From NCBI GenBank assembly GCA_035653595.1, contig DASRBO010000190.1, positions 5,167 through 69,166 on the forward strand: a stretch of 64,000 nucleotides of DNA, given 5' to 3'. Both the position numbers and the translations under genes were made by a program. A model generated the notes under the pieces. That model did no database searches. It was not told where the DNA came from and saw nothing but the letters and a program-made list of their open reading frames with translations. This stretch comes from Acidimicrobiales bacterium (GTDB lineage Bacteria; Actinomycetota; Acidimicrobiia; Acidimicrobiales; JAJPHE01). Shown piece by piece: positions 1-64,000 of this stretch (positions are counted from its first letter, which is position 1; each line of letters starts with the position of its first letter).

Positions 1-218
1 CCTTGCCGAGGGTGGAGACCTGACCGAAATGACGGGCGATCCACCCGTCGACCCAGTCGGTCGCCCCCAGCACGGCGAGCAGCGCGGCGGCGGCGAAGCG
101 CTGGTGTCGGGCCAGCACCAGCCACACGAAGACCGGTACGGCGGCCAGGCGGAGTGCCGACAGGGCATTGGGCACCGTCAACACGGCGCCCTCGTCTATC
201 GCCACCACCGCAGTGTAG
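1..218 (-). CDS. CDP-alcohol phosphatidyltransferase (PgsA/cardiolipin-synthase type), N-terminal fragment running off the left edge
   Basis: Not in the ORF track because there is no stop in the window. Reverse-strand translation from GTG 218 (or 215) gives VVAIDEGAVLTVPNALSALRLAAVPVFVWLVLARHQRFAAAALLAVLGATDWVDGWIARHFGQVSTLGK. This is the first part of the D-G-x2-A-R-x8-G CDP-OH transferase signature. GC3 is high. Confidence 0.6.
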
Positions 219-255
219 GGACGCGGGGCCCGTCCCGGCGCCGGGCCGGCCCCGA

Positions 256-1653
256 TCAGGCGCTGCCTCCGACCGGGGTGAGCTGGGCGGCGGTCGGCTC
301 GGCGCAGCAGAACCAGGCCTCGCTGAGGCGGGGCACCGGTCGCACCGGCAGGGGCGAAGGCAACGGGCGAGGTCTCCCGACGCCGGCTTCGGCCGCCGCC
401 GTCGACACCAGGGCATGCAGCTCGGCAAAGGCGGCGCCCGGCTCCGCTTCCCGCTCGGCGACGGCCGCCATGTCCTGCTGCAGGCGGTCGAGCAACGGTT
501 CGGCCGCGCTCCACGGGTAGGCGAGGGCAGCGCCGTCGTAGGGGCCGAGGCGGGGGGCCAGATCCGGGTCGCCCAGGAGCAGCGACCCCTCGGGCACCAG
601 CAGCCGGATGCTGTACTGGACCGGATCTACCGCCCCGATCAGGTCGTTGGCCACCACGAAGTCGAACAGCTCGACCATGTCGGTGACCCGCGTCCAGGGC
701 GTGAACGGCAGCAGGGAGGGTCTCACCTCCACGCCGGCCGAGCGCAGCACGGAGACGGCCTCGACCTCGTCGGCCACGGTGTGGCCCTTGTCCAGCCTGG
801 CCAGCACCTCGTCACTGGTCGACTCGAAGGCCGACACCACGAACAGCAACCCGGCACCCGCCAGCTCAGGCCAGATGTGGCGGTGGCGCAGGATGTGCTC
901 GACCTTGGTGGTGCAGTCGAAGGTGAGCCCCGGATGACGGCGGTGCACCTCGCCTATCACTCTCAGTGAGTGGTGGGGGCCATTGAGGAAGTCCGGATCG
1001 CCGAAGGTGATGTGCCGGGCACCCATCTCCACCAGCTGGTCCACGTCGGCCAGCACCGACTCCTTGGCGACGGTCCTGATGCGCCCGTCGTAGACCACCG
1101 GCACCGGGCAGTGGCGGCAGCGGTGCACGCACCCGTGGCTGGCCTCGACGTAGCCGGCGACGATCTCCTCGTCGCCCCGCAGCAGCCGGGCGTAACGGTC
1201 GAGCCCGGGCAGCAGCCGGCGCTCGGGGCGGGCGAACCTGGTCCGGCCCAGCGCCACCGCGTGCCGGGGCCGGAGGCCTCCTCCACCCGAAGAGACGAGC
1301 GACTCCACCCACTGGACCAGGGCGGGCTCGTACTCCCCGGCGATGGTCCGGTCGAACCACTCCCCCCAGGAGCCGCCGCCCGCCCCGGCGTACAGGCCGT
1401 AGGCGCAGCTGGGCAGGTCGGGGCGGCGCTCCCGCACCCGCCTGACAGCCTCGACGGCCAACCGGGTGGCCGTGTGCATCGGCACCGAGAAGGCCGCCGC
1501 CTGCGCCCAGTCGACCAGGGCGTCGTCGAGGGTCTCCACCGCCAGGTCGCAGGCCCTCACCTGGTGGCCGGCGGCGGCCAGGGCGGCGGCCGGCGAGGCC
1601 ACCTGGAGGGGCTGGTGGCCGAGCTCGTAGGTGGAGACCAGCAGCACCCTCAC
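256..1653 (-). CDS. B12-binding-domain radical SAM protein with CCAEP C-terminal tail (CUAEP/CCAEP-tail rSAM family)
   Basis: 465-aa ORF. It has an N-terminal B12-binding-like segment (MRVLLVSTYELGHQP...) and the radical SAM CxxxCxxC motif (CVHRCRHC). The C-terminus reads ...EAWFCCAEPT..., with the two Cys codons TGC TGC at 304-309 on the minus strand. Confidence 0.9.
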   Translation of the reverse strand: MRVLLVSTYELGHQPLQVASPAAALAAAGHQVRACDLAVETLDDALVDWAQAAAFSVPMHTATRLAVEAVRRVRERRPDLPSCAYGLYAGAGGGSWGEWFDRTIAGEYEPALVQWVESLVSSGGGGLRPRHAVALGRTRFARPERRLLPGLDRYARLLRGDEEIVAGYVEASHGCVHRCRHCPVPVVYDGRIRTVAKESVLADVDQLVEMGARHITFGDPDFLNGPHHSLRVIGEVHRRHPGLTFDCTTKVEHILRHRHIWPELAGAGLLFVVSAFESTSDEVLARLDKGHTVADEVEAVSVLRSAGVEVRPSLLPFTPWTRVTDMVELFDFVVANDLIGAVDPVQYSIRLLVPEGSLLLGDPDLAPRLGPYDGAALAYPWSAAEPLLDRLQQDMAAVAEREAEPGAAFAELHALVSTAAAEAGVGRPRPLPSPLPVRPVPRLSEAWFCCAEPTAAQLTPVGGSA

Positions 1654-1663
1654 CGGCTCGACC

Positions 1664-2899
1664 CTACCGGCCCGGAGCCGCCTCGATGACCACCGCCAGG
1701 GCCTGGTGGGCCCGGCGCAGGGCCTCCTCCACGAAGGCCGGGTCCTGCCCAGAGGCGAAGAGGAAGCCCAGGTAGCGGTCCCCTTCAGGCAGGGCGACGA
1801 CCGGTCGGCCCAACGGGATCGAGATCTCCAGCCCGTCCATCCCGGGCACCGCCCGGGCCTCCTCGACGCCGCCCACCGCCCGCAGGGTCCCGCTCGCCGG
1901 TATGGGCAGCATCATGACCCCCGTCGCCCTCGATGCGGACGAACCGGCCGCTCCGTCGATGGGCCGGCCCAGGGCGTGGGCCAGGATCAGCTCCTCCAGG
2001 CTGGTTCCGGCGCCGAAGCGGAGGATCCTCGAGCAGTGCCCCCCGATGGAGCGGGCCGCCACCTCCACCATCCGGGGCCCGGCCGCGGTGAGGCGCACCT
2101 CGGCGTGGACCGGCCCCTCGGCCAGCCCGATGGCCGCCGCTGCCGCTGCCACGACCCCGACCGCCGCCTCCACCAGGCCCGGCGGATGGCGGGACGGCGT
2201 GACGTAGATGGTCTCCTCGAAGTACGGCCCGTCCAGCGGGTCGGGCTTGTCGAACACGGCCAGGGTGCGCAGGCTCCCCCGGTCGAGCAAGCCCTCCACC
2301 GCCACCTCGGGGCCGTCGAGGAACCGCTCCACCACCAGGGCCGCCCCGACCTGGCCGGCGGCGGCGGCGATGGCCCGGACCCGCTCGGCGACGGCGGCGG
2401 CCCCGCTGACCGAGTCCACCCGGATCACCCCCCGGCTGGCCGACAGCCCGCTGGGTTTGACCACCACAGGCGGCCCCAGGCGGGCCACCGCCGCCTCCGG
2501 GTCCTCGCCGGCCTCCACCACCTCGAAGTCGGGCTGGGGCACCCCGGCCCCGGCCAGGGCCCGCCGCATGGCCGCCTTGTCGCGGGTGATGGCGACCGCC
2601 GCCGGCTCCCCGTGGCGCAGGCCCAGCCGGGCCGCCGCCCGGGCGGCGGCTTCGACGCCCTGGTCGTCCACCCCGACCACGGCGTCCAGAGGCAGGCGCC
2701 GGGCCAGATCGACGATGGCAGCGGCGGCGGCCTCGGGGTCGCACAGGTCGGCCTCCAGCGCCCGGTCCCCCATCGCCTCCGCCATGGCCTGGGCCCCGTC
2801 GGACACCACGACCACCTCGGCGCCAACGGCCCCGGCGGCGGCCACGAAGTCCTCCGCCCGGTAGGTACCGGTGGGCAGGATGAGGGCCACCCGGGGCAC
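1664..2899 (-). CDS. ATP-grasp domain protein (amino-acid/carboxylate ligase-like)
   Basis: ORF 1664-3820 trimmed to GTG 2899 (VPRVALILPTG...; alternative GTG 2890). The upstream ~300 codons are an R/G/H-rich shadow of the opposite-strand nfu-like gene. The remainder shows the ATP-grasp pattern (PVVVKPSGLSASRGV, LVVERFLDGPEVAVEG, EGPVHAEVRL...MVEVAARSIGG). Confidence 0.8.
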   Translation of the reverse strand: MPRVALILPTGTYRAEDFVAAAGAVGAEVVVVSDGAQAMAEAMGDRALEADLCDPEAAAAAIVDLARRLPLDAVVGVDDQGVEAAARAAARLGLRHGEPAAVAITRDKAAMRRALAGAGVPQPDFEVVEAGEDPEAAVARLGPPVVVKPSGLSASRGVIRVDSVSGAAAVAERVRAIAAAAGQVGAALVVERFLDGPEVAVEGLLDRGSLRTLAVFDKPDPLDGPYFEETIYVTPSRHPPGLVEAAVGVVAAAAAAIGLAEGPVHAEVRLTAAGPRMVEVAARSIGGHCSRILRFGAGTSLEELILAHALGRPIDGAAGSSASRATGVMMLPIPASGTLRAVGGVEEARAVPGMDGLEISIPLGRPVVALPEGDRYLGFLFASGQDPAFVEEALRRAHQALAVVIEAAPGR

Positions 2900-2908
2900 G
2901 GACCTATC

Positions 2909-3565
2909 ATGGACCCGCCAATGTCCGCTCCCGAACCCCCCGGCTTCCCCGACGCCCCCGACCGGGTCGTCGCCGTCACCGACCAGGCCCGCCTGACCGT
3001 GCTCGAGCTGAGGGCGGAGGAGTCCGACGCCGAGGCCCTCGCCCTGTGGCTGGAGGTGAACGGGTCCTCCGGCGGCGAGTACACCTACGACCTTTACTTC
3101 GAGGCGGCGGGCGACGCCCGTCCCGGCGACGTGGTGGCCGACTACGACGGGCTGGAGCTGGTGGTGCCGGCCGCCAGCGTGGACGCCCTCCGCGGGGCGA
3201 TCCTCGACGTGCGCGATGGGGGCATGGTGCTGGTGAACCCCAACCGGCCCCGCACCGGGCCCTCGGTCATGCACGAGGCCGATCTCTCCAGCGAGGTGGC
3301 CCAGGCGGTCATCCGGGTCCTCGACGAGCAGGTCAACCCGAGCATCGCCGCCCACGGCGGCATGGCCCAGCTGGTGGCGGTGGAGGAAGGGGTGGCGTAC
3401 CTGCGCCTGGGAGGCGGCTGCGTCGGCTGCGGGCTGGCCACCGTCACCCTGTCCCAGGGCATCGAGGTGGCCATCCGCGATGCGGTGCCGGCGATCACCT
3501 CGGTCGTCGACGTGACCGACCACGCCTCGGGCACCAACCCGTACTACGAGCCGTCCAAGAAGTAG
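2909..3565 (+). CDS. NfuA-like Fe-S cluster carrier (degenerate A-type N-domain + Nfu/NifU C-domain)
   Basis: ATG 2909 lies inside ORF 1631-3565 (alternative ATG 2921). The C-terminal part reads ...VNPSIAAHGGMAQLVAVEEGVAYLRLGGGCVGCG..., which is the Nfu CxxC motif. The N-domain has no Cys, as in NfuA. Confidence 0.85.
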   Translation: MDPPMSAPEPPGFPDAPDRVVAVTDQARLTVLELRAEESDAEALALWLEVNGSSGGEYTYDLYFEAAGDARPGDVVADYDGLELVVPAASVDALRGAILDVRDGGMVLVNPNRPRTGPSVMHEADLSSEVAQAVIRVLDEQVNPSIAAHGGMAQLVAVEEGVAYLRLGGGCVGCGLATVTLSQGIEVAIRDAVPAITSVVDVTDHASGTNPYYEPSKK

Positions 3566-3574
3566 CCGGCACGC

Positions 3575-4408
3575 ATGACGATCCGGGGGGTCCTCTTCGA
3601 CCACGTCGCCGTGGCGGCCGAGGACCAGCACCAGCTCTGGCCCCGCTACGTCGGCGACCTGGGCGGGCGCTGGATCGGGGGCGGCGGAACCGTCGGGTTC
3701 TTCTCCGCCCAGGTCTCCTATGCCAACGCGATGCGTCTCGAGGTGCTGGAGCCCTACCAGGTGGAGCGCAACGACTTCCTCCGGCGCTTCCTCGACCGCA
3801 ACGGCCCCGGTCCGCACCACCTGACCTTCAAGGTCCCCGACCTCGGCGCCGCCCTCGAGGAGGCCGACGGCGCCGGTTACTCACCCGTCGGCGTGGACAT
3901 GAGCGACCCCGGCTGGCAGGAGGCCTTCCTCCACCCCAAGGACGCCCCGGGCATAGTGGTCCAGCTGGCCCGGTCCAGCCACGAGGGCCAGTGGAGCTCG
4001 CCGCCGCCGGCCGAGGTCGCCACCCTCCCTACCGGCCCGAGCGCCGCTCTGATCCATGTCGCCCATGCCCTGTGCCGTCCGGCTGACGGGACCCGGCTCT
4101 TCGCCGGGCTGCTGGGAGGCGAGCAGGTGGCCGCCGGGGCCGGCTGGCTCGATCTCGACTGGCCGGGGGGCAACCGGGTGAGGCTGCTCGACGCCTCCGG
4201 CTCCGGGCCCCTGGCCGACTGGGTCGGCAGCCGGCCCGGCCGCCTTCACCACCTGGGGTTCCTGTGCGAGGAGCCAGGGACCATCGCCGGGGCCAAGCCC
4301 ACCGCGGATGACGGCCTGTGGACGGTGGAGCCGGAGGAGAACCTGGGGGTGCGACTGCTGCTCACCTCCGACCCGGACCTGTTCCAACAGGGCCGCCTCG
4401 GCTACTAG
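3575..4408 (+). CDS. VOC (glyoxalase/bleomycin-resistance/dioxygenase) family protein, two-domain
   Basis: 277-aa ORF. FDHVAVAA...LEVLEP...GPGPHHLTFKV and a second ...LHHLGFLC... module are typical paired beta-alpha-beta-beta-beta VOC repeats. Confidence 0.8.
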   Translation: MTIRGVLFDHVAVAAEDQHQLWPRYVGDLGGRWIGGGGTVGFFSAQVSYANAMRLEVLEPYQVERNDFLRRFLDRNGPGPHHLTFKVPDLGAALEEADGAGYSPVGVDMSDPGWQEAFLHPKDAPGIVVQLARSSHEGQWSSPPPAEVATLPTGPSAALIHVAHALCRPADGTRLFAGLLGGEQVAAGAGWLDLDWPGGNRVRLLDASGSGPLADWVGSRPGRLHHLGFLCEEPGTIAGAKPTADDGLWTVEPEENLGVRLLLTSDPDLFQQGRLGY

Positions 4409-4424
4409 AGGGGATTCCGCCGCC

Positions 4425-6035
4425 ATGGCCGAGCGCCGCTCGTGGTGGGGCTGGGGGCTGGAGGGCCAGGGTCCGTCCCGCCCGCAGCAGGAGGCCATCG
4501 CCACCGGGCTGGCGGCCCGCTTCGGGCGGGAGGTGACCGTCGCCGATCCGGCCCGCCTGGAGGATCTGGAGCTTCCCCCGCCCCGGATCCAAGCACCGGA
4601 GAGCCTGGCGCCGCTGTGCTCGACCGGCACCTACGAACGGGCCGGCCACAGCTACGGCCGGTCCTACCGCGACGTGGTGCGGGGTTTCCGGGGCCAGTTC
4701 GACCACCCCCCCGACGTGGTGGCCTTCCCCGCCGACGAGGCCGAGCTGGCGTCCCTTCTGGAGTGGGCCAGCGATGCTGACGTGGCCGTCGTCCCCTACG
4801 GGGGCGGTTCGTCGGTGGTGGGCGGGGTCGAATGCCCGGCCGACGGCCACGCCGGGGTGCTCACCGTCGATCTGGGCCGCATGGACGGGCTGGTCGAGCT
4901 GGACCGCACCTCGAGGGCGGCCCGGATCCAGGCCGGCATCCTCGGTCCCGCCCTCGAGGACCGGCTGCGCCCCCACGGCCTCACCCTGCGCCACTTCCCC
5001 CAGTCCTTCGAGTTCTCCAGCCTGGGCGGCTGGCTGGCCACCCGCTCCGGCGGTCACTACGCCACCGCCCGGACCCACATCGACGACTTCGTGGAGTCCA
5101 TGCGGGTGCTCACCCCGGCCGGAGCGGTCGAGTCCCGCCGGCTGCCTGGCTCAGGGGCCGGGCCCTCACCCGACCGGCTCTTCCTCGGGTCGGAGGGCAT
5201 CCTGGGGGTGATCACCGAGGCGTGGATCCGACTGCAGGACCGCCCCCGGTTCCGCTCCTCGGCGGCGGTCCGCTTCGAGCGCTACAGCGACGCCGTGGCC
5301 GCCACCCGGGCCGTGGTCCAGGCCGGCCTCCAGCCGGCCAACTGCCGGCTGCTGGACGAGGCGGAGGCGGCCTCCTCGGCCGGCTCCGGCGGTGGGGTGA
5401 ACCTGCTGGTGCTGGGATTCGAGTCGGCCGACCATCCCGTCGGCGGCCCCATGGACCGGGCCCTCGAGATCTGCGCCGGGCATTCCGGCTCGGCACCCGA
5501 CGGGGTGCGCAGCAGCGGCCCCGAGGATGGGGGTGGCGCCCAGCGGGAAGGCTCGGTGGGCGCCTGGCGCAATGCCTTCATCCGGGCCCCCTACACCCGC
5601 GACGCCCTAGTGGCCATGGCGGTCATCGTGGAGACGTTCGAGACCGCCTGCACCTGGGACCGCTTCGCCGACCTGCACGCCGGGGTGACCCAGGCGGTGG
5701 AGAAGGCCCTGGTCGACATCTGCGGGGGCGGGCTGGTGACCTGCCGGTTCACCCACGTCTATCCCGACGGGCCCGCCCCCTACTTCAGCGTCCTCGCCCC
5801 GGGCCGTCGGGGCTCGGAGATCTCCCAGTGGGACGAGATCAAGGCGGCCGCCTCCGAGGCGGTCATGAGCAACGGTGGGACCATCACCCATCACCACGCC
5901 GTGGGCCGCGACCACCGCCCCTGGTACGACCACCAGCGCCCCGAGCTCTTCGCCGAGGCCCTGCGGGCGGCCAAGGCGGCTCTCGACCCGGCCGGGGTGA
6001 TGAACCCCGGCGTCCTGGTGGAACCCCGTGGCTGA
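4425..6035 (+). CDS. FAD-linked oxidase, alkyl-dihydroxyacetonephosphate synthase (AgpS)-like
   Basis: ATG 4425 is preceded by GAGGGGA. The N-terminus reads RSWWGWGLEG, followed by an FAD-binding PCMH segment (VVPYGGGSSVVGG). The C-terminus reads ...TITHHHAVGRDHRPWY...LDPAGVMNPGVLV, as in AGPS/mycobacterial AgpS-type proteins. Confidence 0.85.
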   Translation: MAERRSWWGWGLEGQGPSRPQQEAIATGLAARFGREVTVADPARLEDLELPPPRIQAPESLAPLCSTGTYERAGHSYGRSYRDVVRGFRGQFDHPPDVVAFPADEAELASLLEWASDADVAVVPYGGGSSVVGGVECPADGHAGVLTVDLGRMDGLVELDRTSRAARIQAGILGPALEDRLRPHGLTLRHFPQSFEFSSLGGWLATRSGGHYATARTHIDDFVESMRVLTPAGAVESRRLPGSGAGPSPDRLFLGSEGILGVITEAWIRLQDRPRFRSSAAVRFERYSDAVAATRAVVQAGLQPANCRLLDEAEAASSAGSGGGVNLLVLGFESADHPVGGPMDRALEICAGHSGSAPDGVRSSGPEDGGGAQREGSVGAWRNAFIRAPYTRDALVAMAVIVETFETACTWDRFADLHAGVTQAVEKALVDICGGGLVTCRFTHVYPDGPAPYFSVLAPGRRGSEISQWDEIKAAASEAVMSNGGTITHHHAVGRDHRPWYDHQRPELFAEALRAAKAALDPAGVMNPGVLVEPRG

Positions 6036-6543
6036 CCGGCCGACGCCGCCCCCGCTGACCAAGTGGCTGGAGCCGCTGGAGCAGAGGCTCACCTACGCCG
6101 CCGCCGTGTACACCGCCCTGGCCACCCTGGTGGTGACGGTCCCCTACCTGAGCGGCAGCCACCCCAAGCTCAAGGGGTCCCCCGCCTTGGCCCTCGGCAT
6201 CGGGCTGGGGTCCGCCGCGGTCGTGCTGGTCGGGGCCCGCCTGCGCCACCGGTTGGGAGCGGCGCTGGCCGCCGGCCTGGCCGGGGTCGCCCCCTGGGGG
6301 GGGATCCTGAGCGTGCCGGTGCTCGGGCTGTCGTTCTGGCTGCTTTTCCGCAACAGCCGCCGCATGCGGGAGGAGCGGGGGCTGGCCCCCGCCCCGGCCC
6401 GGGGGGAGCGGCCGGCGGGCTTCCGGCGGCGGCGCCCCACGGCCGAGGCCGACGACGGCAAGCGCCGTCCGCCGGCCTCCAAGCGCTACACGCCCCCCAA
6501 GGCCCCCGACAAGGGAGGCCGGGGCGGCCGTCGCCGTGGCTGA
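6028..6543 (+). CDS. Hypothetical membrane protein with basic C-terminal tail
   Basis: The GTG start overlaps the upstream stop (GTGGCTGA, 6028-6035). There are three or four hydrophobic helices followed by an R/K/P-rich tail. No recognisable family. Confidence 0.55.
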   Translation: MADRPTPPPLTKWLEPLEQRLTYAAAVYTALATLVVTVPYLSGSHPKLKGSPALALGIGLGSAAVVLVGARLRHRLGAALAAGLAGVAPWGGILSVPVLGLSFWLLFRNSRRMREERGLAPAPARGERPAGFRRRRPTAEADDGKRRPPASKRYTPPKAPDKGGRGGRRRG

Positions 6544-6575
6544 CCGGCAGGGCGGGCGTTTGCTAGTGATTAGCC

Positions 6576-8897
6576 GTGATTAGTGAGGCCCTCGAGGGCC
6601 GGCGCATCGCCGTCACCGGCGCCACCGGCTTCCTCGGCACCGCCCTGGTGGAGCGGCTGCTGCGCTGCGTCCCCGGTGCCGAGGTGGCCGTGCTCGTCCG
6701 GCCCGGCCGGCGGGGGGCGGCCGAACGGGCCCGGCGGGAGATCCTGCGCAACGACTGCTTCGACCGCCTCCGCTCCGAGCTGGGCGACCGCTTCGACGCC
6801 GAGGTCTCCCGTCGCCTGCTGGTGATGGCCGGCGACGTGGGCGAGGACGGGCTGGGCCTCGACGACGCGGGACGGGAGATCCTCGCCGGCTGCCACACGG
6901 TGGTGCACTCGGCCGCCACGGTCAGCTTCGACTCCCCCCTCGACTCGGCGGTGGAGACCAACCTGCTGGGGCCGTCGCGGGTGGCCGTCGCCATGGCCGA
7001 GGCCCGCGTTGATCCCGCCCACCTGGTGGCGGTGTCCACCGCCTACGTCGCCGGCGGAAGGCGGGGCGACGCCCGCGAGCTGCCGCTCAGCCAGACCCCC
7101 TTCGCCGTCGACGTGCCCTGGCGGGACGAGGTCACCGCCGCCCGCCGCGTGCGGGCGGATGTGGAGGCAGCCAGCCGGGCCGCCTCCGCCCTGGCCCGGT
7201 TCCACAAGCAGGCCCGGGCCGAGCTGGGCGCCGCCGGCACCCCGCTGTTGTCCGAGCGGGCCGAGCGCTTCCGCCAGGAGTGGGTCAACGACCAGCTGGC
7301 CGAGGCGGGACGGGCCCGGGCCCAGTCGCTCGGTTGGCCCGACGCCTACGCCTACACCAAGGCCCTGGGCGAGCGGGCCCTGCTGGAGACCAGGGGCGCG
7401 GTGCCGGTGACCATCGTGCGGCCCTCGATCATCGAGTCCGCCCTGGCCGAGCCCCGCCCGGGCTGGATACGCGGGTTCCGGATGGCCGAGCCGGTGATCA
7501 TCTCCTACGCCCGCGGCCTGCTGCAGTCCTTCCCCGGCGTGCCCGAGGGGGTCGTCGACGTGGTTCCCGTCGACCTGGTGGTGGCCGCCATCATCGCCGT
7601 GGCCGCCACCGGCCCCGACCCGTCGGGCTCGTCGGTGTACCAGGTGGCCTCGGGCTCGGCCAACCCCCTGCGCTACCGCAACCTGGTCGACCTGGTGCAG
7701 TCGTACTTCACCGACAGCCCCCTCTACGACGCCGAGGGCCAGCCCATCGTGGTGCCGCAGTGGTCCTTCCCCGGCCGGGGCCGGGTCCAGCGCCAGCTGG
7801 AGCGGGCCGACCGGGCCCTGTCCACCGCCGAGAAGACCGTGCGCTCGCTGCCCGTCCGAGGCCGCCAGGCCCGCTGGAGCGCCGAGGTCGAGGAGCGCCG
7901 GGTCCAGGTCGGCCGGGCCCTCGACTACGTCCGCCTGTACGGGGCCTACACCGAAACCGAGGCCCGCTTCCGGGTCGACCGGCTCCTCGAGCTGTGGCAG
8001 GCCCTGCCCGAGTCCGACCGGGCCTTCTGCTTCGACCCCCGGGTCATCGACTGGCGCCGCTACGTCCAGGAGATCCACCTGCCCTCGGTCGTGACCCACG
8101 CCCGGGTGCGGGCCACCCCCGGCCGGCGCACCGGGCCCGACCGCCACGAGCGGGGCCGGCGGGCGATCCTCAGCCCCGAGCGCCACCTGGCCGCCTTCGA
8201 CCTCGAGAACACCCTGGTGGCCTCCAACGTGGTCGAGTCCTACGCCTGGCTGGCGACCAGGCACCTGGCCGACTCCGACCGCGTCCGCTTCACCCTGCGG
8301 ACCCTGCGGGAGGCCCCGTCGCTGCTGGCCCTCGACCGGCGGGACCGGGGCGACTTCCTGCGCCACTTCTACCGCCGTTACGAGGGGGCCGACCCCGACC
8401 GGCTGCGGGAGGACGCCCCCGAGCTGTTCGCCCGGCTGCTGCTGGCCAAGTCCTTCCCCGCCGGCATCCGCCGGGTGCGGGAGCACCGCGCCCTCGGGCA
8501 CCGCACCTTGCTCATCACCGGGGCCCTCGACATCGTGGTGGAGCCGTTCCGGGCCCTCTTCGACGACATCGTCTGTGCCCGCCTGTCGGTGCGGGACGGC
8601 CGGCTCACCGGTGAGCTGGACCAGTCCCCGCCCACCGGGGAGGCCAGGGCCATGGTGATGGCCGACTACGCCGAGGCCGAGGGTCTCGACCTGGCCCAGT
8701 CGGTCGCCTACGCCGACTCGGCCAGCGACCTGCCGATGCTCGAGGCCGTCGGCCATCCGGTGGCGGTGAACCCGGAGGTAAAGCTGGCCACCATCGCCCG
8801 CAAGCGGGGCTGGCACACCGAGCAGTGGGACAAGGCTGCCGGCTACTCCGCCCCCCTCCTTCCCATCGCTCCCCGGCTGGCGGCCCGGTGGCGCTGA
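6576..8897 (+). CDS. Fatty acyl-CoA reductase (NAD_binding_4 / male-sterility type SDR) fused to a C-terminal HAD-IB-like domain
   Basis: 773 aa. The N-terminal part has IAVTGATGFLGTALVERLL, SAATVSF, YAYTKALGE and VTIVRPSII, the FAR hallmarks. The C-terminal part has LAAFDLENTLV ... LLITGALD ... YADSASDLPMLEAVGHPVAVNP, the HAD-IB motifs. Confidence 0.9.
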   Translation: MISEALEGRRIAVTGATGFLGTALVERLLRCVPGAEVAVLVRPGRRGAAERARREILRNDCFDRLRSELGDRFDAEVSRRLLVMAGDVGEDGLGLDDAGREILAGCHTVVHSAATVSFDSPLDSAVETNLLGPSRVAVAMAEARVDPAHLVAVSTAYVAGGRRGDARELPLSQTPFAVDVPWRDEVTAARRVRADVEAASRAASALARFHKQARAELGAAGTPLLSERAERFRQEWVNDQLAEAGRARAQSLGWPDAYAYTKALGERALLETRGAVPVTIVRPSIIESALAEPRPGWIRGFRMAEPVIISYARGLLQSFPGVPEGVVDVVPVDLVVAAIIAVAATGPDPSGSSVYQVASGSANPLRYRNLVDLVQSYFTDSPLYDAEGQPIVVPQWSFPGRGRVQRQLERADRALSTAEKTVRSLPVRGRQARWSAEVEERRVQVGRALDYVRLYGAYTETEARFRVDRLLELWQALPESDRAFCFDPRVIDWRRYVQEIHLPSVVTHARVRATPGRRTGPDRHERGRRAILSPERHLAAFDLENTLVASNVVESYAWLATRHLADSDRVRFTLRTLREAPSLLALDRRDRGDFLRHFYRRYEGADPDRLREDAPELFARLLLAKSFPAGIRRVREHRALGHRTLLITGALDIVVEPFRALFDDIVCARLSVRDGRLTGELDQSPPTGEARAMVMADYAEAEGLDLAQSVAYADSASDLPMLEAVGHPVAVNPEVKLATIARKRGWHTEQWDKAAGYSAPLLPIAPRLAARWR

Positions 8898-8925
8898 CGG
8901 CGGGCCCCCGAGGGGAAGCGGCCCG

Positions 8926-10134
8926 ATGAAGGCCCTGCAGTTCGACCGCTCGGCGGCCCGCTACGCCCTGGCCCGGGCGGCCGGCGAGGTGGTGGCGGGC
9001 GGGGGGGCCAGGGTCGGCCCCCTGAGACTGGTCGAGACCGAGCCACCGGCGCTGCCCGGGCCGGAGTGGCGCCGGGTGGCCCCGCTGCTGGCCGGCATCT
9101 GCGGCTCGGACCTGGCCACCGTCGACGGGCGCAGCTCCCGCTACTTCGAGCCCATCGTGAGCTTCCCGTTCGTGCCCGGCCACGAGGTGGTCGGCGAGCT
9201 GGCCGACGGTGGGCCCGACGACGGCGCCCGGGTGGTGATCGAGCCGGTGCTGGGCTGCGCCGCCCGCGCCATCGAGCCGCCGTGTCCGGGCTGCGCCTCC
9301 GGCCACACCGGTAGCTGCGAGCGCGTGGCCTTCGGGCACCTGAAGCCAGGGCTGCAGACCGGGTTCTGCTCCGACGTCGGCGGCGGGTGGTCGGCCGCCC
9401 TGGTCGCCCATCCGTCCCAGCTCCACCGGGTGCCCGACGGGATGGCCGACGAGGAGGCGGTCATGGTCGAGCCCACCGCCTGCGCTGTCCATGCCGCCCT
9501 TTCGGCCGGCCCGCTGGAGGGCAGGACCGTCGCCGTGCTCGGGGCCGGCACCCTGGGCCTCACCGTGCTGGCCGCCCTGCGCCGGTTCTGCCTGCCCGGC
9601 GCCGTCATCGCCGGGGCCAAGCACCCCGAGCAGCGCCGGCTGGCGGCCGAGCTGGGCGCCGACGAGGTGGTCAATCCCGATGGTCTGGCCCGGGCGGTCC
9701 GCCGGCGCACCCGCTCCCTCGACGTGGGGCCCCGGCTGTCCGGGGGCGCCGATGTGGTCTTCGACTGTGTCGGCAGCGCGGCCTCGCTGACCGAGGCCCT
9801 GGGCATCGTCCGGCCCCGGGGCCGGGTGGTCATGGTGGGGATGCCCGGCTCGGTCCGGGTCGACCTGACCCCGCTGTGGCACCGCGAGATCGAGCTGGTG
9901 GGTGCCTACGCCTACGGCACCGAGGTCACCGACGGCGCTGCGGTGCGCACCTTCCAGCTGGCCTTCGATCTGGTGAGGGAGGCGGGGCTGGGACGCCTGG
10001 TGAGCGCCCGCTACCCCCTCGACCGCTACACCGAGGCCCTGGCTCATGCCGGCAACGCCGGCCGCCGGGGAGCGGTGAAGGTCGTGTTCGACCTGCGGCA
10101 CGAGTCCCGCCGTCCGACATGGAGAACCGAATGA
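8926..10134 (+). CDS. Zinc-binding alcohol dehydrogenase (MDR family)
   Basis: 402 aa. Motifs seen: GICGSDL, PFVPGHEVVG, a structural-Zn-like CPGCASGHTGSC, and GAGTLGL for nucleotide binding. Confidence 0.9.
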   Translation: MKALQFDRSAARYALARAAGEVVAGGGARVGPLRLVETEPPALPGPEWRRVAPLLAGICGSDLATVDGRSSRYFEPIVSFPFVPGHEVVGELADGGPDDGARVVIEPVLGCAARAIEPPCPGCASGHTGSCERVAFGHLKPGLQTGFCSDVGGGWSAALVAHPSQLHRVPDGMADEEAVMVEPTACAVHAALSAGPLEGRTVAVLGAGTLGLTVLAALRRFCLPGAVIAGAKHPEQRRLAAELGADEVVNPDGLARAVRRRTRSLDVGPRLSGGADVVFDCVGSAASLTEALGIVRPRGRVVMVGMPGSVRVDLTPLWHREIELVGAYAYGTEVTDGAAVRTFQLAFDLVREAGLGRLVSARYPLDRYTEALAHAGNAGRRGAVKVVFDLRHESRRPTWRTE

Positions 10135-11720
10135 GCCCCAGGCCCGGATTCGTACTCGAGGTGGACCGCTCGTCGCCGCCCAGCCTCCTCTGGCACGGAG
10201 AGGGCTTCCGGCTGGAGCGACTGCCGGTGGGGACAAGAGTGGTCCACCCGCCCGAGCCGCTGGCCGCCATCGAGGAGCCCGACGAGGCCATCCGCCACGC
10301 CCTCGAGCACCCCCAGGGCGACAGTGCCCCGCTGTCGGCCCTGCTGCGGCCGGGCATGCGGCTGACCATCGCCTTCGACGACGTGTCGCTGCCGCTGCCC
10401 CCCATGCGCGCCCCCGACGTGCGCCAGCGGGTCATCGAGGCGGTGCTCGACACCGCCGCCGCCGCTGGGGTCGACGACGTGGTGCTGATGGCCGCCCTGG
10501 CCCTGCACCGCCGCATGACCGAGCCCGAGCTGCGCCACGCCCTGGGCGACCGCATCTACGACGCCTTCGCACCCCACGGCCTGCTGGTGCAGCACGACGC
10601 CGAGGACCCGTCGAACCTCGAGCACCTCGGCCAGACCGAAATGGGCGAGGACGTGGAGATAAACAAGCGGGCCGCCACCAGCGACCTGATCGTCTACGTC
10701 AACATCAACCTGGTGGCCATGGACGGGGGCCACAAGAGCGTGGCGACCGGTCTGGCCAGCTACCGCAGCCTGCGCCACCACCACAACGTCCACACCATGG
10801 TGCACTCGCGCTCGTTCATGGACCAGGAGCGCTCCGAGCTGCACTCGTCCAACTGGCGCATGGGACGCCACCTCGCCGCCAGCGGGGTGAAGGTCTTCCA
10901 GATCGAGACCACCCTCAACAACGACACGTTCCCCGACCCGTTCCGCTTCCTCTCCCGCCGCGAGTGGGAGTGGACGGCGCGGGACCGGGCCACCTATCTG
11001 GCCACCACCGCCGGGCTGGCCCGGGCACCCGATCGGGTCAAGCGGACGATCTTCCAGTCCATGCGGGCGCCGGTCGGGCTCACCAGCGTGCAGGCGGGCG
11101 AGGTGGAGGCGGTGCACAGGCTGACCACCGCCAACGTCTACCGCCAGCAGCTGGTCGAGGTGGAGGGGCAGTCCGACGTGCTGCTGATGGGCCTGCCCTA
11201 CATCTGCCCCTACAACGTCAACTCGATCATGAACCCGATCCTGGTGATGTGCCTGGGCCTCGGGTACTTCTTCAACCTCTACCGGGGCAAGCCGCTGGTG
11301 CGCCCGGGCGGCGCCCTGATCATGTCCCACCCCACCCCGTGGGCCTTCGACCCGGTGTTCCATCCCAGCTACATCGACTTCTTCGAGCAGGTGCTGGCGG
11401 AGACGACCGACCCGGCCGAGATCGAGGAGAAGTACGAGCAGTCCTTCGCCACCGACCCGTGGTACATCCACCTGTACCGCACCGGGCACGCCTACCACGG
11501 CGTCCATCCGTTCTACATGTGGTACTGGGGGGCACACGCCCTCGACCACCTGGGCCGGGTGATCATCGTGGGCGGGGACCCGGCCGCCGTGCGCCGGCTC
11601 GGCTTCAAGTCGGCCTCCACCCTCCCCGACGCCCTCGAGATGGCCGAGGACGTCGTCGGCCGGCATCCCAGCATCACCTACCTGCGCTGTCCCCCTTTGC
11701 TGATGGCCGACGTGAGATGA
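10131..11720 (+). CDS. LarA-like (lactate racemase N-terminal domain / DUF2088) protein
   Basis: The real start is inside ORF 9387-11720. ATG 10131 forms an ATGA overlap with the ADH stop (alternative ATG 10119). It has ...RLTIAFDDVSLPLPP... and ...NINLVAMDGGHKSVATGLASYRSLRHHHNVH..., which resemble LarA-family N-domain and GGxK...H segments. Confidence 0.75.
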   Translation: MSPRPGFVLEVDRSSPPSLLWHGEGFRLERLPVGTRVVHPPEPLAAIEEPDEAIRHALEHPQGDSAPLSALLRPGMRLTIAFDDVSLPLPPMRAPDVRQRVIEAVLDTAAAAGVDDVVLMAALALHRRMTEPELRHALGDRIYDAFAPHGLLVQHDAEDPSNLEHLGQTEMGEDVEINKRAATSDLIVYVNINLVAMDGGHKSVATGLASYRSLRHHHNVHTMVHSRSFMDQERSELHSSNWRMGRHLAASGVKVFQIETTLNNDTFPDPFRFLSRREWEWTARDRATYLATTAGLARAPDRVKRTIFQSMRAPVGLTSVQAGEVEAVHRLTTANVYRQQLVEVEGQSDVLLMGLPYICPYNVNSIMNPILVMCLGLGYFFNLYRGKPLVRPGGALIMSHPTPWAFDPVFHPSYIDFFEQVLAETTDPAEIEEKYEQSFATDPWYIHLYRTGHAYHGVHPFYMWYWGAHALDHLGRVIIVGGDPAAVRRLGFKSASTLPDALEMAEDVVGRHPSITYLRCPPLLMADVR

Positions 11721-12598
11721 GGCTGCCCGCCTTCCCCTGGGGGGCGCCCACCCGGCCCGGAGGCGTACCCCTGCCCCCGGTCGAGCGGGAGACCGGGGTG
11801 TACTACGACACCTCCTGGTCCCGCCGCTACGAGGCCCGCCTGGCCCGGGCCCTCCTTCTCGAGGGCGTCACCCGCCCGCTGGTCCACACCGTCATCCCCC
11901 CTCGGGTGGAGGGGCTGGACCGCATCGAGGGCTTGGAGGCACCGGCGGTGTTCGCCGCCAACCACAACAGCCACCTCGACACCCCCCTGATCCTGTCCAC
12001 CCTGCCCCGGCGCTTCCGCCACCGCACCGTGGTGGCGGGGGCGGCCGACTACTTCTTCGACACCAAATGGAAGGCGGCGGTGTGGTCCCTGACCGTGGCC
12101 GCCGTGCCCATCGAGCGCATCCGGGTGAGCCGGCGCTTCCTCGAGCTCGGCATGGGCCTGCTGGCCGACGGTTGGTCGGTGGTGATCTATCCCGAAGGGG
12201 GGCGCTCGCCCGACGGCTGGGCCCAGCCCTTCATCGCCGGGGTCGCCTACCTCGCCTACCGGGCCCGGGTCCCCCTGGTCCCGCTCCACATCGCCGGCAC
12301 GTCCGAGGCCCTGCCCAAGGGGGCCCGCCGGCTACGGCCGGGGCGCACGGCGGTCACCTTCGGGCGCCCGATGCCGCCCGACCCCGACGAGGATCCCCGC
12401 CGCCTGTCGGCCCGCCTCGAGGCCGAGGTGGCCGCCCTGGCCGACGAGCACGCCACCGACTGGTGGCAGGCCCGCCGCCGGGCCGCCGCCGGGGCCACCC
12501 CGGCCCTGTCGGGACCGGACGCCCCGGGCTGGCGGCGCTCGTGGGCCCGAACTCCGCCGAGCGCGGCGTCCCGCAGCTGGCCCCACAAGGGGCCCTGA
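11717..12598 (+). CDS. Lysophospholipid / 1-acyl-sn-glycerol-3-phosphate acyltransferase (PlsC family)
   Basis: ATG 11717 forms an ATGA overlap with the upstream stop. It carries the acyltransferase blocks ANHNSHLD (HX4D) and IYPEGGRS. Confidence 0.85.
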   Translation: MRLPAFPWGAPTRPGGVPLPPVERETGVYYDTSWSRRYEARLARALLLEGVTRPLVHTVIPPRVEGLDRIEGLEAPAVFAANHNSHLDTPLILSTLPRRFRHRTVVAGAADYFFDTKWKAAVWSLTVAAVPIERIRVSRRFLELGMGLLADGWSVVIYPEGGRSPDGWAQPFIAGVAYLAYRARVPLVPLHIAGTSEALPKGARRLRPGRTAVTFGRPMPPDPDEDPRRLSARLEAEVAALADEHATDWWQARRRAAAGATPALSGPDAPGWRRSWARTPPSAASRSWPHKGP

Positions 12599-12609
12599 GG
12601 CGAACCGGT

Positions 12610-13335
12610 CTACTCGAGGAGGCGCAGCCCGCTGGGGGCGATGGAGGGCTCGGGCGAGACCAGCTCGACCACGAACTCGGTGCGGTGGGCGGGAAAGACG
12701 TGCTCGCTGACCAGCACCACCTCCCCGTCCTGGGAGCGGGTCACCCGCTGGCACACCAGCACCGGCGAGCCCACGGGCACCCCCAGTGCCCGGGCGTCGG
12801 CGGCCGAGGCGGCGGCGGCCCCGATGGTCTGGGTGGCGCTGGCCAGGCCGACCCCGATCAGCTCGTAGAACGGGGAGCGCTCCACGTCGTCACGCGACAG
12901 CGATCCGGCCAGGCGTTCGGGGGCCCACACCGTCACCAGGGCGAAGGGGGCGCCGTCGGCCAGGTTGAGCCGGCGGACCCGCAGCACGCTCCCCGGCCCC
13001 AGCAGCTCGGCCACCGGCGCCGGCGCCTCCTGCCAGGCGAACTCGAGCACCTTGCGCCCGGGCTGGCGGCCCTGGGCGGCCATCTGGGCCTCGATGGTGC
13101 CCAGGTGTCCCAGGTCCTGGCGCACGGGGGCCACGGCGGCGAACCATCCGAAACCCTGGCGGGAGTCGATCAGGCCCTCCTCCCGCAGCACCTCGAGGGC
13201 CTTGCGGACCGTCACCCGGCTGACGCCGTAGCGTTGGGACAGCTCGGCCTCGCTGGGCAGCAGGCTTCCGGGCGTCGCCGCCCCCAGGTCCCGCCTCAGG
13301 TCGGCGGCGATGGCGCGGTAGCGGATCTCCCTCAC
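12610..13335 (-). CDS. GntR-family transcriptional regulator (HutC/UTRA subfamily)
   Basis: 241 aa with a GTG start. The winged HTH reads [31 protein letters not shown], followed by a UTRA-like C-domain. Confidence 0.9.
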
Positions 13336-13379
13336 TTGTCATATACTTGTATCAGATTTCCGCACGAGCAGGAGGGACC
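13334..13379. promoter_or_regulatory. AT-rich divergent promoter/operator region between gntR-like gene and aconitase
   Basis: Locally AT-rich (cACTTGTcatatACTTGTatcagatttcc) in an otherwise GC-rich window. ACTTGT is repeated at 13334 and 13345, an 11-bp period, and ATAC-TT-GTAT forms a mini-palindrome. The SD GGAGGGA at 13371-13377 precedes the aconitase ATG. Confidence 0.35.
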
Positions 13380-15644
13380 ATGGCCACCGTCACCGCCACC
13401 ACCCCGACAGAGCTGGCCGCCGAGGTCTACGGGCGCCTCGAGGAGAGGGTCGCCCTGGGCCGGCGCCGGCTGGGCCGGCCCCTGACCCTGGCCGAGAAGA
13501 TCCTCTTCAACCACCTGGCCGACCCCGGCGCCCAGGAGCTGGACCGGGGCCGCTCCTACGCCGAGCTGTACCCGGACCGGGTGGCCATGCAGGACGCCAC
13601 CGCCCAGATGGCCCTGCTGCAGTTCATGACCGCCGGGCTTGCCGAGGTGGCGGTGCCGACCACGGTGCACTGCGACCACCTCATCCAGGCCCACACCGGG
13701 GCCCGGGCCGACCTGGCCGTGGCCGAGGACACCAACGCCGAGGTGTACGAGTTCCTCCGCTCGGTGTCGGCCCGCTACGGCATCGGGTTCTGGAAGCCGG
13801 GCTCGGGGATCATCCACCAGGTGGTGCTGGAGCAGTACGCCTTCCCCGGCGGCATGATCATCGGGACCGACAGCCACACCCCCAACGCCGGTGGCCTCGC
13901 CATGGTGGCGGTAGGCGTGGGCGGGGCCGACGCCGTCGACGTCATGGTCGGCGGGACGTTCGGGGTGCGCTGGCCCAAGCTGATCGGGGTGCGCCTGACC
14001 GGGTCGCTCAACGGCTGGACGGCCCCCAAGGACATCATCTTGAAGGTGGCGGAGCTGCTCACCGTCAAGGGCGGCACCGGCGCCATCGTCGAGTACTTCG
14101 GGCCGGGTGCCGGCACCATCAGCGCCACAGGCAAGGCGACCATCTGCAACATGGGGGCGGAGATCGGCGCCACCTGCTCCCTGTTCCCCTATGACGGCCA
14201 CTCGGCCCTGTACCTGAAGGCAACCGGTCGGGAGGCGCTGGCCGACGCTGCCGACGGCGTCGCCCACCACCTCCGGGCCGACGACGAGGTCGACGCCGAT
14301 CCTGGCCGGTACTTCGACCAGGTGATCGAGATCGACCTCGACACCCTCGAGCCCCACATCGTCGGGCCCCACACCCCGGACCTGGCTCGACCGGTGTCGG
14401 CCATGGGGGCCGAGGCCAAGGCGAAGGGGTGGCCGACCAAGCTGACCAACGCCCTGGTCGGCTCGTGCACCAACTCGTCCTACGAGGACATCACCCGGGC
14501 GGCCAGCGTCGCCCGTCAGGCCGCCGCCCGTGGGCTTTCGGCCAAGGTGCCGCTCCTGATCACCCCCGGTTCGGAGCGGGTGCGGGCCACCATCGAGCGC
14601 GACGGCCTGCTGGCCGACCTCGAGGCCATCGGCGCCACCGTGCTGGCCAACGCCTGCGGGCCCTGCATCGGCCAGTGGCAGCGCGACGACATAACCGAGG
14701 GCGAGACCAACTCCATCCTCACCTCGTACAACCGCAACTTCCCCAAGCGCAACGACGGCAACGCCAACACCCTCGCCTTCATCGCCTCCCCGGAGACCGT
14801 TGTCGCCTACGCCCTGGTCGGCACGCTCGACTTCAACCCGCTCACCGACCCGGTGGACGGCGCCGTGCTCGAGCCGCCCACCGGCGAGGAGCTGCCGTCG
14901 CTGGGCTTCGAGTCGGGCGAGGCGGGATTCGTCGCCCCACCGGAGGATCGCAGCGACGTCGAGGTGGTCGTGCACCCGTCCAGCACCCGTCTGCAGCTGC
15001 TCGAGCCGTTCTCGCCCAATCCCGAGGCCGAGCTCGACCGGCTGCCGATTCTCCTCAAGGCGGCGGGCAAGTGCACCACCGACCACATATCGGCGGCCGG
15101 TCCCTGGCTGCGCTACCGGGGCCACCTGGACAACATCTCCTCCAACCTGTTCCTCGGAGCGGTGAACGCCTTCACCGGCGAGGCCGGCTCCGGACGCTGC
15201 CCGGTCCACCACCGCAGCGAGCCCTACCCCGACTGCGCCCGCCACTGCCGCGAGGCCGGCGTGGCCTGGGTGGCGATCGGCGACGAGAACTACGGGGAGG
15301 GGTCGTCGCGCGAGCACGCCGCCATGGAGCCCCGCTTCATGGGGGCGCGGGCCATCTTTGCCCGCTCCTTCGCCCGCATCCACGAGACCAACCTCAAGAA
15401 GCAGGGCGTGCTGGCCCTCACCTTCTCCGACCCGTCGACCTACGACGCCATCGGCGAGGAGGACACCATCACCATCCTCGGGCTCGACCGGCTGGCCCCC
15501 GACCAGCCGGTGCAGTGCCGCATCGAGAAGCCCGACGGCAGCTCCGTGGAGTTCACCGCCACCCACACCATGTCCGAGGAGCACATCGCCTGGTACCGGG
15601 CCGGCTCGGCCCTCAACCTGATCCGCCACGGCATGGGGAAGTAG
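13380..15644 (+). CDS. acn: Aconitate hydratase, mitochondrial (Aco2) type, ~754 aa
   Basis: ATG 13380 with an SD, so the TTG 13347 start in the ORF track is rejected. There is long colinear similarity to ACO2-type aconitase: [81 protein letters not shown]. Confidence 0.92.
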
Positions 15645-15751
15645 CCCCCGGCTCTACCGCGCCGGACCGGGCGACACCTCCCGGTCTCCCCTGAAGCGTT
15701 TGGGCCCCATGCGCCGGGCCGTGCTGCCGCGGCTCGGGCGCCCCTACTCGG

Positions 15752-16504
15752 TCAGGGTCGGCGGCGGCGGTGCCAGCGCCGCAGCCGGGCGGTCGCCGCC
15801 AGGCGCTCGCGGCGCAGCTCGTCGGCCTCGCTGTCGTCGAGCGGTGCCAGCGGGCCGAGCACCGAGCCGAGCAGGGCGTCGGCCAGGGCCGGGTTGCGGG
15901 CCAGCACCGGGCCGTGCAGGTAGGTGGCGAACACCCGGCCGGACACCGCCCCTTCGGTGCCGTCGCCGGCCCCGTTTCCGACTCCCGAGCGCACCCGCGC
16001 CATCGGCTCGACGCCCGGCCCCAGGGCGGTCACCGCCCCGTGGTTCTCGTAGCCGGTGAGGGTGGGCAGGCCGGCGAGGGCCGAGGCGACCGGCTCGGCC
16101 ACCAGCTCCCCCACCGCCCGGGGGCCGTCACCCTTGGCGGTGGTGACGTCGATGAGACCAAGCCCCGGCCGGGGCGATCCGTCGGCGCCGGCGAAGGAGT
16201 GCCCGACCAGCTGGAAGCCGGCGCACACGGCCAGCACCGCCGCCCCGGCCTCGACGGCCCGGTTGAGCGCCCCGCCCGCCAGCTCCACCGCCGAGCGCGC
16301 CTCGGGGCCGTCCTCTCCCCCACCGAGGCAGTAGAAGTCGGCGGCTTCCGGCACCGGGGATCCCGACGGGGACTGGACCAGCTCGACGTCGATGCCCCGC
16401 CATGCCAGGCGCCGGGCGAGGATCATCCCGTTGCCGCCGTCCCCGTAGGTGCCCAGCAGATCGGGGTGCACGACCACCACCCTCACCGCCGACTCGGCCG
16501 TCAC
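15752..16504 (-). CDS. gatD: Lipid II isoglutaminyl synthase, glutaminase subunit GatD (CobB/CobQ-like GATase)
   Basis: ORF 15752-16876 trimmed to GTG 16504, which forms a GTGA overlap with the murT stop. Catalytic CAGFQLVG and GYENHG motifs are present, and it sits directly downstream of murT. Confidence 0.85.
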   Translation of the reverse strand: MTAESAVRVVVVHPDLLGTYGDGGNGMILARRLAWRGIDVELVQSPSGSPVPEAADFYCLGGGEDGPEARSAVELAGGALNRAVEAGAAVLAVCAGFQLVGHSFAGADGSPRPGLGLIDVTTAKGDGPRAVGELVAEPVASALAGLPTLTGYENHGAVTALGPGVEPMARVRSGVGNGAGDGTEGAVSGRVFATYLHGPVLARNPALADALLGSVLGPLAPLDDSEADELRRERLAATARLRRWHRRRRP

Positions 16505-17829
16505 CCCCGCTCCCCCCCTCCCCGACGGCCGAGGCGGCGCAGGGCCTGGAAGCTGGTGTAGTTGGCCACCACGTCGACCGGCCGGTCGGGCAGTTCCGCA
16601 GCGGTCGGGCCGCCCGCTCCGTCCTGGGACAGGCGCAGCCGGTGGGCGAGGGTCACGGCCCGGCCCAGGTCCGCCTCGGTGACATGGTCCACCCCGGCGT
16701 AACGCAGGCGCACGGCCAGGTCGCGACAGCGCTCCCCCGTCGCCACCACGGTGCGGCCGGCCAGGCGCTCGAAGGGCACGTCCCACAGCCACGACGGGTC
16801 GCGCCCGTCGGCCACCCGGGCGTTGATCGCCACCGCCAGCGGGCCGGGGGCCAGCAGGTCGAACACGGTCATCCACCCGGCCGGGTTCTTGGCCAGGATC
16901 AGGCGGGCCGCAGCCCCCTCCACCCGCACGACCCCGTAGCGGCCGGCGACCTCACCGACGGCGCCCACGGCCCTGGCCGCCTCGGCCAGGGAGACGCCCA
17001 TCTGGGCGGCGGTGACCGCCGCCATCATGGCGTTGGCCCGGTTGTGGGCCCCCGGCAGGCAGACCGACAGGGCGAACCGCTCCTCGCCATCCTCGGAGCG
17101 CCGCACCAGGTCGGCACCGTCCAGGAGCACCTCGGGCCGGGGTCGGCGCAGGCCGCAGCCGGCGGTGCACGACCACTCCCCGCCGGCCGACCCGGCGCCG
17201 GCGCCGGCGCCGGCGAAGGCGATCACCCCCTCGCAGGCGGGACAGCCGGTGGCGTCGAGGTGCCAGGCCAGCCCGCCGGCCACCCACACCACCTGAGGGG
17301 CGGTGCCTGCGGCCCAGGCGACCATGGGGTCGTCGGCGTTGGCCACCACCGTGGTGGAGGCCATGGCGGCCACGGCGGAGCGCCACCGGCCGGCCAGCAT
17401 GCGCACCTCGTTGATCCGGTCCAGCTGATCGCGGCTCAGATTGAGCAGGCAGAGGGCCCGGGGCGAGAGGGCCTGGGCGACCCGGGGCACGTAGGCCTCG
17501 TCGACCTCGAGGGCCGCCATGGCCCCCGGCCCGGCCCGGGCGAGGGCCGTCACCAGGCCCGGAGGCAGGTTGGCCCCGCCCAGGTTGGTGACCACCGGGC
17601 CGGCGGTCTCCAGGGCGGCGGCCAGCAGCCTGGTCGTGGTCGTCTTACCGTTGGTGCCGCTGACCAGGCCGGCGGGATGGCCCCTGCCCAGCGAGGCGAG
17701 GGCGCCGGGGTCGAGGGCGAGGCTGACCCGGCCCCCGATCACCGAGCCGTCGCCGGCACCGACGGACCGCGACAGCGCCGCCACCCCGGCCCCGGCTCGG
17801 CTGGCCAGCCGGGTGCGCAGGCCGCTCAA
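16501..17829 (-). CDS. murT: Lipid II isoglutaminyl synthase, Mur-ligase subunit MurT
   Basis: Trimmed to TTG 17829, which forms a TTGA overlap with the upstream stop. It has the P-loop GTNGKTTTT, a Cys-rich ribbon (CPACEG...CTAGCG) and a DUF1727-like C-terminus (DGRDPSWLWDVPFE). Confidence 0.85.
   Translation of the reverse strand: MSGLRTRLASRAGAGVAALSRSVGAGDGSVIGGRVSLALDPGALASLGRGHPAGLVSGTNGKTTTTRLLAAALETAGPVVTNLGGANLPPGLVTALARAGPGAMAALEVDEAYVPRVAQALSPRALCLLNLSRDQLDRINEVRMLAGRWRSAVAAMASTTVVANADDPMVAWAAGTAPQVVWVAGGLAWHLDATGCPACEGVIAFAGAGAGAGSAGGEWSCTAGCGLRRPRPEVLLDGADLVRRSEDGEERFALSVCLPGAHNRANAMMAAVTAAQMGVSLAEAARAVGAVGEVAGRYGVVRVEGAAARLILAKNPAGWMTVFDLLAPGPLAVAINARVADGRDPSWLWDVPFERLAGRTVVATGERCRDLAVRLRYAGVDHVTEADLGRAVTLAHRLRLSQDGAGGPTAAELPDRPVDVVANYTSFQALRRLGRRGGGERG
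17193..17216. repeat. Short tandem hexamer (CGGCGC x3 + CGGCGA) inside murT
   Basis: Read directly: cggcgccggcgccggcgccggcga. It encodes the AGAGAGAG run inside the MurT Cys-ribbon loop on the minus strand. Confidence 0.8.
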
Positions 17830-19223
17830 CCCTCGACGGGATGCCCGGGCGGGGTGGCCAGCTCGATTTCCTGCGGAGTAGGCCGGCGCCGGCGCCGGGC
17901 GGCCGGGGGCAGGAGCTCGGTGATGGCGGCCATGATCGTGGCGGTGTCGCGGTGCGGGTCCTCCAGGGCCAGGGTCACCGGTGCCCCGACGCGGATACGC
18001 ACCGTGGGCGGGTTGACCACCTGCTGGACCCGGGGGAGCCGGAGGCGGCGGGGCCACACCGCCTCGGTACCCCAAAGCCCCACCGGCACCACCGATGCCC
18101 CGGTCAGGGCGGCCAGCCGGGCCGCCCCGGTCTTTCCCGTGAGCACGGGCTCGAAGAAGGCCTTCCCCCGCGGGATGGTGCCCTGGGGCAGGATGGCGAC
18201 CAGCTCACCGGCTTCGATCGCCGAAGCCGCCTCCTGCAGCGGTTGGCTCGATCCGGTGCCCCGGTCGACCCGGATACCGCCCGCCGCCCGGGCCAGGGCG
18301 CCGACCACGGGGGCGTCGAAGACCTCCTTCTTGCCCAGGAACCGCAGCTTGCGACCGGCCTGGCCGAGGACCAGCACCCCCAGGGCCACGGGGTCGAAGT
18401 AGCTGCGGTGGTTGGACACGACGATGGCCGGGCCGTGTCGCGGGATGCGCTCCGCCCCGTCGATGTCGAAGCGGGCGAAAGGGATCAGGGCCGGCTGCGC
18501 CGTCAGCCGCACCAGATCCATGGGCTCGACGCCGAACAGCTTCGGTACTCCGGCCGGCACGTCGAGGTTGCGCACCGGCCAGCGGCGGATGGTGGCGGCA
18601 GCGAGCAGGCGGGGGTCGGGGTTGACCGCCACCGGGTGGCCGACCGCAGACAGCAGGGGCAGGTCGTAGAAGCTGTCGGAGTAGGCGTAGGAGTCCTTCA
18701 GGCTCACTCCGGCCGAGGCGGCCCACGCCCGCACCGCCGCCAGCTTGCCCCGGCCCCACACGAACTCCCCCGCCAGGGACCCGGTGTAGGCCCCGTCCCG
18801 CTCGGCGTAGCGGGTGGCGACCACGTCGTCGAAGCCCAGGCGCTCGGCCAGGGACGAGACCAGGTCGACCGGGGTGGTGGTGGCCAGGACGACCGGGCGG
18901 CCCAGGCTGCGGTGCCAGGCGATCAGGCCGCGGGCGTAGGGGGCGACCAGGGCGTCGAGCTTGGCCGCCGCCTCCTTGCCCGCCTGGCGCACGGCCTCGG
19001 CCGACCACCCCCGGGCGGCCAGGGCCGCCCCCCGGGCCAGGGCCATGGCCGGCAGCGTCTCCCCGATCAGGTCGTAGAGCCGGTACAGGGCCGATCCCAC
19101 TCCCCCGCCGCGGGCCGGCGCGATTCCGGCGGCCTCCAGTGCCTCGCCGATGAGGGGGCCGCTGGCTCCCCGCAGCACCGTCCGGTCCAGGTCGAAGAAG
19201 GCAGCGCCGGCCACGACGACCAA
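17826..19223 (-). CDS. Bifunctional HAD-IB hydrolase / 1-acyl-sn-glycerol-3-phosphate acyltransferase (Rv2483c-PlsC-like architecture)
   Basis: 465 aa. The N-terminal part has canonical HAD motifs: FFDLDRTVL, ...GRGK..., YSDSFYDLPLLSAVGHPVAVNP. The C-terminal part has acyltransferase blocks SNHRSYFD (HX4D) and ILPQGTIPRG. The start is TTG 19223 (alternative GTG 19214). Confidence 0.85.
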   Translation of the reverse strand: MVVVAGAAFFDLDRTVLRGASGPLIGEALEAAGIAPARGGGVGSALYRLYDLIGETLPAMALARGAALAARGWSAEAVRQAGKEAAAKLDALVAPYARGLIAWHRSLGRPVVLATTTPVDLVSSLAERLGFDDVVATRYAERDGAYTGSLAGEFVWGRGKLAAVRAWAASAGVSLKDSYAYSDSFYDLPLLSAVGHPVAVNPDPRLLAAATIRRWPVRNLDVPAGVPKLFGVEPMDLVRLTAQPALIPFARFDIDGAERIPRHGPAIVVSNHRSYFDPVALGVLVLGQAGRKLRFLGKKEVFDAPVVGALARAAGGIRVDRGTGSSQPLQEAASAIEAGELVAILPQGTIPRGKAFFEPVLTGKTGAARLAALTGASVVPVGLWGTEAVWPRRLRLPRVQQVVNPPTVRIRVGAPVTLALEDPHRDTATIMAAITELLPPAARRRRRPTPQEIELATPPGHPVEG

Positions 19224-19249
19224 CCTACCGCCGCCCGGCCCTATCTTCG

Positions 19250-20215
19250 ATGGCGATGGACATCAGGCAGCTGGCCGCCGTGACCGCGGTGGCCGACCAC
19301 GGCACCTTCTCGGCCGCGGCCGACGCCCTCGGCACGGTGCAGTCCAACGTGTCGGCCCACGTGGCCCGGCTGGAGCGGGAGCTCGGGGCGGTGCTGGTCG
19401 ACCGCTCCCGCGGTCAGCTGACCGAGGAGGGCCAGGTGGTGGTGGCCCGGGCCCGGCGGGTGATGGCCGAGCTGGAGGCGCTGGTGTCCGATGTGGCGGC
19501 GGTGCGCAACGTGGTGAGCGGGGCGGTGAGCCTGGGGATGATCGGCACCACCGCTCGCTGGCTGGCCCCGGTGCTGCTGGCCGAGTCGGCCCGTCGCCAT
19601 CCCGAGGTCCGGATCACCCTGGCCGAGGCCGGCTCGTCGGTGCTCGAGGCCGAGCTGGTGGACGGGCGCCTCGACATCGCCGTCACCAACCTGCCGGTGG
19701 TGGACCACGACCTCGCCGGCGAGCGGCTCTTCGACGAGGACCTGGTGCTGGTGCTGCCCCCGGAGAGCCCGCTGGCCTCCCATGGCAGCATCGATCTGAC
19801 CGAGCTCGAGGGGGTGCCTCTGCTCCTGCCCATGAGGGGCACCGCCTTCCGCGACGAGATCGACGACGCCGTAAGGCCGGCCGGGTTCTCCCTGACCCCC
19901 CGGGCCGAGCTCGACGGGGTCCGTCTCATCGCCTCGCTCACCTTCGACGGCCACGGCCCGGCGGTGCTGCCGGCCACGGCGGTGCCGGGGTTCCTGCGCT
20001 CCCAGTGGGCCAGCGTGCCGGTCCGGGGCCTTCCCCGGCGCCAGGTGGGCCTGGCCAGCCGCCGCCGGGGCCTCCTGCCCGCCCCCGCCCGGGCGCTGCG
20101 GGCCATCGTGGTCGAGGCGGTCCAGGCCGAGCTGGCCGCCGGCCGGCGACCGGGCATCCATCCGCCCGGCGAGACCGTCCCCCCGGCTGATCCGCCACCC
20201 GCCCGGGGGCGTTGA
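19250..20215 (+). CDS. LysR-family transcriptional regulator
   Basis: 321 aa. The N-terminal HTH reads IRQLAAVTAVADHGTFSAAADALGTVQSNVSAHVARLEREL. It is divergent from the HAD/PlsC-murT-gatD operon with a 26-bp gap. Confidence 0.9.
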   Translation: MAMDIRQLAAVTAVADHGTFSAAADALGTVQSNVSAHVARLERELGAVLVDRSRGQLTEEGQVVVARARRVMAELEALVSDVAAVRNVVSGAVSLGMIGTTARWLAPVLLAESARRHPEVRITLAEAGSSVLEAELVDGRLDIAVTNLPVVDHDLAGERLFDEDLVLVLPPESPLASHGSIDLTELEGVPLLLPMRGTAFRDEIDDAVRPAGFSLTPRAELDGVRLIASLTFDGHGPAVLPATAVPGFLRSQWASVPVRGLPRRQVGLASRRRGLLPAPARALRAIVVEAVQAELAAGRRPGIHPPGETVPPADPPPARGR

Positions 20216-20347
20216 CCGCCCACCGGGCCGCGGATCCGGATATTCCGGGCGAGCCGTAACAAGATTGTCTCTTTCCAACGGTCCCGCCGCGACCTATTCT
20301 TTCGGCCCGAACCGGCGGGCAGGCGGGGGTCGCACCGGGAGGTTGAC

Positions 20348-20560
20348 ATGCCCAGGGATGTCGAGGTCCGGAACCGCTTCGAGGGCAACTGGACCAGCGG
20401 CTATCAGGTCGAAGAGGTGGTGCCGCAAGGTGGCGGCGAATGGTTCCGGCTGCGCCGGCGCTCGGACGGCCGCGTCCTGCCGGTGCTCTTCCCCGCCGAC
20501 CAGGTGAGGGCGGCGGGGACCATCGGCGCCCGATTGGGCCCCGGCGGCCGCACCCGGTAG
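20348..20560 (+). CDS. Hypothetical small protein (70 aa)
   Basis: The ATG is preceded by GGGAGG at a 5-nt spacing. GC3 is high and the composition is not low-complexity (RNRFEGNWTSGYQVEEV...FRLRRRSDGRVLPVLFPADQV). No family recognised. Confidence 0.5.
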   Translation: MPRDVEVRNRFEGNWTSGYQVEEVVPQGGGEWFRLRRRSDGRVLPVLFPADQVRAAGTIGARLGPGGRTR

Positions 20561-20587
20561 GGCCCGAGCGGGCCCGCTCGACAGGGG

Positions 20588-20815
20588 TCAGGCGGCCGAG
20601 GCGCGACCCCCGGCCCGGGTGGCGTGGTGCACCTCGGCGGGGGTTGAGGTGCTGACCTCCTCGGCCAGGTCGGCCAGTTCCTTCTGCAGGGCGGCTATCT
20701 GAGCCTGGGTGGACTCGACGTCCTGGCTCCGTCCCTGCACCCTGGCCCGCTCACGCTGCTCGACCATCTCGATCAGCTGCAGCTCAAGCCCAACAGCGTG
20801 GTCCTCGATCGACAT
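20588..20815 (-). CDS. Hypothetical small coiled-coil protein (75 aa)
   Basis: ORF 20588-21073 trimmed to ATG 20815, which is preceded by GGAGG. The sequence is heptad-like: LELQLIEMVEQRERARV...QAQIAALQKELADLAEEV. Confidence 0.55.
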   Translation of the reverse strand: MSIEDHAVGLELQLIEMVEQRERARVQGRSQDVESTQAQIAALQKELADLAEEVSTSTPAEVHHATRAGGRASAA

Positions 20816-20909
20816 CGGCGAACCTCCTGCCGGGCTCGTTCCCCGTTGCGCCGGCGACCAACCGGCCCAGGCCCTGCCAGCGCCCCCACCAGGGGGAACG
20901 GTGAGAGGG

Positions 20910-22469
20910 TCAGTTGATCCGGCGCCGGCGGCCGGCCCAGAACGGCTCCCGCAGCTCCCGCTTGAGGATCTTGCCCGACGGGTTGCGGGGCAGCTCGGCG
21001 ACCAGGTCCACCGAGCGGGGGCACTTGTAGTGGGCCAGGCGGTCGCGGCAGTAGCTGATGATGTCGGCCGCATCCGCTTCGGCGCCCGGGCGGGGCACCA
21101 CCATGGCCTTGACCGCCTCCCCCCAACGCTCGTCGGGGACCCCGATCACCGCCACGTCGGCCACGTGGGGGTGGCCGGCCAGGACGTTCTCGACCTCGGC
21201 CGGGTAGATGTTCTCCCCCCCGCTCACGATCATGTCCTTGATGCGGTCGGTGAGGAACACGAAGCCGTCCTCGTCGAGGTAGCCGCCGTCGCCGGTGCGG
21301 AACCAGCCGTCGGTGGTGAAGACCTCGGCGTTGGCCTCGGGACGGTGCCAGTAGCCGACCATGTTCTGCTCCGAACGGGTCCACAGCTCGCCGATCTCCC
21401 CCGGCCGGCGGTCGGTGCCGGTTTCGGGATCGACCACCCGTAGCTCGACCCACGGATAGGGCCGGCCCGCCGAGCGCATGAGGTGCCGCCGCGGCCCGTC
21501 GGGGTCGTGATGGGCGGCGTCGAGCTGGGTGATGGCCCCGGTCGTCTCGGTCAGGCCGTAGACCTGGATCAGGTCGCACCCGAAGGTGCGTATGGCGTCG
21601 TTCAGGGCCTGGTCGGTGATCGGCGAGGCCCCGTAGTGGATCGAGCGCAGGGCGCTGAAGTCGCCGTCGGCGGCGCCGGGCAGGGCGCACAGCATCTGCA
21701 GCACGGCCGGAACGAGGAAGGCGTTGGTGACCCGTTCCGCCTGGATGGTGCGGAGCAGCTCGGCCGGCACCACCTCCCGCACCAGAACCGAGCGGGCGCC
21801 TCCGCTCATCCCCGCCAGCGCCCAGCCCGATCCCCCGATGTGGAACAGGGGCATGGCCACCAGGTTCACCGACTCCGGATCGAGGCCCCACTCCTCCCGC
21901 AGCTGCAGGAGCACGCCCAGGTTGTGGTTGCTGAGCATGGCCCCCTTGGGCAGGCCGGTGGTGCCCGAGGTGTAGAGCTGGATGACCACCTCCTCGGGGC
22001 TGAGCTCGGTCCCGGGGTCGGACTCCGACCCCTCCTCCACCCAGGAGGCGAAGTCCTGGTGGGTCCCGTCGGCGACCAGGGTCACGACCTCCTTGACCCC
22101 CTCCAGCCCGGCCTCGAAGGCCTCGAGCTGGCCGAGGAAGTCCGGTCCGACCACCAGCACCCTGGCCTCGGCATCGTTGACGATGAACTGCATCTCCTGG
22201 GGGGCGAGGCGCCAGTTGACCGGCACGCAGATGGCGCCGATCTTGCCTGCGCCGAAGAGCAGGTCGAAGAACTCGGGCCCGTTCTTGTCGATCATGGCCA
22301 CGTGGTCGCCGGCGGAGACCCCGGCTCCGAGCAGGCGCTGGGCCACCCGGCTGGAGCGCCGGTCCAGCTCCGACCAGGTGATGGTGGTCTCGCCGTAGGT
22401 GATCGCCGGCGCCTCCCCGATTTCGGCCCCGTTGTGCCTGACCACCCCGGCCAGTGTCCAGTCGCCCAT
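20910..22469 (-). CDS. Acyl-CoA synthetase / AMP-dependent ligase (FadD-like)
   Basis: 519 aa. AMP-binding motifs YTSGTTGLPKGAML, TGD, and GKILKRELRE at the C-terminus. SD GGAGG is upstream. Confidence 0.9.
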   Translation of the reverse strand: MGDWTLAGVVRHNGAEIGEAPAITYGETTITWSELDRRSSRVAQRLLGAGVSAGDHVAMIDKNGPEFFDLLFGAGKIGAICVPVNWRLAPQEMQFIVNDAEARVLVVGPDFLGQLEAFEAGLEGVKEVVTLVADGTHQDFASWVEEGSESDPGTELSPEEVVIQLYTSGTTGLPKGAMLSNHNLGVLLQLREEWGLDPESVNLVAMPLFHIGGSGWALAGMSGGARSVLVREVVPAELLRTIQAERVTNAFLVPAVLQMLCALPGAADGDFSALRSIHYGASPITDQALNDAIRTFGCDLIQVYGLTETTGAITQLDAAHHDPDGPRRHLMRSAGRPYPWVELRVVDPETGTDRRPGEIGELWTRSEQNMVGYWHRPEANAEVFTTDGWFRTGDGGYLDEDGFVFLTDRIKDMIVSGGENIYPAEVENVLAGHPHVADVAVIGVPDERWGEAVKAMVVPRPGAEADAADIISYCRDRLAHYKCPRSVDLVAELPRNPSGKILKRELREPFWAGRRRRIN

Positions 22470-22544
22470 CGCCTTCCCCTCCGTCCTCGCTCTCCGAACA
22501 TACCGCCGCCGCCTCGGGCAGGTCCTGGCGCCGGTGCCCGGTGG

Positions 22545-24137
22545 TCAGGCCGGGGCGAGCTCCGAGTCGTCCTCAGGAGCCGGGCGCGGCCGCGCCGCGA
22601 TGGTGAACAGGGCCACCAGCCCGGCGGCCAGCAGCATGGCGCCGGAGAGCATGAGGGCGACGTCGAGGCCCTTGGCAAAAGCGTTCTCGGCGGCGGCGGT
22701 GGCCTTGTTGATGACGTTCTGCAGGCTCGGGTTACCCGCCGTGTTCGGGGCGGTGACGTTGCCGGTGGTCAGGGCGTTGATGACGAGCGAGGCGATGCTG
22801 CCCAGGCCCTCGGACCTGAGCTGGTGAATGACGTTGGTGGTGAGCTGACCGTTGACGATCGTCCCGAGGATGGCCACGCCGAACACCGCTCCCAGCTCGC
22901 GGCTCGTGTTGGTCGTCGAGGCCGCCATGCCGGAGCGCCGGGCCGGCACCACCGCCAGGACCGAGCTGGTCACCGGCACGACCGCGATCCCGAAACCGAC
23001 CCCGGCCAGGGCGAGCGGCCCGGCCAGGCTTCCGAAGCCGGCCGAGGGGGAGATGACCCCGTCGGTCACCACGATGCCGGCGCCGGCCATGACGCATCCG
23101 ATCACCATCGGCAGCCGGGGCCCGGTGGCCGCCACCCACCGGCCGGCGAAGACCGAGGCCAGGATCATGCCGGCGCTCATGGGCAGGAAGTCGACGGCGA
23201 TCCCGTAGGGCGTGGTGCTGGTCAGCAGCAACAGGTACAGGGCGACGAAGAAGAAGATCGAGAAGGTGCCGAAGTAGGCGGCGAAGGAGACGAAGTTGGC
23301 CCCGGCGAAGGTCGGGTTGCGGAACAGCTCCAGTTGCAGCACCGGGTAGCGGGATCGCCGTTCCACCAGGAGGAAGCCGACCCCGGTCACCGCCGAGGCG
23401 GCGAACAGCCCGATGATGCCCGGGTTGGAGTAGCCGCTGTTCTCCCCCGATATCACGGCGAAGGTGACACAGACGAGGGCGGCGGAGCCGAGGAGGAAGC
23501 CGGGCACATCCAGCTGGCGCGCTCCGGGGTCGGAGTTCTCCGGAAGCACCAGCCCGGCCACGATGCCGGCCACCGCACCGAAGGCGAGGTTGAACCAGAA
23601 CACCAGCCGGAAGCTGGACAGCCCGACCAGGACCCCGCCGATCACCGGCCCCAGGGCGAGGGCGAGGCCGGACACGGCGGCCCAGACCCCGATCGCCCGG
23701 GCCCGCTCGGCCCGGTCGGGGTAGATGTGGCGGATCATGGACAGGGTCCCTGGCTCCGAGGCCGCCGCCCCGATGCCCATCACCACCCGGCCGGCGATCA
23801 GGACACCGGGGGTCGGGGCCACGGCGCCGATCACCGAGCCGGCGCAGAAGATACCGACCCCCGCCAGCATCACCTTCTTGCGCCCGAAGATGTCGCTCAG
23901 GGTGCCGGCGGTCAGCATCAGGCCGGCGAAGACCAGGGCGTAGCCGTTTACCACCCACTGCAGGGCCGTCACACCGGCATGGATGCGCGACTGCACATCG
24001 GCGAGGGTCACGCTGATGATCGTGTTGTCGAGGAAGGTCAGGAACAGCAGGGCGCACAGTGAGGCGAGGGCGGCGTCCCTACGGGCCCCGGTCAAGCCGG
24101 AGCCGACGTCGGCTCCGGCGCTGTCGCCCTGCGCCAT
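22545..24137 (-). CDS. MFS transporter, DHA2 (EmrB/QacA-like, 14-TMS) family
   Basis: 530 aa. Motifs LDNTIISVTLADV, QWVVNGYALVFAGLMLTAGTLSDIFGRKK (motif A) and many TM helices. Confidence 0.9.
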   Translation of the reverse strand: MAQGDSAGADVGSGLTGARRDAALASLCALLFLTFLDNTIISVTLADVQSRIHAGVTALQWVVNGYALVFAGLMLTAGTLSDIFGRKKVMLAGVGIFCAGSVIGAVAPTPGVLIAGRVVMGIGAAASEPGTLSMIRHIYPDRAERARAIGVWAAVSGLALALGPVIGGVLVGLSSFRLVFWFNLAFGAVAGIVAGLVLPENSDPGARQLDVPGFLLGSAALVCVTFAVISGENSGYSNPGIIGLFAASAVTGVGFLLVERRSRYPVLQLELFRNPTFAGANFVSFAAYFGTFSIFFFVALYLLLLTSTTPYGIAVDFLPMSAGMILASVFAGRWVAATGPRLPMVIGCVMAGAGIVVTDGVISPSAGFGSLAGPLALAGVGFGIAVVPVTSSVLAVVPARRSGMAASTTNTSRELGAVFGVAILGTIVNGQLTTNVIHQLRSEGLGSIASLVINALTTGNVTAPNTAGNPSLQNVINKATAAAENAFAKGLDVALMLSGAMLLAAGLVALFTIAARPRPAPEDDSELAPA

Positions 24138-24194
24138 GCCCCCAGTTTTACGGGGACGCCGTGTCGGGGCGCGGATCGGCGCCCGGCCGTGCCC

Positions 24195-25652
24195 TCAGGC
24201 GGCGGTGGCCGACACCCGTCGGGTCAGCTGGGCCATGGCGGTCAGGTCGGCCCGGTTGACGGCCCCGGTGAGAAGGGCGGCCACCGGGAAGCCGACCACG
24301 CCCAGGGCAATCTGGGCCAGGGGCGAGAAGAGGTAGCCCGGGGCCATCGCCGCCGCCGTCAGCAGTCCGGCCAGCAGGGTGCGGGAGAGCCGCCGCCACG
24401 GCCACTGCAGCCCCAGGTTCACCCTGACCGCCCGGGCCAACCAGGCCGCCGACACCAGCTCCCCGGCGCTGGTCGCCGCGGCCGCCCCGGTGTAGGACAA
24501 CGGCGGGATCAGGACCACGTCGAGCAGGACGTTGAGCACCAGCACCCCGATGGCGATGCGCAGGAGCTTGGTCTGGAGGTGGGCGTTGTACATCACCCCC
24601 GACAGCACCGTGCCCACCAGGATGAGGCCGGCGGCCGGGGCGAGGATGGCGAGGGTGACCCCGGCGCCCCGGTACTGGCGGAACGAGTGCAGGTGGGGCA
24701 CCAGCCGCCAAGCCGCCATGCTTCCCCCCACCGTCACCCAGACCCCGGGGAGGGTGATGAGGTGCACGACCGTGGCGTAGCGGCGGGCCAGGACCTCGCG
24801 CCCCGCCGACCAGCTGCGGGCGAAGATGGGGTTGAGGACGGTCATCAACAGCCCCGGGAAGACCCCGACGGTGTCGACGAAGCGGTAGCCGGCGCCGAAC
24901 TGTCCCACCGCCGCGCTCGACTGCAGCCGGGCGAGGATGAACACGCCGAGCCGGTAGTAGAGCCCGGTCACCACGGCGGCGGCCCCCAGGGGGGCGGCCA
25001 CCCGGACCAGTGACCACCACCGGGCCGGCCGGGGCGTCCAGTCGAAGCGCCCCAGGGCGAGGGCCCGGGCCGCCACGATCATCAGGGCGACCCCGTTGAC
25101 CCCCACATAGAGCCATACGAAGGAGATGGCCCCGGCGTGGGCGTGGGCCAGCACGCTCACCCCGGCCACCAGGCACACCGCCTCGGCCAGGTTCGCCAGG
25201 GCGACCCAGGCCAGGCGGAGCCTCACCTCCAGCACCACCTGCAGCGACTGGAGGGCGTAGATCAGGACCAGCACCGAGGCCGCCACCCCGGCGCGGACGG
25301 AGGCGGCCGGGTAGCCGATGAGGGGCAGGGCGACCAGCACGGCGAGGTAGCAGAGGCCGGCAGCGCTGGCCCTGACGTAGAGCAGGTTGGGCACCATCCA
25401 CCGCTCGCGGTGAGGGTCCTGGGCCACCTCGCGGGTGACGGTCGTCTTGAACCCGAAGTCGGCGAAGGGCTGGACCAGGTCGGGAACCGCCACCGCGAAC
25501 ACGTAGACACCGAAGCGGGCGGGGCCCAGATGGGCGGCGATGACGGCGAAGGCCGCCAGGTGCAGGCCGGTGGTGACCGCCTGGGCGACGGTCAGGTAGG
25601 AGACGTTGCGGGCCGCCGGGCCGCCGACCCGCCCGTCGAGAACGGCGGCCAC
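24195..25652 (-). CDS. Polysaccharide/oligosaccharide flippase (MOP superfamily, Wzx-like)
   Basis: ORF 24195-26030 trimmed to GTG 25652, because the region further upstream overlaps the esterase gene. The start is uncertain. There are about 12-14 TM helices with the typical LGPARFGVY and ...GQFGAGYRF... segments. Confidence 0.7.
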   Translation of the reverse strand: MAAVLDGRVGGPAARNVSYLTVAQAVTTGLHLAAFAVIAAHLGPARFGVYVFAVAVPDLVQPFADFGFKTTVTREVAQDPHRERWMVPNLLYVRASAAGLCYLAVLVALPLIGYPAASVRAGVAASVLVLIYALQSLQVVLEVRLRLAWVALANLAEAVCLVAGVSVLAHAHAGAISFVWLYVGVNGVALMIVAARALALGRFDWTPRPARWWSLVRVAAPLGAAAVVTGLYYRLGVFILARLQSSAAVGQFGAGYRFVDTVGVFPGLLMTVLNPIFARSWSAGREVLARRYATVVHLITLPGVWVTVGGSMAAWRLVPHLHSFRQYRGAGVTLAILAPAAGLILVGTVLSGVMYNAHLQTKLLRIAIGVLVLNVLLDVVLIPPLSYTGAAAATSAGELVSAAWLARAVRVNLGLQWPWRRLSRTLLAGLLTAAAMAPGYLFSPLAQIALGVVGFPVAALLTGAVNRADLTAMAQLTRRVSATAA

Positions 25653-25729
25653 CGAGGAGGCATCCGCCGACGGGCTCGGCGGCCGCTCGGTCGCCCGGAC
25701 GACCGAGCCGGAACCGGGGTCTTCCCCGG

Positions 25730-26665
25730 TCAGCCGCCCAACGCCGAGCGCAGGGCTACGGCGCACTCCTGAATGGCCTCGGCCCCCTGAGGCACCACGC
25801 CGGCCAGCTGGAGGAAGACGTGGGCCATCCCGTCGTAGCGGTGGACCTTGGCGGTGACCCCCGCCTCCTCGAGGCGGCGGCCATAGGCCTCCCCTTCGTC
25901 GCGCAGGGGATCGCACTCGGCCGTCAGGATCAGGGCCGGCGGCAGACCGCTCAGGTCGGGCGCCGACAGGGGCGACAGCCGGGGGTCGGAGGCGTCGGCC
26001 TGTCCGCCGGTGTAGTGCTGGAAGAACCACTCCATGGTCCGCCGGGTGAGGAACGGGCCCTCGGCGTTCTCCGTGATGGACGGGTGCTCGAGGCTGGCGT
26101 CGAGGGTCGGGTAGATGAGCAGCTGGAAGGCGATGTCCGGGCCGCCCTCGAGACGAGCCCGCTGGGAGGTGACCGCCACCAGGTTGCCGCCGGCGCTGTC
26201 GCCGGCGAGGGCCAGACGGGAGGTGTCCGATCCCAACTCCTCCCCGTTGGCGGCGACCCAGGAGGTGGCGGCCCAGGCGTCGTCCGCGGCGGACGGGAAG
26301 GGGTTCTCCGGAGCCAGCCGGTAGTCGACCGCCACGGTGACGGCCGGGGTCAGGGCGGCCAGGTGGCGGGCCAGTGGGTCGTGGCTGTCGAGGCTTCCGA
26401 TGACCCAGCCACCGCCGTGGAAGAACACGACCGTCGGGAACGGACCGTCACCCTGGGGCCGGTAGACGCGGATCGGGATCTCACCGGCCGGGCCCGGGAT
26501 GCTGCGGTCCACCACCGAGGCCAGCTCGGGGGCGGTGCCCCCGAAGGCGGCGATGGCGTCGTAGCCCTGCCGGGCCTCCTCGACGCTGAGCTGGGAGACA
26601 TCGCGGCCTTCACCCGACTGGCGGTTGGCGTTGGCGATGGCCTGCAGGACCGGATCAAGAGGCAT
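25730..26665 (-). CDS. Alpha/beta hydrolase, HSL-family carboxylesterase/lipase
   Basis: It has the HGGG oxyanion motif (FFHGGGWVIGS) and the nucleophile elbow GDSAGGN. ATG 26665 is preferred over TTG 26671. Confidence 0.85.
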   Translation of the reverse strand: MPLDPVLQAIANANRQSGEGRDVSQLSVEEARQGYDAIAAFGGTAPELASVVDRSIPGPAGEIPIRVYRPQGDGPFPTVVFFHGGGWVIGSLDSHDPLARHLAALTPAVTVAVDYRLAPENPFPSAADDAWAATSWVAANGEELGSDTSRLALAGDSAGGNLVAVTSQRARLEGGPDIAFQLLIYPTLDASLEHPSITENAEGPFLTRRTMEWFFQHYTGGQADASDPRLSPLSAPDLSGLPPALILTAECDPLRDEGEAYGRRLEEAGVTAKVHRYDGMAHVFLQLAGVVPQGAEAIQECAVALRSALGG

Positions 26666-26713
26666 CGTCAAAATCTACGACCGGGCCGCCGTCGCTGTCA
26701 GTCCGGCGGTGCC

Positions 26714-26737
26714 AGGCGGTTCGGCCCGGAACCGCCT
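26714..26737 (-). terminator. Possible stem-loop after the epoxide-hydrolase-like gene
   Basis: aggcggttc-ggcccg-gaaccgcct gives a 9-bp stem whose last pair includes the stop-codon T. There is no adjacent U-tract. Confidence 0.25.
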
Positions 26738-27702
26738 CAGAGCCCGGCCAGGAACTCGATGAGCAGCCGGTTGACCTCGTCGGCCCGCTCCTGCTGGACC
26801 CAGTGCCCGCATCCGGGCAGGACGTGGCTGGCCCGCAGGCCGGGCAAGGTGTCGGGGAACCGGGCGATGGCCCCGGCCCCCCACACCGTCGGCCCGTCCC
26901 GATCGCCTCCGATGAACAGGCTCGGACACGTGATGGGCCGCCCCCGGAAGGCGGCGAGGTCCTCCCAGTCGCGCTGCATGTTCCGGTAGCGGTTGAGGCC
27001 GCCGGTGAGCCCGGTGCGCTCGAACTCGGCCACGTAGTACTCGAGATCGTGGTCGGGCATCCACGTCGGCATCCGCTCGGGTACGACCAGGCGCTCGCGC
27101 AGGGTCCCGCCCCGGCTGACCGTCGCCATGGTCCGCCCGGCCGCCGGGGGCGGGGCGTCGCCCGAGGCGGTGTAGTAGAAGCCGGTGACCCAGGAACGGA
27201 CGTCGGGCTCGATCTCCGCCTCGGCCCGCCCGGGCTCCTGGAAGTACTCGATGTAGAACTCGTCGTCACCGGCCAGGCGGCGGAAGCCCTCAAACGGCGG
27301 CATCGGCGCCGGTGGGGTGTACGGGACGCTGAGCAGCACCAGGGCCTTGAACAGATCGGGGCGCAGGAGGCACGAGCTGGAGGCGATCGGCGAGCCCCAG
27401 TCGTGACCGACGATCACCGCGCTGGTCTGGCCCAGCTCCTCGACCACGGCCACGTTGTCGGCCACGTGGCGCACCATCCGGTACTCCTCCAGCGCGGCCG
27501 GCTTGGACGACCGGCCGTAGCCGCGCACGTCGAGGGCGACCGCCCGGTAGCCGGCCGAGGCCAGGGCGTCGAGCTGGTGACGCCACGAGTACCAGGACTC
27601 CGGGAAGCCGTGCACCAGCAGCACCATGGGCCCCTCGCCGGCTTCGGCCACATGGATGCGGAGCCCGTCCCGGCGGATGACTCGGTGAGTGGTGGCGGTC
27701 AT
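26737..27702 (-). CDS. Alpha/beta hydrolase, epoxide-hydrolase-like
   Basis: 321 aa. Motifs LLVHGFPESWYSWRHQ and GHDWGS (nucleophile Asp) are typical of the EphA/soluble epoxide hydrolase fold. Confidence 0.85.
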   Translation of the reverse strand: MTATTHRVIRRDGLRIHVAEAGEGPMVLLVHGFPESWYSWRHQLDALASAGYRAVALDVRGYGRSSKPAALEEYRMVRHVADNVAVVEELGQTSAVIVGHDWGSPIASSSCLLRPDLFKALVLLSVPYTPPAPMPPFEGFRRLAGDDEFYIEYFQEPGRAEAEIEPDVRSWVTGFYYTASGDAPPPAAGRTMATVSRGGTLRERLVVPERMPTWMPDHDLEYYVAEFERTGLTGGLNRYRNMQRDWEDLAAFRGRPITCPSLFIGGDRDGPTVWGAGAIARFPDTLPGLRASHVLPGCGHWVQQERADEVNRLLIEFLAGL

Positions 27703-27772
27703 GGCCTGCAGTCTGGCCGGAGTGCCCGGCCCGATCCACCGGTCGCCCGCAACCCGCCCGTAACATCACCGC

Positions 27773-27985
27773 ATGCTGCTGCTGACGGTCTCGCACCACA
27801 CCGCTCTCCGTCTGGGCGAGGCGGGTGCCCTGCTCGCCGCCCTCGGCGCCTTCGCCCTCCTGGTCTTGAGCCTGGCGAGCCGGGGCCCCACCGCCGGCGG
27901 CGGGCCCGCCGCCGTCCGGCCGGTTGCCTACGCCCTGATGACGGCCGGCTTCGTGCTGCAGATCTTCGCCTTCCACTGGAACTGA
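27773..27985 (+). CDS. Hypothetical small membrane protein (70 aa, 2 TM)
   Basis: Very high GC3, two hydrophobic helices, no overlap with other calls. No family recognised. Confidence 0.4.
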   Translation: MLLLTVSHHTALRLGEAGALLAALGAFALLVLSLASRGPTAGGGPAAVRPVAYALMTAGFVLQIFAFHWN

Positions 27986-28129
27986 CCGACCGGCGCCGGT
28001 CGGCATGGCGGCCCCGGCGCCGGTCGGAGAGTGCGGTCCCCCACCGGGTCCAACGGCCCTGGGCCGGATGGGCGCCGGCGGGCCCCGGCGTGTCATCATT
28101 TGCGTACCGAGGCTGAGGGAGCTCTCCGC

Positions 28130-29824
28130 ATGCACGACCTGGTGATTCGCGGCGCCGTAATCGTCGACGGGACCGGAGCCGCCCCGTACTCCGGCGATGT
28201 GGCCATCGACGGAGAGCGAATCTCCGCCGTCGGCGAGGTCCCCGAGCGGGGCCGGCGCGAGATCGCCGCCGACGGGCTGCTGCTGGCGCCGGGGTGGGTG
28301 GACGTGCACACCCACTACGACGGCCAGGCCACCTGGGATCCGGACATGACGCCCTCGTCCTGGCACGGGGTCACCACCGTGGTCATGGGCAACTGCGGGG
28401 TCGGCTTCGCCCCCGCCCGGCGCGACGGCCACACCTTCCTCATCGAGCTGATGGAGGGGGTCGAGGACATACCGGGGACGGCTCTGCACGAGGGCATCGA
28501 CTGGAGATGGGAGACCTTCCCCGAGTACCTCGACGCCCTCGACGCAAAGGCCCGGGTCCTCGACGTGGCCGCCCAGGTCCCCCACGCCGCCGTGCGCGCC
28601 TACGTCATGGGCGAGAGGGCCCACGAGGACGCCACCGTCGACGAGGTGGAGTCGATGCGCAAGGTGGTCCAGATGGCGATGGAGGCGGGAGCGGCCGGCT
28701 TCACGACCTCCCGTACCGCCCTGCACCGCTCACGTCACGGCCTGGTCCCCGGAACAACCGCCCCGTCCGACGAGCTCCTCGCCATCGCCGACGGGGTGGC
28801 GGCCGCCGGCCACGGAGTGTTCCAGCTGATCTCCGACCAGGCCGCCAGCGAGGCGGAGAGGGCGATGATGCTGGAGATCGCCCGCCGCACCGGGGGCACC
28901 GTCACCTACACCCTGGCCCAGACCCCCTTCGACCCCTACGCCTACCGGCACGCCCTCGACGACGCCGCCAGCCTGCAGGCGTCCGGGCTCCGGATCGTGC
29001 CCCAGGTGTCCTGCCGGCCCACGGGCATGTTGTTCGGCCTGCAGTCCTCGTTGCATCCGTTCATAACCCACCCGACCTACCGGGCCGTTGCCGACCTGCC
29101 CATAGACGAGCGGGTGGCCGAGCTGCGCCGCAGCGAGGTCAGGGACCGCCTGCTGGCGGAGGAGCCCGCCACCGACAGCGCCGTGGCCCGGCTGCTCATC
29201 TCCCGCTGGGACCAGATCTTCCCTCTGGGCGACCCCCCCGACTACGAGCCCGCCCCCGACCAGAGCGTGGCGGCGGTGGCGGCGGCCCAGGGTCGGCGCC
29301 CGGAGGAGATCGCCCTCGACTGGCTGCTCGAGCAGGACGGCCGGGCCCTCCTCTTCGCCCCCCTGGCCAGCTATGTGCACGGCACCCACGACGCCCTGCG
29401 GGAGATGATGGTCCATCCCACCACCGTGCTTGGCCTGAGCGACGGCGGCGCCCACTGCGGGCTCATCTGCGACGCCAGCATGACGACCTTCCTTCTCACC
29501 CACTGGGCCCGCGACCGCCATCGCGGCGAGCGCATCCCGGTCGAGACCGCCGTCCATCTCCAGACCGGGCGCACCGCTGAGGTGTACGGCCTGACCGACC
29601 GGGGCGTGATCAGCCCTGGCAAGCGGGCCGACCTCAACCTGATCGACTTCGACAACCTCCGACTGCACCCGCCGCGGATGGTCTTCGACCTTCCCGCCGG
29701 CGGGCGGCGCCTGGTCCAGGAGGTCGACGGCTACGTCAACACCGTCGTCGCCGGCCAGGTCACCTTCGAGCGCTCGGAGCCGACCGGGGCCCGCCCGGGG
29801 CGCCTGGTGCGCTTCCCCCGCTGA
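28130..29824 (+). CDS. N-acyl-D-amino-acid deacylase (D-aminoacylase) family amidohydrolase
   Basis: ATG 28130 preceded by GAGGGAG. Motifs LVIRGAVIVDGTG, GWVDVHTHYDGQ, VVMGNCGVGFAP, LGLSDGGAHCG. Confidence 0.85.
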   Translation: MHDLVIRGAVIVDGTGAAPYSGDVAIDGERISAVGEVPERGRREIAADGLLLAPGWVDVHTHYDGQATWDPDMTPSSWHGVTTVVMGNCGVGFAPARRDGHTFLIELMEGVEDIPGTALHEGIDWRWETFPEYLDALDAKARVLDVAAQVPHAAVRAYVMGERAHEDATVDEVESMRKVVQMAMEAGAAGFTTSRTALHRSRHGLVPGTTAPSDELLAIADGVAAAGHGVFQLISDQAASEAERAMMLEIARRTGGTVTYTLAQTPFDPYAYRHALDDAASLQASGLRIVPQVSCRPTGMLFGLQSSLHPFITHPTYRAVADLPIDERVAELRRSEVRDRLLAEEPATDSAVARLLISRWDQIFPLGDPPDYEPAPDQSVAAVAAAQGRRPEEIALDWLLEQDGRALLFAPLASYVHGTHDALREMMVHPTTVLGLSDGGAHCGLICDASMTTFLLTHWARDRHRGERIPVETAVHLQTGRTAEVYGLTDRGVISPGKRADLNLIDFDNLRLHPPRMVFDLPAGGRRLVQEVDGYVNTVVAGQVTFERSEPTGARPGRLVRFPR

Positions 29825-30978
29825 TGGCCCCAGCCGCCCCGCCGGGCTCGGCCGCCGGGGCCCGCACCCTCGTGGTGGACGCCGACTCCCACGTCATGGA
29901 GCCGGCCGATCTGTGGCAGGAGCGGCTCGAGCCGCGCTACCGCGACCGGGCCATCCGCATCGTCGAGGTCGACGGGGTGGAGCAGCTGATCATGGGAGAG
30001 CAGGTCGTGCTGGCCGGCACGCTCGCCGGCCTCGGCGGGGTCCACCGCGACCGCATGGACCTTTTCGCGGGCGGCCTCCGCTACGTCGACGGCTGCCCGC
30101 CGGCCAGCTACGACCCCGACGAGCGGGTGCGCCTCTATGACGAATGGGGAGTCGACGCCGGGGTCGTCTTCCCGACGATCGGCATCCTCCCGTTCCCGTG
30201 CGAGGACAATGAGCTGACCTCGGCGTACTGCCGGGCCTACAACCGCTGGCAGGCCGATTTCGCCGCCGGCGCCCGGGGCCGCGTGCTGCCGATCGCCCAC
30301 CTGAACCTGGGCGACCTGGACGAGGCTCGGCGGGAGCTGCAGTGGTGCCTCGATCAGGGCTTCAAGGGGGTCTTCCTCCCGCCCGAGCCGGTAGGCGTCA
30401 ACCGCCCGGGCGAGGCCCACTTCGACCCCCTGTGGCGGATGTGCGCCGAGGCCGGCGTGCCGGCGTGCATCCACGTGGTGGTCCGCTTCGGAGGCGCCGC
30501 CGTCCCCTACGCCGCCTGGCACCAGGCCGGCGCCGGCCTGCTGTTCGGCTTCGCCCTGGGGGCCCCCGGCCAGATCATCCCGACCGTGGCGAGCATGGTC
30601 CTCGACGGGGTCTTCGACCGGGTTCCGGAGCTCAAGGTGCTCTGCGTGGAGGCCGGGGCCGGATGGGCCGGGCACCTGATGGACCGCCTCGACGAGAAGC
30701 ACTCGGTGTTCGGGGCCATGGCGCCGCCGCTCGAGCTCAAGCCCAGCGACTACCTGCGGCGCAACGTCTGGTACGTCGCCGAGCCCGAGGAGCGCACCAT
30801 CGGGGCGATGCTCGACATCGTCGGCGAGGACCGGATCCTCTGGGGGTCTGACTTCCCTCACATCGACTCGACCCTCGAGGCGCCCCATCTGATTCGGCGC
30901 CAGCTGGAGGATCTGAGCCCGACGCGGAGATCGGCCGTGCTCGGCGGCAACGCGGCCAAGCTCTTCGGCCTCAGCTGA
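29824..30978 (+). CDS. Amidohydrolase_2 (ACMSD/lactonase-type TIM-barrel metal hydrolase) family protein
   Basis: TGATG overlap with the upstream stop. It has VVDADSHVMEP at the N-terminus and WGSDFPHID near the C-terminus. Confidence 0.85.
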   Translation: MAPAAPPGSAAGARTLVVDADSHVMEPADLWQERLEPRYRDRAIRIVEVDGVEQLIMGEQVVLAGTLAGLGGVHRDRMDLFAGGLRYVDGCPPASYDPDERVRLYDEWGVDAGVVFPTIGILPFPCEDNELTSAYCRAYNRWQADFAAGARGRVLPIAHLNLGDLDEARRELQWCLDQGFKGVFLPPEPVGVNRPGEAHFDPLWRMCAEAGVPACIHVVVRFGGAAVPYAAWHQAGAGLLFGFALGAPGQIIPTVASMVLDGVFDRVPELKVLCVEAGAGWAGHLMDRLDEKHSVFGAMAPPLELKPSDYLRRNVWYVAEPEERTIGAMLDIVGEDRILWGSDFPHIDSTLEAPHLIRRQLEDLSPTRRSAVLGGNAAKLFGLS

Positions 30979-31963
30979 GCGGCGTGGGGGCGTCGGGCGA
31001 GATCACCTTCGCCCTCCTGAGCTCCTCCCACAGACCGGCGGGGATGTAGCGGTCGGTCATGGCCACGTTGTCGGCCACCTCCTGGGGGCTGCGGCAGCCC
31101 ACGACAACGGCTGCGACCGCCGGGTGGGCGAGCGCGAACTGCAGGGCGACCGCAGGCAGCTCGACGTCGTGGCCGGCACACAGCTCGGCGAGCACCGCCA
31201 CCCGTTCCTGCACCTCCGGCGGCGCCGGGGCGTAGTCGAAGGTGGCCCCCGGGCCGGGGGCGGCCAGGATCCCGCTGTTGAACACCCCACCCAGGACCAC
31301 GGCAGTCCCCGACGTCGAGCACTGCTCCAGCAGATCCAGGCCCGGACGCCCGTGGTCGAGGAGGCTGTAGCGGCCGGCCAGCAGCACGCAGTCGAGGTGG
31401 AGCTCGCGCACCAGCCGGGCCAACAGCGACGCCTGGTTCATCCCGACCCCGATGGCGCCGACGGTGCCCTCGTCCCGCAGCCGGACCAGGGCCGGATAAG
31501 CGCCGGTGACGGCGTCGTCGTGGTGGTCGTCGGGGTCGTGGATGTAGGCGATGTCGACCCGGTCGGTCCGCAACCGGGCCAGGCTGGCTTCGACCTGGCG
31601 CAGCACCCCGTCGTAGGAGAAGTCGAACACCGACTTGAGAGGCGGGGCGCCGACGAAGAGGTCGGCGGGATCCTCCGGGCGGCGCGGCTCCAACCGCCGG
31701 CCGACCTTGGTGGACAGGGTCAGCTCGCCCCGGGGCCGGCCGGCGAGGGCGGCTCCCAACCGCTCCTCGCCCAGCCCGGCCCCGTAGTGCGGAGCGGTGT
31801 CGAACAGCCGCAGGCCGGCGTCCCATGTCGCCGCCACCACCCCGAGGGCCTGCTCCTCGGAGACCTGGCGGTACAGGCCGGCCAGGACCGCGCCACCCAG
31901 GCCCAGCCTGGTGGTGACCGATGCGCCTATGCGGGCGGGGGCGAGTGACCGCCGCTCGGTCAT
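30971..31963 (-). CDS. Aldo/keto reductase (D-threo-aldose / L-fucose 1-dehydrogenase-like)
   Basis: Trimmed to ATG 31963, which forms an ATGA overlap with the SDR stop. Motifs LGLGGAVLAGLY, LFDTAPHYGAGLGEERLG, AYIHDPD. Confidence 0.85.
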   Translation of the reverse strand: MTERRSLAPARIGASVTTRLGLGGAVLAGLYRQVSEEQALGVVAATWDAGLRLFDTAPHYGAGLGEERLGAALAGRPRGELTLSTKVGRRLEPRRPEDPADLFVGAPPLKSVFDFSYDGVLRQVEASLARLRTDRVDIAYIHDPDDHHDDAVTGAYPALVRLRDEGTVGAIGVGMNQASLLARLVRELHLDCVLLAGRYSLLDHGRPGLDLLEQCSTSGTAVVLGGVFNSGILAAPGPGATFDYAPAPPEVQERVAVLAELCAGHDVELPAVALQFALAHPAVAAVVVGCRSPQEVADNVAMTDRYIPAGLWEELRRAKVISPDAPTPLS

Positions 31964-32703
31964 ACCGCCGACATGCCACCGTCCATGACGAACACCGATC
32001 CGTTGACGAAGCGGGCGTCCTCGCTGGCGAGGAAGGCGATGCCCGAAGCCACCTCCTCCGGCGAGCCCATCCTCCCGTCGAGCTGGCGTTGCTCCATCGC
32101 CCGCCGGTCGGCGTCGGGGTCGGTCGAGTTGGCCAGGATCTTGTCGATCCACTCGGTGGCGACTGTCCCGGGGCAGATGGCGTTGGCCCGGATCCCCTGA
32201 TGAGCGTGGTCGACGGCGATCGCCCTGGTGAGGCCGACGAGCCCGGCCTTGGAAGCGCAGTAGGCCGCCCGGTTGCGCACCCCGACCACGGCGGCCACCG
32301 AGGCCACGTTCACGATCACCCCCCCGCCGCCGGCGATCATCACCGGCAGCACGGCGCGGCAGGCCAGGAACGGGGCGGTGAGGTTGACCGACAGGGTGGC
32401 GTCCCACTGCTCGGGATCGGTGCCTACCGTGGTGGCGGCGAAGCCGATGCCGGCGTTGTTGACCAGCAGGTCGATGCCGTCCCACGCCGAGCAGATCCTT
32501 GCCACCGCTGATTCCAGCCCGGGGCGGTCGGTCAGGTCCACCACCTCGCTCAGCGCCTCCGGCACGGAGCGGACCAGCCGGTCGAGGCCCGCGGCATCCC
32601 GATCGACCACGGCGAGGCGGTATCCGTCGGCCGCCAGGCGCCGGGCGGTCGCCCGACCGATCCCCGAGGCGGCCCCGGTGACCAGGGCCCGCCTAGCCGA
32701 CAT
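31960..32703 (-). CDS. SDR-family oxidoreductase
   Basis: 247 aa. Motifs TGAASGIGRA, NNAG, YCASKAG. Confidence 0.9.
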   Translation of the reverse strand: MSARRALVTGAASGIGRATARRLAADGYRLAVVDRDAAGLDRLVRSVPEALSEVVDLTDRPGLESAVARICSAWDGIDLLVNNAGIGFAATTVGTDPEQWDATLSVNLTAPFLACRAVLPVMIAGGGGVIVNVASVAAVVGVRNRAAYCASKAGLVGLTRAIAVDHAHQGIRANAICPGTVATEWIDKILANSTDPDADRRAMEQRQLDGRMGSPEEVASGIAFLASEDARFVNGSVFVMDGGMSAV

Positions 32704-33376
32704 CGACGGGCTCGTCCACCTCGAGGCCGACGGCGTTCAACCACAGGCCGGCCAGCAGCCGGCCGGTCTCCTCCGGCGACGGGGCGGCCCCGTCGGGCGG
32801 GTCGAAGACATAGGTGACATAGCAGTACCGGTCCGCCATACCCGCCAGGGCGCGGGCGGCCGATCGGGGATCGAGGTCCGGCCGGACCGTGCCCGCCCGC
32901 TGGGCCCGGCGCAGCTCGGACTCGATGGTGCGCTCGAAGACCCGCCCCAGGGTGCGCCGCAGCTCGGCCAGGTCGTCGTCGACGTGGCACACCTCATCCC
33001 ACACCCGGGCCACCTCGGGCGCCTCGGCGTAGCCGGAGGCGTAGTTGGTGAGCACCCGCTCGAGGCCCGGCCGTCCCTCCACTATCCGCCAGGTGATGTC
33101 CGATCGGGACACTAGCGTGCGCAGGCCGGCCTGGATGATGGCCGCCACCAGATCGGAGCGGTCGCGGAAGTACTGGTACACCGCCCCGAGGCTCACCCCG
33201 GCGGCGGCGGCCACCTCGGCCATCGTGGTGCGCTGGTAGCCCTGCTCGAGGAACAGGCGCAGGGCGGCCTGCAGGATGGTGTTGCGGGTGCGCTGGGCCC
33301 GGGGCCCCGCAGGCACCTCGCGGCCCCCGTCCCGCCGCACCGCCCGCTCGGCGAATATCCGGTCGATGATGCTCAT
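32693..33376 (-). CDS. TetR-family transcriptional regulator
   Basis: Trimmed to ATG 33376, which forms an ATGA overlap with the upstream stop. The HTH reads TRNTILQAALRLFLEQGYQRTTMAEVAAAAGVSLGAVYQYF. Confidence 0.85.
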   Translation of the reverse strand: MSIIDRIFAERAVRRDGGREVPAGPRAQRTRNTILQAALRLFLEQGYQRTTMAEVAAAAGVSLGAVYQYFRDRSDLVAAIIQAGLRTLVSRSDITWRIVEGRPGLERVLTNYASGYAEAPEVARVWDEVCHVDDDLAELRRTLGRVFERTIESELRRAQRAGTVRPDLDPRSAARALAGMADRYCYVTYVFDPPDGAAPSPEETGRLLAGLWLNAVGLEVDEPVDVG

Positions 33377-33930
33377 TGGCGCGGCACCGGCTCCGGGTGC
33401 AGCAGGCCCGTCTGCAACTGGTAGGAGATCACCTGCCCGAGGACCTGCTCGGGGTTGACCCGGGCATCGTCGAGCTGGAGCACCTCGAACACCGTTCGCC
33501 CGAACCACACGAACAGGGTCCGCTGGGGCGCGCTGGTCACCGCCACCTCCACACCGTCCTGGCTGATGGTGGTCGGTGACACGCCGTCGAGCACGCCGCT
33601 CAGGACCTCGGAGCGGTCCGAGGAGTTGGTGAGGGAGATGTCTGGGGTCACCGTGGCGATCTGCAGGGTCCCGACGAGGAGGTGGCCGTCGTGGATCTCC
33701 CACAGCCGTCCGTCGTAGACGAGGGAGTCCTTGCCTGCGTTGGCGAAGGCCTTCCGGTCGCCCGGGTACTCGGCGAGGGTCAGGGACGACCCCAGGCCCG
33801 GGGGTACCAGGGCCAGTGGCACCTTGACCGCCGCTGCCACCTGGCGAGGGGCCGCCGCGCAGGAACTGAGGGCGGCCGCCGCCAGCCCGGCCATCACCGG
33901 ACCGAGGACCCGGATCCTCCGCCGGCTCAA
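33373..33930 (-). CDS. Hypothetical lipoprotein
   Basis: TTG 33930 forms a TTGA overlap with the upstream stop. The signal peptide plus lipobox reads MSRRRIRVLGPVMAGLAAAALSSC. No family recognised. Confidence 0.65.
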   Translation of the reverse strand: MSRRRIRVLGPVMAGLAAAALSSCAAAPRQVAAAVKVPLALVPPGLGSSLTLAEYPGDRKAFANAGKDSLVYDGRLWEIHDGHLLVGTLQIATVTPDISLTNSSDRSEVLSGVLDGVSPTTISQDGVEVAVTSAPQRTLFVWFGRTVFEVLQLDDARVNPEQVLGQVISYQLQTGLLHPEPVPRQ

Positions 33931-35030
33931 TTCGGGGTCTCCGAGTTGAGGGTGGCGGTGTAGTTGAGGCCGACCACGACGGCGGAGTTCTTCTGTGTGT
34001 AGCTGGTCGTGGTATCGATGTGCTGGCTCAACAGCAGCCCGCCGTACTGGGGGGCGATGTCATAGACGTTGGGGTCGCTGGTGCTGGTGGTCGAGCTCAG
34101 CCCGGTCTGGGGGTTGCTGACCTTCTCGTTGGAGATCACCCGGTAGGCGGCGTAGACCTTGCCGCACAGATCGACGTTCTCGACCTTGGAGATTGAGCCC
34201 TGCACCACCATGGTGGTCCCGGTCTTCTGGTCGGTGCCGGCCGAGTTCCAGGAGGTGCCCGGACCCTTCTGGAACGAGACGATGGTGATCGGCGGTTGGG
34301 GCTGGAAGGTGGAGGTGCCGTTCGAGTTCTCCACGACCTGCTTCACGAGCTCGAGGGAGCCGGTGGTGCCGGGGCCCGTCCCCGCCTCCTGATTGGCCCG
34401 GTTGGAGGCGCTGTTGCTCGTCACATTGGCCTGGTAGGTGGTGGTGGTCTGGCTCCCGTCGATGCCGAGGGTCACCACGTCGTAGGAGATCGACCTGGTG
34501 TCGCCGTTCACTCCGACGCTCTCGCCCTGGATCGGGGTGACGGTGTCAGAGGACTGGCCACGGTGGACGTTGTTGATGGTGAACTGGCCCACCGGCGGGA
34601 AGTTGCCGCTGATCGTGATCCCGCCCTCGGTCAGGCTGAACCGGCCCTTGTTGTGGGTGGTGTACACCCCGGATGCGGGAGGATCGGTCACCAGCACCTT
34701 GACGTCCTCGGGGGGGCGGGCGTCGGGGGGTGCCTTCGGGCAGGAGTTGAACGGACCGCGGTTGGCCAACCCGCTGAAGCCCGATGTTCCGGAGGGGTTC
34801 TCCAGCGAGGCGACCTGAGTGAGGAAGGTCGCGTACGACCCCACCGGCTGGGGCAGCAGCTGCACCACCCTGGTGGTCTTGAGGGGCCCGTTGGCGAAGG
34901 CCAGGTTGAGGCCCTCGGTCTTGACGCCGACCTCGAAGCCCCGGCCGCTGTTGAAGCTGCAGGCGCTGGCCCCGAGCCCGAGCACCAGCACCGCCAGCAC
35001 CGACGCGGTCGTCCTGCTCCTCGTCCTCAT
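33927..35030 (-). CDS. Hypothetical Thr/Ser/Asn-rich lipoprotein
   Basis: Trimmed to ATG 35030 (ATGA overlap). The signal peptide plus lipobox reads MRTRSRTTASVLAVLVLGLGASAC. The mature part is beta-rich and T/S/N/G-rich, and visibly lower in GC than its neighbours. Confidence 0.7.
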   Translation of the reverse strand: MRTRSRTTASVLAVLVLGLGASACSFNSGRGFEVGVKTEGLNLAFANGPLKTTRVVQLLPQPVGSYATFLTQVASLENPSGTSGFSGLANRGPFNSCPKAPPDARPPEDVKVLVTDPPASGVYTTHNKGRFSLTEGGITISGNFPPVGQFTINNVHRGQSSDTVTPIQGESVGVNGDTRSISYDVVTLGIDGSQTTTTYQANVTSNSASNRANQEAGTGPGTTGSLELVKQVVENSNGTSTFQPQPPITIVSFQKGPGTSWNSAGTDQKTGTTMVVQGSISKVENVDLCGKVYAAYRVISNEKVSNPQTGLSSTTSTSDPNVYDIAPQYGGLLLSQHIDTTTSYTQKNSAVVVGLNYTATLNSETPN

Positions 35031-37414
35031 TCTGCTCCTCTGCCCGTGCGGCTCAGCCGGCGCAGCACCACCCGGGTCGCCCCCCGCCGTCGGCGGCGCT
35101 GGGTGCCCCCCTGCCGGGCCGGGGCCGGCGCCTTGGGCCGGCGCCGCCAGTAGGCCGGCGGCCCCGGGAGCTCGTCGTCGTACGGCTCCCGCAGGGACGC
35201 CCGGCTCAGGGCGGCCAGCACCCGCGACTGGAGGGGCTGGGCGGCGGCCAGCCGCCGGCGAAGGGAGCGCGAGTAGCGGCGAGCGACCTCGACGTCGTCC
35301 GGGGTCGTGGCCCCGGCCATGTCCCCGTAGAGGGCCCGGGTGACCAGCCAGGCCAGCTCGCCGTGCTCGTCGTCCTCGGCCACGTGGTCGAGGAACTCGA
35401 TGGGCGTGGCGTAGGGGTCCCCGACCCCGAGGTCGGTGGCGGCATCGCGCATCTCGCAGTACTCGGCCAGGACCTCGGCCTCCGGGCTGCGGGCCGCCGC
35501 CCAGCGCCGGCGCCTCAGCCGCCGCCCCAGCCGCCAGGCGGACGGGAGGGCGAGGTAGAGCGCCACCAACAGGAGGATGAGGGGCAGGATCTGCAACAGC
35601 ACCGTGCGGACCTGCTGGTAGAGGGCCTTGAGATCGCGGATCTTCACCGGCACGAAGATGTTGACCGCCACGTTGGCCCCGGGCTGGATGGCCGGGTTGT
35701 ACTTGACGTTCTTGTCGTTGTTGAGGCTGGCCTGCGCCCGCGGCGGAGTGGTCACGATCGGGAGCCACCCGTGGCCGGGGAAGTACACCTCCAGCCACTG
35801 GGCGGCGTCCTTGGGCCTGACGGTGTTGACCCCGTTCACCGGCTCAACGCCGTCGAAGCCGAACCCGATCCTCGATGGGACCCCGGCCCACCGGGCCAGC
35901 AGGGCCTCGGTGGCCACCAGCTCGAACGGGCTGCCCTGATGGTTGCCGGCCAGGATCCTCTGGACCTTGGACGGGGTCACCGGACTCGGGCTCCCTCCGC
36001 CGACGGCGATCTCGACCTGGCTGAGCCTGGCCAACAGGTAGCTCATCCGGTCGAACGGGTTCAGGGGGGCCTCGGACAGCAGCGTCTTCACTGCCGGCGG
36101 GGGGCTCGGGACGTGGAGGTAGTCGGCCTTGTCGAAGCCCCTGGGCAGGCTGCCCGCCCCCCGCAGCTGGTCCGGTGTCGGGTACTTGGGCAGGGTGACC
36201 TGGTAGGTGAAGTTGGCCGGCACCCGGCCCACCGCCATCCGGAAGGTTCCGGTCCTGCCGTCGTAGAGGAGGTTCTGGCCCGGAGCGCTGATCGAGACCG
36301 GACCCACCACCCCAGGCAGCACCGGCGTGGTGCCCAGGTCGCGGGTGGTGAGGCTGACCGTCACGGTGGGGCCGCTGGTCGACCGGACCTCCCCGGAGGC
36401 GGGAACCGGCTTCACGTCCTTGGTCTGGTACGGGGGCAGCAGCCAGTTGGAGCCGTCGTAGACGTCGAGGTCGCCGGTCTTCCAGGGCCCGGTTATCGGG
36501 GCCTTCACCTCGAACAGGTCGGTGTCGGGCACGGTGGCGAGGGAGACCGCTTTGGGCTTCTGGGGTTTGGACTGTGGGTTGTAGATCGGCTTGGGGAAGA
36601 GGAACGAGGTCTGGTTGAGAAGGATCAGGAACACCACCGCCGGCGCCAGCAGAGCCAGCCCCCGCACCGCCCGGCGGAGCTCGAACTGCCTGGTCAGCTG
36701 GGAGGCGCTGCGGCCGTCGCCGCCGAAGAGGACGGCGAGGGCGGCCACCAGGGGGACGAAGGCCAGTAGGCCGGCCAGCAGCTGCTGGTCGCTGGGCTGG
36801 GAGATGGCGGCCAGCAGCAACAGGGGCAGCGGGATGACCAGGGCGGTCTGGGGCCGGTCCAGGGCCGCGCCGACCCAGGCCGAGGCGAAGCCGACGAACA
36901 TCAGGATCATCAGCAGCAGGGGCCGCCAGCCGGCATCGAACGGAACCGGCGGGCGCAGCAGCCGGCCGCTGTGGACGGCGGCGCTGATCTGGCTCATGAA
37001 GCCGCCCGAGGAGGAGCCGGCTCCCACCACCAGGGTGAGGAAGCCCAGCACCACAGCCACCGGCAGCATCCCGAACGAAAGGACGGTGCGGCGAGCGGGA
37101 TAGCGCAGCGACAGCCAGGCCCACGCCACCCCGATCAGAGCGGCGACCGTTCCGAAGAGGCGGGCACCCCAGGATCCGAATATCCCCCCCACGGTGAGGG
37201 CGGTCGCCGCCGAGGCCAGCATGGCGACCAGCAGCGGCCGGAACCGCACTGCCGCCGTCGTCGCCTGCTCCTCTTCCGGGGCGGGCGCCGGGCCGGTCGA
37301 AGGAGCCGGAGCCTCCGGAGCGGCGCCGGGCGCGCCGGAGCGGTCGTCGCCGGCCAGCAGCGACGGGGCGGCGATGGTCTCGACCGGGGCGGCGGGCTCC
37401 AGCGTGTCGGTCAT
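35027..37414 (-). CDS. Transglutaminase-like multi-pass membrane protein (TgpA-like: N-terminal TM bundle, TGase-core-like domain, C-terminal TM + DUF4129-like region); catalytic triad not conserved
   Basis: Trimmed to ATG 37414, which forms an ATGA overlap with the DUF58 stop. About 6 N-terminal TM helices. The core-like segment is GSPFELVATEALLARWAGVPSRIGFGF ... AAQWLEVYFPGHGWLPIVTTP, followed by a late TM helix and an R-rich tail. Confidence 0.8.
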   Translation of the reverse strand: MTDTLEPAAPVETIAAPSLLAGDDRSGAPGAAPEAPAPSTGPAPAPEEEQATTAAVRFRPLLVAMLASAATALTVGGIFGSWGARLFGTVAALIGVAWAWLSLRYPARRTVLSFGMLPVAVVLGFLTLVVGAGSSSGGFMSQISAAVHSGRLLRPPVPFDAGWRPLLLMILMFVGFASAWVGAALDRPQTALVIPLPLLLLAAISQPSDQQLLAGLLAFVPLVAALAVLFGGDGRSASQLTRQFELRRAVRGLALLAPAVVFLILLNQTSFLFPKPIYNPQSKPQKPKAVSLATVPDTDLFEVKAPITGPWKTGDLDVYDGSNWLLPPYQTKDVKPVPASGEVRSTSGPTVTVSLTTRDLGTTPVLPGVVGPVSISAPGQNLLYDGRTGTFRMAVGRVPANFTYQVTLPKYPTPDQLRGAGSLPRGFDKADYLHVPSPPPAVKTLLSEAPLNPFDRMSYLLARLSQVEIAVGGGSPSPVTPSKVQRILAGNHQGSPFELVATEALLARWAGVPSRIGFGFDGVEPVNGVNTVRPKDAAQWLEVYFPGHGWLPIVTTPPRAQASLNNDKNVKYNPAIQPGANVAVNIFVPVKIRDLKALYQQVRTVLLQILPLILLLVALYLALPSAWRLGRRLRRRRWAAARSPEAEVLAEYCEMRDAATDLGVGDPYATPIEFLDHVAEDDEHGELAWLVTRALYGDMAGATTPDDVEVARRYSRSLRRRLAAAQPLQSRVLAALSRASLREPYDDELPGPPAYWRRRPKAPAPARQGGTQRRRRRGATRVVLRRLSRTGRGAE

Positions 37415-38706
37415 GAGCTCATCCCGGCTCCGACCTGGTGGCGGAAGGCGACCGACAGCGGCACCCGGGGCCGCAGCTCGACGACCTGGCATCCGAGGGC
37501 AGAGGCCCGACCGAGGGTGTCCACCGACTCCTCGCCATAGAGCAGGGCGGCGACCAGGACGGAGAGGCCTCGGCCGAGCAGCTGGTCGAGGGCCCCCGCC
37601 GCCTTGGCGTCCAAGCGGGGTGTGATCAGCACCAGGTGCTGGTTGCGGGCCACGCTGTTGGCCACCCGCTGGATGGCGACATGGAGGGGGGCGTTGCGCA
37701 CCCGCTCGATCCGGGCGAGCGCGTCGAGGTACTCGATGCGGGCCTTCGCCGTGCGCAGGGGCGGCAGGATGGCGGCCTCGCTGCCCTCAAGCGTCACCGA
37801 GAAGCCGTCCCGGAGATGGCGCACCCCCACCGAGGCGGCCGCCTTCACCCCCGCCTCGAACGAGGCGCTCACCTCACCTGCGGTGTGGTTGGCGGCGTCC
37901 TGGTCCAGGAGGATGGTGACGCGGTCGGTGATCCCCTGCTCGGCTTCGCGCACCAGCAACTGGCCGGTGCGGGCGTAGGCCCGCCACACGATGCGGCGGA
38001 TGTCGTCGCCCGGGTTGTACTGGCGCATGCCGTAGAACTCGAGGCCCTGGGGCCATGGACGGGAGACGGGCGGGCGGATGGGCGGGTCCTCGAACATCCG
38101 GGTGAGCGGGCGGTCCTCCACCTGCTCCACGCTGGGGTGCACCAGCAGCTCGACCGGCTCGACCAGGACCGCCTCCCGGCGGGTCAGCCCGAACGGGTCT
38201 CCCCAGCGCACGACCAGGGGGCCGAGCCGGTAGGCGCCCCGCCGTCGGCACGTCAGCTTGTAGGCGAAGCTCACTCCGTCGCCGGATTCGGCCGTGGCCA
38301 CCGGCACCTGAACGGCGTCGCCGAGGGCGTCGGGGACCCGCTCTTCGAGGATGAAGGTCGACACCCGCCGGGCGGCGGACAGCTCGACAGACATGGCGAC
38401 CGTCTCGCCCTCGGCCAGGCGGGGCCGTGACTCGGACCGCCTGCCCTCGACCGGCAGGGGCCGGCGTCCGATGACGTAGGACGCCACCAGGACCGCCAGC
38501 AGTCCGTAGGACAGGAGGTAGAGGGGCCGCCCTCCGACCGTCCGGCCGAGGAGCCATGCGACCACGACCAGCACCACCAGGGCCATGCCCGACCAGGTGA
38601 GCCCGGTCACCCGCTCCACCGCCGCCTGGGCGCGCCGGACCGCACCGCCACGCGCCGGGGGGCGGGCGACGGTGGTGACAGGTGCGGTGACGGCGGTCGC
38701 GGTCAT
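37411..38706 (-). CDS. DUF58 (VWA-like) domain protein, MoxR partner
   Basis: 431 aa. Two N-terminal TM helices and the DUF58 core ...YNPGDDIRRIVWRAYARTGQLLVREAEQ...VTILLDQ. ATGA overlap with the moxR-like stop. Confidence 0.85.
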   Translation of the reverse strand: MTATAVTAPVTTVARPPARGGAVRRAQAAVERVTGLTWSGMALVVLVVVAWLLGRTVGGRPLYLLSYGLLAVLVASYVIGRRPLPVEGRRSESRPRLAEGETVAMSVELSAARRVSTFILEERVPDALGDAVQVPVATAESGDGVSFAYKLTCRRRGAYRLGPLVVRWGDPFGLTRREAVLVEPVELLVHPSVEQVEDRPLTRMFEDPPIRPPVSRPWPQGLEFYGMRQYNPGDDIRRIVWRAYARTGQLLVREAEQGITDRVTILLDQDAANHTAGEVSASFEAGVKAAASVGVRHLRDGFSVTLEGSEAAILPPLRTAKARIEYLDALARIERVRNAPLHVAIQRVANSVARNQHLVLITPRLDAKAAGALDQLLGRGLSVLVAALLYGEESVDTLGRASALGCQVVELRPRVPLSVAFRHQVGAGMSS

Positions 38707-39737
38707 CGGGCCGCAGCAGCCACCGGTCGGCTCGAGGAGCTGCGCCGGCGGGTCGGCCGGGCGGGGGCACCGTCCTGGTCGGCGCTGGTGGCGCTCACCA
38801 TCGGCGGCTTGATGCGCCCGACGACCCGCTCGAGGATGTCGGCGACTCCTTCCCCCCGGAGCACGGCGTCGGGGGTCATCATCACCCGGTGACCGAGCAC
38901 CGGGGTGAGCAGGGCCTTGATGTCCTCCGGATAGACCTGCTGGCGTCCGTCGGCCGCCGCCATGACCCTCGATGCCTTGGCCAGGGCTATCGAGGCCCTC
39001 GGCCCGGCACCCATGAGCAGGGCGGGCTCCTGGCGGGTGGCCGCGGTGATCTCCAGCAGGTAGGTCTCGACCGCCGTCGACAGCTTGACCTCGGAGGCGA
39101 GGCTCACCATCTCCAGCACCTCCTTGGGGGTCAGGACCGGCTCGAGGTCCTCCACCTGGAGGTGGGTCGCGTTGCCCCGGATGACCGCCCGCTCGGCCTC
39201 GAGGTCGGGGTAGCCCATGGTGAGCTTGAAAAGGAAGCGGTCCAGCTGCGCCTCGGGCAGGGGGAAGGTTCCGGCCAGCTCCACCGGGTTCTGGGTGGCC
39301 AGAACGAGGAAGGGCTGGGGCAGCTGGTGGGTCGTGCCGTCCACGCTGACGCTGCGCTCGGCCATGGCCTCAAGCAGGGCCGACTGGGTCTTCGGTGTGG
39401 CCCGGTTGATCTCGTCGACCAGGACGATGTTGGCGAACACCGGACCGGGCCGGAAGACGAACTTCATGGTCTTGGTCTCGATCACCGAGGACCCGGTGAT
39501 GTCGCCGGGGAGCATGTCGGGGGTGCACTGCACCCGGGCCATCTGGGCGTGCATCGACGAACCCAGTGCCCGCGCCAGCACCGACTTGCCCACGCCGGGC
39601 ACGTCCTCGAAGAGGATGTGCCCTCCGGCACAGATGGCCACCAGCGACAGCCGGACGACGTCGTCCTTGCCGTGGATCACCGTGTTGACGTTCGAGACGA
39701 ACTGCTCGAACAGCTTCCTGAACCTGGTTACGTCCAT
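38703..39737 (-). CDS. MoxR-family AAA+ ATPase
   Basis: 344 aa. Walker A is GVPGVGKS and Walker B is LVDEINRA. The segment ...LATQNPVELAGTFPLPEAQLDRF... is characteristic of MoxR/AAA_3. Confidence 0.92.
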   Translation of the reverse strand: MDVTRFRKLFEQFVSNVNTVIHGKDDVVRLSLVAICAGGHILFEDVPGVGKSVLARALGSSMHAQMARVQCTPDMLPGDITGSSVIETKTMKFVFRPGPVFANIVLVDEINRATPKTQSALLEAMAERSVSVDGTTHQLPQPFLVLATQNPVELAGTFPLPEAQLDRFLFKLTMGYPDLEAERAVIRGNATHLQVEDLEPVLTPKEVLEMVSLASEVKLSTAVETYLLEITAATRQEPALLMGAGPRASIALAKASRVMAAADGRQQVYPEDIKALLTPVLGHRVMMTPDAVLRGEGVADILERVVGRIKPPMVSATSADQDGAPARPTRRRSSSSRPVAAAAR

Positions 39738-39798
39738 GTCCCGTGCTCCGATTCCTCGTTGCCTTGCCGGATGTTGATGCCCTGCACGCCTCTGCCGC

Positions 39799-42700
39799 CT
39801 ACTGCCTCACCGAGCGGTTGATGACCTCCTCCGAGGTCCCCAGGTATGAGGCCACCACCTGGGGATGCTCGAGGACCTCGTCGGCCGGTCCCCGCACCAC
39901 GAAGGTGCCCTGGTCCAGGGCGATGAGCTCAGGTGCCACCGACACCAGCAGCGGCATGTCGTGCTCGATCACCAGCATGCTGCAGCCCGTGTCCTGCTGG
40001 ATCCGTCGCAGGAGCGGCCCCAGCTCCTCAGCCTCCCGCTGGGCGATGCCGGAGGACGGCTCGTCGAGCAGGAGGACCTTCGGTTCGGTCGCCAGCACGC
40101 AGGCCATGTCCACCAGGCGGCGCTGGCCGGTCGACAGCTCACGCACGAACTTGTTGCGCAGCGCCTGAAGGCCGAACATCTCCACCAGGCGCTCGATGCG
40201 CCTCTCCAGCCGCGCCTCGCCTCGGGTGACCGTCGGGATGCGCAGCGCCGCCAGGGTGGCGCTCTTGGTCGGCAGCTGCCGGTCGAGGGCGACGGCCAGG
40301 TTCTCGGACACGGTGAGGGCGGGGAAGAGCCGGGCGTCCTGGAAGGACCGCAGAAGCCCCAGGGCTGAGCGCTGGTCCGGACCGAACGAGGTGAGGTCCT
40401 GGCCCTGCATGACCACTGAGCCCGAATCGGGCGTGATGAACCCGCTGATCAGGTCGAACAGCGTCGTCTTGCCGGCGCCGTTGGGACCGATTATCCCCAG
40501 GATCTGTCCGTGGTCGAGGGTGAAGCTCACGTCGTTGACGGCGTTGACGCCTCCGAAGCGCTTGGTCATGCCGCGCACCTCGAGCGCCGGCCCTTCCTCC
40601 TCCGGAGCGGTCAGCGGAGCGGAGGATGACATCCGCACCCGGCCCGATCCCCGCAGGTACACCGAGCGGAGGATGTCCGAACGGGCCATGAGCTCGGCCG
40701 TCGGCCCGCTGAAGCGAACCTCGCCCTTCTCCATGAAAACGGCCCGGTCGGCCACGGTCAGGGCGACGTTCACCGACTGCTCGACCAGGATGACGGTGGT
40801 CCCCTGCTGGTGGATGGCCCTTACCGCCTCGATGAGCCGGGTGACCAGCACGGGTGAAAGGCCGAGGGACAGCTCGTCGATCATCAGCAACCGGGGCCTG
40901 GACAGGAAGGCCTGGGCCAGGGCCACCATCTGCTGCTCGCCTCCGGACAGGTTGCCGGCGGCGTTGTCGAGGTGGTCCACCAGCTCGGGGAACAGGTCGA
41001 GCACGGAGCGAGTCCGTACAGTGGCTTCGTCGGGGTGGACCCATCCGGCCAGGCGTAGGTTCTCGGCCACGGTCAGGGTGGGGAACACCCCCTTGCCCCC
41101 AGGCATCATCACGATCCCCCTGGCGGCGTGCTCGTGGGCCGGCAGGTGGGTGATGTCCTCCCCGTCGCAGAAGATGGCGCCGTTGGCCGCCTCGGTCAGG
41201 CCGCTGATCGCCCGGAGGAGGGTGGACTTGCCCGCCCCGTTGGTCCCGAGCAGGGCGATGATCTCGCCCTCGTCCACCTCGAAGTCCACGTTGAACAGGA
41301 CCTGGACCGGCCCGTAGGCCACGTCGAGGTCGCGGGCGACGAGCAGCTTGGCCTGACCGGCGGCCTTCGCATCGCGGGAGACCTTGGCCGCCATGGCGGC
41401 GGCGGCGGCGGCCCGGATGTCGCCGGCGACGCTGCTGGCGGCCGAGGCGATGATGATCGAGCCGATGGCGAAGACCGGGGCCAGCGAGCCGATACCCACC
41501 CGGATGCCGTGGTGGTCGCCCATGTAGCCGGCGAAGAAGAAGAACAGGTAGCCGGGCAGGATCGCCAGCGCTCCCAGCGACAGGGCCAGGGCCCGGGCCC
41601 GGGCCGGCACGACCAGCGAGAGCAGGGCCTGCGACGCCGGCGCCAGGATCGTCGCCATGAAGTTGAGCAGGCAGGACAGCCCCACCGCCACGAGCAGGTT
41701 GGGTGCGGCGGCGATCCCGAGGATGGCGAGGGCCGAGGCGACGCCCATCCCGCCGGCGTAGGCGATGACCCGGGCCGGCCTCTCCTTGAGAAAGGCGTTG
41801 CCGAGCACTCCCCCGACGAGAAGGCCGAGCAGGGCGAAGGGCTGCTGCACCGCCAGGAAGACCCCGCGCAGTCCCGGGCCGACGTTGAAGACCTGGTCGT
41901 AGTAGAGGGAGGTGAGGGTGGCGAGCCCGAGGAGGCCGCCGACCAGGAAGGGCAGGCTCCAGATGATCCGGCGCAGTGTCCGCACGCTCCACGCCACCCG
42001 CACCGACTCGCCGAACGACGGCGGCCGCTCCTCCTCGAGAGCCTCCTCCTCGGTCGCCCCCATCGCCCGACGCTCCTGCTCGCCCCGGACCGGCTCCCTC
42101 AGGACGAAGAAGCAGACCCAGGTCAGCAGCAGGGCGGGAACGGCCAGGATGATGAAGGTGACCTGCCACAGCGTTATGGCGGCGATGGCGCCGGCGACCA
42201 GCGGTCCCACGGCGCTGCCCGCCTCGTAGGCCATCTGACGGAAGGTGAACACGCCCGGTCGCACCGCTGGCGGGTACCAGTCCGACAGCAGCGACTGGTG
42301 CACGGCGTCGGTCGTCCGGTTCAGGCCGGCGCCGGCCCGGGCGATGGCGAAGAGCACCACGGCGGGGACGATGCCGCTGGCGAGGGCGAAGACCCCCAGG
42401 CAGAGGGAACCGAGGCCGGCCAGCCAGGTCCTCCGCCGGCGGTCGGCCAGGTAGCCGACCGGCACCGTCAGGAGGATGGTCGCCAGGGTGGCCAGTCCCA
42501 CCAGGACGGTGATGCCCGTCAGGTCGAGGCCGAAGAAGTCCTTGACCTCGGGAGCCAGGGCGGCGAAGGCCTGCTTGTCGAACTGGTCGAGGAAGGTGAT
42601 GCCGGCCAGGACCAGCAGCGGGGTGCCTGGGGTTCCGCCGGTGGCCACCGACGGCCGCAGGTTGTCGGCGAAGGTGAACACCCAGCCCCGCTGGCGGCGC

Positions 42701-42903
42701 TGGCGGGGGATGGGGTCTCCGTCCACCACGGCCGGGGCGGACCCTCCGTCGCCTTGTGGCTCCAGCCGCAGGGGGGCCAGATCCATGACCAGCTCACCGT
42801 CGACGGGCGGGGACTCCGGAGAGGGATCCGTCGCCGGCACGTACGCCTCGGTCGTGGCAAGCCGCTTGCGGCCCCCGTTGCCCGAGCCCTGGGTCCGAGC
42901 CAT
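39799..42903 (-). CDS. Triple fusion: MFS-type 12-TM domain + LivF-like ABC ATPase + LivG-like ABC ATPase (HAAT family)
   Basis: Single uninterrupted ORF. ATG 42903 (TGATG overlap with the permease stop) is preferred, and GTG 42915 is possible. The MFS motif A is VGYLADRRRRTW. The first NBD is LLGTNGAGKSTLL...LSGGEQQM...LLMIDELSLGL (LivF-like). The second NBD is IIGPNGAGKTTLF...LSTGQRRL...LLLDEPSSGI (LivG-like). Confidence 0.85.
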   Translation of the reverse strand: MARTQGSGNGGRKRLATTEAYVPATDPSPESPPVDGELVMDLAPLRLEPQGDGGSAPAVVDGDPIPRQRRQRGWVFTFADNLRPSVATGGTPGTPLLVLAGITFLDQFDKQAFAALAPEVKDFFGLDLTGITVLVGLATLATILLTVPVGYLADRRRRTWLAGLGSLCLGVFALASGIVPAVVLFAIARAGAGLNRTTDAVHQSLLSDWYPPAVRPGVFTFRQMAYEAGSAVGPLVAGAIAAITLWQVTFIILAVPALLLTWVCFFVLREPVRGEQERRAMGATEEEALEEERPPSFGESVRVAWSVRTLRRIIWSLPFLVGGLLGLATLTSLYYDQVFNVGPGLRGVFLAVQQPFALLGLLVGGVLGNAFLKERPARVIAYAGGMGVASALAILGIAAAPNLLVAVGLSCLLNFMATILAPASQALLSLVVPARARALALSLGALAILPGYLFFFFAGYMGDHHGIRVGIGSLAPVFAIGSIIIASAASSVAGDIRAAAAAAMAAKVSRDAKAAGQAKLLVARDLDVAYGPVQVLFNVDFEVDEGEIIALLGTNGAGKSTLLRAISGLTEAANGAIFCDGEDITHLPAHEHAARGIVMMPGGKGVFPTLTVAENLRLAGWVHPDEATVRTRSVLDLFPELVDHLDNAAGNLSGGEQQMVALAQAFLSRPRLLMIDELSLGLSPVLVTRLIEAVRAIHQQGTTVILVEQSVNVALTVADRAVFMEKGEVRFSGPTAELMARSDILRSVYLRGSGRVRMSSSAPLTAPEEEGPALEVRGMTKRFGGVNAVNDVSFTLDHGQILGIIGPNGAGKTTLFDLISGFITPDSGSVVMQGQDLTSFGPDQRSALGLLRSFQDARLFPALTVSENLAVALDRQLPTKSATLAALRIPTVTRGEARLERRIERLVEMFGLQALRNKFVRELSTGQRRLVDMACVLATEPKVLLLDEPSSGIAQREAEELGPLLRRIQQDTGCSMLVIEHDMPLLVSVAPELIALDQGTFVVRGPADEVLEHPQVVASYLGTSEEVINRSVRQ

Positions 42904-45086
42904 CAGAAGGTCCACCTCCGCCCGGCCTGGCTGCCGCCCGCCACCCGGATGCGCGACGGGAGCCGGTAGTGCACCGGCACCGGCTCACCGTCGTCGGGAC
43001 GGGGCGCCACCGGGGCCCGCTCGCCCCTCCCCTCCACCAGCAGGCGGTCGGGCAGGAGGCTGGGCACCCAGATGCGCCGGCGGATGGCCACCCGCCGCAG
43101 CACGGCGTCGCGGGCGGCGTAGGCCAGCGCCCCCAGACCACCGGGGAAGAACAGCAGCACCAGCAGCACCCCGACGGCGCTCGCCAGGAGCTGGGCCACC
43201 GCCCCGTGGAGGACGAAGCTCACTACGGCGAAGTACAGCGCCCCCAGCAGGGCGCCCTGGATGGATCCGAGCCCGCCGATGACGGCGGCCAGAAAGATGT
43301 TGACGCTCTGGTCCGGGCCGAAGGCGTCCGGGCTGACCTGGTGCTCCTGGACCGCCAGGAGCACCCCGGCGAAGGCGGCAATGAAGCCTGATAGGGCGAA
43401 GGTGGCCAGCCGGGTGCGCACCAGGTTCACGCCCAGGGCCTGGGCGGTCCGCTCGTTCTCCCTCATGGCGATCAGGACCCGGCCGGTCCGGGTCCGCCGC
43501 AGCCCGATGGCGGCATACCAGACCCCGATCAAGGCGGCCAGGCAGAGGTAGTAGAAGACACGCTCGTCGGTGGTCTTGATGGAGAAAAGAGAGGGCCGGT
43601 TCACCGATGGCGCGATGAGGTTGCCGAAGTAGGTCCGGTTCACCCCGACCGTCGCCATGGCCACGGCGAAGGCGAGGGTGGTGACCGCCAGGTAGAGCCC
43701 GCGCACCCGCAGCGATGCGAAGCCGAGCACCACCGCCACGGCCGCCCCCGACAAGGAGCCGAGCAGTAGAGCGACGAGGAAGGGCAGTCCGGCCCGCCCG
43801 TAGAGAGCGCCGCCGAAGACCGCGCCCACTGCGGCGAGAGCCCATTGGCCCAGGCTGACCTGGCCCCCCCAGCCGGTGAGCACGACCAGCGAGACGATGA
43901 CCATGCCGTCGATCAGGAAGCTGGTCGCCAGGCTGGTCTGGCTCGGTGACAGGACGAAGGGTATCCCCACGATCACCACGCCCAGCAGCCCCGTCAGGCG
44001 GCGCACGCCCGAGCGGACGGTGGGCAGGTGGGCCAGCTCCGGCGGGATGGGCCTGACCTCCTCGGTCGCCGCCCACGAGCTGACCGCCCCCTCGTCCACC
44101 CGCATCAGGCGGCGCCGGCGAAGGAGGAGCGCCACCAGGATCAGGCCCAGGAGGGCAACGTCGACGATGGCGCTCTGGGAGAAGTCGAAGAACACGACCT
44201 CCTGGAACACGGCGATGCCCAGGGACGCCACCACCGCCATCGGCAGGTTGTCCATGCCGGCCACGACAGCGGCGGCCAGCCCGATCAGCAGCTGCTCGGT
44301 GCCCAGGCCGGAGCTGCCGACCGATCCGCCCTGATAGCCGACTATGGGCACGACCAGGATGGCGGCGAGACCGGAGAGGCCGGCGCCGAGGGTCCACACC
44401 AGGGTCGACAGCGTGCGGGTGTTGATGCCCAGGAGCGAGGCCCGGTCGGCGTTCTCCGCCGCGCCGCGCACGGCGATGCCTCGCCTGCTCAGACGGAAGA
44501 AGGCGATCATCCCCCCCAGGGCGGCCACGGTGACCAGGACGAGGAAGACCTGGTCGCCGGTGAAGACCACCGGGAAGGCCTGCCAGCGCAGGTGGCTGAA
44601 CGGCGTGCGGGGCTGGCCGGGCTGGAAGTTGTGGTCGCCCACCAGTCCGGGCACCGCCCCGGCCAGGGCCGCCAGGAGCTGGCCGATGCCGATGGTGACG
44701 ACCAGCACTATGAGCCGGGCGGACCCGAAGAAGCGTCGGATGAACAGGAACTCGACGACGGTCCCCGCCACCGCCGAAGCGACGAGGGCGATCGGCAGAG
44801 CCGCCCAGTACGGGAAGCTCAGATAGGAGACCATCTCGTAGAAGAGAGCGGCGCCGATGAGCCCGAAGCTGGCATGGGCGAAGTTGATGACCCGGCTGGC
44901 CCGGTAGATGAGGACCAGGCCCACGGCGAAGAGGGCGTTGGCGCAGCCGAATACGCAGGAGTAGGCGAGCACCGACAGGTCGCTGTGGCCGGTGCCGGCA
45001 CGGAGCGCGACGGCGCCGACGACGAAGATGCCGACGAGGCCGGCGGTGTAGAGGAGGCTCGAGCGGGCCCGGGCGAGGGTGGTCAC
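42903..45086 (-). CDS. Fused LivH-LivM type branched-chain-amino-acid-family ABC permease
   Basis: 727 aa with a GTG start. It has two BPD_transp_2-like halves: the LivH-like ...GLVLIYRASRVINFAHASFG... and the LivM-like ...LTGWGGQVSLGQWALAAVGA.... Confidence 0.85.
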   Translation of the reverse strand: MTTLARARSSLLYTAGLVGIFVVGAVALRAGTGHSDLSVLAYSCVFGCANALFAVGLVLIYRASRVINFAHASFGLIGAALFYEMVSYLSFPYWAALPIALVASAVAGTVVEFLFIRRFFGSARLIVLVVTIGIGQLLAALAGAVPGLVGDHNFQPGQPRTPFSHLRWQAFPVVFTGDQVFLVLVTVAALGGMIAFFRLSRRGIAVRGAAENADRASLLGINTRTLSTLVWTLGAGLSGLAAILVVPIVGYQGGSVGSSGLGTEQLLIGLAAAVVAGMDNLPMAVVASLGIAVFQEVVFFDFSQSAIVDVALLGLILVALLLRRRRLMRVDEGAVSSWAATEEVRPIPPELAHLPTVRSGVRRLTGLLGVVIVGIPFVLSPSQTSLATSFLIDGMVIVSLVVLTGWGGQVSLGQWALAAVGAVFGGALYGRAGLPFLVALLLGSLSGAAVAVVLGFASLRVRGLYLAVTTLAFAVAMATVGVNRTYFGNLIAPSVNRPSLFSIKTTDERVFYYLCLAALIGVWYAAIGLRRTRTGRVLIAMRENERTAQALGVNLVRTRLATFALSGFIAAFAGVLLAVQEHQVSPDAFGPDQSVNIFLAAVIGGLGSIQGALLGALYFAVVSFVLHGAVAQLLASAVGVLLVLLFFPGGLGALAYAARDAVLRRVAIRRRIWVPSLLPDRLLVEGRGERAPVAPRPDDGEPVPVHYRLPSRIRVAGGSQAGRRWTF

Positions 45087-45087
45087 C

Positions 45088-46098
45088 TCAGGCCACCCCG
45101 TGCACCAGAGCGCCGAGGGAGCTGACGCTGATGACCTGATCCGGCCCGGGCGCGGCCACCGAGCGCGACGGAACCGTGCCGGTCAGGTCGACGATCACGA
45201 TCTGGAGGGCGCGGGTGTCCTGGTCCAGCCTCTGGATGAACGACACGGCAAAGCCGCCCAGGTGACCGTGCGGGTCGAGCCACACCTCCCCGGGGAAAAC
45301 GGTGGCGGTGACGGCATTGGCCTGCAACACCCGGGCCACGACCTGCTTGGAGGTGTCGGCCATGCCCTTCTCGGCCTTGTCCAGATCGAAGTTCACCCGG
45401 TAGAACCGGTAGCCGGCCGACTCCGCCGTCGTGGTACGGGACTCGGAAGTCGGCTTGACGCTTCCCGTCAGGGTTCCCGCCACCAGCCGGAGGAGCAGGG
45501 CCGGGTTGAAGGCGAAGCTGCCCGCCGCCTGATCCTGCGCCTGGCGGGGAAGGCTGGCGAAGTCGAGGCTCACCCAGGGACGGGAGGTGCCCAGTCCCCC
45601 CGAGGCAGCCCCTCCGGCCTGGGCGCCCGACCCGCCGAGGCCGCTGATCCCCCCCGCCAGGGCCCCGAGGCTGGCGCTCGCCGGGGCTGACAGGACCATC
45701 AGGTTGGACACCCCGCCGCCGGCGGCGTTGAGCAGGCTCTGCACGTCGGACGAGCCAGGCCCGGGCCGGCGCTCGTACATGCGGTTGGGGGTGAAGATCA
45801 GAGCCGGCGGTTGACCCGCCGCCGTCGACACCTGGGCCTCCCCGCGGCCCGGGTACACGACCATGGCCAGCGGCCCGGCCTTCGCCGCCCTTATTCGCTG
45901 GGGCCCCGGGGCGGTTGGGCGGGGCCCGGGCAGCGGAACCACCTGTACGGAGAGGGTGCCGGCGACCCCCCCGGCGGACAGGGCCGACTGGGCGGCGCCG
46001 ATGATCCGGTCGGCCGTGGCCTGCTTGGCCGCCACCCCGCAGGCCGACGCGCCGAGGGTTGTGGCGGCGAGCGCCAGGAAGACCAGGGCGCGCCTCAC
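45088..46098 (-). CDS. Hypothetical lipoprotein embedded in ABC operon
   Basis: GTG 46098 forms a GTGA overlap with the SBP stop. The lipobox reads MRRALVFLALAATTLGASAC. There is a Gly/Ala/Ser-rich middle region. No family recognised. Confidence 0.65.
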   Translation of the reverse strand: MRRALVFLALAATTLGASACGVAAKQATADRIIGAAQSALSAGGVAGTLSVQVVPLPGPRPTAPGPQRIRAAKAGPLAMVVYPGRGEAQVSTAAGQPPALIFTPNRMYERRPGPGSSDVQSLLNAAGGGVSNLMVLSAPASASLGALAGGISGLGGSGAQAGGAASGGLGTSRPWVSLDFASLPRQAQDQAAGSFAFNPALLLRLVAGTLTGSVKPTSESRTTTAESAGYRFYRVNFDLDKAEKGMADTSKQVVARVLQANAVTATVFPGEVWLDPHGHLGGFAVSFIQRLDQDTRALQIVIVDLTGTVPSRSVAAPGPDQVISVSSLGALVHGVA

Positions 46099-47789
46099 GA
46101 GCCGGGCGCCATGGTTATGCCGGAGTGGAATAGGCCCGGATCGTCACCGGAAGGCCAACCTCCGAACGTGTATCGCTGGCCGTTGTTGAGGTACCGGTAG
46201 GTGCCAGGCTGGCCGTCCGAGCCGAGCGAGTTGGGATCCCACCAGATCTCCGCCGCCCACAGGGGGAAGGTGTGGTTGTCGTCCGCGTAGCCGCCCGCCA
46301 TGTGCCATGGGGGGTCTGGTGGCAGCTTCGGCTGGTTGATCAGGGCCTGTCTGAACTTCTGTGGGGTCAGGTGGGGCCCGGCCTCCTGGATCCCTCCGAA
46401 CAGTTGGACCATGTCGCCCCACATGTAGTTGCACATACCGCTGTCAGGGTCGTTGTTGGGGTCGATCTGGTGGTACGCCTGGTAGCACTCGGTCTCCTCG
46501 TCGGGACGGGGGACCTCGTAGAACGAGTAGCCGAAGGCGTGGACCCATTCGTAGCCGTTGTAGTCACGCCCGATGTGGCCGGTATCCACGCCGCCGAAGC
46601 CGGGCAGGTACCACTCCGGGTAGTAGTTGTTGCTGTAGGCGGCCTCGGTGAAGATGGCCGCGCTGAGCAGGTCGCCGAGGTAGAAGACCGTCGTGACTCC
46701 GGCCGCTCGCAGCTGGACCACGTCCGTGCTGAGCCCCTGGGTCCCCGAGCCGCTACCGGTCAGGTCGTAGGTGACGACCTTGGCCGGCGTGACCCCGCAC
46801 TCCTGGCGGAGCAGCGAGGTGGCGTAGCCGGACATGTTCCCGTACTCGGGCAGGTCGTAGACGATGAGCCCGACCTTCCGGGGCGCCTTGTAGTTGAACG
46901 TGGGGTCGTTGGTGTACGTGGGGGGCTTGCCGGCCAGCTTCTTGCAGTAGTACTCGACCCCCATCTTGATGGTGGACGTGGCCGAGGGCGTGAAGCTCCA
47001 GATGTAGGGGTCCTTCGACTGGAAGTAGCTCTCGGGGACCTGGGCCAGGGTGTAGGCGATGATCCCGTCATGGGCGAGCTCGTCCAGCTCGTCGGCGTTG
47101 GTCTCCTCGATCGAGGCGAAGCAGTGGTAGGTGTTCTTAGCGGCGTCGGCGCGGGCGTAGGCGTTGGCCGTCGAGTTGGACCCGCTGGGATTCGACACGT
47201 AGTACCACTGCATCTTCCGCCCGTAGAACTGGTAGCGGGAGTTGAAGTAGTTCATGAGCACCGTGTAGGTGCGGGCGACCCCACCCTCGCTGGACGTCTC
47301 CTGCTGAGGGATCGGGCCCCCGCTGCTGTCGGCCCCGGTGAGGTTCATCAGGTAGCAGATGTTGATGGTGTTGGCCGTCACGCCCGGGCTGGTGGCGCCT
47401 CCGTTGTTGCCCGTGAAGGCAGGTGCACAGGGCGGGGCGTAGACGGAGGCGATTTGTCGGGGAGGGTTGCCCACGCCGTACGGGCAGGCGCTGTACTGGT
47501 TCCCTTGCTGCTGGGGCGGGGGCGGCAGGGTGCTCGGGGTGGACCCACCGGGGCCGCTGCCGGCCTGGGTGCCGCCGAAGGTCCCGCTGTCAGCAGCGTG
47601 GGCCCCGGCGTAGAGGGTCTGGTTCTTGTTGGGCGGGGCGTTGGGCGAGAAGGCCCCGCTCTGGTCCGGCTGCTGGAGCGGCGGGCGCAGAGCGCTCGGC
47701 AGGAGTATCACCGCCAGAAGGAGCGCCGCCCCGATGTAGCCGAAAGGCAGGAGCTGATCCAGCCGCGTCCGCCTCCCAGCCGATGGCAC
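46095..47789 (-). CDS. Oversized type-I periplasmic-binding-fold protein (Liv-type SBP-like), N-terminal TM anchor
   Basis: 564 aa. GTG 47789 is preceded by GGGGGAGGGG. It has one N-terminal TM helix and a P/Q/G linker, then a PBP1-like pattern (RKVGLIVYDLPEYG...VVQLRAAGVTTVFYLGD...YYPEW). It is the first gene of the ABC operon and a paralogue of 54245-56197. Confidence 0.7.
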   Translation of the reverse strand: MPSAGRRTRLDQLLPFGYIGAALLLAVILLPSALRPPLQQPDQSGAFSPNAPPNKNQTLYAGAHAADSGTFGGTQAGSGPGGSTPSTLPPPPQQQGNQYSACPYGVGNPPRQIASVYAPPCAPAFTGNNGGATSPGVTANTINICYLMNLTGADSSGGPIPQQETSSEGGVARTYTVLMNYFNSRYQFYGRKMQWYYVSNPSGSNSTANAYARADAAKNTYHCFASIEETNADELDELAHDGIIAYTLAQVPESYFQSKDPYIWSFTPSATSTIKMGVEYYCKKLAGKPPTYTNDPTFNYKAPRKVGLIVYDLPEYGNMSGYATSLLRQECGVTPAKVVTYDLTGSGSGTQGLSTDVVQLRAAGVTTVFYLGDLLSAAIFTEAAYSNNYYPEWYLPGFGGVDTGHIGRDYNGYEWVHAFGYSFYEVPRPDEETECYQAYHQIDPNNDPDSGMCNYMWGDMVQLFGGIQEAGPHLTPQKFRQALINQPKLPPDPPWHMAGGYADDNHTFPLWAAEIWWDPNSLGSDGQPGTYRYLNNGQRYTFGGWPSGDDPGLFHSGITMAPGS

Positions 47790-47809
47790 AGATCCCCTCC
47801 CCCAAGTAA

Positions 47810-47854
47810 TCTCAGTGCGACCTGAGACGGTACTCAGGTTTTCGGGACCGGTCC
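47810..47854 (+). promoter_or_regulatory. Two mutually exclusive short hairpins (the second followed by TTTT) plus a 10-bp palindrome in the leader of the fuconate-dehydratase-like gene
   Basis: Hairpin A is tctcag-tgcgac-ctgaga (47810-47827). Hairpin B is cctgag-acggta-ctcagg-tttt (47821-47842). They share 47822-47826. The palindrome GGACCGGTCC is at 47845-47854. Confidence 0.3.
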
Positions 47855-47906
47855 AGCCAACTCCTGCCTATTGTCTGCCCGCCCGGCGAAGCTCGGAGGT
47901 AGCCCG

Positions 47907-49175
47907 GTGAAGATCACCCAGATGACCGCCCTGGACGTCCGCTTTCCCATGCCGCCCGGCGCCGGCAGCGACTCGCTGCACGTGGATCCCCTCTACAGCT
48001 TCGCCACCTGCAAGCTCCGGACCGACGACGGCCTCGAGGGGACGGGCATCACCTTCACCCTGGGAAGGGGCAACGAGGTGGTCACCGCCGCCATCCGGGC
48101 CTTCTGGCCCTTCGTCCGCGGCCACGACGTGGCCGAGCTCGCCGCCGACCTCGGGGCCCGTTGGCGGGCGTGGGCAAACGAGAGCCAACTGCGGTGGCTG
48201 GGGCCCCACAAAGGGGCGATCCACCTGGGCCTGGCCGCCGTCACCGGCGCCATCGTCGATCTGTGGGCCAGGTCGGAGGGCAAGCCCCTCTGGCGCCTGC
48301 TGCTCGACCTCAGCCCTGAGCAGCTCGTGGCTCTGGCCGACTTCTCGACCATATCGGACGTAATCGACGAGGCCGGGGCCCTCGAACTGCTGCGCGAGCG
48401 GCGTCTGCCGGAGGCTGAGATCGCCGCCCAGCTGGAGCGGGGCTACCCCGGCTACGACACCTCCGTCGGCTGGCTCGGCTACTCGCGGGACCAGCTGGTG
48501 ACAAACGCCCTCTCCTCGGTGGGACGGGGCTTCCGGGCGGTCAAGCTGAAGGTGGGCTCCCCCGACATCGCCACCGATGCCGACCGCGTAGCCGCGGTGC
48601 GGGAGGCGGTCGGACCGGAGATATTGGTCATGGTGGACGCCAACCAGTGTTGGAGCGTGCCCCGCGCCATCGAGGCCGGCCGGGCCCTGGCCTCGAGTGA
48701 TGTCTTCTGGTTCGAGGAGCCCGTGCACCCCGACGACGTGCTCGGCTACCGCGACGTGGCCACTGCCCTGGCTCCCATGCGCATAGCCGGAGGGGAGCAC
48801 GTTCCCAACCAGGTGGTGTTCAAGAACTTCATCCGGGCCGGGGCCATTCAGGTCGCCCAGCCCGACGTCGTCCGGCTGGGCGGGCTGCCGGAGTTCCTCG
48901 GCGTCGCCCTCATGGCCGCCGAAGCGGGCATTCCGGTGCTCCCCCACGCCGGTGAGACCAGCCAGATCCACCAGCACCTGATCCTTTTCACCCGTTGCGT
49001 CCTCGGCCTTCCGGAACTTCCGCTCGAGACCATTCCGCACCTGGCCGAGCACTTCGTGGATCCGGTCCAGATCGTGAAGGGGCGCTACCGCCCTCCAACC
49101 GTGCCCGGCATAGGCGCCGCCCTGCAGCCGGACAGCCTGGCGAGGCACGCCGCCACGACGGAGGTCCTGACCTAG
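47907..49175 (+). CDS. Enolase-superfamily acid-sugar dehydratase, L-fuconate dehydratase (FucD/ENOSF1)-like
   Basis: GTG 47907 with GGAGG 7 nt upstream, so the TTG 47871 start in the track is rejected. Colinear FucD-like blocks: ALDVRFP...GSDSLHVDPLYS, GLEGTGITFTLGRGNEV, SQLRWLGPHKG, GYPGYDTSVGWLGYS, KLKVG, MVDANQCW, WFEEP, GGEH, QPDVVRLGG. Confidence 0.85.
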   Translation: MKITQMTALDVRFPMPPGAGSDSLHVDPLYSFATCKLRTDDGLEGTGITFTLGRGNEVVTAAIRAFWPFVRGHDVAELAADLGARWRAWANESQLRWLGPHKGAIHLGLAAVTGAIVDLWARSEGKPLWRLLLDLSPEQLVALADFSTISDVIDEAGALELLRERRLPEAEIAAQLERGYPGYDTSVGWLGYSRDQLVTNALSSVGRGFRAVKLKVGSPDIATDADRVAAVREAVGPEILVMVDANQCWSVPRAIEAGRALASSDVFWFEEPVHPDDVLGYRDVATALAPMRIAGGEHVPNQVVFKNFIRAGAIQVAQPDVVRLGGLPEFLGVALMAAEAGIPVLPHAGETSQIHQHLILFTRCVLGLPELPLETIPHLAEHFVDPVQIVKGRYRPPTVPGIGAALQPDSLARHAATTEVLT

Positions 49176-49198
49176 GACCGCCGGACCGGTCGGTCCTA
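49173..49198. terminator. Possible bidirectional stem-loop between convergent genes
   Basis: taggaccg-(10 nt)-cggtccta gives an 8-bp stem that includes the TAG stop of the dehydratase gene. There is no clear U-tract. Confidence 0.25.
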
Positions 49199-49207
49199 CC
49201 GCGCCGT

Positions 49208-50332
49208 TCAGTGGGGCCGGAGCGCCTCTTCGGCCACCGCCTGGGCCCGGTTCAGCGCCTCGGGTACATCACACAGGCCCCGCAGGGCCTGGTTGAGCGC
49301 CTGCCAAGCTGCCTCCTCGATCTCCGGATAGCGGGCCAGCGGCGGGAAGGTGATCATGTCCTCGGCCACGGTGGCCGACAGCAGCCTGTTCCTGCGCTGG
49401 TCCAGCTCGTCGGTCGCAGGCAGCGCCACGTCCGTCCGGGCCGGCACCATGCCCTGGGCGGCGTCTGTCGTGGCCGACGCGGCCGCGCTCAGGTGGGCGA
49501 GCAGCCGGACCGCCTCGTCCCGATGGGGGGCTCGGCTGGGAATGGCCCAGCCGTGGCAACCGGAGTAGACCGCCCGGCGCGCCGAGCCCGCGGGGTAGCG
49601 GCCGACCTCGATGTCGCCGGCGGCGGCGCTCGCCCTCATGAGGGCGTAGTAGCCAGGCCAGTCGCCGGCCAGGGCGACCCTGGCGTCCCGTAGGCCGGAG
49701 GCGACGTCGTCATATCCCCACTCCGGCAGGTCGGGAGGGGTGAGTCCCTGCCGGTGGAGGCCGACCAGGTAGCTCAGGGCGAAGTGGGCCTCGTCGCATG
49801 TCAGCCGCGGACGGGCCTCTTCGTCGAAGAGCTCCCCGCCCTCGGCCACCACCAGCTCGAAGAAGGTGCCGAACAACCCCGACTCCTGCCCCGGGAACGC
49901 CACCCCCGCTCCCCCGCTCGCCTTGGCAGCAGCCTCCGCCAGCTCGGTCCAGGTGCCCGGAAGGTCGGCCGTCCCCAGCATCCGGCGGTGACCCCAGAGC
50001 AGGCGGACGTCGATGTTGCGGGGGACGCACAGCAGCGCTCCCTCCGGCCGGCACAGGGCGAGGGCGGCGGGCGCCATGGCGGTGGTGTCGACCAGTCCGT
50101 CGAGATCGGTCAGCCACCGGGCCTGCGAGGGCGCGTACTTGGAATGGGTGGAGACCAGGTCGTAGCCATGATCCGAAGGCAGCAGGCCGGCCAGGTGGCG
50201 GTTGAGGCCGGGGTGATCGGCCCGGAAGGCCACCTCGACGACCACGCCGGTCTGCTGGGCGAAGTCCCCTAGGCACCGCTCCACCTGGTCGTACTGGGGG
50301 CCGCCGATCAGGGCCACCCGCAGCGTGGTCAT
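49208..50332 (-). CDS. SBP_bac_1/8-like solute-binding-fold protein without signal peptide or lipobox
   Basis: Trimmed to ATG 50332, which forms an ATGA overlap with the upstream stop. It begins MTTLRVALIGGPQYDQ... with no hydrophobic leader. The pattern is sugar-SBP-like (...YDLVSTHSKYAP..., LCVPRNIDVRLLW, PGTWTELAEAA, LAGDWPGYY). Confidence 0.7.
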   Translation of the reverse strand: MTTLRVALIGGPQYDQVERCLGDFAQQTGVVVEVAFRADHPGLNRHLAGLLPSDHGYDLVSTHSKYAPSQARWLTDLDGLVDTTAMAPAALALCRPEGALLCVPRNIDVRLLWGHRRMLGTADLPGTWTELAEAAAKASGGAGVAFPGQESGLFGTFFELVVAEGGELFDEEARPRLTCDEAHFALSYLVGLHRQGLTPPDLPEWGYDDVASGLRDARVALAGDWPGYYALMRASAAAGDIEVGRYPAGSARRAVYSGCHGWAIPSRAPHRDEAVRLLAHLSAAASATTDAAQGMVPARTDVALPATDELDQRRNRLLSATVAEDMITFPPLARYPEIEEAAWQALNQALRGLCDVPEALNRAQAVAEEALRPH

Positions 50333-52437
50333 GCCCGGCCGTCCCACTCGAGTATCAGCAGCACGAGCTCCGGCACCGCCTCGACATGGCCAACCACCTC
50401 GGCCCCGCTGCCATCCACGGTCAGGCCCGCCTGCTCTGGAACGGCGAACGCCCGGCGCAGCCGGTTCCCCTCCGGAGGGCGGAACCGGAACCCGACCGGC
50501 ATGGCGACGGGAGGGAGGTCGGCGGGATAGTTCAGGAGGCTCAGGACCGAGCGCGACTGATCCGGCTGAGCGAAGGCCGAGGCCCACAGGCACGGGTGAC
50601 CGTCCACCTCGAAGGCCGGGGGCCGGTCCATGAGACGTCGGACCGCACCGATGAAGAGCCCCTGAGCGGCCTCGGAGTCGACGCTCTCGATGTCAGCGGT
50701 GCAGTAGATCGACCGACCCGCCCCGGCCCGGGCCGCCACCATCGTCGGAACGTCCAGCGCCTGCCACGGGGGCGAGGCGTGGATGCTGGACCAGCGTTTG
50801 TCCGCCGCGCTCCCCGCATGGGGGTGGCCGTAAGGCACGGTTAGCCGGGCAAGCACCTCGGTGCCGCGCCGGGCCGTGATCCGGGGGATGGTGGCCAAGG
50901 GCCCTCCGGAGCGCAGCGGGTAGCTGACGACCGAGGCCGGCGCCACCCAGGCGGCTGCCTGCGGCTCGGGGCGCAGGTAGACGAAACCACCCTCCTCGTG
51001 GGAGTCGAGATCGACGCCAAGCACATCGGCGAGGGCGAAGTTGTCGGCCAGGCCGGACTGGGTGTCGACGAGGGAGGTGAAGCGGCTGGCGTAGATAGCG
51101 CCCCCTTTATCCAGGTGGCGGCGCAGGCCCAGCACCTCGTCCGCCCCCAGCCGCTCGGCGTTGGGGACCACGACGACCTGGTGGGGGGCCAGCTCGGCCA
51201 GGCCGCCCCTGGTGATCACCCCGAAGGGCAGATGGGCGCGCTGGAGGGCGGTGCAGGCCCCCCGAACGGCATCGAGGTGGCGGCACCGGCCGGTGGCCTG
51301 GCCGGCGTCGGTGACCGGCTTCCCGTTCTCGGCCAGGTCGACCTGGGCGTCGGTGGCGAAGTACACCACCACGTCCTCGACCGGCTCGCCACCCAGGAAG
51401 GCCTCGTAATCGGTCGAAGCGCCCAACACGTCGGGTAGTTGTCGGTACAGGCCCGGCTCCAGCGTCCCGTCCGGGTTGATGGCGTCGATGACGAGGAAGG
51501 CAGCCGATACCGAGGTGGCCGCCAGGGCCTGGGCCCGCAGGCTGCGGGCGGACTTGCGCCGGCTGTGGTCCCGCAGATCCACCGTCGCCGAGGTCATGAA
51601 CTCCGGAGGCCGGCCCTGGCCCAGGTGCAGCATGAGCTTGGAGACCACCAGCTGCTCTGTCCGGTCGCCGTACAGGTCGCCGGCCACGAAGTCGTCGTGG
51701 CGCGAGGCGAGGATCGGCTGGCCCATGTGCCAGTCCCCCATCCAGGCCGGGGCGAAGTTGTGGGTGAACGCCGTACCGGGGGCCCGCTGGCGCACCAGGG
51801 CGGCGAAGTCGGCGGCCAGCTCGTCGGCCCACCGCTCGCGGGCGGCCTGGAACCGGTTCCACTCCGGCGAGAACCAATCGATGCGGTCAGGAATGGCCGC
51901 CCCCTCCTCGGCCCGGTACCTCGCCTGGCAGGAAGGGCAGCCGCAGATCAGGGGCCAGAACAGCATGTCGGCGAAGACGGCGTCGAACTGGTTCGTCGCC
52001 AGCATCTCGACGAACAGGTCGCGCTCGTAGGCCCGGTACTCCTCGTTGTTCGGGCAGCACACGCCGTAACGCATGAAGGGCCAGAAGTCGACCCCGGCCA
52101 CGTTGACCTGCCTCCACTCGGGGTGGTGCTCGGCGGCCCAGTTGTCGAAGACCACGCTGTAGTAGGCGCACACCCCGAGGTCGTGACGACGCAGCCCGGC
52201 GACCACCTCGGCCAGCACGTCCCGCCTGCCGAGGGCCTGATGCTGCCGACCGATCCGGGTTGGCCAGTAGCACAGGCCGACGTGGGACTTGGTGTAGACC
52301 ATCACCGCCGCGGCTCCCGAGGCGGCGAAGCGGTCCACCAGCGCAGCCGGGTCGAGCTGGGCGAGAAAGCCCTCGTCCCAGTCGGGGACGTGCATGTCCA
52401 GCAGGAGGCGCCGATAGGTCTCCTGGTACGCCGCCAC
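50329..52437 (-). CDS. Putative glycoside hydrolase, GHL6/GH42-like TIM barrel with CxCxxC Zn-cluster and trimerisation-like C-terminal domains
   Basis: Trimmed to GTG 52437 (alternative ATG 52395), because the upstream part of ORF 50329-52923 overlaps the sulfatase gene. Motifs AAAVMVYTKSHVGLCYWPT, VCCPNN and ICGCPSCQARY, a GH42-style Cys cluster. No signal peptide. Confidence 0.65.
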   Translation of the reverse strand: MAAYQETYRRLLLDMHVPDWDEGFLAQLDPAALVDRFAASGAAAVMVYTKSHVGLCYWPTRIGRQHQALGRRDVLAEVVAGLRRHDLGVCAYYSVVFDNWAAEHHPEWRQVNVAGVDFWPFMRYGVCCPNNEEYRAYERDLFVEMLATNQFDAVFADMLFWPLICGCPSCQARYRAEEGAAIPDRIDWFSPEWNRFQAARERWADELAADFAALVRQRAPGTAFTHNFAPAWMGDWHMGQPILASRHDDFVAGDLYGDRTEQLVVSKLMLHLGQGRPPEFMTSATVDLRDHSRRKSARSLRAQALAATSVSAAFLVIDAINPDGTLEPGLYRQLPDVLGASTDYEAFLGGEPVEDVVVYFATDAQVDLAENGKPVTDAGQATGRCRHLDAVRGACTALQRAHLPFGVITRGGLAELAPHQVVVVPNAERLGADEVLGLRRHLDKGGAIYASRFTSLVDTQSGLADNFALADVLGVDLDSHEEGGFVYLRPEPQAAAWVAPASVVSYPLRSGGPLATIPRITARRGTEVLARLTVPYGHPHAGSAADKRWSSIHASPPWQALDVPTMVAARAGAGRSIYCTADIESVDSEAAQGLFIGAVRRLMDRPPAFEVDGHPCLWASAFAQPDQSRSVLSLLNYPADLPPVAMPVGFRFRPPEGNRLRRAFAVPEQAGLTVDGSGAEVVGHVEAVPELVLLILEWDGRA

Positions 52438-52441
52438 CCGG

Positions 52442-54199
52442 TCAGGGCTTCCCGACGACCGGAGCGCCGGCGGGCGCCCGCCCGATGTCGACGTACAGGG
52501 CCGCCTGGCGCCCGGATGGGCCCTCGGCCCAGGCCTCGACGGTGGCCGGCCCGGCCGCCAGCTCCACCTCGGGCAGCACGAAAAGGGTGCACATCGGCGC
52601 CCACGGGGTCCTCCAGCTCCGACCGTCGGCCCGGAACACGACGTCGGTGAACAGCTTCGGCGCGGCCCAGGAGAAAGGCTCGAGGCGGACCTCGACCCGG
52701 TAAGGGCCCTCGCGCTCCACCCAGACCTCCCAGGTGGCCTGCAGGTCGGCCGTGCGCCAGAGCGCGACCTCACCGAGGTCCGCCATCGACGGGTCGACCC
52801 GCCAGTCCTGCCGGCTGAGGGTGGTGGGGTCCTCGGCCTCCGACCCCACGTGTATGCGCGGCGGGGCGTAGTTGTCGGGCCTGGTCGCCCCCACGTCGTC
52901 GAACCAGCGCTCGTACTCGGCACGCAGGGCCGCGACCAGGTCGGGATGGGCCGCAGCCAGGTCGTCCCGCTCGCCCGGATCGACGGTCAGGTCGTAGAGC
53001 TCGTCGGCCACCTCCTCCGCTCGACGGCCCGGGCCAGGCTCCGGGCGGTGCAGCTTGTACCGCTGGGTGATCACTGCGTAGTTCCGGTACCGGGTAGGGG
53101 CATCTCCCCGGTGCCACTGCATGAAGATGTTGCGGTCCGGCCAGTCGGCCGGAGCGACCGCTCCGGTCAGGAGAGGCAGCAGGTCCACGCCGTCGATCAC
53201 CCGGTCCAGTGGAGCCGTTGCCCCGGTGGCCGCGGCCAGGGTCGGGAGCACGTCGATGGGCGAGGCCAGCCGGTCGATGTCCACTCCCGCCGGCACCACG
53301 CCGGGCCAGCGCCAGAAGCAGGGCACCTGCACCGCCCCCTGGTAGAGCGAGCCCTTCTCGCCCCGCAGGCCGGCGTTGAACCGCTGCTGGCGGTCGGCCG
53401 GGGCGGTGAAGTCCCGCGCCGACGGGCAGGGACCGTGGTCGCTGGTGTAGAGGACGAGGGTCCGCCCGGCCAGGCCGAGGGCGGCCAGATGGTCGAGCAC
53501 CCGGCCCACGTTCCAGTCGATGTTCTCCACCATCCCGTAGAGCCGGGCGTGGGTCTCGTTCACCCCCGCCCCCCGGTAGTGGGAGACCCAGCGCTCGGGC
53601 ACCTCGAGGGGCGTGTGGGGCGCGTTGGTCGCCAGGTAGACGAAGAAGGGCGCCTGGTGGTGCCGGGTGATGAAGTCGATGGCGGCGTCGGTGAAGATGT
53701 CTGTGCAGTAGCCGCTGCGCCTCTCCGGGCGCCCGTCCCGCTGGAGCACCGGGTCGAAGTAGGCCTCACCCTCCCGCCAGTAGTTCTCGCGGTGGTCGCC
53801 CACCGACCCGATGCCGCCGGAGCGGTGCATGAGGGTCTCCTCGAAGCCCAGGTCGCAGGCCCGCATCGGGTAGGCGTCGCCCAGGTGCCACTTCCCGAAG
53901 CCCCCCGTCCGGTAGCCGGCCGAACGGAGCATTTCACCCACCGTGACCTCGCCAGGGTCCAGCATCGACCGTCCGCAGAAGGTGTCGATCGCCCGGGTCC
54001 GCTGGTGGTACCGGCCGGTCATGAGACTGGCGCGGGCGGGCGTGCAGAGCGGGCCGCTCGAGTAGCGGGTGAGCCTGGTGCTCTCCCGCCTCAGGCCGTC
54101 GAGGCGGGGAGTGCGGACCACCTGGTTGCCGTGGCAGGCCAGATCGCCCCAGGCCAGGTCGTCCATCATCACGACGACGACGTTGAGAGGACCGTCCAC
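52442..54199 (-). CDS. Sulfatase (formylglycine-dependent arylsulfatase family), no signal peptide
   Basis: 585 aa with a GTG start. Motifs NVVVVMMDDLAWGDL, the CxPxR signature LCTPARASLMTG, and GKWHLG. There is an extra C-terminal domain of ~150 aa. Confidence 0.88.
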   Translation of the reverse strand: MDGPLNVVVVMMDDLAWGDLACHGNQVVRTPRLDGLRRESTRLTRYSSGPLCTPARASLMTGRYHQRTRAIDTFCGRSMLDPGEVTVGEMLRSAGYRTGGFGKWHLGDAYPMRACDLGFEETLMHRSGGIGSVGDHRENYWREGEAYFDPVLQRDGRPERRSGYCTDIFTDAAIDFITRHHQAPFFVYLATNAPHTPLEVPERWVSHYRGAGVNETHARLYGMVENIDWNVGRVLDHLAALGLAGRTLVLYTSDHGPCPSARDFTAPADRQQRFNAGLRGEKGSLYQGAVQVPCFWRWPGVVPAGVDIDRLASPIDVLPTLAAATGATAPLDRVIDGVDLLPLLTGAVAPADWPDRNIFMQWHRGDAPTRYRNYAVITQRYKLHRPEPGPGRRAEEVADELYDLTVDPGERDDLAAAHPDLVAALRAEYERWFDDVGATRPDNYAPPRIHVGSEAEDPTTLSRQDWRVDPSMADLGEVALWRTADLQATWEVWVEREGPYRVEVRLEPFSWAAPKLFTDVVFRADGRSWRTPWAPMCTLFVLPEVELAAGPATVEAWAEGPSGRQAALYVDIGRAPAGAPVVGKP

Positions 54200-54233
54200 G
54201 GCTCGGGCACCCTAGTGCCCGAGCCGTGGACGG
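54192..54233. repeat. Perfect 19-bp inverted repeat with 4-nt loop, spanning the sulfatase start codon
   Basis: ccgtccacggctcgggcac-ccta-gtgcccgagccgtggacgg, read directly. 15 of 19 pairs are G:C. It lies 12 nt after the SBP stop (54245) and contains the sulfatase GTG (54197-54199). Confidence 0.9.
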
Positions 54234-54244
54234 CCCAGGTCAGA

Positions 54245-56197
54245 TCAGTGCTGCCCGTCGCTAGCCAGGTACTTCGGGTAGTCCGTCTTGGGATCGCCGC
54301 ACCAGGCGTTGAAGGCCTGGTCGCCCGGGTTCCAGTTGGGCGCGTACTGGTTGGGCCACTGAAGGTAGTGGCGCTGGCAGTCCGGGTACTCGACGAAGCC
54401 GGCCTTGTTCTCGGGCTGGGGAGAGGTGAAGTCCGGCCGCCACCTCCAGGCCACGGCGTCAACGATGAAGCCGTACTTGCCCACGCCCGCACCTACCAGG
54501 GCGGGCCGGGGATCCGTTGTGGGTCCGTTGCCGCCGTAGCGGGTCGGCGGGTAGTGCTGGAGTCCGGCGGTGACGTTCTGGGGCGTCAGGTTGGGACCGG
54601 CGAAGAACATCCCACCGATGAGAGGCAGCATGGTGTAGTACCAGGTGACCAGGGCGCTGGGCGCCTTGCAGTACTGGGCGATCGAGCCACTGGCTCCCCC
54701 GCCGTGGTCCATGCCGGCCTCACTGGACGGATCGCACGGCTTCCCGTCCGGGGCGGTCTGGTGGTAGGTGTGGTACATCCAGAAAGCGTCGCCGGCGCCG
54801 AAGCCGAACCCGCCGAACACCCCGAGGTTGCTGGTCCCGAAGTCGCCTTGCGACTCGGTCTTGTTGATCGAGGTGTAGAGCCGTTGGACCGTGTTGGAGT
54901 CCATGTAGCCCTCGCTCGAGTAGATCCACTCCGGGTAGTAGCTCTGGCCGCCCGCATCGTCGAGCTGGAATAGCCCCTGGATGGGGTCGCCGAGCATGAT
55001 CACGCTGGTGATGTTGGCCGTGTGCAGCTGGACGACCAGATTGGTGTCGTCCTTCTGGGCGTTGGAGAAGTCGGTGCCGTCGTAGGACACCTCCTTGGCG
55101 ATGATGCCCGCCCCGCCCTTGCCGGCGCAGTCGCTGTTGAGGGCGGCCTTGAAGTCGCTGATCAGCGGGGCGTCCTGGGGAAGGTTGGTGTGAACCAGGC
55201 CGAACTTGCGGACGGTGTTCTTGTAGCCGCCGTGGACCTCGTCGTTGGGCGAGTTGACGGCCTTCTTGCCCACCAGCTCCGAGCACACGTACGACGCCAG
55301 CTGGTTGACGATGGTCGTGCCGGTGGCGAACTGGGTCCACACATAGGGGGCGAACTTCGAGTACAGGCTGTCGGACAGCCATAGGGTCCCGAAATGCATG
55401 GGCCGGCGGTTGGCCGGCACCGTGTTCAGGTCGGCGGCCATGTTGTACTGGGCCAGGTCATAGTTGTTGAACACCACGAAGGCGTGGTCCTGCTCCGACG
55501 CCTGGGTGGCGGCCGCCTTGGTCTTGTCCGGGCACTGGTTCGAGCCGCCGTCGATGACGTTGTACACGAGATGGCGACCGAAGAACTGGTTCTTCGGATC
55601 GTTCCCCATGAGCGGCCGGACGTGCGGCAGATAGTTGGCCGAGTCGAAGGCGTGGTCGTTCCAGTACCGGACCATGGTGGCGATGGACTCCTTGTTCTCT
55701 GCCACCACGTTGGACTGGGTCGTCGGTGCGGCCCGGTAGTACTGGCTGGTCGTGGGCAGGGCGCCGCCGGCGGCCGTAATGGCGTTGGTGACGTTCACTC
55801 CGCAGCTGGTGGCGTCGATGGAGAAGTCGAGCTGGATGGTGTTGTCCCCCACGCCCGCGTAGTAGGGCTTGGGCCCCCGGGTGGTGCTCTGCGGGTAGAT
55901 CTTGGCTCCGATGGCGGCCAGCTGGGTCTGGTTCACCCCGGGCTCGGTGGCGATCGTGCTGCCACCCGTGCCGGCCGACGTGGCACTGCCGCTGCTCCCG
56001 CTGCCCGAGCCCGACGACGACCCCGCCTGGGAGCTGCCCCCGACGGGGTTGTTGCCCGACGACACCGGCGTGATGGAGGTGGTCGTCGCCTGGGACAGCT
56101 TCCCGGAGGCGCCGCGGCTGGCAGGCTTGGAACAGGCCGCCACAAGCAGACAGAGGGCACCCAGCACCGCCAGCGCCCTGACAGACCTACCGCTCAT
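54245..56197 (-). CDS. Oversized type-I periplasmic-binding-fold lipoprotein (Liv-type SBP-like), paralogue of 46095-47789
   Basis: 650 aa. The lipobox reads LGALCLLVAAC, followed by an S/G/T linker. It shares blocks with the other SBP (YYPEW, GP(H/N)LTPQ, W/Y/N-rich C-terminal part). Confidence 0.75.
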   Translation of the reverse strand: MSGRSVRALAVLGALCLLVAACSKPASRGASGKLSQATTTSITPVSSGNNPVGGSSQAGSSSGSGSGSSGSATSAGTGGSTIATEPGVNQTQLAAIGAKIYPQSTTRGPKPYYAGVGDNTIQLDFSIDATSCGVNVTNAITAAGGALPTTSQYYRAAPTTQSNVVAENKESIATMVRYWNDHAFDSANYLPHVRPLMGNDPKNQFFGRHLVYNVIDGGSNQCPDKTKAAATQASEQDHAFVVFNNYDLAQYNMAADLNTVPANRRPMHFGTLWLSDSLYSKFAPYVWTQFATGTTIVNQLASYVCSELVGKKAVNSPNDEVHGGYKNTVRKFGLVHTNLPQDAPLISDFKAALNSDCAGKGGAGIIAKEVSYDGTDFSNAQKDDTNLVVQLHTANITSVIMLGDPIQGLFQLDDAGGQSYYPEWIYSSEGYMDSNTVQRLYTSINKTESQGDFGTSNLGVFGGFGFGAGDAFWMYHTYHQTAPDGKPCDPSSEAGMDHGGGASGSIAQYCKAPSALVTWYYTMLPLIGGMFFAGPNLTPQNVTAGLQHYPPTRYGGNGPTTDPRPALVGAGVGKYGFIVDAVAWRWRPDFTSPQPENKAGFVEYPDCQRHYLQWPNQYAPNWNPGDQAFNAWCGDPKTDYPKYLASDGQH

Positions 56198-56384
56198 TCA
56201 CAACCCCCTGAGGCGGGCCGAACCCCCGAGGCCGACCCCTGATGAGGGGTCAGTATGGCCCACTGGCCGGGATTGCACACATCACCGGGGGCCCCAATAG
56301 GCTCCCAGGCGGCTGGGGCCGCCCAATTCGGAGCGGCCGGGGAGGACCTTTTCCTTCTCTAGCCAATTCCTTTTAGCCACGGGT
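56198..56384. promoter_or_regulatory. Divergent intergenic region between SBP2 and permease2
   Basis: At 187 bp this is the longest non-coding gap in the window. The AT-richest patch is 56346-56378 (ccttttccttctctagccaattccttttagcc). CCAAT(T/A) occurs 3 times (56294, 56323, 56363). There is a small hairpin acccct-gatg-aggggt at 56235-56250. Confidence 0.3.
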
Positions 56385-58562
56385 GTGACCCACCGGGTCT
56401 CCGCCCTGCTGCCAACGGGAGAAAGCTTGATACGACGCACGGCAATGGGTGTGGGGGCGTTCCTGGCGGGCTTCGCCGTCATCGTCCTGGTCGGGAAGGG
56501 CGTTAACGGGTACCTGCTCAACTTCATGAGCTCGCCGGTTCCCAACGGGATCCTGCTTCAGGGCCTGGTCCTTGGGGCCCTGAACGGCCTTTTGGCCATC
56601 GGTCTCGTCCTCATCTACAGAACCAACCGAATCATCAATTTCGCCCAGGGCGAACTGGGCGCCTTCGCCGCCACCCTGGCCGGCGAGCTGGTGCAGCGCT
56701 ACAGCGTGCCGTTCTACGTGGCCGTCCTGATCGGGCTGCTGGCGGCAGTCGCGGGAGCCGCCTTCGTCGAGTTCGCCATCATCCGCCGCTTCACCAAGGC
56801 CCCCCGCCTGATCCTGACGGTGGTGACCATCGGGGTGTCCCAGATCTTCGGCGCCATCGAGCTCGCCATTCCGGCGCTGCTCAACAAGAACGCCAAGCTC
56901 AAGCCCGGATTCCAGACGCCCCTTTCGTTCCATTTCACCTACGGCGGGGTTGTCTTCCGGGGCGACCACCTGGTGGTGATGATCCTGGTCCCCCTAGTGC
57001 TGGTGGGCCTGGTGTGGTTCCTCCGGGCCACCGGCTACGGACTCGGGGCGCGGGCGGCGGCTGAGGATCGCGATCGGGCCAGACTCCTCGGGGTCAAGGT
57101 CAAGCGGATCTCCCTGATCGTCTGGTCGATCGCCGGCTTCCTGTCGGCCCTGACGGCGATCCTGAGCGCCCCGATCACCGGGTTCCAGCTCGGGGCCCTG
57201 GGGGGCTACACCCTGCTCGCCCTCGCTCTGGGCGCGGCAGTCATCGGTCGATTCGAGAGCCTCCCGATCACCTTCGGGGCTGCCCTGCTCATCAGCACCG
57301 CCCAGCAGGTGCTCTTCTTCGGCACCGGCCACTCCGGGCCCGACCTCGGCCTCGTCTTCGTACTGATCCTCATCGCCCTGCTGGTCCAGCGCCGCCGGTC
57401 CGCCCGGCTGGAGGGCGGTGCCTCCACCTGGCAGGCGGTGCAGGAAGTCCGGCCCATCCCCCTCGAGCTGCGCCGCCTGGCCGAGGTCCGCCTGGCCCGC
57501 TACGGCACCGGGGGGGTCGTGCTCCTGGCGGCGCTGGTCCTGCCCCTCGTGCTCACTCCGAGCAAGACCAGCCTTCTCACCGACATCCTGGTCTACGCCA
57601 TGGTCGGGGTGTCCCTGGTCATCCTGACCGGGTGGAGCGGCCACCTCTCGTTCGGACAGTGGGCACTAGCCGGCGTGGGCGGCCTGCTCGGGGGCCGCCT
57701 GGCCGCTGCCGCCAACCCACCCGACTTCTTCCTCGTGCTTCTTCTGGCCGGCATCTTCGGGGCCATCGCCGCCCTGGTGATCGGCATCCCCGCTCTGCGG
57801 ATCCAGGGGCTGTTCCTCGGCGTCACCACTCTGGCCTTCGCCGTGTCCGCCGGGGACTGGATATTCGGCTTCGACCTGTTCAAGATCCCCGGGGCCATAC
57901 AGCGCCCGCTCATGTTCGGTTTCTGGGACGTGAGCACCGAACGGAACTTCTACTTCCTGGCCCTGGCTCTGCTCATAGCCACACTGGTGGTGGCCCGCAA
58001 CCTCCGGAACTCGAGGCTCGGTCGGGTCCTGATCGCCAGCCGCGACAACGAGAAGGCCGCCCAGGCCCTCGGGGTCCCGAGGATCCGCACCAAGCTGATG
58101 GCCTTCGCCGTGTCCGGGTTCATCGCCGCCGTCGCCGGGGCCGTCTACGCCTACCACCAGCAGCAGCTGACCCCCGACCGCTTCCCCGCCGAGCTGTCGA
58201 TCTTCCTCTTCTCCATGATCGTGATCGGCGGCATGGGGAGCACCACCGGCGCTGTCCTCGGAGCCGTTGTCATCCGGGGCATCCAGTACTTCCTGCCCTA
58301 TGAGTTCAGCATCTTCGGGACGGGGTTCGGGGTGGTCCTCCTGCTGCTGTTCTTCCCCGGCGGACTGGGCCAGCTCGTCTACATGGCACGCGACTCCTAC
58401 CTGCGTTGGGTCGCCGAGAAGAAGGGAATCCTGGTGCCGAGCCTCGTCGCCGACAAGCGAGCGCCGGCGGCCGATCTGCGGGAAGCCGTCGTGGCCGTGG
58501 CCGAACACCCCGAGCACGTCATTCACCACGACGAGCTGGTGACCACGGGGGTGGCCCGATGA
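56385..58562 (+). CDS. Fused LivH-LivM type ABC permease (second copy)
   Basis: 725 aa. The start is uncertain (GTG 56385 or ATG 56445). It is colinear with 42903-45086 (GLVLIYRTNRIINFAQGELG ... LTGWSGHLSFGQWALAGVGG). Confidence 0.85.
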   Translation: MTHRVSALLPTGESLIRRTAMGVGAFLAGFAVIVLVGKGVNGYLLNFMSSPVPNGILLQGLVLGALNGLLAIGLVLIYRTNRIINFAQGELGAFAATLAGELVQRYSVPFYVAVLIGLLAAVAGAAFVEFAIIRRFTKAPRLILTVVTIGVSQIFGAIELAIPALLNKNAKLKPGFQTPLSFHFTYGGVVFRGDHLVVMILVPLVLVGLVWFLRATGYGLGARAAAEDRDRARLLGVKVKRISLIVWSIAGFLSALTAILSAPITGFQLGALGGYTLLALALGAAVIGRFESLPITFGAALLISTAQQVLFFGTGHSGPDLGLVFVLILIALLVQRRRSARLEGGASTWQAVQEVRPIPLELRRLAEVRLARYGTGGVVLLAALVLPLVLTPSKTSLLTDILVYAMVGVSLVILTGWSGHLSFGQWALAGVGGLLGGRLAAAANPPDFFLVLLLAGIFGAIAALVIGIPALRIQGLFLGVTTLAFAVSAGDWIFGFDLFKIPGAIQRPLMFGFWDVSTERNFYFLALALLIATLVVARNLRNSRLGRVLIASRDNEKAAQALGVPRIRTKLMAFAVSGFIAAVAGAVYAYHQQQLTPDRFPAELSIFLFSMIVIGGMGSTTGAVLGAVVIRGIQYFLPYEFSIFGTGFGVVLLLLFFPGGLGQLVYMARDSYLRWVAEKKGILVPSLVADKRAPAADLREAVVAVAEHPEHVIHHDELVTTGVAR

Positions 58563-60658
58563 GCTTCGTTCCCACCCCCACCCAACGCCCCGGCGCCCTG
58601 GCCCTGATCCGCCGGCCGTGGGCAGCCGCCACCATGCAGGCGGCGATATTCCCGCTGGTGGTCCTGTTCTTCATCTACTTCTTCGATCAGTTCGACGCCG
58701 CCACGTTCGGTGTGCTGGCCCCAGAGATCGAGAAGGCCTTCCACCTGACCGACCGCGCGTTCGTGAACCTCATCGCCCTCCAGTCGATCGTCGTGCTCGG
58801 TGCCGGGGTTCCCATCGGCTACTACGGCGACCGACTCCCCCGGCGGCCCATCGTCGTCATCGGGGCGGTGCTGGCCGGAACCTTCTCCCTCCTGACCGGG
58901 CTGGCCCCGAGCCTGCTTGCCCTGGTCCTGTTCCGTTTCGGAAACGGCTTCGGGCAGCTGGTCAACGGCTCCATCCATCCCTCGCTGCTGGCCGACTACT
59001 ACACGCCCGAGGCCCGGCCCACCGCCTTTGCCATGCACAACAACGCCCAGCGGTGGGGTGGGATCATCGGCCCGGCCGTGGCCGGTCTGGTGGCCTACTT
59101 CAGCAGCTGGCGGGAAGCGTTCATGATCCTGATCGTCCCGATCATCATCATGGCGGTGGTGGCCACCCGGCTACCGGCGGTGAGCCGGGGACAGAGCGAC
59201 GACGCGGCCTCGGCCGCCGTAGCCGAGCAGGAGCGGCCGGTCTCGTTCGGCCGGGCGGTGCGCATGCTGCTGGCGGTCAAGACGCTGCGCTGGCAGTTCG
59301 CCGCCTGGGTGGCCATCGGGGCCGGCTTCGTCCCCCTGGCCGCCTACTACCCGCTCTTCCTCCAGCGGGTCTTCCATGTCAACAGCGCCGTCCGAGGTGT
59401 GCTGGGCGCCGGCGGAGCCGTCGCCGCCCTGATCGGTGTGCAGCTGTCGGGCACCTTCACCCGGCGTTGGCTGGGCAAGGGCATGGGGGAGCCGATCAAG
59501 TACGCCGGCTACGCCCTGGTAGCGGTCGGGCCGCCCCTGGCCCTCCTCGCCTTCGCCCCCAACCTGCCGGTGGCGGTGGCAGCCTCCATACTGGCCAACT
59601 TCGTCGGCGGCTGGTTCTGGCCCCCCTTCCTGTTCACCGCCTCGGTGGTGGCTCCGGCCCGGGTGCGCACCCTGTCGTTCAGCTTCGGGAACGTGTTCCT
59701 CGTGGCCGGCCTGATCTTCTTCCAGCTGGTCTTCGGCCAGATCGCCGACCACAACATCCGCAACGGGATCCTCGCCCTGGTGCCCTTCTGGCTCATCGGC
59801 GGCCTCATCCTGCGGGGCGCAAACAAGTTCGTCGAGCCAGACGTCACCCGCGCCCTCTCGATCCTCAGCACCACGGCGGAGCTGCGTAAGGCTCGGCTGG
59901 AGGCCGCCTACCACTCCATCCTGTCGGTGCGGAAGGTCGACCTCAGCTACGGACCGGTTCAGGTCCTCTTCGGCGTCGACCTCGAGCTCGCCGAGGGCGA
60001 GATCATCGCCCTGCTCGGCACCAACGGGGCCGGAAAGTCGACCCTGCTCAAGGCCATCTCCGGCCTCGTGCCGATCCACGGCGGGGCCATCTTCTTCGAC
60101 GGCGAGGACATCACCGGGCTCGAGCCGGAGGACTCCTTCGCCATGGGACTGGTCCAGGTCCCCGGCGGCAAGGGCATCTTCCCGGGCATGACCGTCAAGG
60201 AGAACCTCGAGGTGGCCGCCTGGGCCAGCCGCAGGCCGCGTGCCGAGGTCGACGCCGTCCGGGCCGAGCTGCTCGAGCTCTTCCCGGCCCTCCGGCGCCG
60301 TTACGACCAGCCTGCCGCCGTCCTGTCCGGCGGCGAGCAGCAGATGCTCACCCTGGCTCAGGCGCTCATCAGCAAGCCCAAGCTCCTCATGATCGACGAG
60401 CTCTCCCTCGGCCTCGCTCCCACGGTCGTGGAAGAGCTCCTGAAGGTCGTCGAGCGCATCCACCAGGAGGGCACGTCGGTGATCCTGGTCGAGCAGTCCG
60501 TCAATGTCGCCCTCACCGTCGCCCACCGCGCCGTGTTCATGGAGAAGGGTGAGGTCCGCTTCTCCGGTCCCACCGACGAGTTGCTCGAGCGGGACGACAT
60601 CCTGCGCGCCGTCTTCCTGGCCGGTGCCTCCAGCGTCAACCTCAAAGGAGCCTCGTGA
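58559..60658 (+). CDS. Fusion: MFS-type 12-TM domain + LivF-like ABC ATPase
   Basis: ATG 58559 forms an ATGA overlap with the permease stop. The MFS motif A is IGYYGDRLPRRP. The NBD is LLGTNGAGKSTLL...LSGGEQQM...LLMIDELSLGL...VILVEQSVNVALTVAHRAVFMEKGEVRFSG, nearly identical in blocks to the first NBD of 39799-42903. Confidence 0.85.
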   Translation: MSFVPTPTQRPGALALIRRPWAAATMQAAIFPLVVLFFIYFFDQFDAATFGVLAPEIEKAFHLTDRAFVNLIALQSIVVLGAGVPIGYYGDRLPRRPIVVIGAVLAGTFSLLTGLAPSLLALVLFRFGNGFGQLVNGSIHPSLLADYYTPEARPTAFAMHNNAQRWGGIIGPAVAGLVAYFSSWREAFMILIVPIIIMAVVATRLPAVSRGQSDDAASAAVAEQERPVSFGRAVRMLLAVKTLRWQFAAWVAIGAGFVPLAAYYPLFLQRVFHVNSAVRGVLGAGGAVAALIGVQLSGTFTRRWLGKGMGEPIKYAGYALVAVGPPLALLAFAPNLPVAVAASILANFVGGWFWPPFLFTASVVAPARVRTLSFSFGNVFLVAGLIFFQLVFGQIADHNIRNGILALVPFWLIGGLILRGANKFVEPDVTRALSILSTTAELRKARLEAAYHSILSVRKVDLSYGPVQVLFGVDLELAEGEIIALLGTNGAGKSTLLKAISGLVPIHGGAIFFDGEDITGLEPEDSFAMGLVQVPGGKGIFPGMTVKENLEVAAWASRRPRAEVDAVRAELLELFPALRRRYDQPAAVLSGGEQQMLTLAQALISKPKLLMIDELSLGLAPTVVEELLKVVERIHQEGTSVILVEQSVNVALTVAHRAVFMEKGEVRFSGPTDELLERDDILRAVFLAGASSVNLKGAS

Positions 60659-61992
60659 GCCCCGAAGTCGTGTTCGAAGTCACCGGGCTGTCGGTCAACT
60701 TCGGGGGTGTGGCGGCGGTTAGCGACGTCAGCTTCACCCTCGACAAAGGCCAGATCCTCGGGATCATCGGGCCCAACGGCGCCGGCAAGACCACCGTGTT
60801 CGACGCCATCTCCGGCTTCGTCAACGCTCGCGGACGGGTGACCCTGGCCGGGCGCGACATCAGCGGCCTGTCCCCCCAGCGCCGATCGAGGGCACGCCTG
60901 GGCCGCTCCTTCCAGGACGCCCGGCTGTTCCCCTCCCTGACCGTGTTCGAGACCCTCGCCGTTGCCTTCGAGCGCCACAACCGCGCCGCCGACCCGGTCT
61001 CCACCGCCCTCCGCCTGCCGTGGGTCGCCCGCAGCGAGCGGCGGATCAAGGCCCGGGTCGAGGACCTGATCGAGCTGATGGGCCTCGGCGCGTTCCGCGA
61101 CAAGTTCATCGCCGAGCTCTCCACCGGCAGCCGCCGCATCGTCGACCTGGCCGTCATCATGGCCCACGACCCCCTCGTCCTCCTCCTCGACGAGCCTTCC
61201 TCGGGCATCGCCCAGCGCGAGACCGAGGCCCTCGGGCCCCTCCTCCTCCGCATCCGCGAGGAGACCGGCGCCAGCCTGCTGGTCATCGAGCACGACATGC
61301 CGCTCCTCCGCACCATCTCCAACGAGATCCTCGCCCTGGAGACCGGCCAGGTCCTCACCCGCGGGACCCCCGACGAGGTCCTCGAGGATCCCCGGGTGGT
61401 GGCCGCCTATCTGGGCACCAACCAGGCGGTGGTGGAGCGATCGGGTCGCCGTAGCTCCAGCGGAGGCACCCGTCCTGCGACGCGGGCGAGCGCCCCCCGG
61501 CGCCCGACCTCCCCGAAGCCCCCCGCCGAGGGTCGCCAGGGCGCCGGCTCCCGGTCCGCCGCCAAGGCGACCGGCACCGCCGCCGCGGCCAAGCGGACGC
61601 CAGCCAAGTCGGCAGGCGGCAGGACGAGCGCCAAGGAGGCGTCCTCCCCCAAGCGCAAGCCGAAGGCGTCGGGAACGACCGACGAAGTGCTGATCGACCT
61701 GACAGGAGGCGAGCCCGTCGTCCGCCCCTCACGGACGTCGCGGACGTCGCGCTCCACGGGCGCCAAGGGCACGGCGAGCACGGGTTCGGCGCCGTCGGGA
61801 ACGGGGTCCGGGTCGGGCCGGCGTCGCAGCGACTCCGCTCGGGACGAGGCGAAGGCCGGATCGGCCAAGCCCAAGTCGCCAGCCAAGAAGTCCGCCACGG
61901 CCAAGACGCAGGCGGCGCGCAGCTCGGGGTCCCGCACCACCAACGGCACCGGGGCTTCCCGGGCCAAGGCCAGCACCTCCTCCCGCTCCTGA
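60655..61992 (+). CDS. LivG-like ABC ATPase with ~190-aa basic, disordered C-terminal tail
   Basis: GTG 60655 forms a GTGA overlap and AAGGAG lies 5 nt upstream. The NBD is IIGPNGAGKTTVF...LSTGSRRI...LLLDEPSSGI. From ~61414 onward the sequence is an S/A/K/R/T/P/G-rich tail (…AKATGTAAAAKRTPAKSAGGRTSAKEASSPKRKPKASG…). Confidence 0.85.
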   Translation: MSPEVVFEVTGLSVNFGGVAAVSDVSFTLDKGQILGIIGPNGAGKTTVFDAISGFVNARGRVTLAGRDISGLSPQRRSRARLGRSFQDARLFPSLTVFETLAVAFERHNRAADPVSTALRLPWVARSERRIKARVEDLIELMGLGAFRDKFIAELSTGSRRIVDLAVIMAHDPLVLLLDEPSSGIAQRETEALGPLLLRIREETGASLLVIEHDMPLLRTISNEILALETGQVLTRGTPDEVLEDPRVVAAYLGTNQAVVERSGRRSSSGGTRPATRASAPRRPTSPKPPAEGRQGAGSRSAAKATGTAAAAKRTPAKSAGGRTSAKEASSPKRKPKASGTTDEVLIDLTGGEPVVRPSRTSRTSRSTGAKGTASTGSAPSGTGSGSGRRRSDSARDEAKAGSAKPKSPAKKSATAKTQAARSSGSRTTNGTGASRAKASTSSRS

Positions 61993-62033
61993 CCCAGCGG
62001 CGCCCCTGGAGCAGCCTGGAGCACAATCAAGCC

Positions 62034-62426
62034 GTGGCTCCGGACTCGGACCGGCCCGAACCGGCGCCGTTGGTGGCCCTGGAGCCCTGGTCGGGCCCCT
62101 GGGACGAGGAGGACCCCGACGCCAACTTCAAGGCGGAGGTGGCTCTGTACTCCCACCAGGATCCGCTGGCCACGATCCGGGCGATGAGCGCCGCCCTCGG
62201 TATCCCCGAGGGCGCGCTGGTCCGCTACGTGCTGGCCCGGTGGGCGAGCGCGGGCAGCTCCGGGCTGCTGGAGCTGGGTCCGTCCATGGTCGGGCGCCTG
62301 TGCGAACCCGTCGATGCCGCCGAGGAGGCCGGCACAGACGAGGCCCGCCTGCAGGCCTATGCCCAGCTACGCCAGATGTTGTCCTGGCTGCGCCTCCCCC
62401 TCGAAGGGGACGCCGGCTACAGCTGA
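62034..62426 (+). CDS. Hypothetical protein (130 aa)
   Basis: GTG start, high GC3 and a balanced, acidic composition (…IRAMSAALGIPEGALVRYVLARWASAG…). No family recognised. Confidence 0.5.
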   Translation: MAPDSDRPEPAPLVALEPWSGPWDEEDPDANFKAEVALYSHQDPLATIRAMSAALGIPEGALVRYVLARWASAGSSGLLELGPSMVGRLCEPVDAAEEAGTDEARLQAYAQLRQMLSWLRLPLEGDAGYS

Positions 62427-62435
62427 CGGGCGGCC

Positions 62436-62660
62436 TCAGCCGGCGATACGGCCCTCGCCCTTCTGCTTGGCGCCCCGCTCCGCCATCTCCTGGTAGTGCT
62501 GGCGAACCGACTCATCGCTACTCAGCCCCTCGGCGGCCAGCTCCTCCTCGGGCGTCGGCTCCCGGTCGGCCTGGCGCTTGGCGCCAGCAGACTCGACTTC
62601 GGCCTGCCGGGTCGCATCGGTAGGACGGGTGTGGTCGGCGGCTGCATGGTCTTTTGCCAT
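62436..62660 (-). CDS. Hypothetical small hydrophilic protein (74 aa)
   Basis: ATG start, high GC3, charged composition ending …VRQHYQEMAERGAKQKGEGRIAG. No family recognised. Confidence 0.45.
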   Translation of the reverse strand: MAKDHAAADHTRPTDATRQAEVESAGAKRQADREPTPEEELAAEGLSSDESVRQHYQEMAERGAKQKGEGRIAG

Positions 62661-62713
62661 GCCCGTGCTCTTCCCGACCCGATTCCCCCGGAAACGACAG
62701 GTCCGGACGCTCT

Positions 62714-63763
62714 TCAGGGCGGCGGCTCAGGTGGGCCGAGGACCAGGCTACGAAGCGAGTCGATCTGGGTCACGTTCCCGATAACCACCAGGACGTCTCC
62801 CCCCTCGACCTCGGCCTCGGGCGGCGGGTTGGTCCGGAAGGCCTCCCCGGGGTGGCGCAGGGCCAGGACCAGTGCCCCGGTCTGGGCGTGGACCTTGGCG
62901 CTGCGCAGAGTCTGGCCAGCCAGAGGCGAGTCATGGGGGACCTCGATCTGTTCGAGGCGGAACTCCAGGCTCCCGTCGTGCATGACCACGTCCAGGAACT
63001 CGGCCACGTGCGGTTGGGCGGCCAGGGCGGCCATGCGGGACCCACCCAGGTCCTGCGGGTTCACCACCCGGTCGGCCCCGGCCTGGATCAGTTTCGCCGA
63101 CGCCGCATCCGACGCGGTGCGGGCCACGATGAACAGGTCCGGCCGCATCGAGCGGCCGGTGAGGGTGACATAAAGGTTCTCGGCGTCGGTGTTGAGGGCC
63201 GTGATCAGGACCCGAGCGCGGTCGATCCCCGCCTCCCGCAGCACGTCTTCGTCGGTGGCGTCGCCGCAGACCTTGGGGCCCTCGACCGTGGCGCACCGCT
63301 CGGCCGACACGTCGACCACTACCACATCGAGGTGGGACGCCTGCAGATAGCGGCCGATGGCGCGGCCCACCCGACCCCATCCGCAGAGCACCACGTGACC
63401 GCTCATCGCCCGCAGCTGGCGCTCCATCCTTCTCCTCCCGAACTCGTCGGCCAGATAACCCTCGACGAGAGTCTCGACCAGGACGCTGAAGGTATAAGCG
63501 GCGGTGCCGACGCCCGTCAGGATCAAGGCGATGGCGAAGACCTCCTCGCCGGTGCCGAACGGATGGACCTCACCAAAGCCGACGGTGGTGACCGTTATGA
63601 CCGTCTGGAACAGCGCATCCACGGGGCGATAGCCGAAGCCGATGAAGCCGAGGGTCCCTCCGAGGACGGTGAGAACCAGGACCGCCAGGCCCGCCCTCAA
63701 CCGGCGCCAGAGCCTGGCGCTACCGGCTGACCGCTCGGCGGGGGCACCCCCTCTGGCGTTCAT
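62714..63763 (-). CDS. Two-TM potassium channel with RCK/TrkA-N and TrkA-C domains (MthK-like)
   Basis: Trimmed to ATG 63763. The pore helix and selectivity filter read TVTTVGFGE. The Rossmann segment is VVLCGWGRVGRAIG, followed by a TrkA-C-like C-terminus. Confidence 0.85.
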   Translation of the reverse strand: MNARGGAPAERSAGSARLWRRLRAGLAVLVLTVLGGTLGFIGFGYRPVDALFQTVITVTTVGFGEVHPFGTGEEVFAIALILTGVGTAAYTFSVLVETLVEGYLADEFGRRRMERQLRAMSGHVVLCGWGRVGRAIGRYLQASHLDVVVVDVSAERCATVEGPKVCGDATDEDVLREAGIDRARVLITALNTDAENLYVTLTGRSMRPDLFIVARTASDAASAKLIQAGADRVVNPQDLGGSRMAALAAQPHVAEFLDVVMHDGSLEFRLEQIEVPHDSPLAGQTLRSAKVHAQTGALVLALRHPGEAFRTNPPPEAEVEGGDVLVVIGNVTQIDSLRSLVLGPPEPPP

Positions 63764-63808
63764 GGCCAATTGTGACCGATGGGGGCCTCCTCCTCTACAT
63801 TGGCCCGG

Positions 63809-64000
63809 GTGAGCGAGCCCGGCCCGGTCCAGGGCAAAAGCCCGGTGCGGGAGGCGCCTGCCGGGGTCCGGGTGTTCCGCTGTTTCGCCTTCCTCGATCT
63901 GTGCGGGTTCACAGAGCTGGGCGACGAGTTCGGCGATGACGCCGCCGTGTCCGAGTTGCGGACCCTGCGAGAACTGGTCCGAGCCGAAACGACCCACTGG
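63809..64000 (+). CDS. Possible class III adenylate/guanylate cyclase-like protein, N-terminal fragment running off the right edge
   Basis: Not in the ORF track because there is no stop in the window. Translation from GTG 63809 gives …VRVFRCFAFLDLCGFTELGDEFGDDAAVSELRTLRELV…, which resembles the F-x-D-I-x-G-F-T start of cyclase homology domains. Only 64 codons are visible. Confidence 0.35.
   Translation, partial: MSEPGPVQGKSPVREAPAGVRVFRCFAFLDLCGFTELGDEFGDDAAVSELRTLRELVRAETTHW

Follow-up and report, generated by a model that had tools for sequence, protein, structure and literature searches.

A compact elb-like gene module joined to agpS in an Acidimicrobiales bacterium, a probable ether-lipid locus

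In a stretch of 64,000 nt from an uncultured Acidimicrobiales bacterium (here called the window; G+C about 74%), the locus at 4425-12598 joins what appear, by homology, to be two gene sets known for ether-lipid synthesis in aerobic bacteria, one of the AGPS type and one elb-like. We consider it moderately probable that the locus is a compact ether-lipid module of the elb type with agpS physically attached to it. The gene structure, families, catalytic residues, synteny and homology to elbB, elbC and elbD described below are direct observations. A previous sequence-only reading had proposed an aerobic ether-lipid pathway; this proposal is now better founded because genes 3, 5 and 6 are homologous to ElbB, ElbC and ElbD, while an operon centred on AGPS turned out not to be what is conserved.

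Gene organization of the locus

ORF calling of the 64-kb window, guided by GC3, placed six plus-strand genes at 4425-12598, overlapping or nearly abutting, each called frame having a GC3 of 0.93-0.97. The same six plus-strand genes are present in two independent public gene calls, JGI 3300027773 and ENA ERZ27279673, made on contigs with an identical AgpS protein. Gene 1, agpS (4425..6035, 536 aa), encodes a flavoprotein of the alkyl-DHAP (alkylglycerone-phosphate) synthase family with FAD_binding_4 and FAD-oxidase_C domains, and gene 2 (6028..6543, 171 aa; GC3 0.95, in both the JGI and ENA calls) a small membrane protein. Gene 3 (6576..8897, 773 aa) is a FAR-HAD fusion (NAD_binding_4, Sterile, HAD-IB), followed by a Zn-dependent medium-chain dehydrogenase (gene 4, 8926..10134, 402 aa; ADH_N and ADH_zinc_N), a LarA homolog of the LarAH14/15/16 type (gene 5, 10131..11720, 529 aa; Lar_N, NCBIfam NF052592) and a PlsC/LPLAT-type glycerolipid acyltransferase (gene 6, 11717..12598, 293 aa; Acyltransferase PF01553). 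Genes 1 and 2 overlap by 8 nt (GTGGCTGA at 6028-6035), and genes 4 and 5 as well as genes 5 and 6 by 4 nt each (ATGA at 10131-10134 and at 11717-11720); the other two intergenic gaps are 32 and 28 nt long, with no terminator-like site in either. From this tight packing, the six genes form one apparent operon. The six same-strand genes, all three overlap junctions and the motifs WWGWG, THHHAVGRDH and HX4D (NHNSHLD) had been noted previously, and we found every one of them.

Upstream, on the plus strand, lies a 277-aa Glyoxalase_4/methylmalonyl-CoA-epimerase-like VOC protein (3575..4408; Pfam PF13669), whose match to TIGR03081 is weak and under the cut-off. Of 80 Acidimicrobiia loci, 16 have a VOC homolog upstream of FAR-HAD, and in L318 and L319 one precedes agpS, which makes this gene a recurrent upstream neighbour of uncertain module membership. 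A convergent GntR/UTRA regulator gene (12610..13335, minus strand; Pfam GntR and UTRA) lies 3' of the operon and is a possible regulator of it; a GntR-aconitase arrangement 3' of the module is also present in L161, L162 and L318. Two further lipid genes of the earlier description are real, namely a HAD-PlsC fusion at 17826-19223 (minus strand) and a CDP-alcohol phosphatidyltransferase at 1-218 with a visible DWVDGWIAR motif, the latter being the N-terminal part of a minus-strand gene that leaves the window.

A four-gene core conserved across phyla

The conserved unit is FAR-HAD, Zn-ADH, LarA homolog and PlsC-type acyltransferase. We compared two sets of loci centred on LarAH. Among 80 close Acidimicrobiia loci, LarAH was present in 80, Zn-ADH in 78, PlsC in 78, HAD in 73 and FAR in 69, and the core order was kept in nearly all. 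The 77 diverse loci, which include Thermoleophilia, Rubrobacteria, Frankia, Actinomadura, Thermomonospora, Dormibacterota and Chloroflexota, contained LarAH (77), HAD (69), FAR (64), PlsC (53) and Zn-ADH (48); most loci from Dormibacterota and from the remaining Actinomycetota classes kept the order, and those of Chloroflexota had the genes rearranged. Myxococcota, Binatia and Acidobacteriota have the order HAD - LarAH - [FAR-ACS-ACP-AT] - NAD-epimerase.

The N-terminal part of gene 3 (about 6576-8135) is, judging from its similarity to PDB 7eoz fatty acyl-CoA reductase (1.8e-63, residues 2-511), an alcohol-forming fatty acyl-CoA/ACP reductase, as had been asserted. Its C-terminal part (about 8190-8897) is a HAD-IB phosphatase, over the cut-off for TIGR01490; Pfam gives NAD_binding_4 at 1.1e-54, Sterile, and HAD at 3.6e-28. 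Across loci, gene 3 keeps GxxGxxG, YxxxK and the nucleophilic Asp of HAD; HAD motif I of the fused proteins reads D-x-E, not D-x-D, a point against the ether-lipid reading. The assignment of gene 6 as an HX4D acyltransferase was likewise upheld, with PF01553 at 9.4e-17, an HX4D motif invariant across loci and a match to PDB 5kym PlsC at 1e-10. The best characterized relatives of the Zn-ADH (L-idonate 5-DH, threonine 3-DH, ketose reductase, sorbitol/xylitol DH) are secondary-alcohol/polyol dehydrogenases and not fatty-aldehyde reductases. This enzyme is a candidate C2 keto/hydroxyl oxidoreductase that could take the place of ElbA/ElbE or of acyl/alkyl-DHAP reductase; the myxobacterial/acidobacterial form of elb lacks it and has two NAD-epimerase-family genes instead. 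The previous statement that every chemical role can be assigned was too strong, because it gave the LarA homolog no role, the role of the Zn-ADH was a guess and GNPAT-type specificity is unreadable from sequence.

The product of gene 2 has about 2-3 hydrophobic segments and a tail rich in Arg, Pro and Lys, and matched no family in Pfam or NCBIfam. A 188-aa gene occupies the equivalent position in L318, and L109, a locus without agpS, encodes ahead of FAR-HAD a 238-aa membrane protein that matches the gene 2 product weakly (30% identity, E 8e-5) and has the ...KRYTP... tail in common with it. Gene 2 thus appears to belong with the module and not with agpS.

The LarA homolog is related to ElbC

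Gene 5 scored 898 bits against NF052592 'LarAH14/15/16' (cut-off 740). It keeps D83, D84, H126, R127, K202 and H217/H218, and all nickel-pincer-nucleotide ligands are invariant in 242 of 242 ElbC/LarAH14-16 loci. Seven loci have larB/C/E genes adjoining the module, in positions that vary from locus to locus, with larC-larB-larE next to it in Actinomadura and other loci; none was found among the part of the window ORFs that was scanned. The protein looks like a working nickel-cofactor enzyme and is predicted to depend on the nickel-pincer nucleotide and to have only one catalytic His. The closest solved structures are LarA_Sp and LarA_Bw (PDB 9q2u, 9q3k and 9q3j; 1e-36 and 3.3e-26), whose subfamily has in common with it the NPN-binding Lys, the Ni-binding His, one catalytic His and an Asn in place of the second (PMC12611868). 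Low identity places gene 5 in a separate family, NF052592, and its context is lipid genes, whereas that of LarA_Sp/LarA_Bw is glycolysis/carbohydrate genes (PMC12611868).

In Myxococcus xanthus, the LarAH gene MXAN_1529 is elbC, located between elbB and the 1470-aa elbD and described as of "unknown function". The window LarAH is 50% identical to it over 523 aa, a value that points to homology and not to identical function, and both proteins fall in one NCBIfam equivalog; by sequence, LarAH is an ortholog-level relative of ElbC. The FAR domain of A. oryzae ElbD is 38% identical to the window FAR and A. oryzae ElbB is 37% identical to the window HAD. The AT domain of the same ElbD has gene 6 as its sole window match (38% identity, 3.8e-16), with no match to the housekeeping HAD-PlsC at 17826-19223.

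agpS as a lineage-specific addition

Gene 1 encodes a true member of the AGPS family, as its sequence, catalytic residues and predicted fold all show. Its best PDB matches by phmmer are the AGPS structures 2uuu (3.6e-64) and 4bby (8.5e-62), the next family following at 2.6e-25, and its score with AGPS structures exceeds that with GlcD/D-LDH structures by about 130 bits. Residues R308, R441, T443, Y453 and H489-491 correspond to guinea-pig R419, R566, T568, Y578 and H615-617; none of them varies among 32 homologs. With an AF2 model (pTM 0.80), the top 37 Foldseek hits were all AGPS (TM 0.68-0.83), followed by D-LDH at 0.65. GlcD-type NCBIfam matches were weak and all far under cut-off. The sequence comparison, active-site comparison and fold search thus agree with the AGPS-like, not GlcD/D-LDH-like, character originally suggested. 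We know of no actinobacterial AgpS for which activity has been shown; M. tuberculosis Rv3107c presumably owes its name agpS to annotation only, and our literature search found no functional study of it.

Members of this AgpS subfamily mostly stand by themselves or have an SDR as neighbour (22 of 80 loci), and AgpS lies near the module genes in only 2 of 80 AgpS-centred loci (plus one partial case). Within about 8-10 kb of the module, AgpS was found in 1 of the 80 close LarAH-centred loci and in 0 of the 77 diverse ones. In the window, L001, L318 (P0002), the P0019 contig, L037, L086 and L024, agpS lies 0-10 kb from the module with varied spacers and an AgpS identity of 61-79%; for P0013, a close AgpS relative, the gene is unlinked. 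The synteny comparison therefore bears out a conserved four-gene core and not an AGPS-centred conserved unit, as few close relatives keep the agpS linkage: agpS is a lineage-specific addition whose linkage to the module is confined to one Acidimicrobiales clade.

Proposed pathway and alternative explanations

We divide the locus into agpS (4425-6035), encoding an AGPS-family flavoenzyme, and a presumed compact actinobacterial-type elb made of the membrane protein, FAR-HAD, Zn-ADH, LarAH and PlsC (6028-12598). We infer that the two act in one pathway, with substrates and step order as follows. FAR would draw acyl-CoA/ACP from the general pool and reduce it to a fatty aldehyde or fatty alcohol, and the acyltransferase would acylate a glycerol-phosphate or DHAP backbone. 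Ether-bond formation would take place on C1 of an intermediate of the 2-keto (DHAP) type, with AgpS swapping acyl for alkyl in this lineage. C2 keto/hydroxyl redox would be due to the polyol-type Zn-ADH and/or the nickel-pincer enzyme, LarAH possibly parking the hydride from the C2-OH on its cofactor and then returning it. Finally, the HAD-IB domain may take off the phosphate to give alkyl(acyl)glycerol.

FARs of actinobacteria and Marinobacter serve wax-ester synthesis, and FAR is the clearest enzyme of the cluster. The locus could accordingly serve the metabolism of fatty alcohols, wax esters or other neutral lipids with ester bonds only, in which FAR yields fatty alcohols, the PlsC-type enzyme and phosphatase yield ordinary acyl lipids, no ether bond is made and AgpS is a mere neighbour. 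The module has no ACS-ACP part of ElbD and agpS is mostly unlinked to it, as this explanation would have it. It is weakened by the co-conservation across phyla of FAR, HAD phosphatase, LPLAT acyltransferase and ElbC homolog, as in elb, and by the lack of a wax synthase (WS/DGAT) gene in the operon; moreover, wax-ester synthesis offers no role for the nickel-pincer enzyme or the polyol dehydrogenase, and agpS was repeatedly kept near the module in this clade. We regard it as unlikely.

Slightly less likely still is an unusual non-ether lipid backbone with a functionally separate AgpS. The characterized LarA enzymes racemize or epimerize 2-hydroxy compounds at C2 (PMC7583248, PMC11770544), and phosphorylated, polyol-like ligands were proposed for the single-His subfamily (PMC12611868). 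LarAH might thus be a glycerol-phosphate or lyso-lipid 2-epimerase that inverts C2 stereochemistry; this idea also fits with ether-lipid synthesis, so it is not an alternative to it. Otherwise a LarAH racemase together with FAR might make long-chain 1,2-diol lipids from 2-hydroxyacyl thioesters, as FAR would presumably give a 1,2-diol from a 2-hydroxyacyl substrate; the module does occur in Rubrobacteria and Chloroflexota, but the operon contains no 2-hydroxylase gene and the homologous elb is tied genetically to alkyl and vinyl ether lipids, not diols. Very improbable, finally, is 2-hydroxyacid catabolism, with the LarA homolog racemizing a small 2-hydroxyacid and gene 1 as its COG0277 D-2-hydroxyacid dehydrogenase partner. 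Several LarAH groups count such dehydrogenases among their most frequent neighbours (PMC7583248), and gene 1 has the weak GlcD-type matches mentioned above; against this, it has AGPS-specific residues and fold, over 150 other LarAH loci lack the pairing of LarAH with a FAD oxidase, Frankia LarAH14 had no activity with seven 2-hydroxyacids (PMC7583248) and the invariant partners are lipid enzymes.

Comparison with known ether-lipid systems

The genetically validated M. xanthus ether-lipid cluster elbA-elbE corresponds to MXAN_1531-1527 (locus-tag range from PMC13012113; MIBiG BGC0000871; Lorenzen et al. 2014, as summarized in PMC9131029). There, elbD and probably elbE are needed for alkyl and vinyl ether lipids, while MXAN_1676 (agps) accounts for a minor share of ether lipids; the elbB phenotype was put down to polarity, and that review reports no elbC test (PMC9131029). 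Three components and a conserved neighbourhood are common to elb and the ether-lipid module proposed here: the HAD-IB matches ElbB, LarAH matches ElbC, and FAR and PlsC match the N-terminal and C-terminal AT domains of ElbD. The module FAR is fused to HAD, whereas ElbD carries its FAR on one chain with ACS-ACP-AT, and the module has a gene of its own for the acyltransferase, which is a domain in ElbD. The module lacks the ACS (adenylation) and ACP (carrier-protein) part, has a Zn-dependent polyol-type dehydrogenase in place of the NAD-epimerase-family ElbA and ElbE, and includes an added small membrane protein. Lacking the ACS-ACP part and ElbA/E-type genes, the module may carry out chemistry unlike that of elb. 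Actinomycetota, Dormibacterota and Chloroflexota are not named as elb carriers in the elb literature cited here. In favour of a joint pathway, agps and elbD are reported to co-occur in the same MAGs (preprint 10.64898/2026.06.23.733905).

The AGPS route comprises, in eukaryotes, FAR, GNPAT, AGPS and acyl/alkyl-DHAP reductase, and in M. xanthus the MXAN_1676-1675-1674 operon for AGPS, a FAR-GNPAT fusion ('FARAT') and an NAD-epimerase (PMC13012113, PMC9131029). The window FAR is fused to a phosphatase and not, as in MXAN_1675, to an acyltransferase, and its dehydrogenase is of the MDR and not the SDR type. As in that route, an AGPS-family gene has FAR and HX4D acyltransferase genes as neighbours, the operon also includes a dehydrogenase gene, and AgpS conserves the catalytic residues and predicted fold of AGPS.

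Organization of the agpS locus

The window has a G+C content of about 74% and raw ORF lists are therefore full of spurious frames, so that GC3-guided calling was used instead, together with independent gene calls from contigs JGI 3300027773 and ENA ERZ27279673, both bearing an identical AgpS protein. Both public sets agree with the six plus-strand genes proposed by the sequence-only reading, and GC3 of all six called frames is 0.93-0.97. These genes are agpS (gene 1, 4425-6035, 536 aa, FAD_binding_4 and FAD-oxidase_C), a small membrane protein without any Pfam or NCBIfam domain (gene 2, 6028-6543, 171 aa), FAR-HAD (gene 3, 6576-8897, 773 aa, NAD_binding_4, Sterile and HAD-IB), a Zn-ADH (gene 4, 8926-10134, 402 aa), a LarA homolog, LarAH, with a Lar_N domain (gene 5, 10131-11720, 529 aa) and a PlsC-type acyltransferase (gene 6, 11717-12598, 293 aa). 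The overlapping junctions quoted by that reading are present (GTGGCTGA at 6028-6035, ATGA at 10131-10134 and ATGA at 11717-11720), and the two other intergenic gaps in the operon are 32 and 28 nt long. A terminator scan found no terminator-like hairpin in these two gaps, all its matches being within genes or on the opposite strand, while a promoter scan, uninformative at 74% GC, found no sigma-70-like promoter. The membrane-protein ORF is flanked by a 15-nt exact direct repeat, CCGTGGCTGACCGGC, at 6026-6040 and 6534-6548, and the stop codons of agpS and of the membrane-protein gene lie within its first and second copy, respectively. Codon shuffling of the 8.4-kb region predicts 2.3 repeated 14-mers and ten are observed, so that the repeat is only weakly unusual.

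Several neighbours of the operon were also annotated. A CDP-alcohol phosphatidyltransferase had been correctly placed at the left edge with no strand given; its N-terminal part (1 to about 215, minus strand), recognized by the motif DWVDGWIAR, runs off the window. A B12-binding radical-SAM protein (256-1653, minus strand) matches the NCBIfam model 'CUAEP/CCAEP-tail radical SAM (seleno)protein' at 543 bits (cut-off 500). A selenocysteine tail is absent from this gene, the protein ending in GGSA before the stop codon. It adjoins an ATP-grasp ligase and a NifU-domain protein, the coordinates listed being 1664-2890 (minus strand) and 2909-3565 (plus strand). A Glyoxalase_4/VOC protein with a weak methylmalonyl-CoA-epimerase-like match follows (3575-4408, plus strand); this gene is also found upstream of agpS in two homologous loci (L318 and L319) and upstream of the FAR-HAD, Zn-ADH, LarAH and PlsC genes in 16 of the 80 Acidimicrobiia loci listed. 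Farther away, a 1061-aa ORF (39799-42984, minus strand) combines MFS_1 with two ABC_tran domains; it may be an uncommon fusion, or else the stop-to-stop ORF call has joined two separate genes.

AgpS belongs to the AGPS family

AGPS (alkylglycerone-phosphate synthase, EC 2.5.1.26) replaces the acyl group of acyl-DHAP by a fatty alcohol. Gene 1 matches PF01565 (3.1e-31, PCMH-type FAD-binding) and PF02913 (1.3e-38, the FAD-oxidase C-terminal cap). When all PDB sequences were searched by phmmer, the AGPS enzymes of Dictyostelium (3.6e-64) and guinea pig (8.5e-62) came first, and the next family, D-lactate/glycolate oxidase-like enzymes, followed at 2.6e-25. Residues R308, R441, T443, Y453 and H489-491 align to guinea-pig AGPS R419, R566, T568, Y578 and H615-H617, of which H616/H617 are active-site residues (guinea-pig numbering; PMC13019191), and Y578 and R419 are altered in the crystallised mutants Y578F (4bca) and R419H (4bc7). 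None of these AGPS-matching positions, nor the N-terminal W8-G9-W10-G11, varies among 32 homologs of 64-79% identity. An AlphaFold model of the protein (pLDDT 77, pTM 0.80) was compared to the PDB by Foldseek: the best 37 matches are all AGPS chains over about 565 aligned columns, with TM values of 0.74-0.83 for 36 of them and 0.68 for one, and D-LDH comes next with a TMq of 0.65.

The active-site comparison of 4425-6035 with AGPS versus GlcD/D-lactate dehydrogenase, which the earlier reading had proposed, hence favours its AGPS-like assignment by the residues present, the score gap and the fold, and the same three lines rule out GlcD/D-lactate dehydrogenase. By sequence and modelled fold it is a true AGPS-family protein, closer to AGPS than to the GlcD/D-LDH oxidases, including the extra N-terminal domain. 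The family is large (at least 8000 proteins at E <= 1e-20), many of its members carry the JGI label 'alkyldihydroxyacetonephosphate synthase', and the nearest homologs come from Acidimicrobiales metagenome-assembled genomes. No functional study of an actinobacterial AgpS or of Rv3107c was found in the literature searched.

agpS is a unit apart from the conserved module

The sequence-only reading had presented the six genes as one AGPS-centred operon, and on this point the comparison of loci departs from it. We listed 80 AgpS-centred loci from Actinomycetota, Myxococcota, Binatia and Dormibacterota, clustered their neighbouring ORFs, and set them beside 80 close LarAH loci and 77 diverse ones, the latter retrieved with an alignment of distant LarAH representatives; AgpS-centred and LarAH-centred lists share no assemblies. 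A FAR-to-PlsC block lies near agpS in only two of the 80 AgpS loci listed (L001 and L037), and in L024 a FAR starts about 10 kb from agpS. No recurrent ORF cluster around the 80 AgpS loci listed contains FAR, PlsC or LarAH, the only recurrent neighbours being an SDR (22/80) and a TetR regulator (12/80), and agpS is near LarAH in one of the 80 close LarAH loci listed (L086) and in none of the 77 diverse loci. Since FAR, PlsC and LarAH are missing from the recurrent neighbours, an AGPS-centred operon is not general, and agpS is not a conserved partner of the other five genes. The recurrent SDR is FabG-like and lies about 1 kb downstream of agpS, mostly in proteobacterial/Binatia-type MAGs; it is a candidate for a bacterial acyl/alkyl-DHAP reductase.

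The window AgpS itself belongs to a subfamily usually unlinked to FAR. Among its closest relatives the linkage to the module persists with varying spacers: with a homolog of 79% identity (P0002) the gene order is as in the window, with a 188-aa gene between; at 76% identity (L001) agpS adjoins the module; at 70% (P0019) MFS and TetR genes occupy a spacer of 2.8 kb between the two; and one homolog of 71% identity (P0013) is unlinked. From operon packing in this one Acidimicrobiales clade we infer that AgpS and the module cooperate. Their physical joining gives independent support, by 'guilt by association', for a possible role in ether-lipid metabolism of the actinobacterial AgpS family as well as of the module.

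The module itself, comprising the FAR-HAD, Zn-ADH, LarAH and PlsC genes, is the conserved unit. In the 80 Acidimicrobiia loci listed, LarAH is present in 80, Zn-ADH in 78, PlsC in 78, HAD in 73 and FAR in 69, in the same order in essentially all of them, and the shortfalls are mostly due to contig ends. A weakly similar small membrane protein precedes FAR-HAD in Acidimicrobiaceae without agpS, and therefore gene 2 belongs with the module. The module was also found in Thermoleophilia, Rubrobacteria, Frankia alni, Actinomadura, Thermomonospora and Dormibacterota, and in a rearranged form in Chloroflexota.

Lipid enzymes of the module

The third gene had been called a fatty acyl-CoA reductase, and this call stands. 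The FAR domain matches PF07993 at 1.1e-54, its best structure match is fatty acyl-CoA reductase 7eoz (1.8e-63 over residues 2-511), and GxxGxxG and YxxxK are conserved in all loci; PF03015 matches under the Pfam cut-off (29.2 vs 35.4 bits). The nucleophile Asp of the HAD-IB domain is invariant across loci. The relatives of Zn-ADH are polyol/secondary-alcohol dehydrogenases. The last gene proved to be an HX4D glycerolipid acyltransferase, as had been read from the sequence: its translation contains NHNSHLD, the HX4D motif, whose H and D are invariant across loci, and YPEGGRS, the (F/Y)PEG(T/G)R motif, and it matches PF01553 at 9.4e-17.

A HAD and PlsC fusion elsewhere in the window, also reported earlier, is real and lies on the minus strand (17826-19223). 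This HAD-IB and PlsC fusion resembles the housekeeping actinobacterial type, and the interval 20910-22469 (minus strand) is listed alongside it.

Gene 5 looks like a nickel-pincer-nucleotide enzyme

Gene 5 matches PF09861 (Lar_N, 2e-38) and NCBIfam NF052592 'LarAH14/15/16' (898 bits, cut-off 740), and among solved structures it comes closest to two single-histidine LarA-like enzymes, 9q2u (1e-36) and 9q3j (3.3e-26). K202, H217/H218, D83/D84 and H126 align to K195, H221, D73 and H115 of LarA_Sp, and the protein retains the ribose-binding Asp, the first catalytic His, the Lys anchoring the nickel-pincer nucleotide (NPN) and the Ni-binding His. Two-way racemisation needs a second catalytic His (His174 in L. 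plantarum LarA); gene 5 has an Asn in its place, aligned to LarA_Sp Asn185. This Asn may be N191, which is invariant, or N193, which is replaced by T, D or C in 8 of 242 loci. LarAH groups 14 and 15 have been reported to be without the second catalytic His. In all 242 module- or elb-context loci (about 47-100% identity), part of which were retrieved by peptide patterns that include K202 or H217/218, D83, D84, H126, R127, N191, K202, H217 and H218 are invariant, elb being the ether-lipid cluster elbA-elbE of Myxococcus xanthus. The wider LarAH14-16-like family numbers 2469 representatives at E <= 1e-3, and roughly half of those that are full-length (representatives P0121-P0270) are degenerate, lacking the catalytic His as well as the Lys that anchors NPN and the His that binds Ni. 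One of them (P0123) is so despite 58% identity to the window LarAH; they may be pseudoenzyme paralogs.

In several genomes the genes for cofactor proteins LarB, LarC and LarE accompany the module. In Actinomadura sp. GC306, larC, larB and larE directly adjoin the module PlsC; LarC and LarE exceed their NCBIfam equivalog cut-offs, and LarB, with 173.8 bits, is just under 175. The larC-larB-larE set is adjacent to the module in L195 (10520-13396, minus strand), L205, L209 and L186 (Actinomadura and Thermomonospora), and LarE and LarC are near it in three further lineages (L169, L187 and L196), so that one or the other arrangement was seen by tblastn in seven loci of four lineages at differing positions. 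No larB, larC or larE was found in the window by tblastn with LarB/C/E or among the ORFs covered by the Pfam scan, which took in only part of those at 24-38 kb and past 58 kb. A plasmid collection searched with LarAH gave no match. Taken at the level of sequence, gene 5 looks like a working nickel-pincer-nucleotide enzyme.

The module is related to the elb cluster

In Myxococcota, Binatia and Acidobacteriota, LarAH stands between HAD and a very large gene that includes FAR. The order in Anaeromyxobacter oryzae is NAD-epimerase, HAD, Lar_N protein, a 1593-aa protein (NAD_binding_4, Sterile, AMP-binding, PP-binding and Acyltransferase domains) and NAD-epimerase. The same layout has been published for the elbA-E operon of M. 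xanthus, in which elbA and elbE are NAD-epimerases, elbB a HAD protein, elbC a gene of unknown function and elbD a FAR-ACS-ACP-AT protein (PMC9131029). A protein search returned 'hypothetical protein MXAN_1529 [Myxococcus xanthus DK 1622] / LarA-like N-terminal domain', whose locus reads NAD-epimerase, HAD, Lar_N, a 1470-aa ElbD-type protein and NAD-epimerase. As elbA is MXAN_1531 and elbE is MXAN_1527 (PMC13012113), MXAN_1529 is therefore elbC. In the literature searched, we found no mention of MXAN_1529, no link of LarA or DUF2088 to Elb or ether lipids, and nothing relevant on ether lipids in Acidimicrobiia, Rubrobacter or Thermoleophilia.

The window LarAH and MXAN_1529 share 50% identity over 523 aa, and NF052592 is passed by the A. 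oryzae ElbC-position protein (839 bits) as well as by the window LarAH. The HAD-IB domain of the 773-aa window protein shares 37% identity (2e-33) with A. oryzae ElbB, while FAR and PlsC of the window each share 38% identity with the FAR and AT domains of A. oryzae ElbD, respectively; the AT domain matches the module PlsC and not the housekeeping HAD-PlsC. The homologs shared for HAD, LarAH, FAR and AT and their arrangement make the module a compact relative of elbB-C-D. The elb arrangement was also seen in Corallococcus, Archangium and Acidobacteriota subdivision 4 (Pyrinomonadaceae and Blastocatellia), and its carriers are the same groups as those reported to have elb homologs and ether lipids. 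As a side observation, the recurrent pairing of a HAD-IB phosphatase with an LPLAT acyltransferase echoes the ElbB/ElbD-AT pairing.

A putative scheme for ether-lipid synthesis and its rivals

In the AGPS mechanism, ether formation requires a 2-keto backbone. From protein families, conserved catalytic motifs, AGPS residues, NPN ligands and synteny, the following steps can be inferred. FAR would convert acyl-CoA/ACP to a fatty aldehyde or alcohol and the LPLAT enzyme would acylate a glycerol-phosphate or DHAP backbone. In the agpS-bearing lineage AgpS would exchange acyl for alkyl. The keto/hydroxyl step at C2 may be carried out by Zn-ADH and/or LarAH, the latter through transient abstraction of hydride from the C2-OH onto the nickel-pincer cofactor, as in LarA-type chemistry, and the HAD-IB domain would dephosphorylate a product. 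With no agpS linked to it in most of its carriers, or to elb in most of those of elb, the module probably forms the ether bond by a route of its own, for which ElbC/LarAH would be the obvious catalyst. More specifically, we propose, tentatively and with rather low confidence, that ElbC and LarAH14-16 are the NPN enzyme for the key Elb-type step. This would be a hidden-redox ('borrowed hydride') reaction on a lipid intermediate built on glycerol phosphate; at C2 of that intermediate it would create a 2-keto species for ether-bond chemistry or invert the backbone stereocentre.

The same genes can be read in other, less probable ways. Wax-ester or fatty-alcohol metabolism would suit a FAR product; the glycerolipid-type acyltransferase and the homology to elb speak against it. 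A non-ether unusual backbone could also come from chemistry at C2. Hydroxyacid catabolism would fit the LarA homology of gene 5, and on this the Frankia LarAH14 is informative: it was inactive on seven small 2-hydroxyacids (Desguin et al., PMC7583248), and the Frankia alni locus (L214) bears the full module. A lipid-linked substrate, as the ether-lipid scheme supposes, would explain this inactivity.

In myxobacteria, a requirement for alkyl/vinyl ether lipids is described for elbD only, and probably also for elbE, the way in which the Elb pathway turns a fatty acid into an alkyl ether lipid is called 'unknown', and no test of elbC is reported in that review (PMC9131029). The present analysis places ElbC in a LarA family whose nickel-pincer ligands are all conserved, and in some genomes larBCE adjoins the module, so that the mechanism of Elb ether-bond formation becomes testable. 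If the nickel step holds, aerobic ether-lipid synthesis would depend on nickel and larBCE in many soil and sediment phyla (Myxococcota, Acidobacteriota subdivision 4, Binatota, Actinomycetota, Dormibacterota and Chloroflexota), and Actinomycetota would be unrecognised sources of alkylglycerol biomarkers. Non-isoprenoid alkylglycerol lipids, which serve as environmental biomarkers, could thus come from Actinomycetota, Dormibacterota and Chloroflexota, groups abundant in soil in which the compact module is common.

Comparison with known ether-lipid systems

Compared to M. xanthus elb, the window has a Zn-ADH in the slot of ElbA/ElbE, its FAR is fused to HAD, ACS-ACP is absent, and the FAR and AT homologs are separate proteins, whereas ElbD is a single multidomain polypeptide. 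The domain scan of the operon detected neither an AMP-binding nor a PP-binding domain, and tblastn found no homolog of A. oryzae ElbA or ElbE in the window. In conclusion, the locus appears to work like elb and agps, the two ether-lipid systems known from aerobic bacteria. It falls outside both operons as they are defined, because the single-polypeptide ElbD with its ACS-ACP and ElbA/E are lacking on the one side, and its AgpS subfamily is normally unlinked to FAR on the other.

What the first reader, a model, noticed from the sequence alone, without database searches (positions are those of the whole stretch)
10131..11720. LarA-family protein embedded in a lipid operon, with no LarB/C/E nearby
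Seen in sequence:
- The 529-aa protein is translationally coupled on both sides (ATGA/ATGA), to an alcohol dehydrogenase and to a PlsC acyltransferase.
- It contains …MDGGHK-x13-HHH…. Counting from the Lys, a His sits at +16.

Established knowledge, recalled and not verified here: in Lactobacillus plantarum LarA the nickel-pincer cofactor is tethered to Lys184 in a GGxK context, and Ni is ligated by His200, which is also a +16 spacing. LarA homologues racemise or epimerise 2-hydroxy acids.

Two features differ from that enzyme:
- The position 10 residues before the Lys, a catalytic His in LarA as I recall, is not His here (…NINLVAMDGGHK).
- The N-terminal D-x-T-R-P-like phosphate motif reads DDVSLPLPP.

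Inference: this is a divergent LarA-like enzyme, possibly acting on the secondary alcohol or stereocentre of a glycerol or hydroxy-lipid intermediate, or a non-catalytic paralogue. No cofactor-biosynthesis genes are in the window.
Basis: partly seen in the sequence, partly recalled or inferred. Interest (0 to 1): 0.6.

Follow-up and report, generated by a model that had tools for sequence, protein, structure and literature searches.

The report
ElbC-type nickel-pincer enzyme in ether-lipid operon
This lactate-racemase-like gene belongs to a catalogued but uncharacterised family (LarAH14, the counterpart of ElbC in the myxobacterial ether-lipid operon), so it is a testable candidate for an unassigned step of bacterial ether-lipid synthesis.

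Summary
ORF 10131-11720 encodes a 529-aa protein, ATGA-coupled to a Zn-dehydrogenase and a PlsC acyltransferase.

- **Fold and residues:** it has a full LarA fold. It keeps the cofactor residues Asp84, His126, Lys202 and His218. It has Asn193 for His174 and Leu87 for Arg75.
- **Family:** it passes NCBIfam NF052592 (LarAH14/15/16). It is an orthologue of Frankia LarAH14, which showed no activity on seven hydroxyacids in 2020.
- **Cofactor genes:** larB, larC and larE lie elsewhere in this genome. This is the genome's only LarA-fold gene. In two relatives larE-larB-larC directly follow the operon.
- **Operon:** FAR-HAD, Zn-ADH, LarAH and PlsC are conserved across Actinomycetota.
- **Elb link:** relatives 47% identical sit at the elbC position of elbB-C-D-E-type clusters. 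MXAN_1529 (ElbC) is LarAH group 15.
- **Best reading:** a nickel-pincer enzyme acting on a glycerol-phosphate or lipid intermediate in an elb-like ether-lipid pathway. The exact step is inferred only.
- **Puzzle:** five near-complete genomes have the operon but no larBCE.
- **Special here:** an alkyl-DHAP-synthase-like gene lies directly upstream, which is rare.

The scan has reached the ElbC reading before on other DNA (62 notes, at least 56 genomes).

The parts
10131..11720 (+). LarAH14 / ElbC-type LarA-family protein, 529 aa (P0001)
   Evidence: Pfam Lar_N 132 bits. NCBIfam NF052592 898.6 bits against a cut-off of 740. AF2 pLDDT 94.2. Foldseek best match 9q3k, TM 0.77/0.84. It is 47% identical end to end to the elbC-position protein of L122.
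10380..10382 (+). Asp84 codon, equivalent to LarA Asp72 (binds the NPN ribose)
   Evidence: Alignment to 9q2u and 5huq. Invariant in 26 and in 79 sequences.
10389..10391 (+). Leu87 codon, at the position of LarA Arg75 / LarA_Sp Lys76 (binds NPN phosphate and substrate carboxylate); not basic here
   Evidence: alignment. Leu/Met/Val in 79 ElbC-like sequences. Ile/Leu in Desguin Table S3.
10506..10508 (+). His126 codon, equivalent to catalytic His108
   Evidence: invariant.
10707..10709 (+). Asn193 codon, at the position of the second catalytic His174 (Asn185 in LarA_Sp)
   Evidence: alignments. Asn in 78 of 79 ElbC-like sequences and in most of alignment A1.
10734..10736 (+). Lys202 codon in GGHK, equivalent to the NPN-tethering Lys184
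   Evidence: invariant.
10782..10784 (+). His218 codon, equivalent to the Ni ligand His200 (His211 in LarA_Sp)
   Evidence: invariant.
11208..11213 (+). Pro360-Tyr361 codons. Tyr361 aligns with Tyr307 of LarA_Sp at the ligand site; His306 of LarA_Sp is Pro here.
   Evidence: alignment. Invariant. The ligand-site residues are named in PMC12611868.
11496..11507 (+). His456 to His459 (HGVH). His459 aligns with His401 of LarA_Sp at the ligand site.
   Evidence: both His invariant.
6576..8897 (+). Fatty acyl-CoA reductase (NAD_binding_4 + Sterile) fused to a HAD-IB domain. It corresponds to the ElbD N-terminal domain plus ElbB.
   Evidence: Pfam. TIGR01490 100.2 bits against 98.3. Conserved directly upstream.
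8926..10134 (+). Zn-dependent medium-chain dehydrogenase of the polyol-dehydrogenase branch
   Evidence: Pfam. Nearest solved structures are L-idonate 5-DH, L-threonine 3-DH, ketose reductase and xylitol DH. Conserved next to the LarAH gene.
11717..12598 (+). PlsC-type (HX4D) acyltransferase. It corresponds to the ElbD C-terminal AT domain.
   Evidence: Pfam Acyltransferase 61.5 bits. Conserved downstream.
4308..6035 (+). Alkyl-DHAP-synthase-like FAD oxidase. A lineage-specific addition upstream of the module; the start codon is uncertain.
   Evidence: PDB best hits are AGPS 2uuu (4.9e-64) and 4bby (1e-61), against D-LDH at 1e-25. It lies upstream in only 1 of 80 related loci.
6028..6543 (+). 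Small ORF (171 aa) between the AGPS-like and FAR-HAD genes, of unknown family. Its start overlaps the AGPS-like stop.
   Evidence: No Pfam or NCBIfam hit. Atlas gives only hypothetical actinobacterial clusters, with scores below 0.9.
12610..13335 (-). GntR/HutC-family regulator, convergent with the end of the operon
   Evidence: NCBIfam hits are all below cut-off; the best is the Rv0792c family at 120 bits.

Best explanation
The gene encodes an ElbC-type member of the LarA superfamily (Desguin group 14, NCBIfam LarAH14/15/16).

What it most likely is:
- It most likely carries the nickel-pincer nucleotide (NPN) on Lys202, with His218 ligating nickel.
- It has only one acid/base histidine (His126) and no carboxylate-binding Arg or Lys.
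- It is therefore not a 2-hydroxyacid racemase.

The pathway around it:
- It works inside a conserved four-gene module: FAR-HAD, Zn-dehydrogenase, LarAH and PlsC.
- This module is a rearranged actinobacterial version of the myxobacterial elb ether-lipid operon (ElbB is the HAD, ElbC the LarAH, ElbD the FAR-ACS-ACP-AT protein, ElbE an NAD-dependent dehydrogenase).

Shown here: family membership, fold, conserved cofactor residues, presence of NPN biosynthesis genes, and conserved context across phyla.

Inferred mechanism, about 0.25-0.3 on its own:
1. The enzyme borrows a hydride from the C2 hydroxyl of a glycerol-phosphate moiety.
2. It returns that hydride to the carbon of a fatty-aldehyde-derived hemiacetal or oxocarbenium. 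The alternative is that it holds the hydride while an acyl group is exchanged for an alkyl group. Either way it forms 1-O-alkyl-dihydroxyacetone or 1-O-alkyl-glycerol phosphate with no net redox change.
3. The Zn-dehydrogenase then reduces the C2 ketone.
4. PlsC acylates sn-2.
For: Family and fold:
- NF052592 at 898.6 bits, over the 740 cut-off.
- Full LarA fold, closest to the NPN-loaded LarA_Sp structure 9q3k.

Conserved residues:
- Asp84, His126, Lys202, His218, Tyr361, Arg450, His456 and His459 are invariant in 26 actinobacterial and 79 ElbC-like sequences.

Cofactor supply:
- The own genome has larB, larC and larE over their curated cut-offs, and only this one Lar_N gene.
- In the own class, 18 of 18 genomes with the gene have larC, and 13 of 13 without it lack larC. 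This is a hand count.
- larE-larB-larC directly follow PlsC on the same strand in L031 and L030.

Context:
- The module is conserved in 14 of 17 diverse loci. The three Rubrobacter-like loci lack an adjacent PlsC.
- It is conserved in 74 of 80 Acidimicrobiales loci.
- L122 has the order HAD, Lar_N protein, then a FAR/AMP-binding/PP-binding/Acyltransferase protein, then an epimerase-family gene. Its Lar_N protein is 47% identical to P0001.

Literature:
- MXAN_1529 is LarAH group 15, and elbA-E are MXAN_1531-1527 (PMC13012113).
- ElbC has no assigned function. The Elb route works with an aldehyde and without detected fatty alcohol (PMC9131029).
- Rubrobacterales are reported to hold about 46% ether-linked core lipids (cited in PMC10821996). 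Family f25, read as Rubrobacter-like from a motif match only, carries the gene in all 31 sampled genomes.
- NPN enzymes doing hydride shuttling other than racemisation now exist (NphT, PMC13524815).
Against: - No experiment shows that any group 14/15 protein binds NPN or nickel.
- Frankia LarAH14 supplemented with NPN showed none of seven activities (PMC7583248).
- The Arg75/Lys76 equivalent that helps bind the NPN phosphate is Leu here.
- Eleven of 98 sampled genomes with the gene lack larC. Five near-complete ones lack larB, larC and larE altogether, yet keep all the residues.
- No lipid data exist for this organism.
- elbC itself has not been knocked out, according to the review I read.
- The specific hydride-borrowing step is chemical inference only.
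- I could not inspect model coordinates to confirm the pocket geometry.
Confidence: 0.6

Rival explanations
1. It is what its database name says: an NPN-dependent 2-hydroxyacid racemase or epimerase. It would act, for example, on a 2-hydroxy fatty acid, glycerate or a sugar acid that feeds the lipid pathway.
For: - NCBIfam names the family 'NPN-dependent hydroxyacid isomerase'.
- Every LarA homologue characterised so far acts on 2-hydroxy acids (PMC11770544).
Against: - The second catalytic His is Asn. The Arg75 equivalent is Leu. Desguin's Table S3 shows Asn at the Lys298 position and a gap at Gln295.
- Frankia LarAH14 was inactive on seven hydroxyacid reactions.
- The neighbours are lipid enzymes, not acid-sugar enzymes.
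Confidence: 0.1
2. The protein does not use NPN. It would be a scaffold or lipid-binding subunit, or an enzyme using another cofactor, that merely keeps the LarA fold.
For: - Five near-complete genomes (G387, G183, G014, G116, G321) have the module but no larB, larC or larE over cut-off.
- Eleven of 98 genomes with the gene lack larC.
- The phosphate-binding Arg/Lys is lost.
- Desguin's group 16 paralogues lack the Lys.
Against: - Lys202, His218, Asp84 and His126 are invariant in 105 sequences, including those from the lar-less genomes.
- Co-occurrence with larC is perfect in the own class.
- larEBC abut the module in family f21.
- This is the only LarA-fold client for larBCE in this genome.
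Confidence: 0.12
3. The module makes a non-ether lipid, such as a wax-ester-like, acylated fatty alcohol or diol, or alkyl-phosphate product. The LarA-like enzyme would be a hydride-transfer isomerase on a hydroxy-aldehyde or ketol intermediate unrelated to ether-bond formation.
For: - The FAR carries the 'Sterile' domain typical of alcohol-forming reductases.
- The actinobacterial module lacks the ACS-ACP part of ElbD and uses a Zn-ADH in place of ElbE.
- I found no ether-lipid reports for most taxa that carry it.
Against: - There is domain-for-domain correspondence with the elb operon, whose elbD is required for ether lipids.
- Rubrobacterales, rich in ether lipids, are read here as family f25, which carries the gene in all 31 sampled genomes.
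- An AGPS-like gene has been recruited next to the module in this genome and in L046.
Confidence: 0.15

Closest known systems
LarAH14 of Frankia sp. EAN1pec (Franean1_4168), Desguin et al. 2020 group 14 (PMC7583248)
   Same: - Same NCBIfam family, same length and same motif set (FDD..L, LHRR, NxN, GGHK-x13-HHH, PY, YR, H..H).
- Same neighbours: COG0204 (PlsC), COG0560 (HAD) and COG1063 (Zn-ADH), each in 88% of the group.
   Different: - It comes from a different order (Acidimicrobiales here).
- This window has an extra AGPS-like gene upstream.
- The Frankia protein was purified and found inactive on seven hydroxyacid reactions. Nothing has been tested for this one.
ElbC (MXAN_1529) of the Myxococcus xanthus elbABCDE ether-lipid operon (LarAH group 15)
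   Same: - Same NCBIfam family. A Myxococcales-cluster relative scores 759.6 bits, over the 740 cut-off.
- 47% identity end to end to the elbC-position protein of L122.
- All cofactor and pocket residues are shared.
- It is flanked by HAD, FAR and acyltransferase functions.
   Different: - In elb clusters the FAR and AT are domains of one ElbD protein that also has ACS and ACP, the HAD is a separate gene, and the dehydrogenase is of the SDR/epimerase type.
- Here the FAR is fused to the HAD, the AT is a separate gene, there is no ACS-ACP, and the dehydrogenase is a Zn-MDR.
- I did not compare directly with MXAN_1529 itself, because no sequence reference was available.
LarA_Sp / LarA_Bw, the single-histidine LarA subfamily (group 17; PDB 9q3k, 9q2u, 9q3j; PMC12611868)
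   Same: - Best sequence and structure match among solved proteins.
- Asn replaces the second catalytic His.
- The Asp, His, Lys and His cofactor set, Tyr307 (Tyr361 here) and His401 (His459 here) are shared.
- LarA_Sp was shown to carry NPN covalently.
   Different: - About 24% identity.
- Lys76 is Leu87 here, and His306 is Pro360 here.
- Their context is glycolytic or sugar-related, not lipid.
- They form octamers; the oligomeric state is unknown here.
Lactate racemase LarA of Lactiplantibacillus plantarum (PDB 5HUQ)
   Same: - Same fold (TM 0.64/0.76).
- Lys184, His200, Asp72 and His108 equivalents are present.
- The cofactor is made by LarB, LarC and LarE, which this genome encodes.
   Different: - No His174 and no Arg75 equivalent.
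- By sequence only the N domain aligns (E 5.6e-9).
- About 100 residues longer.
- Not a hydroxyacid context.
Alkyl-DHAP synthase (AGPS) route and NphT (AKR-fold NPN hydride shuttle, PMC13524815)
   Same: This is 'works like', not membership.
- AGPS makes the ether bond at a C2-keto glycerol phosphate.
- NphT shows that NPN can shuttle hydride in reactions other than racemisation.
- AGPS-like genes and LarAH14 are nearly mutually exclusive in the phylum sample: AGPS-like is in 4 of 98 genomes with LarAH14 and 72 of 303 without.
   Different: - The folds and cofactors are unrelated (FAD oxidase fold; TIM barrel).
- There is no evidence that LarAH14 catalyses either reaction.

Membership tests
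LarA superfamily (Lar_N / LarA two-domain fold) | Lar_N domain over the Pfam gathering score | tested here: met
   PF09861 132.1 bits against 23.3, residues 38-229.
LarA superfamily (Lar_N / LarA two-domain fold) | Whole two-domain fold superposes on solved LarA structures | tested here: met
   AF2 pLDDT 94.2. Foldseek gives 9q3k at E 2e-34 with TM 0.77/0.84, and 5huq at TM 0.64/0.76.
LarA superfamily (Lar_N / LarA two-domain fold) | Cofactor-tethering Lys in GGxK, and the Ni-ligand His 16 residues later | tested here: met
   Lys202 and His218 align with Lys184/His200 and with Lys195/His211. Both are invariant.
LarA superfamily (Lar_N / LarA two-domain fold) | NPN biosynthesis genes larB, larC and larE in the genome | tested here: met
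   LarB 243.3 against 175, LarC1 196 against 90, LarE 290.8 against 150, all on other contigs.
LarA superfamily (Lar_N / LarA two-domain fold) | Protein actually carries nickel and NPN | not testable with these tools
   This needs metal analysis and intact mass of protein co-expressed with LarB/C/E.
Canonical NPN-dependent 2-hydroxyacid racemases/epimerases (LarA sensu stricto, MAR, HGR, GntE) | Two catalytic histidines (His108 and His174) | tested here: not met
   His126 is present. The His174 position is Asn193. Desguin Table S3 shows a gap there.
Canonical NPN-dependent 2-hydroxyacid racemases/epimerases (LarA sensu stricto, MAR, HGR, GntE) | Carboxylate-binding Arg75, Gln295 and Lys298 | tested here: not met
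   The Arg75 position is Leu87. For group 14, Table S3 lists a gap at Gln295 and Asn at Lys298. The C domain does not align with 5huq by sequence.
NCBIfam NF052592, LarAH14/15/16 family | Full-length score over the curated cut-off | tested here: met
   898.6 bits against 740, profile positions 1-520 of 520.
ElbC / elb-type ether-lipid gene cluster | Orthology with the LarA-like protein at the elbC position | tested here: met
   47% identity and E 1e-171 over 523 aa to the L122 protein that lies between the HAD and ElbD-like genes. MXAN_1529 is listed in LarAH group 15, and elbA-E are MXAN_1531-1527.
ElbC / elb-type ether-lipid gene cluster | Neighbours supply HAD, fatty-acyl reductase, acyltransferase and an NAD(P) dehydrogenase | tested here: met
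   for the window. for conservation.
ElbC / elb-type ether-lipid gene cluster | Multidomain ElbD with acyl-CoA synthetase and ACP domains | tested here: not met
   No AMP-binding or PP-binding domain lies in the window's module. They are present in L122.
ElbC / elb-type ether-lipid gene cluster | The cluster is needed for 1-O-alkyl/alkenyl glycerolipids | not testable with these tools
   There is genetic evidence only for elbD (and elbE) in M. xanthus (PMC9131029). No lipid data exist for this organism.
Single-histidine LarA subfamily (group 17, LarA_Sp/LarA_Bw) | Asn at the His174 position | tested here: met
   Asn193 aligns with Asn185.
Single-histidine LarA subfamily (group 17, LarA_Sp/LarA_Bw) | Lys76 and the His306-Tyr307 pocket; glycolytic gene context | tested here: not met
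   Leu87 and Pro360-Tyr361 here. The context is lipid, not glycolytic. This is a sister group, not the same subfamily.

The most novel reading that the evidence does not exclude
ElbC/LarAH14 is the missing ether-bond-forming enzyme of the AGPS-independent aerobic route. It would use the nickel-pincer cofactor to borrow the hydride of the glycerol-phosphate C2 hydroxyl. It would then deliver that hydride to a fatty-aldehyde hemiacetal or oxocarbenium carbon. This would be the first LarA-fold enzyme acting on a non-hydroxyacid and the first nickel-dependent step in membrane-lipid synthesis. It would make ether lipids of Actinomycetota, Myxococcota and Acidobacteriota depend on nickel and larBCE.
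Probability: 0.25. Interest if true: 0.85.

Novelty: new member of a known kind. Interest (0 to 1): 0.58.

Why it matters
Two open questions meet in this gene. The LarA field has had group 14/15 proteins as orphans since 2020. They have one catalytic histidine, no activity on hydroxy acids, and have been suggested to do 'another hydride-mediated reaction'. The bacterial ether-lipid field has not known since 2014 how the ElbD route forms the ether bond without AGPS, and ElbC is still drawn as a protein of unknown function.

Recognising that these are the same family gives a concrete candidate and simple tests. If the idea holds, it would link nickel supply to membrane composition in abundant soil and water actinobacteria such as Acidimicrobiales and Rubrobacter. 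It would also inform the use of alkylglycerol lipids as biomarkers.

As a gene call, the finding is an ordinary member of an annotated family. I found no paper in the searchable library that joins 'ElbC' and 'racemase', but key papers (Lorenzen 2014; Sinninghe Damste 2023) were not held.

Tried and rejected
- **AGPS-like gene as part of the conserved pathway: rejected.** It is upstream in only this window and L046, among 61 loci with room for it. It is found in only 4 of 98 genomes that carry the LarAH14 gene.
- **Sub-cut-off relatives as orthologues: rejected.** Family f37 (L036, 43% identity) sits next to a family-III CoA-transferase and has no lipid genes.
- **Fused forms as Rosetta-stone evidence: weak.** ADH-LarAH, LarAH-PlsC and FAR-HAD-LarAH fusions exist, but each is a single-member cluster. 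Since the genes overlap, they may be gene-calling artefacts.
- **The look-up of encoding contigs was closed.** I obtained contexts of distant relatives by a metagenome scan and tblastn instead.
- **Sinninghe Damste 2023 on Rubrobacterales lipids is not held.** I used it only through papers that cite it. My memory that its abstract mentions a putative alkylglycerol-phosphate operon is unverified.
- **No model coordinates reach the script box.** Residue equivalences therefore rest on HMMER alignments, not on measured geometry.
- **larBCE co-occurrence in Myxococcota or Acidobacteriota could not be tested.** No genome handles were available outside the window's own phylum.
- **NphT-type AKR next to larB/C/E as an alternative NPN client.** None of the ten AKR genes over the Pfam cut-off lies on the lar contigs. 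Distant AKR clients cannot be excluded.
- **The small ORF 6028-6543 gave no usable lead**.


Full report
**1. Observation**

The ORF 10131-11720 (+) gives a 529-aa protein, P0001.
- Its ATG overlaps the TGA of the upstream gene 8926-10134 (ATGA at 10131-10134).
- Its TGA overlaps the ATG of the downstream gene 11717-12598 (ATGA at 11717-11720).
- Pfam calls the neighbours a Zn-dependent medium-chain dehydrogenase and an acyltransferase. It calls P0001 a Lar_N protein (132.1 bits).
- The motif MDGGHK-x13-HHH is present: Lys202, then His216 to His218.

**2. Formal alignment to characterised LarA proteins**

phmmer against PDB sequences finds LarA_Sp best (9q2u/9q3k, E 1e-36, both domains aligned). 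LarA_Bw follows (9q3j, 3e-26). L. plantarum LarA aligns over the N domain only (5huq, 5.6e-9).

| P0001 | L. plantarum LarA | LarA_Sp |
|---|---|---|
| Asp84 | Asp72 | Asp73 |
| Leu87 | Arg75 | Lys76 |
| His126 | His108 | His115 |
| Asn193 | His174 | Asn185 |
| Lys202 | Lys184 | Lys195 |
| His218 | His200 | His211 |
| Pro360-Tyr361 | not aligned | His306-Tyr307 |
| His459 | not aligned | His401 |

- His211 is the Ni ligand in the NPN-loaded cryo-EM structure (PMC12611868). The 'His221' in another section of that paper looks like a misprint.
- An AlphaFold model built on a 26-sequence alignment is confident (pLDDT 94.2, pTM 0.92).
- The model superposes best on 9q3k (TM 0.77/0.84). It also matches the lactate racemases (5huq, TM 0.64/0.76).
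- So the Lys/His pair is homologous to the NPN tether and the Ni ligand.
- The second catalytic His is an Asn, as in the 'single-histidine' subfamily, not simply absent.
- The basic residue that contacts the NPN phosphate and the substrate carboxylate is lost.

**3. It is a catalogued family**

- NCBIfam NF052592, 'NPN-dependent hydroxyacid isomerase, LarAH14/15/16 family', scores 898.6 bits against a cut-off of 740 over the full profile.
- Desguin et al. 2020 (PMC7583248) defined group 14. Its members come from Acidimicrobium, Ilumatobacter, Frankia, Kribbella, Nocardioides and Rubrobacter.
- They purified Frankia LarAH14, supplied NPN made in vitro, and detected none of seven hydroxyacid reactions.
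- Their Table S1 already lists the neighbours of group 14: COG0204 (PlsC) 88%, COG0560 (HAD) 88%, COG1063 (Zn-ADH) 88% and COG3320 (thioester reductase) 50%.
- Their Table S3 records the missing His174, Arg75 and Lys298 equivalents.
- The family is large. More than 6,000 proteins match at E <= 1e-20. Close relatives at about 80% identity are Acidimicrobiales MAG proteins. There are 453 clusters (at 50% identity) at E <= 1e-30.

**4. Cofactor supply**

In this genome (4.07 Mb, 202 contigs, 94.9% complete):
- P0001 is the only Lar_N gene.
- larB and larC sit side by side on contig C149 (243.3 bits against 175; 196 against 90).
- larE sits on C68 (290.8 against 150).

In a sample of 401 genomes of the phylum:
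- 98 have the gene over cut-off, and 275 have larC.
- By my hand count, 87 of the 98 have larC.
- Within the window's own class, all 18 genomes with the gene have larC, and all 13 without it lack larC.

In two genomes of family f21 (loci L031 and L030), larE, larB and larC1 follow PlsC directly on the same strand. Their scores are 289.6, 223.3 and 121.3 bits, all over cut-off. Together this is good genomic support for NPN use.

Against it:
- Eleven of the 98 lack larC.
- Five near-complete genomes of family f28 lack larB, larC and larE entirely.
- Those five still keep the module and every cofactor residue. I cannot explain this.

The tallies include some unpublished genomes:
- G088, G226, G148, G318, G082, G343, G174;
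- additionally G001, G048, G391, G239, G018, G120;
- G268.

No individual claim rests on any of them.

**5. The operon**

The window's same-strand genes are:
- 4308-6035: FAD oxidase;
- 6028-6543: small ORF with no family;
- 6576-8897: fatty acyl-CoA reductase (NAD_binding_4 plus Sterile) fused to a HAD-IB domain;
- 8926-10134: Zn-ADH;
- 10131-11720: the LarAH gene;
- 11717-12598: PlsC;
- 12610-13335 (minus strand): a convergent GntR-family gene.

Conservation, by tblastn with the window's proteins:
- FAR-HAD, Zn-ADH, LarAH and PlsC occur in this order in 14 of 17 loci from eleven families of the phylum.
- The three Rubrobacter-like loci have the first three genes but no adjacent PlsC. There the module is interrupted by protoglobin, MarR, GAF and MOSC genes.
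- The same order occurs in 74 of 80 Acidimicrobiales loci. The other six lack one or more of the four genes and are mostly short or contig-end loci.

Other features:
- The Zn-ADH is nearest to L-idonate 5-, L-threonine 3-, sorbitol and xylitol dehydrogenases. These enzymes oxidise a secondary alcohol in a polyol chain.
- The upstream FAD oxidase is AGPS-like. Alkyl-DHAP synthases score 4.9e-64 and 1e-61, while D-lactate dehydrogenase scores 1e-25.
- The AGPS-like gene is not part of the core. It lies upstream in only one other locus (L046).
- AGPS-like genes are found in 4 of 98 genomes with the LarAH14 gene, and in 72 of the other 303.
- This near exclusion fits two alternative routes to one product, with this lineage having recruited AGPS beside the module. 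That reading is inference.

**6. The link to ElbC**

- Desguin's group 15 has COG0451, COG0560 and COG1022 neighbours. It contains MXAN_1529.
- The M. xanthus ether-lipid operon elbABCDE runs from MXAN_1531 to MXAN_1527 (PMC13012113). MXAN_1529 is therefore elbC.
- The review PMC9131029 describes elbC as encoding a protein of unknown function, between elbB (HAD) and elbD (FAR-ACS-ACP-AT).

I checked this with sequence:
- A cluster with a Myxococcales member (P0142, 46% identical) passes NF052592 at 759.6 bits.
- Eighty metagenome loci of its relatives were fetched.
- In locus L122 the order is: HAD; a Lar_N protein (539 aa); a 1563-aa NAD_binding_4/AMP-binding/PP-binding/Acyltransferase protein; then an epimerase-family dehydrogenase. 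This is elbB-C-D-E.
- Across the 80 loci, a HAD gene lies directly upstream in 50 of 58 with room for it.
- A FAR domain lies directly downstream in 36 of 58.
- An acyltransferase domain lies 3-5 kb downstream in 25 of 39.
- No locus has a Zn-ADH.
- P0001 is 47% identical over 523 residues to the L122 protein.
- In 79 such proteins, Asp83, Asp84, His126, Arg127, Asn191, Gly199, Gly200, Lys202, His217, His218, Pro360, Tyr361, Arg450, His456 and His459 are invariant. Asn193 is present in 78.

So the actinobacterial module is a rearranged elb cluster:
- ElbD's FAR domain is fused to ElbB's HAD.
- ElbD's AT is a separate PlsC gene.
- A Zn-ADH stands in for the SDR-type ElbE.
- There is no ACS-ACP.

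**7. How it probably works**

Known from papers:
- elbD is needed for alkyl and vinyl ether lipids.
- Fatty alcohol was not detected. An aldehyde that depends on elbD was detected.
- The ether-forming step is unassigned.
- Rubrobacterales hold about 46% ether-linked core lipids (Sinninghe Damste 2023, as cited in PMC10821996).
- Family f25 matches Rubrobacter xylanophilus in the motif around the Lys. It carries the gene in all 31 sampled genomes.
- NPN can do hydride shuttling beyond racemisation (NphT). Its authors note that single-His LarA homologues have a Tyr/His arrangement that might do the same.

My inference is that the enzyme oxidises the C2 hydroxyl of a glycerol-phosphate moiety transiently. 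A single base suffices, because only one face is used. No carboxylate binder is needed, because the substrate carries a phosphate. It then returns the hydride in one of two ways:
- to a hemiacetal or oxocarbenium formed with the FAR-derived aldehyde, giving 1-O-alkyl-DHAP plus water; or
- after an acyl-for-alkyl exchange.

The Zn-ADH would then act as alkyl-DHAP reductase and PlsC as the sn-2 acyltransferase. None of these steps is shown.

**8. Verdict**

- The gene is a regular member of a known, annotated but functionally orphan family.
- The 'no lar genes nearby' worry is resolved.
- The 'non-catalytic' option is unlikely, though the lar-less carriers keep it alive.
- The same ElbC reading has been reached repeatedly in this scan on other genomes (62 notes in at least 56 genomes). 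I reached it from the papers before reading those notes.
- Particular to this window are the AGPS-like gene recruited directly upstream and the absence of the TetR gene that other notes describe.

Noticed in passing
window 4308-6035 (+): An alkyl-DHAP-synthase-like FAD oxidase lies at the head of the same gene string. It is rare next to this module (one other locus, L046). It is nearly mutually exclusive with the LarAH14 gene in the phylum sample: 4 of 98 genomes with the gene, 72 of 303 without.
   Followed up: yes
G387, G183, G014, G116, G321 (loci L022-L024 for three of them): Five near-complete genomes of one family (f28) carry the full FAR-HAD/ADH/LarAH/PlsC module with all NPN-binding residues. 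They have no larB, larC or larE over cut-off. Their source of cofactor, or the need for it, is unexplained.
   Followed up: partly
L031 11207-13985 (+); L030 5920-8091 (-): In two genomes of family f21, larE, larB and larC1 follow the PlsC gene of the module directly on the same strand.
   Followed up: yes
protein P0203 (cluster of 13 members, 947-949 aa): This is a LarAH14/15/16-like domain (440 bits, below cut-off) fused to a C-terminal chlorophyll a/b-binding (LHC) domain. It is presumably from a photosynthetic eukaryote.
   Followed up: no
L025 10623-13123 (-): In Rubrobacter-like loci the module is interrupted between the Zn-ADH and LarAH genes by protoglobin, MarR, GAF and MOSC genes. 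No PlsC is adjacent.
   Followed up: partly
L036 7592-10502 (+): A sub-cut-off relative (43% identical, family f37) keeps the Lys and His residues. It sits after a family-III CoA-transferase, with no lipid genes nearby. It is probably a different function within the clade.
   Followed up: partly
window 6028-6543 (+): This 171-aa ORF overlaps the AGPS-like stop codon. It has no Pfam or NCBIfam family. The Atlas gives only hypothetical actinobacterial clusters, with weak structural likeness to small DoxX/MauE-type membrane proteins.
   Followed up: partly
several genomes of family f24 and others (e.g. G098:C22:21700-23103, G179:C66:17777-19177): Second LarA-like paralogues of about 490 aa match the family profile only at E 1e-50 to 1e-70, in two pieces. 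I did not examine their contexts.
   Followed up: no
window 31043-31909 (-): An aldo-keto reductase gene lies in the window (G000:C190:36209-37075). AKR-fold enzymes can also use the nickel-pincer cofactor (NphT). I did not check it for the His/Lys motif.
   Followed up: no
paper PMC12611868, section 2.5 versus 2.4: The Ni-ligand histidines are given as His221/His223 in one section and as His211 in another. Counting along the PDB sequence supports His211 (Lys195 + 16).
   Followed up: yes

Follow-up and report, generated by a model that had tools for sequence, protein, structure and literature searches.

A HAAT-type ABC importer of Actinomycetota with a Spinster-family MFS domain on its LivF-type ATPase

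The product of the fusion gene studied here, found in a 64,000-nt stretch of an Acidimicrobiales contig (the window), is the ATPase subunit of a HAAT-type ABC importer, complete with a putative LivJ-like binding protein, and its LivF-type ATPase bears at the N-terminus an entire MFS domain of 12 helices, from the Spinster (Spns) family. Across Actinomycetota, this fusion is of ancient origin and maintained by selection. We tentatively suggest, with a probability of about 0.4, that the MFS domain on LivF is a functional carrier module coupled to the ATPase and forming a coordinated second substrate path.

Reading frame and domains of the fusion gene

The initial annotation had reported a single uninterrupted ORF of about 1035 codons, omitting the strand; the coordinates hold, and the gene comprises 1034 codons on the minus strand (Table 1). 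The reading frame in the ORF listing, 39799..42915, starts with GTG and yields 1038 aa. Translation more likely begins at the ATG at 42903, which overlaps the stop of the upstream LivH-LivM permease gene as TGATG, and the resulting product is identical to the database protein P0001.

GC3 is 0.87–0.98 in each 100-codon window over the whole length of the ORF, hence a single coding frame extends from end to end. The MFS-NBD1-NBD2 frame is unbroken in 79 out of 79 related genome loci, including that of the cultured isolate Actinospongicola halichondriae (L060), and about 60 protein clusters (90% identity) have the same architecture. Neither the GC3 profile nor these loci reveal a frameshift or a stop splitting the ORF, which the initial annotation had named as an outcome that would disprove the fusion. 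An assembly error or a frameshift could in principle have merged an MFS gene with separate livF and livG genes, and in a second system of the window (system B, see below) LivG is indeed a separate gene with a 4-bp GTGA overlap, where one base would fuse or split F and G. Given the same continuous frame in independent genomes and MAGs, the even GC3 and the number of clusters, the probability of such an artefact is negligible, and we reject it for the family as a whole.

Table 1. Features of the two importer systems in the window
Feature	Coordinates	Strand	Basis or remarks
MFS-LivF-LivG fusion gene (system A)	39799-42903	minus	1034 codons
Residues 1-69, disordered unconserved N-terminal region	42697..42903	minus	pLDDT <50
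Residues 70-490, 12-TM Spinster-family MFS domain	41434..42696	minus	Pfam, AF2, Foldseek, profile
Residues 491-519, conserved helical connector TM12 to NBD1 (D495-I-R-A-A...)	41347..41433	minus	AF2, alignment
Residues 520-749, LivF/UrtE-type NBD (NBD1)	40657..41346	minus	NCBIfam, motifs
Residues 750-772, disordered linker NBD1-NBD2	40588..40656	minus	pLDDT 33-38
Residues 773-1034 and stop, LivG/UrtD-type NBD (NBD2)	39799..40587	minus	NCBIfam
Fused LivH-LivM (UrtB-UrtC-like) permease, 727 aa	42903..45086	minus	Pfam and NCBIfam
336-aa ORF, signal/lipobox-like N-terminus	45088..46098	minus	GC3 0.91
Membrane-anchored extracytoplasmic protein, 564 aa, probable divergent LivJ-type SBP	46095..47789	minus	Homologue matches
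MoxR-DUF58-TgpA module	35027..39737	minus
MoxR AAA+ ATPase	38703-39737	minus	Pfam
DUF58 protein	37411-38706	minus	Pfam
TgpA-like transglutaminase membrane protein	35027-37492	minus	Pfam
System B, paralogous importer	54245..61992	mixed	tblastn, ORFs, Pfam
System B SBP-like	54245-56197	minus
System B LivH-LivM	56385-58562	plus
System B MFS-LivF, one NBD	58559-60658	plus
System B separate LivG, 185-aa basic tail	60655-61992	plus

Pfam MFS_1 matches residues 104–449 of the 1038-aa version (E 2.7e-36; profile positions 2–336 of 347), ABC_tran matches two stretches (E 5.2e-66), and at the C-terminus BCA_ABC_TP_C matches weakly, under the cut-off (19.3 bits vs 25.5). The best NCBIfam models are UrtE/LivF for residues 522–752 (best matches 523–739) and LivG/UrtD for residues 773–1023, in support of the originally proposed order of a LivF-like NBD followed by a LivG-like one; none of the NCBIfam equivalog cut-offs for LivF, LivG, LivH, and LivM is reached by the fusion or permease proteins. 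All motifs quoted in the initial annotation are found in the 1034-aa protein: VGYLADRRRRTW at position 149; GTNGAGKST (Walker A) at 553, LSGGEQQM (signature) at 652, and MIDELSLG (Walker B) at 674 of NBD1; GPNGAGKTT at 806, LSTGQRRL at 923, and LLDEPSSG at 945 of NBD2. The Q-loop position of NBD1 is Gly (PGGK), unlike canonical LivF, where it is Glu.

Mean column conservation is 0.14 in residues 1–85 and 0.43 in the linker between the NBDs (residues 746–772); among the folded parts it is lowest in the MFS domain (0.52–0.56, compared to 0.71–0.76 in the NBDs). The modelled LivF-LivG tandem superposes on Mycobacterium tuberculosis DppD (8wdb_D, TM 0.68) and OppD (8j5q_D), subunits of the binding-protein-dependent importers DppABCD and OppABCD, which also have two NBDs in one chain, but belong to the peptide/opine/nickel family rather than HAAT and have no membrane domain.

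Importer genes, gene layouts and distribution

The permease contains two BPD_transp_2 stretches (E 3.8e-57), with UrtB/LivH models at residues 45–328 and UrtC/LivM models at 372–653, in agreement with the earlier description of a complete fused LivH-LivM permease. At least 71 of the 79 loci have a fused LivH-LivM gene immediately upstream in the same orientation, the loci outside this count being contig-end cuts or tandem copies.

The binding protein assumed in the initial annotation is only weakly borne out. For the protein encoded at 46095–47789 itself, searches of Pfam, NCBIfam, and PDB sequences gave no match, whereas Peripla_BP_6 matches 10 of its 36 homologues (best E 1.4e-13), and LivJ-like PDB chains are weakly matched by the profile of the family (E 0.015). 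Its N-terminal TM anchor precedes a conserved LPSALRPP motif, two Cys residues are invariant in the family, and homologues occur at 62 of the 79 related loci within flanks fetched to a maximum of 10 kb per side. It is probably a very divergent LivJ-type substrate-binding protein. The 336-aa ORF between this gene and the permease has no Pfam or NCBIfam match and is retained only in the nearest orthologous loci (45% in L001, approximately 31–32% in L003, L004, L006, and L008).

The system shares with HAAT importers (LivJ/K-LivHMGF, UrtABCDE; TC 3.A.1.4) two BPD_transp_2 permease domains, NBDs of the LivG/UrtD type (with the weak BCA_ABC_TP_C match) and of the LivF/UrtE type, and probably a Peripla_BP_6-like, though divergent, binding protein. 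It differs from them in the fusion of LivH with LivM and of the NBDs, in the order F then G; in the 12-TM MFS domain on LivF, the ATPases forming one 1034-aa polypeptide instead of separate soluble subunits; and in the putative binding protein, which is TM-anchored and too divergent for the Pfam model. The importer lacks no component when the MFS domain is set aside, so that the gene content would suit an accessory non-transport role of this domain equally well.

The initial annotation placed the fusion gene last in its operon, which is doubtful, as the MoxR-DUF58-TgpA module follows on the same strand after 61 bp. A scan of this gap found no terminator-like site, and the transcription unit probably extends beyond the fusion gene. 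In the two clades to which the window belongs, the module adjoins all 27 loci as well as the window's own, and it is found beside none of the 52 remaining loci. In the Dormibacteria contig L082 the module likewise surrounds the transporter.

System B, a paralogous importer in the same window, had gone unflagged. Its tblastn identity to system A is 33% for the MFS domain, 61% for NBD1, 59% for NBD2, 44% for LivHM, and 25% for the SBP, and its gene junctions overlap as ATGA and GTGA. In three independent layouts, that is, MFS-F-G (system A), MFS-F with a separate G (system B and L083), and MFS-F with LivHM-G (Kribbella, Nonomuraea, Actinomadura, and others), the MFS domain precedes the LivF-type NBD without exception, and in the layouts examined it is never joined to LivG or the permease. 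In P0062, LivHM is fused directly to F-G, with no MFS domain.

The MFS+ABC_tran+ABC_tran architecture, whose taxonomic spread had been left to a database search, is widespread in Actinomycetota, with 79 MFS-F-G loci and approximately 70 loci of the two-gene variant; Dormibacterota MAGs also have the MFS-ABC design. Of the possibility that it might be both common and already characterised, the first half proved correct, while full-text literature searches found no functional description of the MFS-LivF-LivG architecture. Genomes hold several paralogous systems, with identity of 31–47% for MFS domains, 24–37% for SBPs, and 50–73% for NBDs. The stronger divergence of the MFS and SBP parts would follow from substrate specificity of the MFS part, although this argument is weakened by the fact that TM domains in general diverge faster than NBDs.

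The Spinster-family domain and its possible roles

The AF2 model of the MFS domain has high confidence (pLDDT 94.3, pTM 0.92), so that the initial assignment of the N-terminal domain to MFS stands. A PDB structure search with this model yielded 472 matches with E≤0.001, the best 50 of the 472 all being MFS transporters. Foldseek ranks 1–5 are occupied by HnSpns, SPNS2, and SPNS1 (HnSpns 6e9c, E 7.8e-12; SPNS2/SPNS1, TM-scores approximately 0.72–0.79), and the family profile has HnSpns 6e8j as the best PDB match (E 1.6e-27), followed by SPNS1 (3.2e-18). Structure and profile comparisons thus place the domain in the Spinster family (TC 2.A.1.49), the top matches sharing the 12-TM fold of two six-helix bundles, with sequence identity to the solved Spns structures being 15–18%. 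Spns carriers typically couple the transport of amphipathic or lipidic substrates to protons.

Conservation of individual residues was counted in an alignment of 56 sequences. Motif A (consensus G-x-x-x-D-R-x-x-R) is present between TM2 and TM3 as G150-Y-L-A-D154-R155-R-R-R158, with R155 kept in 54 sequences, and the charge relay D154-R158-D208, equivalent to D87-R91-D142 of HnSpns, is invariant (56/56). The charged residues buried in TM1 and TM4 are conserved as well: D109 (HnSpns D41) in 50 sequences and R189 in TM4 (HnSpns R122) in 54, while position 110 (HnSpns R42) is basic in 38. The 'DYYPP..R' motif after TM4 is also common to the MFS domain and Spns proteins (HnSpns, MsSpns, SPNS1/SPNS2). 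The roles of the TM1 Asp-Arg, the TM4 Arg, and the charge relay are those assigned in HnSpns (PMC9440201), where the acidic "master switch" is Glu129, corresponding to Glu126 in MsSpns (PMC9440201; bioRxiv 10.64898/2026.05.09.724020). The fusion proteins differ from Spns at this very position (196), where the six most frequent residues in the 56 sequences are R (20), K (20), Q (8), S (2), L (2), and N (1), none of them acidic, as well as in additional TM1 acids (D106, 49/56; E107, 35/56) and in the covalent link to ABC ATPases. Since the Glu129 equivalent is not acidic, the MFS domain cannot work exactly as the characterised Spns proteins do.

Seven full-length free-standing relatives (33–36% identity) align across the entire domain, and the five for which contigs were examined are all in non-HAAT contexts. 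Their residues at position 196 are K, K, I, L, K, Q, and K. The central loop and the 'ADI' motif after TM12 are conserved in the fusions, but as they are also found in the free-standing relatives, their conservation is not evidence for contact with the NBD.

The canonical fold, the invariant relay, the buried charges, and the free-standing relatives argue against an inert tether. It is very improbable that the domain serves as a passive anchor or scaffold with no transport or sensing, holding the ATPases at the membrane or docking the SBP or LivH-LivM. Its conservation, the lowest of the folded parts, would suit such a role, and the TM anchor conserved in the binding proteins could need a partner; still, the relay Asp and Arg and the buried TM1 and TM4 charges would not persist in a mere anchor, the fold is maintained, no such anchor is needed by other HAAT and Actinobacterial importers, including DppD and OppD, and P0062 does without it.

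In the full-length AF2 model, TM12 runs into NBD1 as a single helix (residues 467–514) with connector pLDDT 84–92. D495 is invariant in the alignment, and 83 of 89 proteins place it 58 aa from the Walker A Gly, the remaining six 59 aa. Comparison with the free-standing relatives reveals no coupling-helix-like element peculiar to the fused forms.

The predicted passage of TM12 straight into NBD1 resembles TMD-NBD half-transporters, in which the last TM connects to the NBD, and together with the constant connector length, the replacement of the proton switch Glu by Arg, Lys or Gln, and the restriction of MFS to LivF it would fit an ATP-powered or ATP-gated carrier, the LivF-LivG dimer driving alternating access of the MFS domain and sharing the motor with LivH-LivM. 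We regard this as improbable. The NBD-less relatives also have the Glu-to-Lys change, so the loss of the switch is not linked to the ATPase; the additional acids in TM1 could still couple protons; the coupling helices of LivH and LivM are expected to fill both NBD grooves; and the fused forms show no such element of their own. Were it true, one ABC motor would power the HAAT permease as well as the MFS-fold carrier, two different translocators, and this would be the first primary-active (ATP-coupled) MFS transporter, defining a new hybrid transporter class across Actinomycetota. Analogies are offered by the arsenite pump ArsA-ArsB and by KdpFABC, in which an ATPase is physically coupled to a secondary carrier or channel protein from a different superfamily. 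They are not known to be related in sequence to the fusion system, and in them the carrier or channel is the sole translocation path and a separate polypeptide, whereas here a full ABC permease coexists with a covalently attached carrier.

The fixed, predicted helical connector and the loss of the acidic coupling switch may also be explained by a "transceptor", where a ligand in the MFS cavity would switch the LivF-LivG ATPase on or off via the rigid TM12-NBD1 helix, with no net transport by MFS. By analogy, this would resemble trans-inhibition and other regulatory domains on importer ATPases: accessory domains of MalK, MetN, ModC, and OpuAA are typically regulatory, and the importer gene set requires no MFS. 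On the other hand, regulatory domains known from importer NBDs are soluble and located at the C-terminus, and we know of no precedent for a 12-TM N-terminal sensor on an importer NBD. Moreover, all alternating-access motifs are invariant across deep divergence, and the free-standing relatives occur without any ATPase. We consider this role rather unlikely, though a real contender.

Our preferred reading remains that of a coupled carrier module. The MFS domain would still be a working alternating-access module, as suggested by the Spns charge relay that closes the cytoplasmic side, the buried TM1 and TM4 charges, and the free-standing carrier kin. Within the membrane it would lie next to LivH-LivM, at the side of LivF, with the last helix probably extending as a fixed-length helix directly into NBD1. 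From this helix and this position we infer that closing and opening of the LivF-LivG dimer on ATP may be coupled, mechanically or allosterically, to the transition of MFS between inward-open and closed states. The most likely purpose would be a second substrate path tied one-to-one to the ATP-driven import cycle, possibly export or exchange of an anionic or amphipathic compound akin to the substrate that is imported. Among the options initially listed, that is, a second path, a sensor or a tether, the weight has shifted away from the last.

Implications for the family

Genes of this type are currently annotated simply as "MFS transporter" or "branched-chain amino acid ATP-binding protein", hence transporter censuses of Acidimicrobiia miscount both the MFS and ABC classes. 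The strict tie of one clade to MoxR-DUF58-TgpA provides a fresh lead on this poorly understood module.

MFS and ABC are the two largest transporter superfamilies and the textbook cases of secondary and primary active transport, respectively. The fusion of an MFS domain to an ABC motor by a fixed-length, predicted helical connector, present in multiple paralogues per genome, implies selected functional coupling of the two mechanisms. The system is a natural test of whether ABC ATPases are able to drive MFS folds, or to gate them, and of whether the motor of an ABC transporter can be under the control of an MFS domain, and its presence in cultured genera (Kribbella, Nonomuraea, Actinomadura, and Actinospongicola) makes experiments feasible.

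Organization and distribution of the MFS-ATPase fusion

The product of the fusion gene (P0001, 1034 aa) contains an MFS domain (Pfam MFS_1, E 2.7e-36, near-complete model coverage) followed by two ABC_tran domains. The best NCBIfam models for residues 522–752 are UrtE/LivF (further, NBD1), and for residues 773–1023, LivG/UrtD (NBD2); a C-terminal BCA_ABC_TP_C match is weak and below the threshold (19.3 bits, the cut-off being 25.5). The initial annotation described this combination in one uninterrupted frame downstream of a complete fused LivH-LivM permease, and we observe agreement on all these points, including every sequence motif quoted there; the permease is UrtB-UrtC-like by Pfam and NCBIfam, with no PDB sequence match at E≤0.01. 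Translation probably starts from an ATG at 42903, overlapping the stop codon of the upstream gene as TGATG. Third-position GC content is 0.87–0.98 in every 100-codon window, and hence a single frame is coding throughout. Scanning for promoters and terminators was uninformative in this DNA with 70% GC.

The MFS-ABC-ABC architecture is found in about 60 protein clusters at 90% identity, down to 44% identity, named in databases just "MFS transporter" or "branched-chain amino acid transport ATP-binding protein". When one genome per species was scanned, the fusion was found in 79 loci, mostly in metagenome-assembled genomes of Acidimicrobiia; several copies occur per genome, and one locus is in a cultured bacterium, Actinospongicola halichondriae. 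The frame is unbroken in all 79 loci, which together with the uniform third-position GC rules out a frameshift or an assembly error; an artefactual fusion is practically excluded. The fused LivH-LivM gene lies directly upstream in at least 71 of the 79 loci, that is, wherever the flank is sequenced, the others being cut by contig ends or containing tandem copies. As this permease is complete, the MFS domain is not a stand-in for a missing permease half.

Coordinates of the features in the window (system A contains the MFS-LivF-LivG fusion; system B is its paralogue, and identities are to system A)
Feature	Position	Strand	Remarks
MoxR (AAA_3), DUF58, TgpA-like transglutaminase membrane protein	35027–39737
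MFS-LivF-LivG fusion, system A	39799–42903	–	P0001; open reading frame 39799..42915
Q-loop position of NBD1	41099–41101	–	G602
LivH-LivM, system A	42903–45086
336-aa ORF	45088–46098		lipoprotein-like signal
564-aa protein, system A	46095–47789	–	putative binding protein
Enolase-superfamily gene	47871–49175	+	MR_MLE, acid-sugar-dehydratase-like
System B, total	54245–61992
SBP-like gene, system B	54245–56197	–	25% (SBP)
LivH-LivM, system B	56385–58562	+	44%
MFS-LivF with a single NBD, system B	58559–60658	+	33% (MFS), 61% (NBD1)
Separate LivG, system B	60655–61992	+	59% (NBD2)
Tail of system B LivG	61435–61992	+	about 185 aa

A second, paralogous system (system B), absent from the initial annotation, is encoded in the same window, with the LivG domain in a separate protein and the genes joined by ATGA and GTGA overlaps. 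The LivG tail in this system is basic, of low complexity and rich in Ser, Thr, Ala, Lys, Arg and Pro, with no domain match. The third layout, an MFS-LivF gene (about 740–770 aa) followed with a 4-bp overlap by a LivH-LivM-LivG fusion (about 955–975 aa), has been identified in about 70 loci (L080/L081, L118–L182) from the class Actinomycetes and Dormibacterota, including the cultured genera Kribbella, Nonomuraea, Actinomadura, Actinoallomurus and Actinocrispum (for example, locus L136 of Kribbella capetownensis, 5836–11081). Fusion of an MFS domain to a HAAT (Liv/Urt-type importer) ATPase is widespread in Actinomycetota. In all layouts the MFS domain precedes the LivF-type NBD in the polypeptide and is never joined to LivG or the permease. 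One metagenome protein, P0062 (1227 aa), combines LivHM, LivF and LivG in a single polypeptide without MFS, and thus the LivF N-terminus can be joined to either a permease or an MFS domain. Our search of full-text literature yielded no description or functional study of an MFS-ABC/HAAT ATPase fusion; a curated InterPro or TCDB entry may exist.

A Spinster-family domain and its free-standing relatives

Residues 70–525 were modelled with AlphaFold2 from a 62-sequence alignment as a 12-helix MFS fold (pLDDT 94.3, pTM 0.92), whose best Foldseek matches in PDB are bacterial HnSpns and then human SPNS2 and SPNS1, with TM-scores about 0.72–0.79. A profile of this domain and seven free-standing relatives matches HnSpns at E 1.6e-27. 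By sequence and modelled fold, the domain is assigned to the Spinster family.

In HnSpns, the charge relay Asp87-Arg91-Asp142 closes the cytoplasmic side, other residues of importance being Asp41, Arg122, the substrate-binding Arg42 and Glu129, the protonation "master switch" (PMC9440201). The relay equivalent, D154-R158-D208, is invariant in all 56 fused proteins, while D109 and R189, corresponding to Asp41 and Arg122, are found in 50 and 54 of them, respectively, and Arg or Lys occupies the Arg42 position in 38. The acidic switch of the Spinster family, on the contrary, is missing: the Glu129 position is never acidic (R in 20, K in 20 and Q in 8 of the 56 proteins), and acidic residues are gained in TM1 (D106 in 49/56, E107 in 35/56). 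Hence, the Spinster conformational machinery seems to be retained with a different energy-coupling chemistry. The invariant functional motifs and the confident model rule out a degenerate MFS remnant.

The MFS domain was used as the query of an exhaustive HMMER search, in which 191 representatives matched at E≤1e-30. Of the top 150, two NBDs are present in 39, one NBD in 25 (some being truncated) and none in 86 (many being fragments). The seven full-length free-standing relatives (33–36% identity) align with the MFS domain end to end and share with it the conserved central cytoplasmic loop and the "ADI" motif following TM12. In the MFS domain this loop is more conserved (0.685) than the TM bundles (0.52–0.56); as the free-standing proteins have the same loop and motif, it is a family trait providing no evidence for NBD docking, and the docking-site explanation was rejected. 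The Glu129 equivalent is also missing in the free-standing relatives, and this weakens its loss as a sign that ATP has replaced protons; an ATP-driven or ATP-gated MFS is improbable in our estimate.

No HAAT genes were found near the free-standing relatives in the five contigs considered, and so the fused domain is either derived from autonomous carriers or their source. One of the relatives (P0257; locus L112, 2414–3826) adjoins genes of a MarR regulator and a divergent ABC exporter, another one (P0258; locus L113, 1815–3224), a gene of a patatin-like phospholipase. The latter neighbour may be relevant, given that eukaryotic Spinster proteins have lysolipid substrates.

The connector and the ATPase domains

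In the full-length AlphaFold2 model (pLDDT 85.2, pTM 0.72), the first 69 residues and the linker of 20 residues between the NBDs are disordered, and a single predicted helix (467–514) runs from TM12 into the first strand of NBD1, with the connector pLDDT of 84–92. The invariant Asp following TM12 and the glycine of Walker A are 58 residues apart in 83 proteins and 59 residues apart in six others and in system B. This fixed length and predicted helical structure suggest mechanical or allosteric coupling and not a loose tether. A ligand-sensing MFS domain that regulates the ATPase is an alternative reading, possible but rather unlikely; a passive anchor seems hardly probable.

In the model, the two NBDs can be superposed on DppD and OppD of Mycobacterium tuberculosis, in which a single chain likewise contains two NBDs, and thus fusion of two ATPases is not unusual for Actinobacteria; the unusual part of the protein is the addition of MFS. 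In 83 of the 84 MFS-fused proteins the Q-loop position of the LivF-type NBD is occupied by Gly (PGG[KR]), compared to PEGR in the canonical LivF-like NBD P0079. This Gly may point to asymmetry or degeneration of the ATP site, or to a change in the coupling to the TMDs. It is not a signature of the MFS fusion, being also present in the MFS-less P0062.

Gene neighbourhood and possible function

The initial annotation mentioned a binding protein in the operon. The 564-aa protein in question has itself no Pfam, NCBIfam or PDB sequence match (as a single sequence, only chance-level PDB matches with E>1), and the designation is retained as probable via its family: Peripla_BP_6 is matched by 10 of 36 members (best E 1.4e-13), while LivJ-like structures give a weak match (E 0.015) to the profile of the family. 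The protein is anchored at its N-terminus by a TM segment, after which come the conserved motif LPSALRPP, a spacer of low complexity and two cysteines that are invariant; it probably is a very divergent LivJ-type binding protein. Its homologue is encoded nearby in 62 of the 79 loci. The family (P0121–P0240, about 560 aa) is mostly annotated as hypothetical; the spacer is rich in Pro, Ser, Thr and Gly, and both cysteines belong to a C..GNPPRQ..SVYAPPC..F.G.NGGAT motif.

The 336-aa ORF between the binding-protein gene and LivH-LivM has no family match, and its conservation is limited to the closest orthologous loci; its place is taken by unrelated small ORFs in L080 (179 aa), a distant variant system, and L082 (375 aa), a Dormibacteria contig. 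The enolase-superfamily gene is transcribed divergently from that of the binding protein; L080 (4568–5740) is arranged similarly, and locus L054 also has a match. As it is absent from most other loci, it was rejected as a hint to the substrate, and neither do sulfatase, amidohydrolase and glycosidase neighbours form a consistent theme.

More consistent is the association with the MoxR-DUF58-TgpA module. In the neighbour-joining tree of MFS and NBD1, all 27 loci with an adjoining module (L001–L012, L014, L016, L022, L033–L035, L041, L047, L050, L054, L056–L058, L072, L076) form, together with system A, two adjacent clades; the module is downstream of the transporter in 18 loci and upstream in nine, with no module beside the transporter in the other 52. 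In the Dormibacteria contig, the transporter genes are located between DUF58-TgpA and MoxR. This clade-wide linkage, independent of orientation and crossing phyla, suggests a functional tie between the transporter clade of the window and the module.

Our analysis demonstrates an importer of the HAAT type, complete with the permease, both ATPases and a probable binding protein; attached to its LivF subunit is a Spinster-type MFS domain, which selection has conserved. By domain content it belongs to the HAAT family and would work in the same way, differing in that the ATPases are not separate soluble proteins. Conceptual analogues are ArsAB and KdpFABC, in which an ATPase is combined with a carrier or a channel. 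Among paralogues, the MFS domains (31–47% identity to the window) and SBPs (24–37%) diverge most, compared to 50–73% for the NBDs. As, in addition, the domain has kept the carrier motifs and its buried charges and has autonomous relatives, we tentatively favour, with a probability of roughly 0.4, a coordinated second substrate path through the MFS domain. The domain probably is a still conformationally active module situated beside LivH-LivM in the membrane, and the helix between TM12 and NBD1 would couple it to the cycle of the ATPases.
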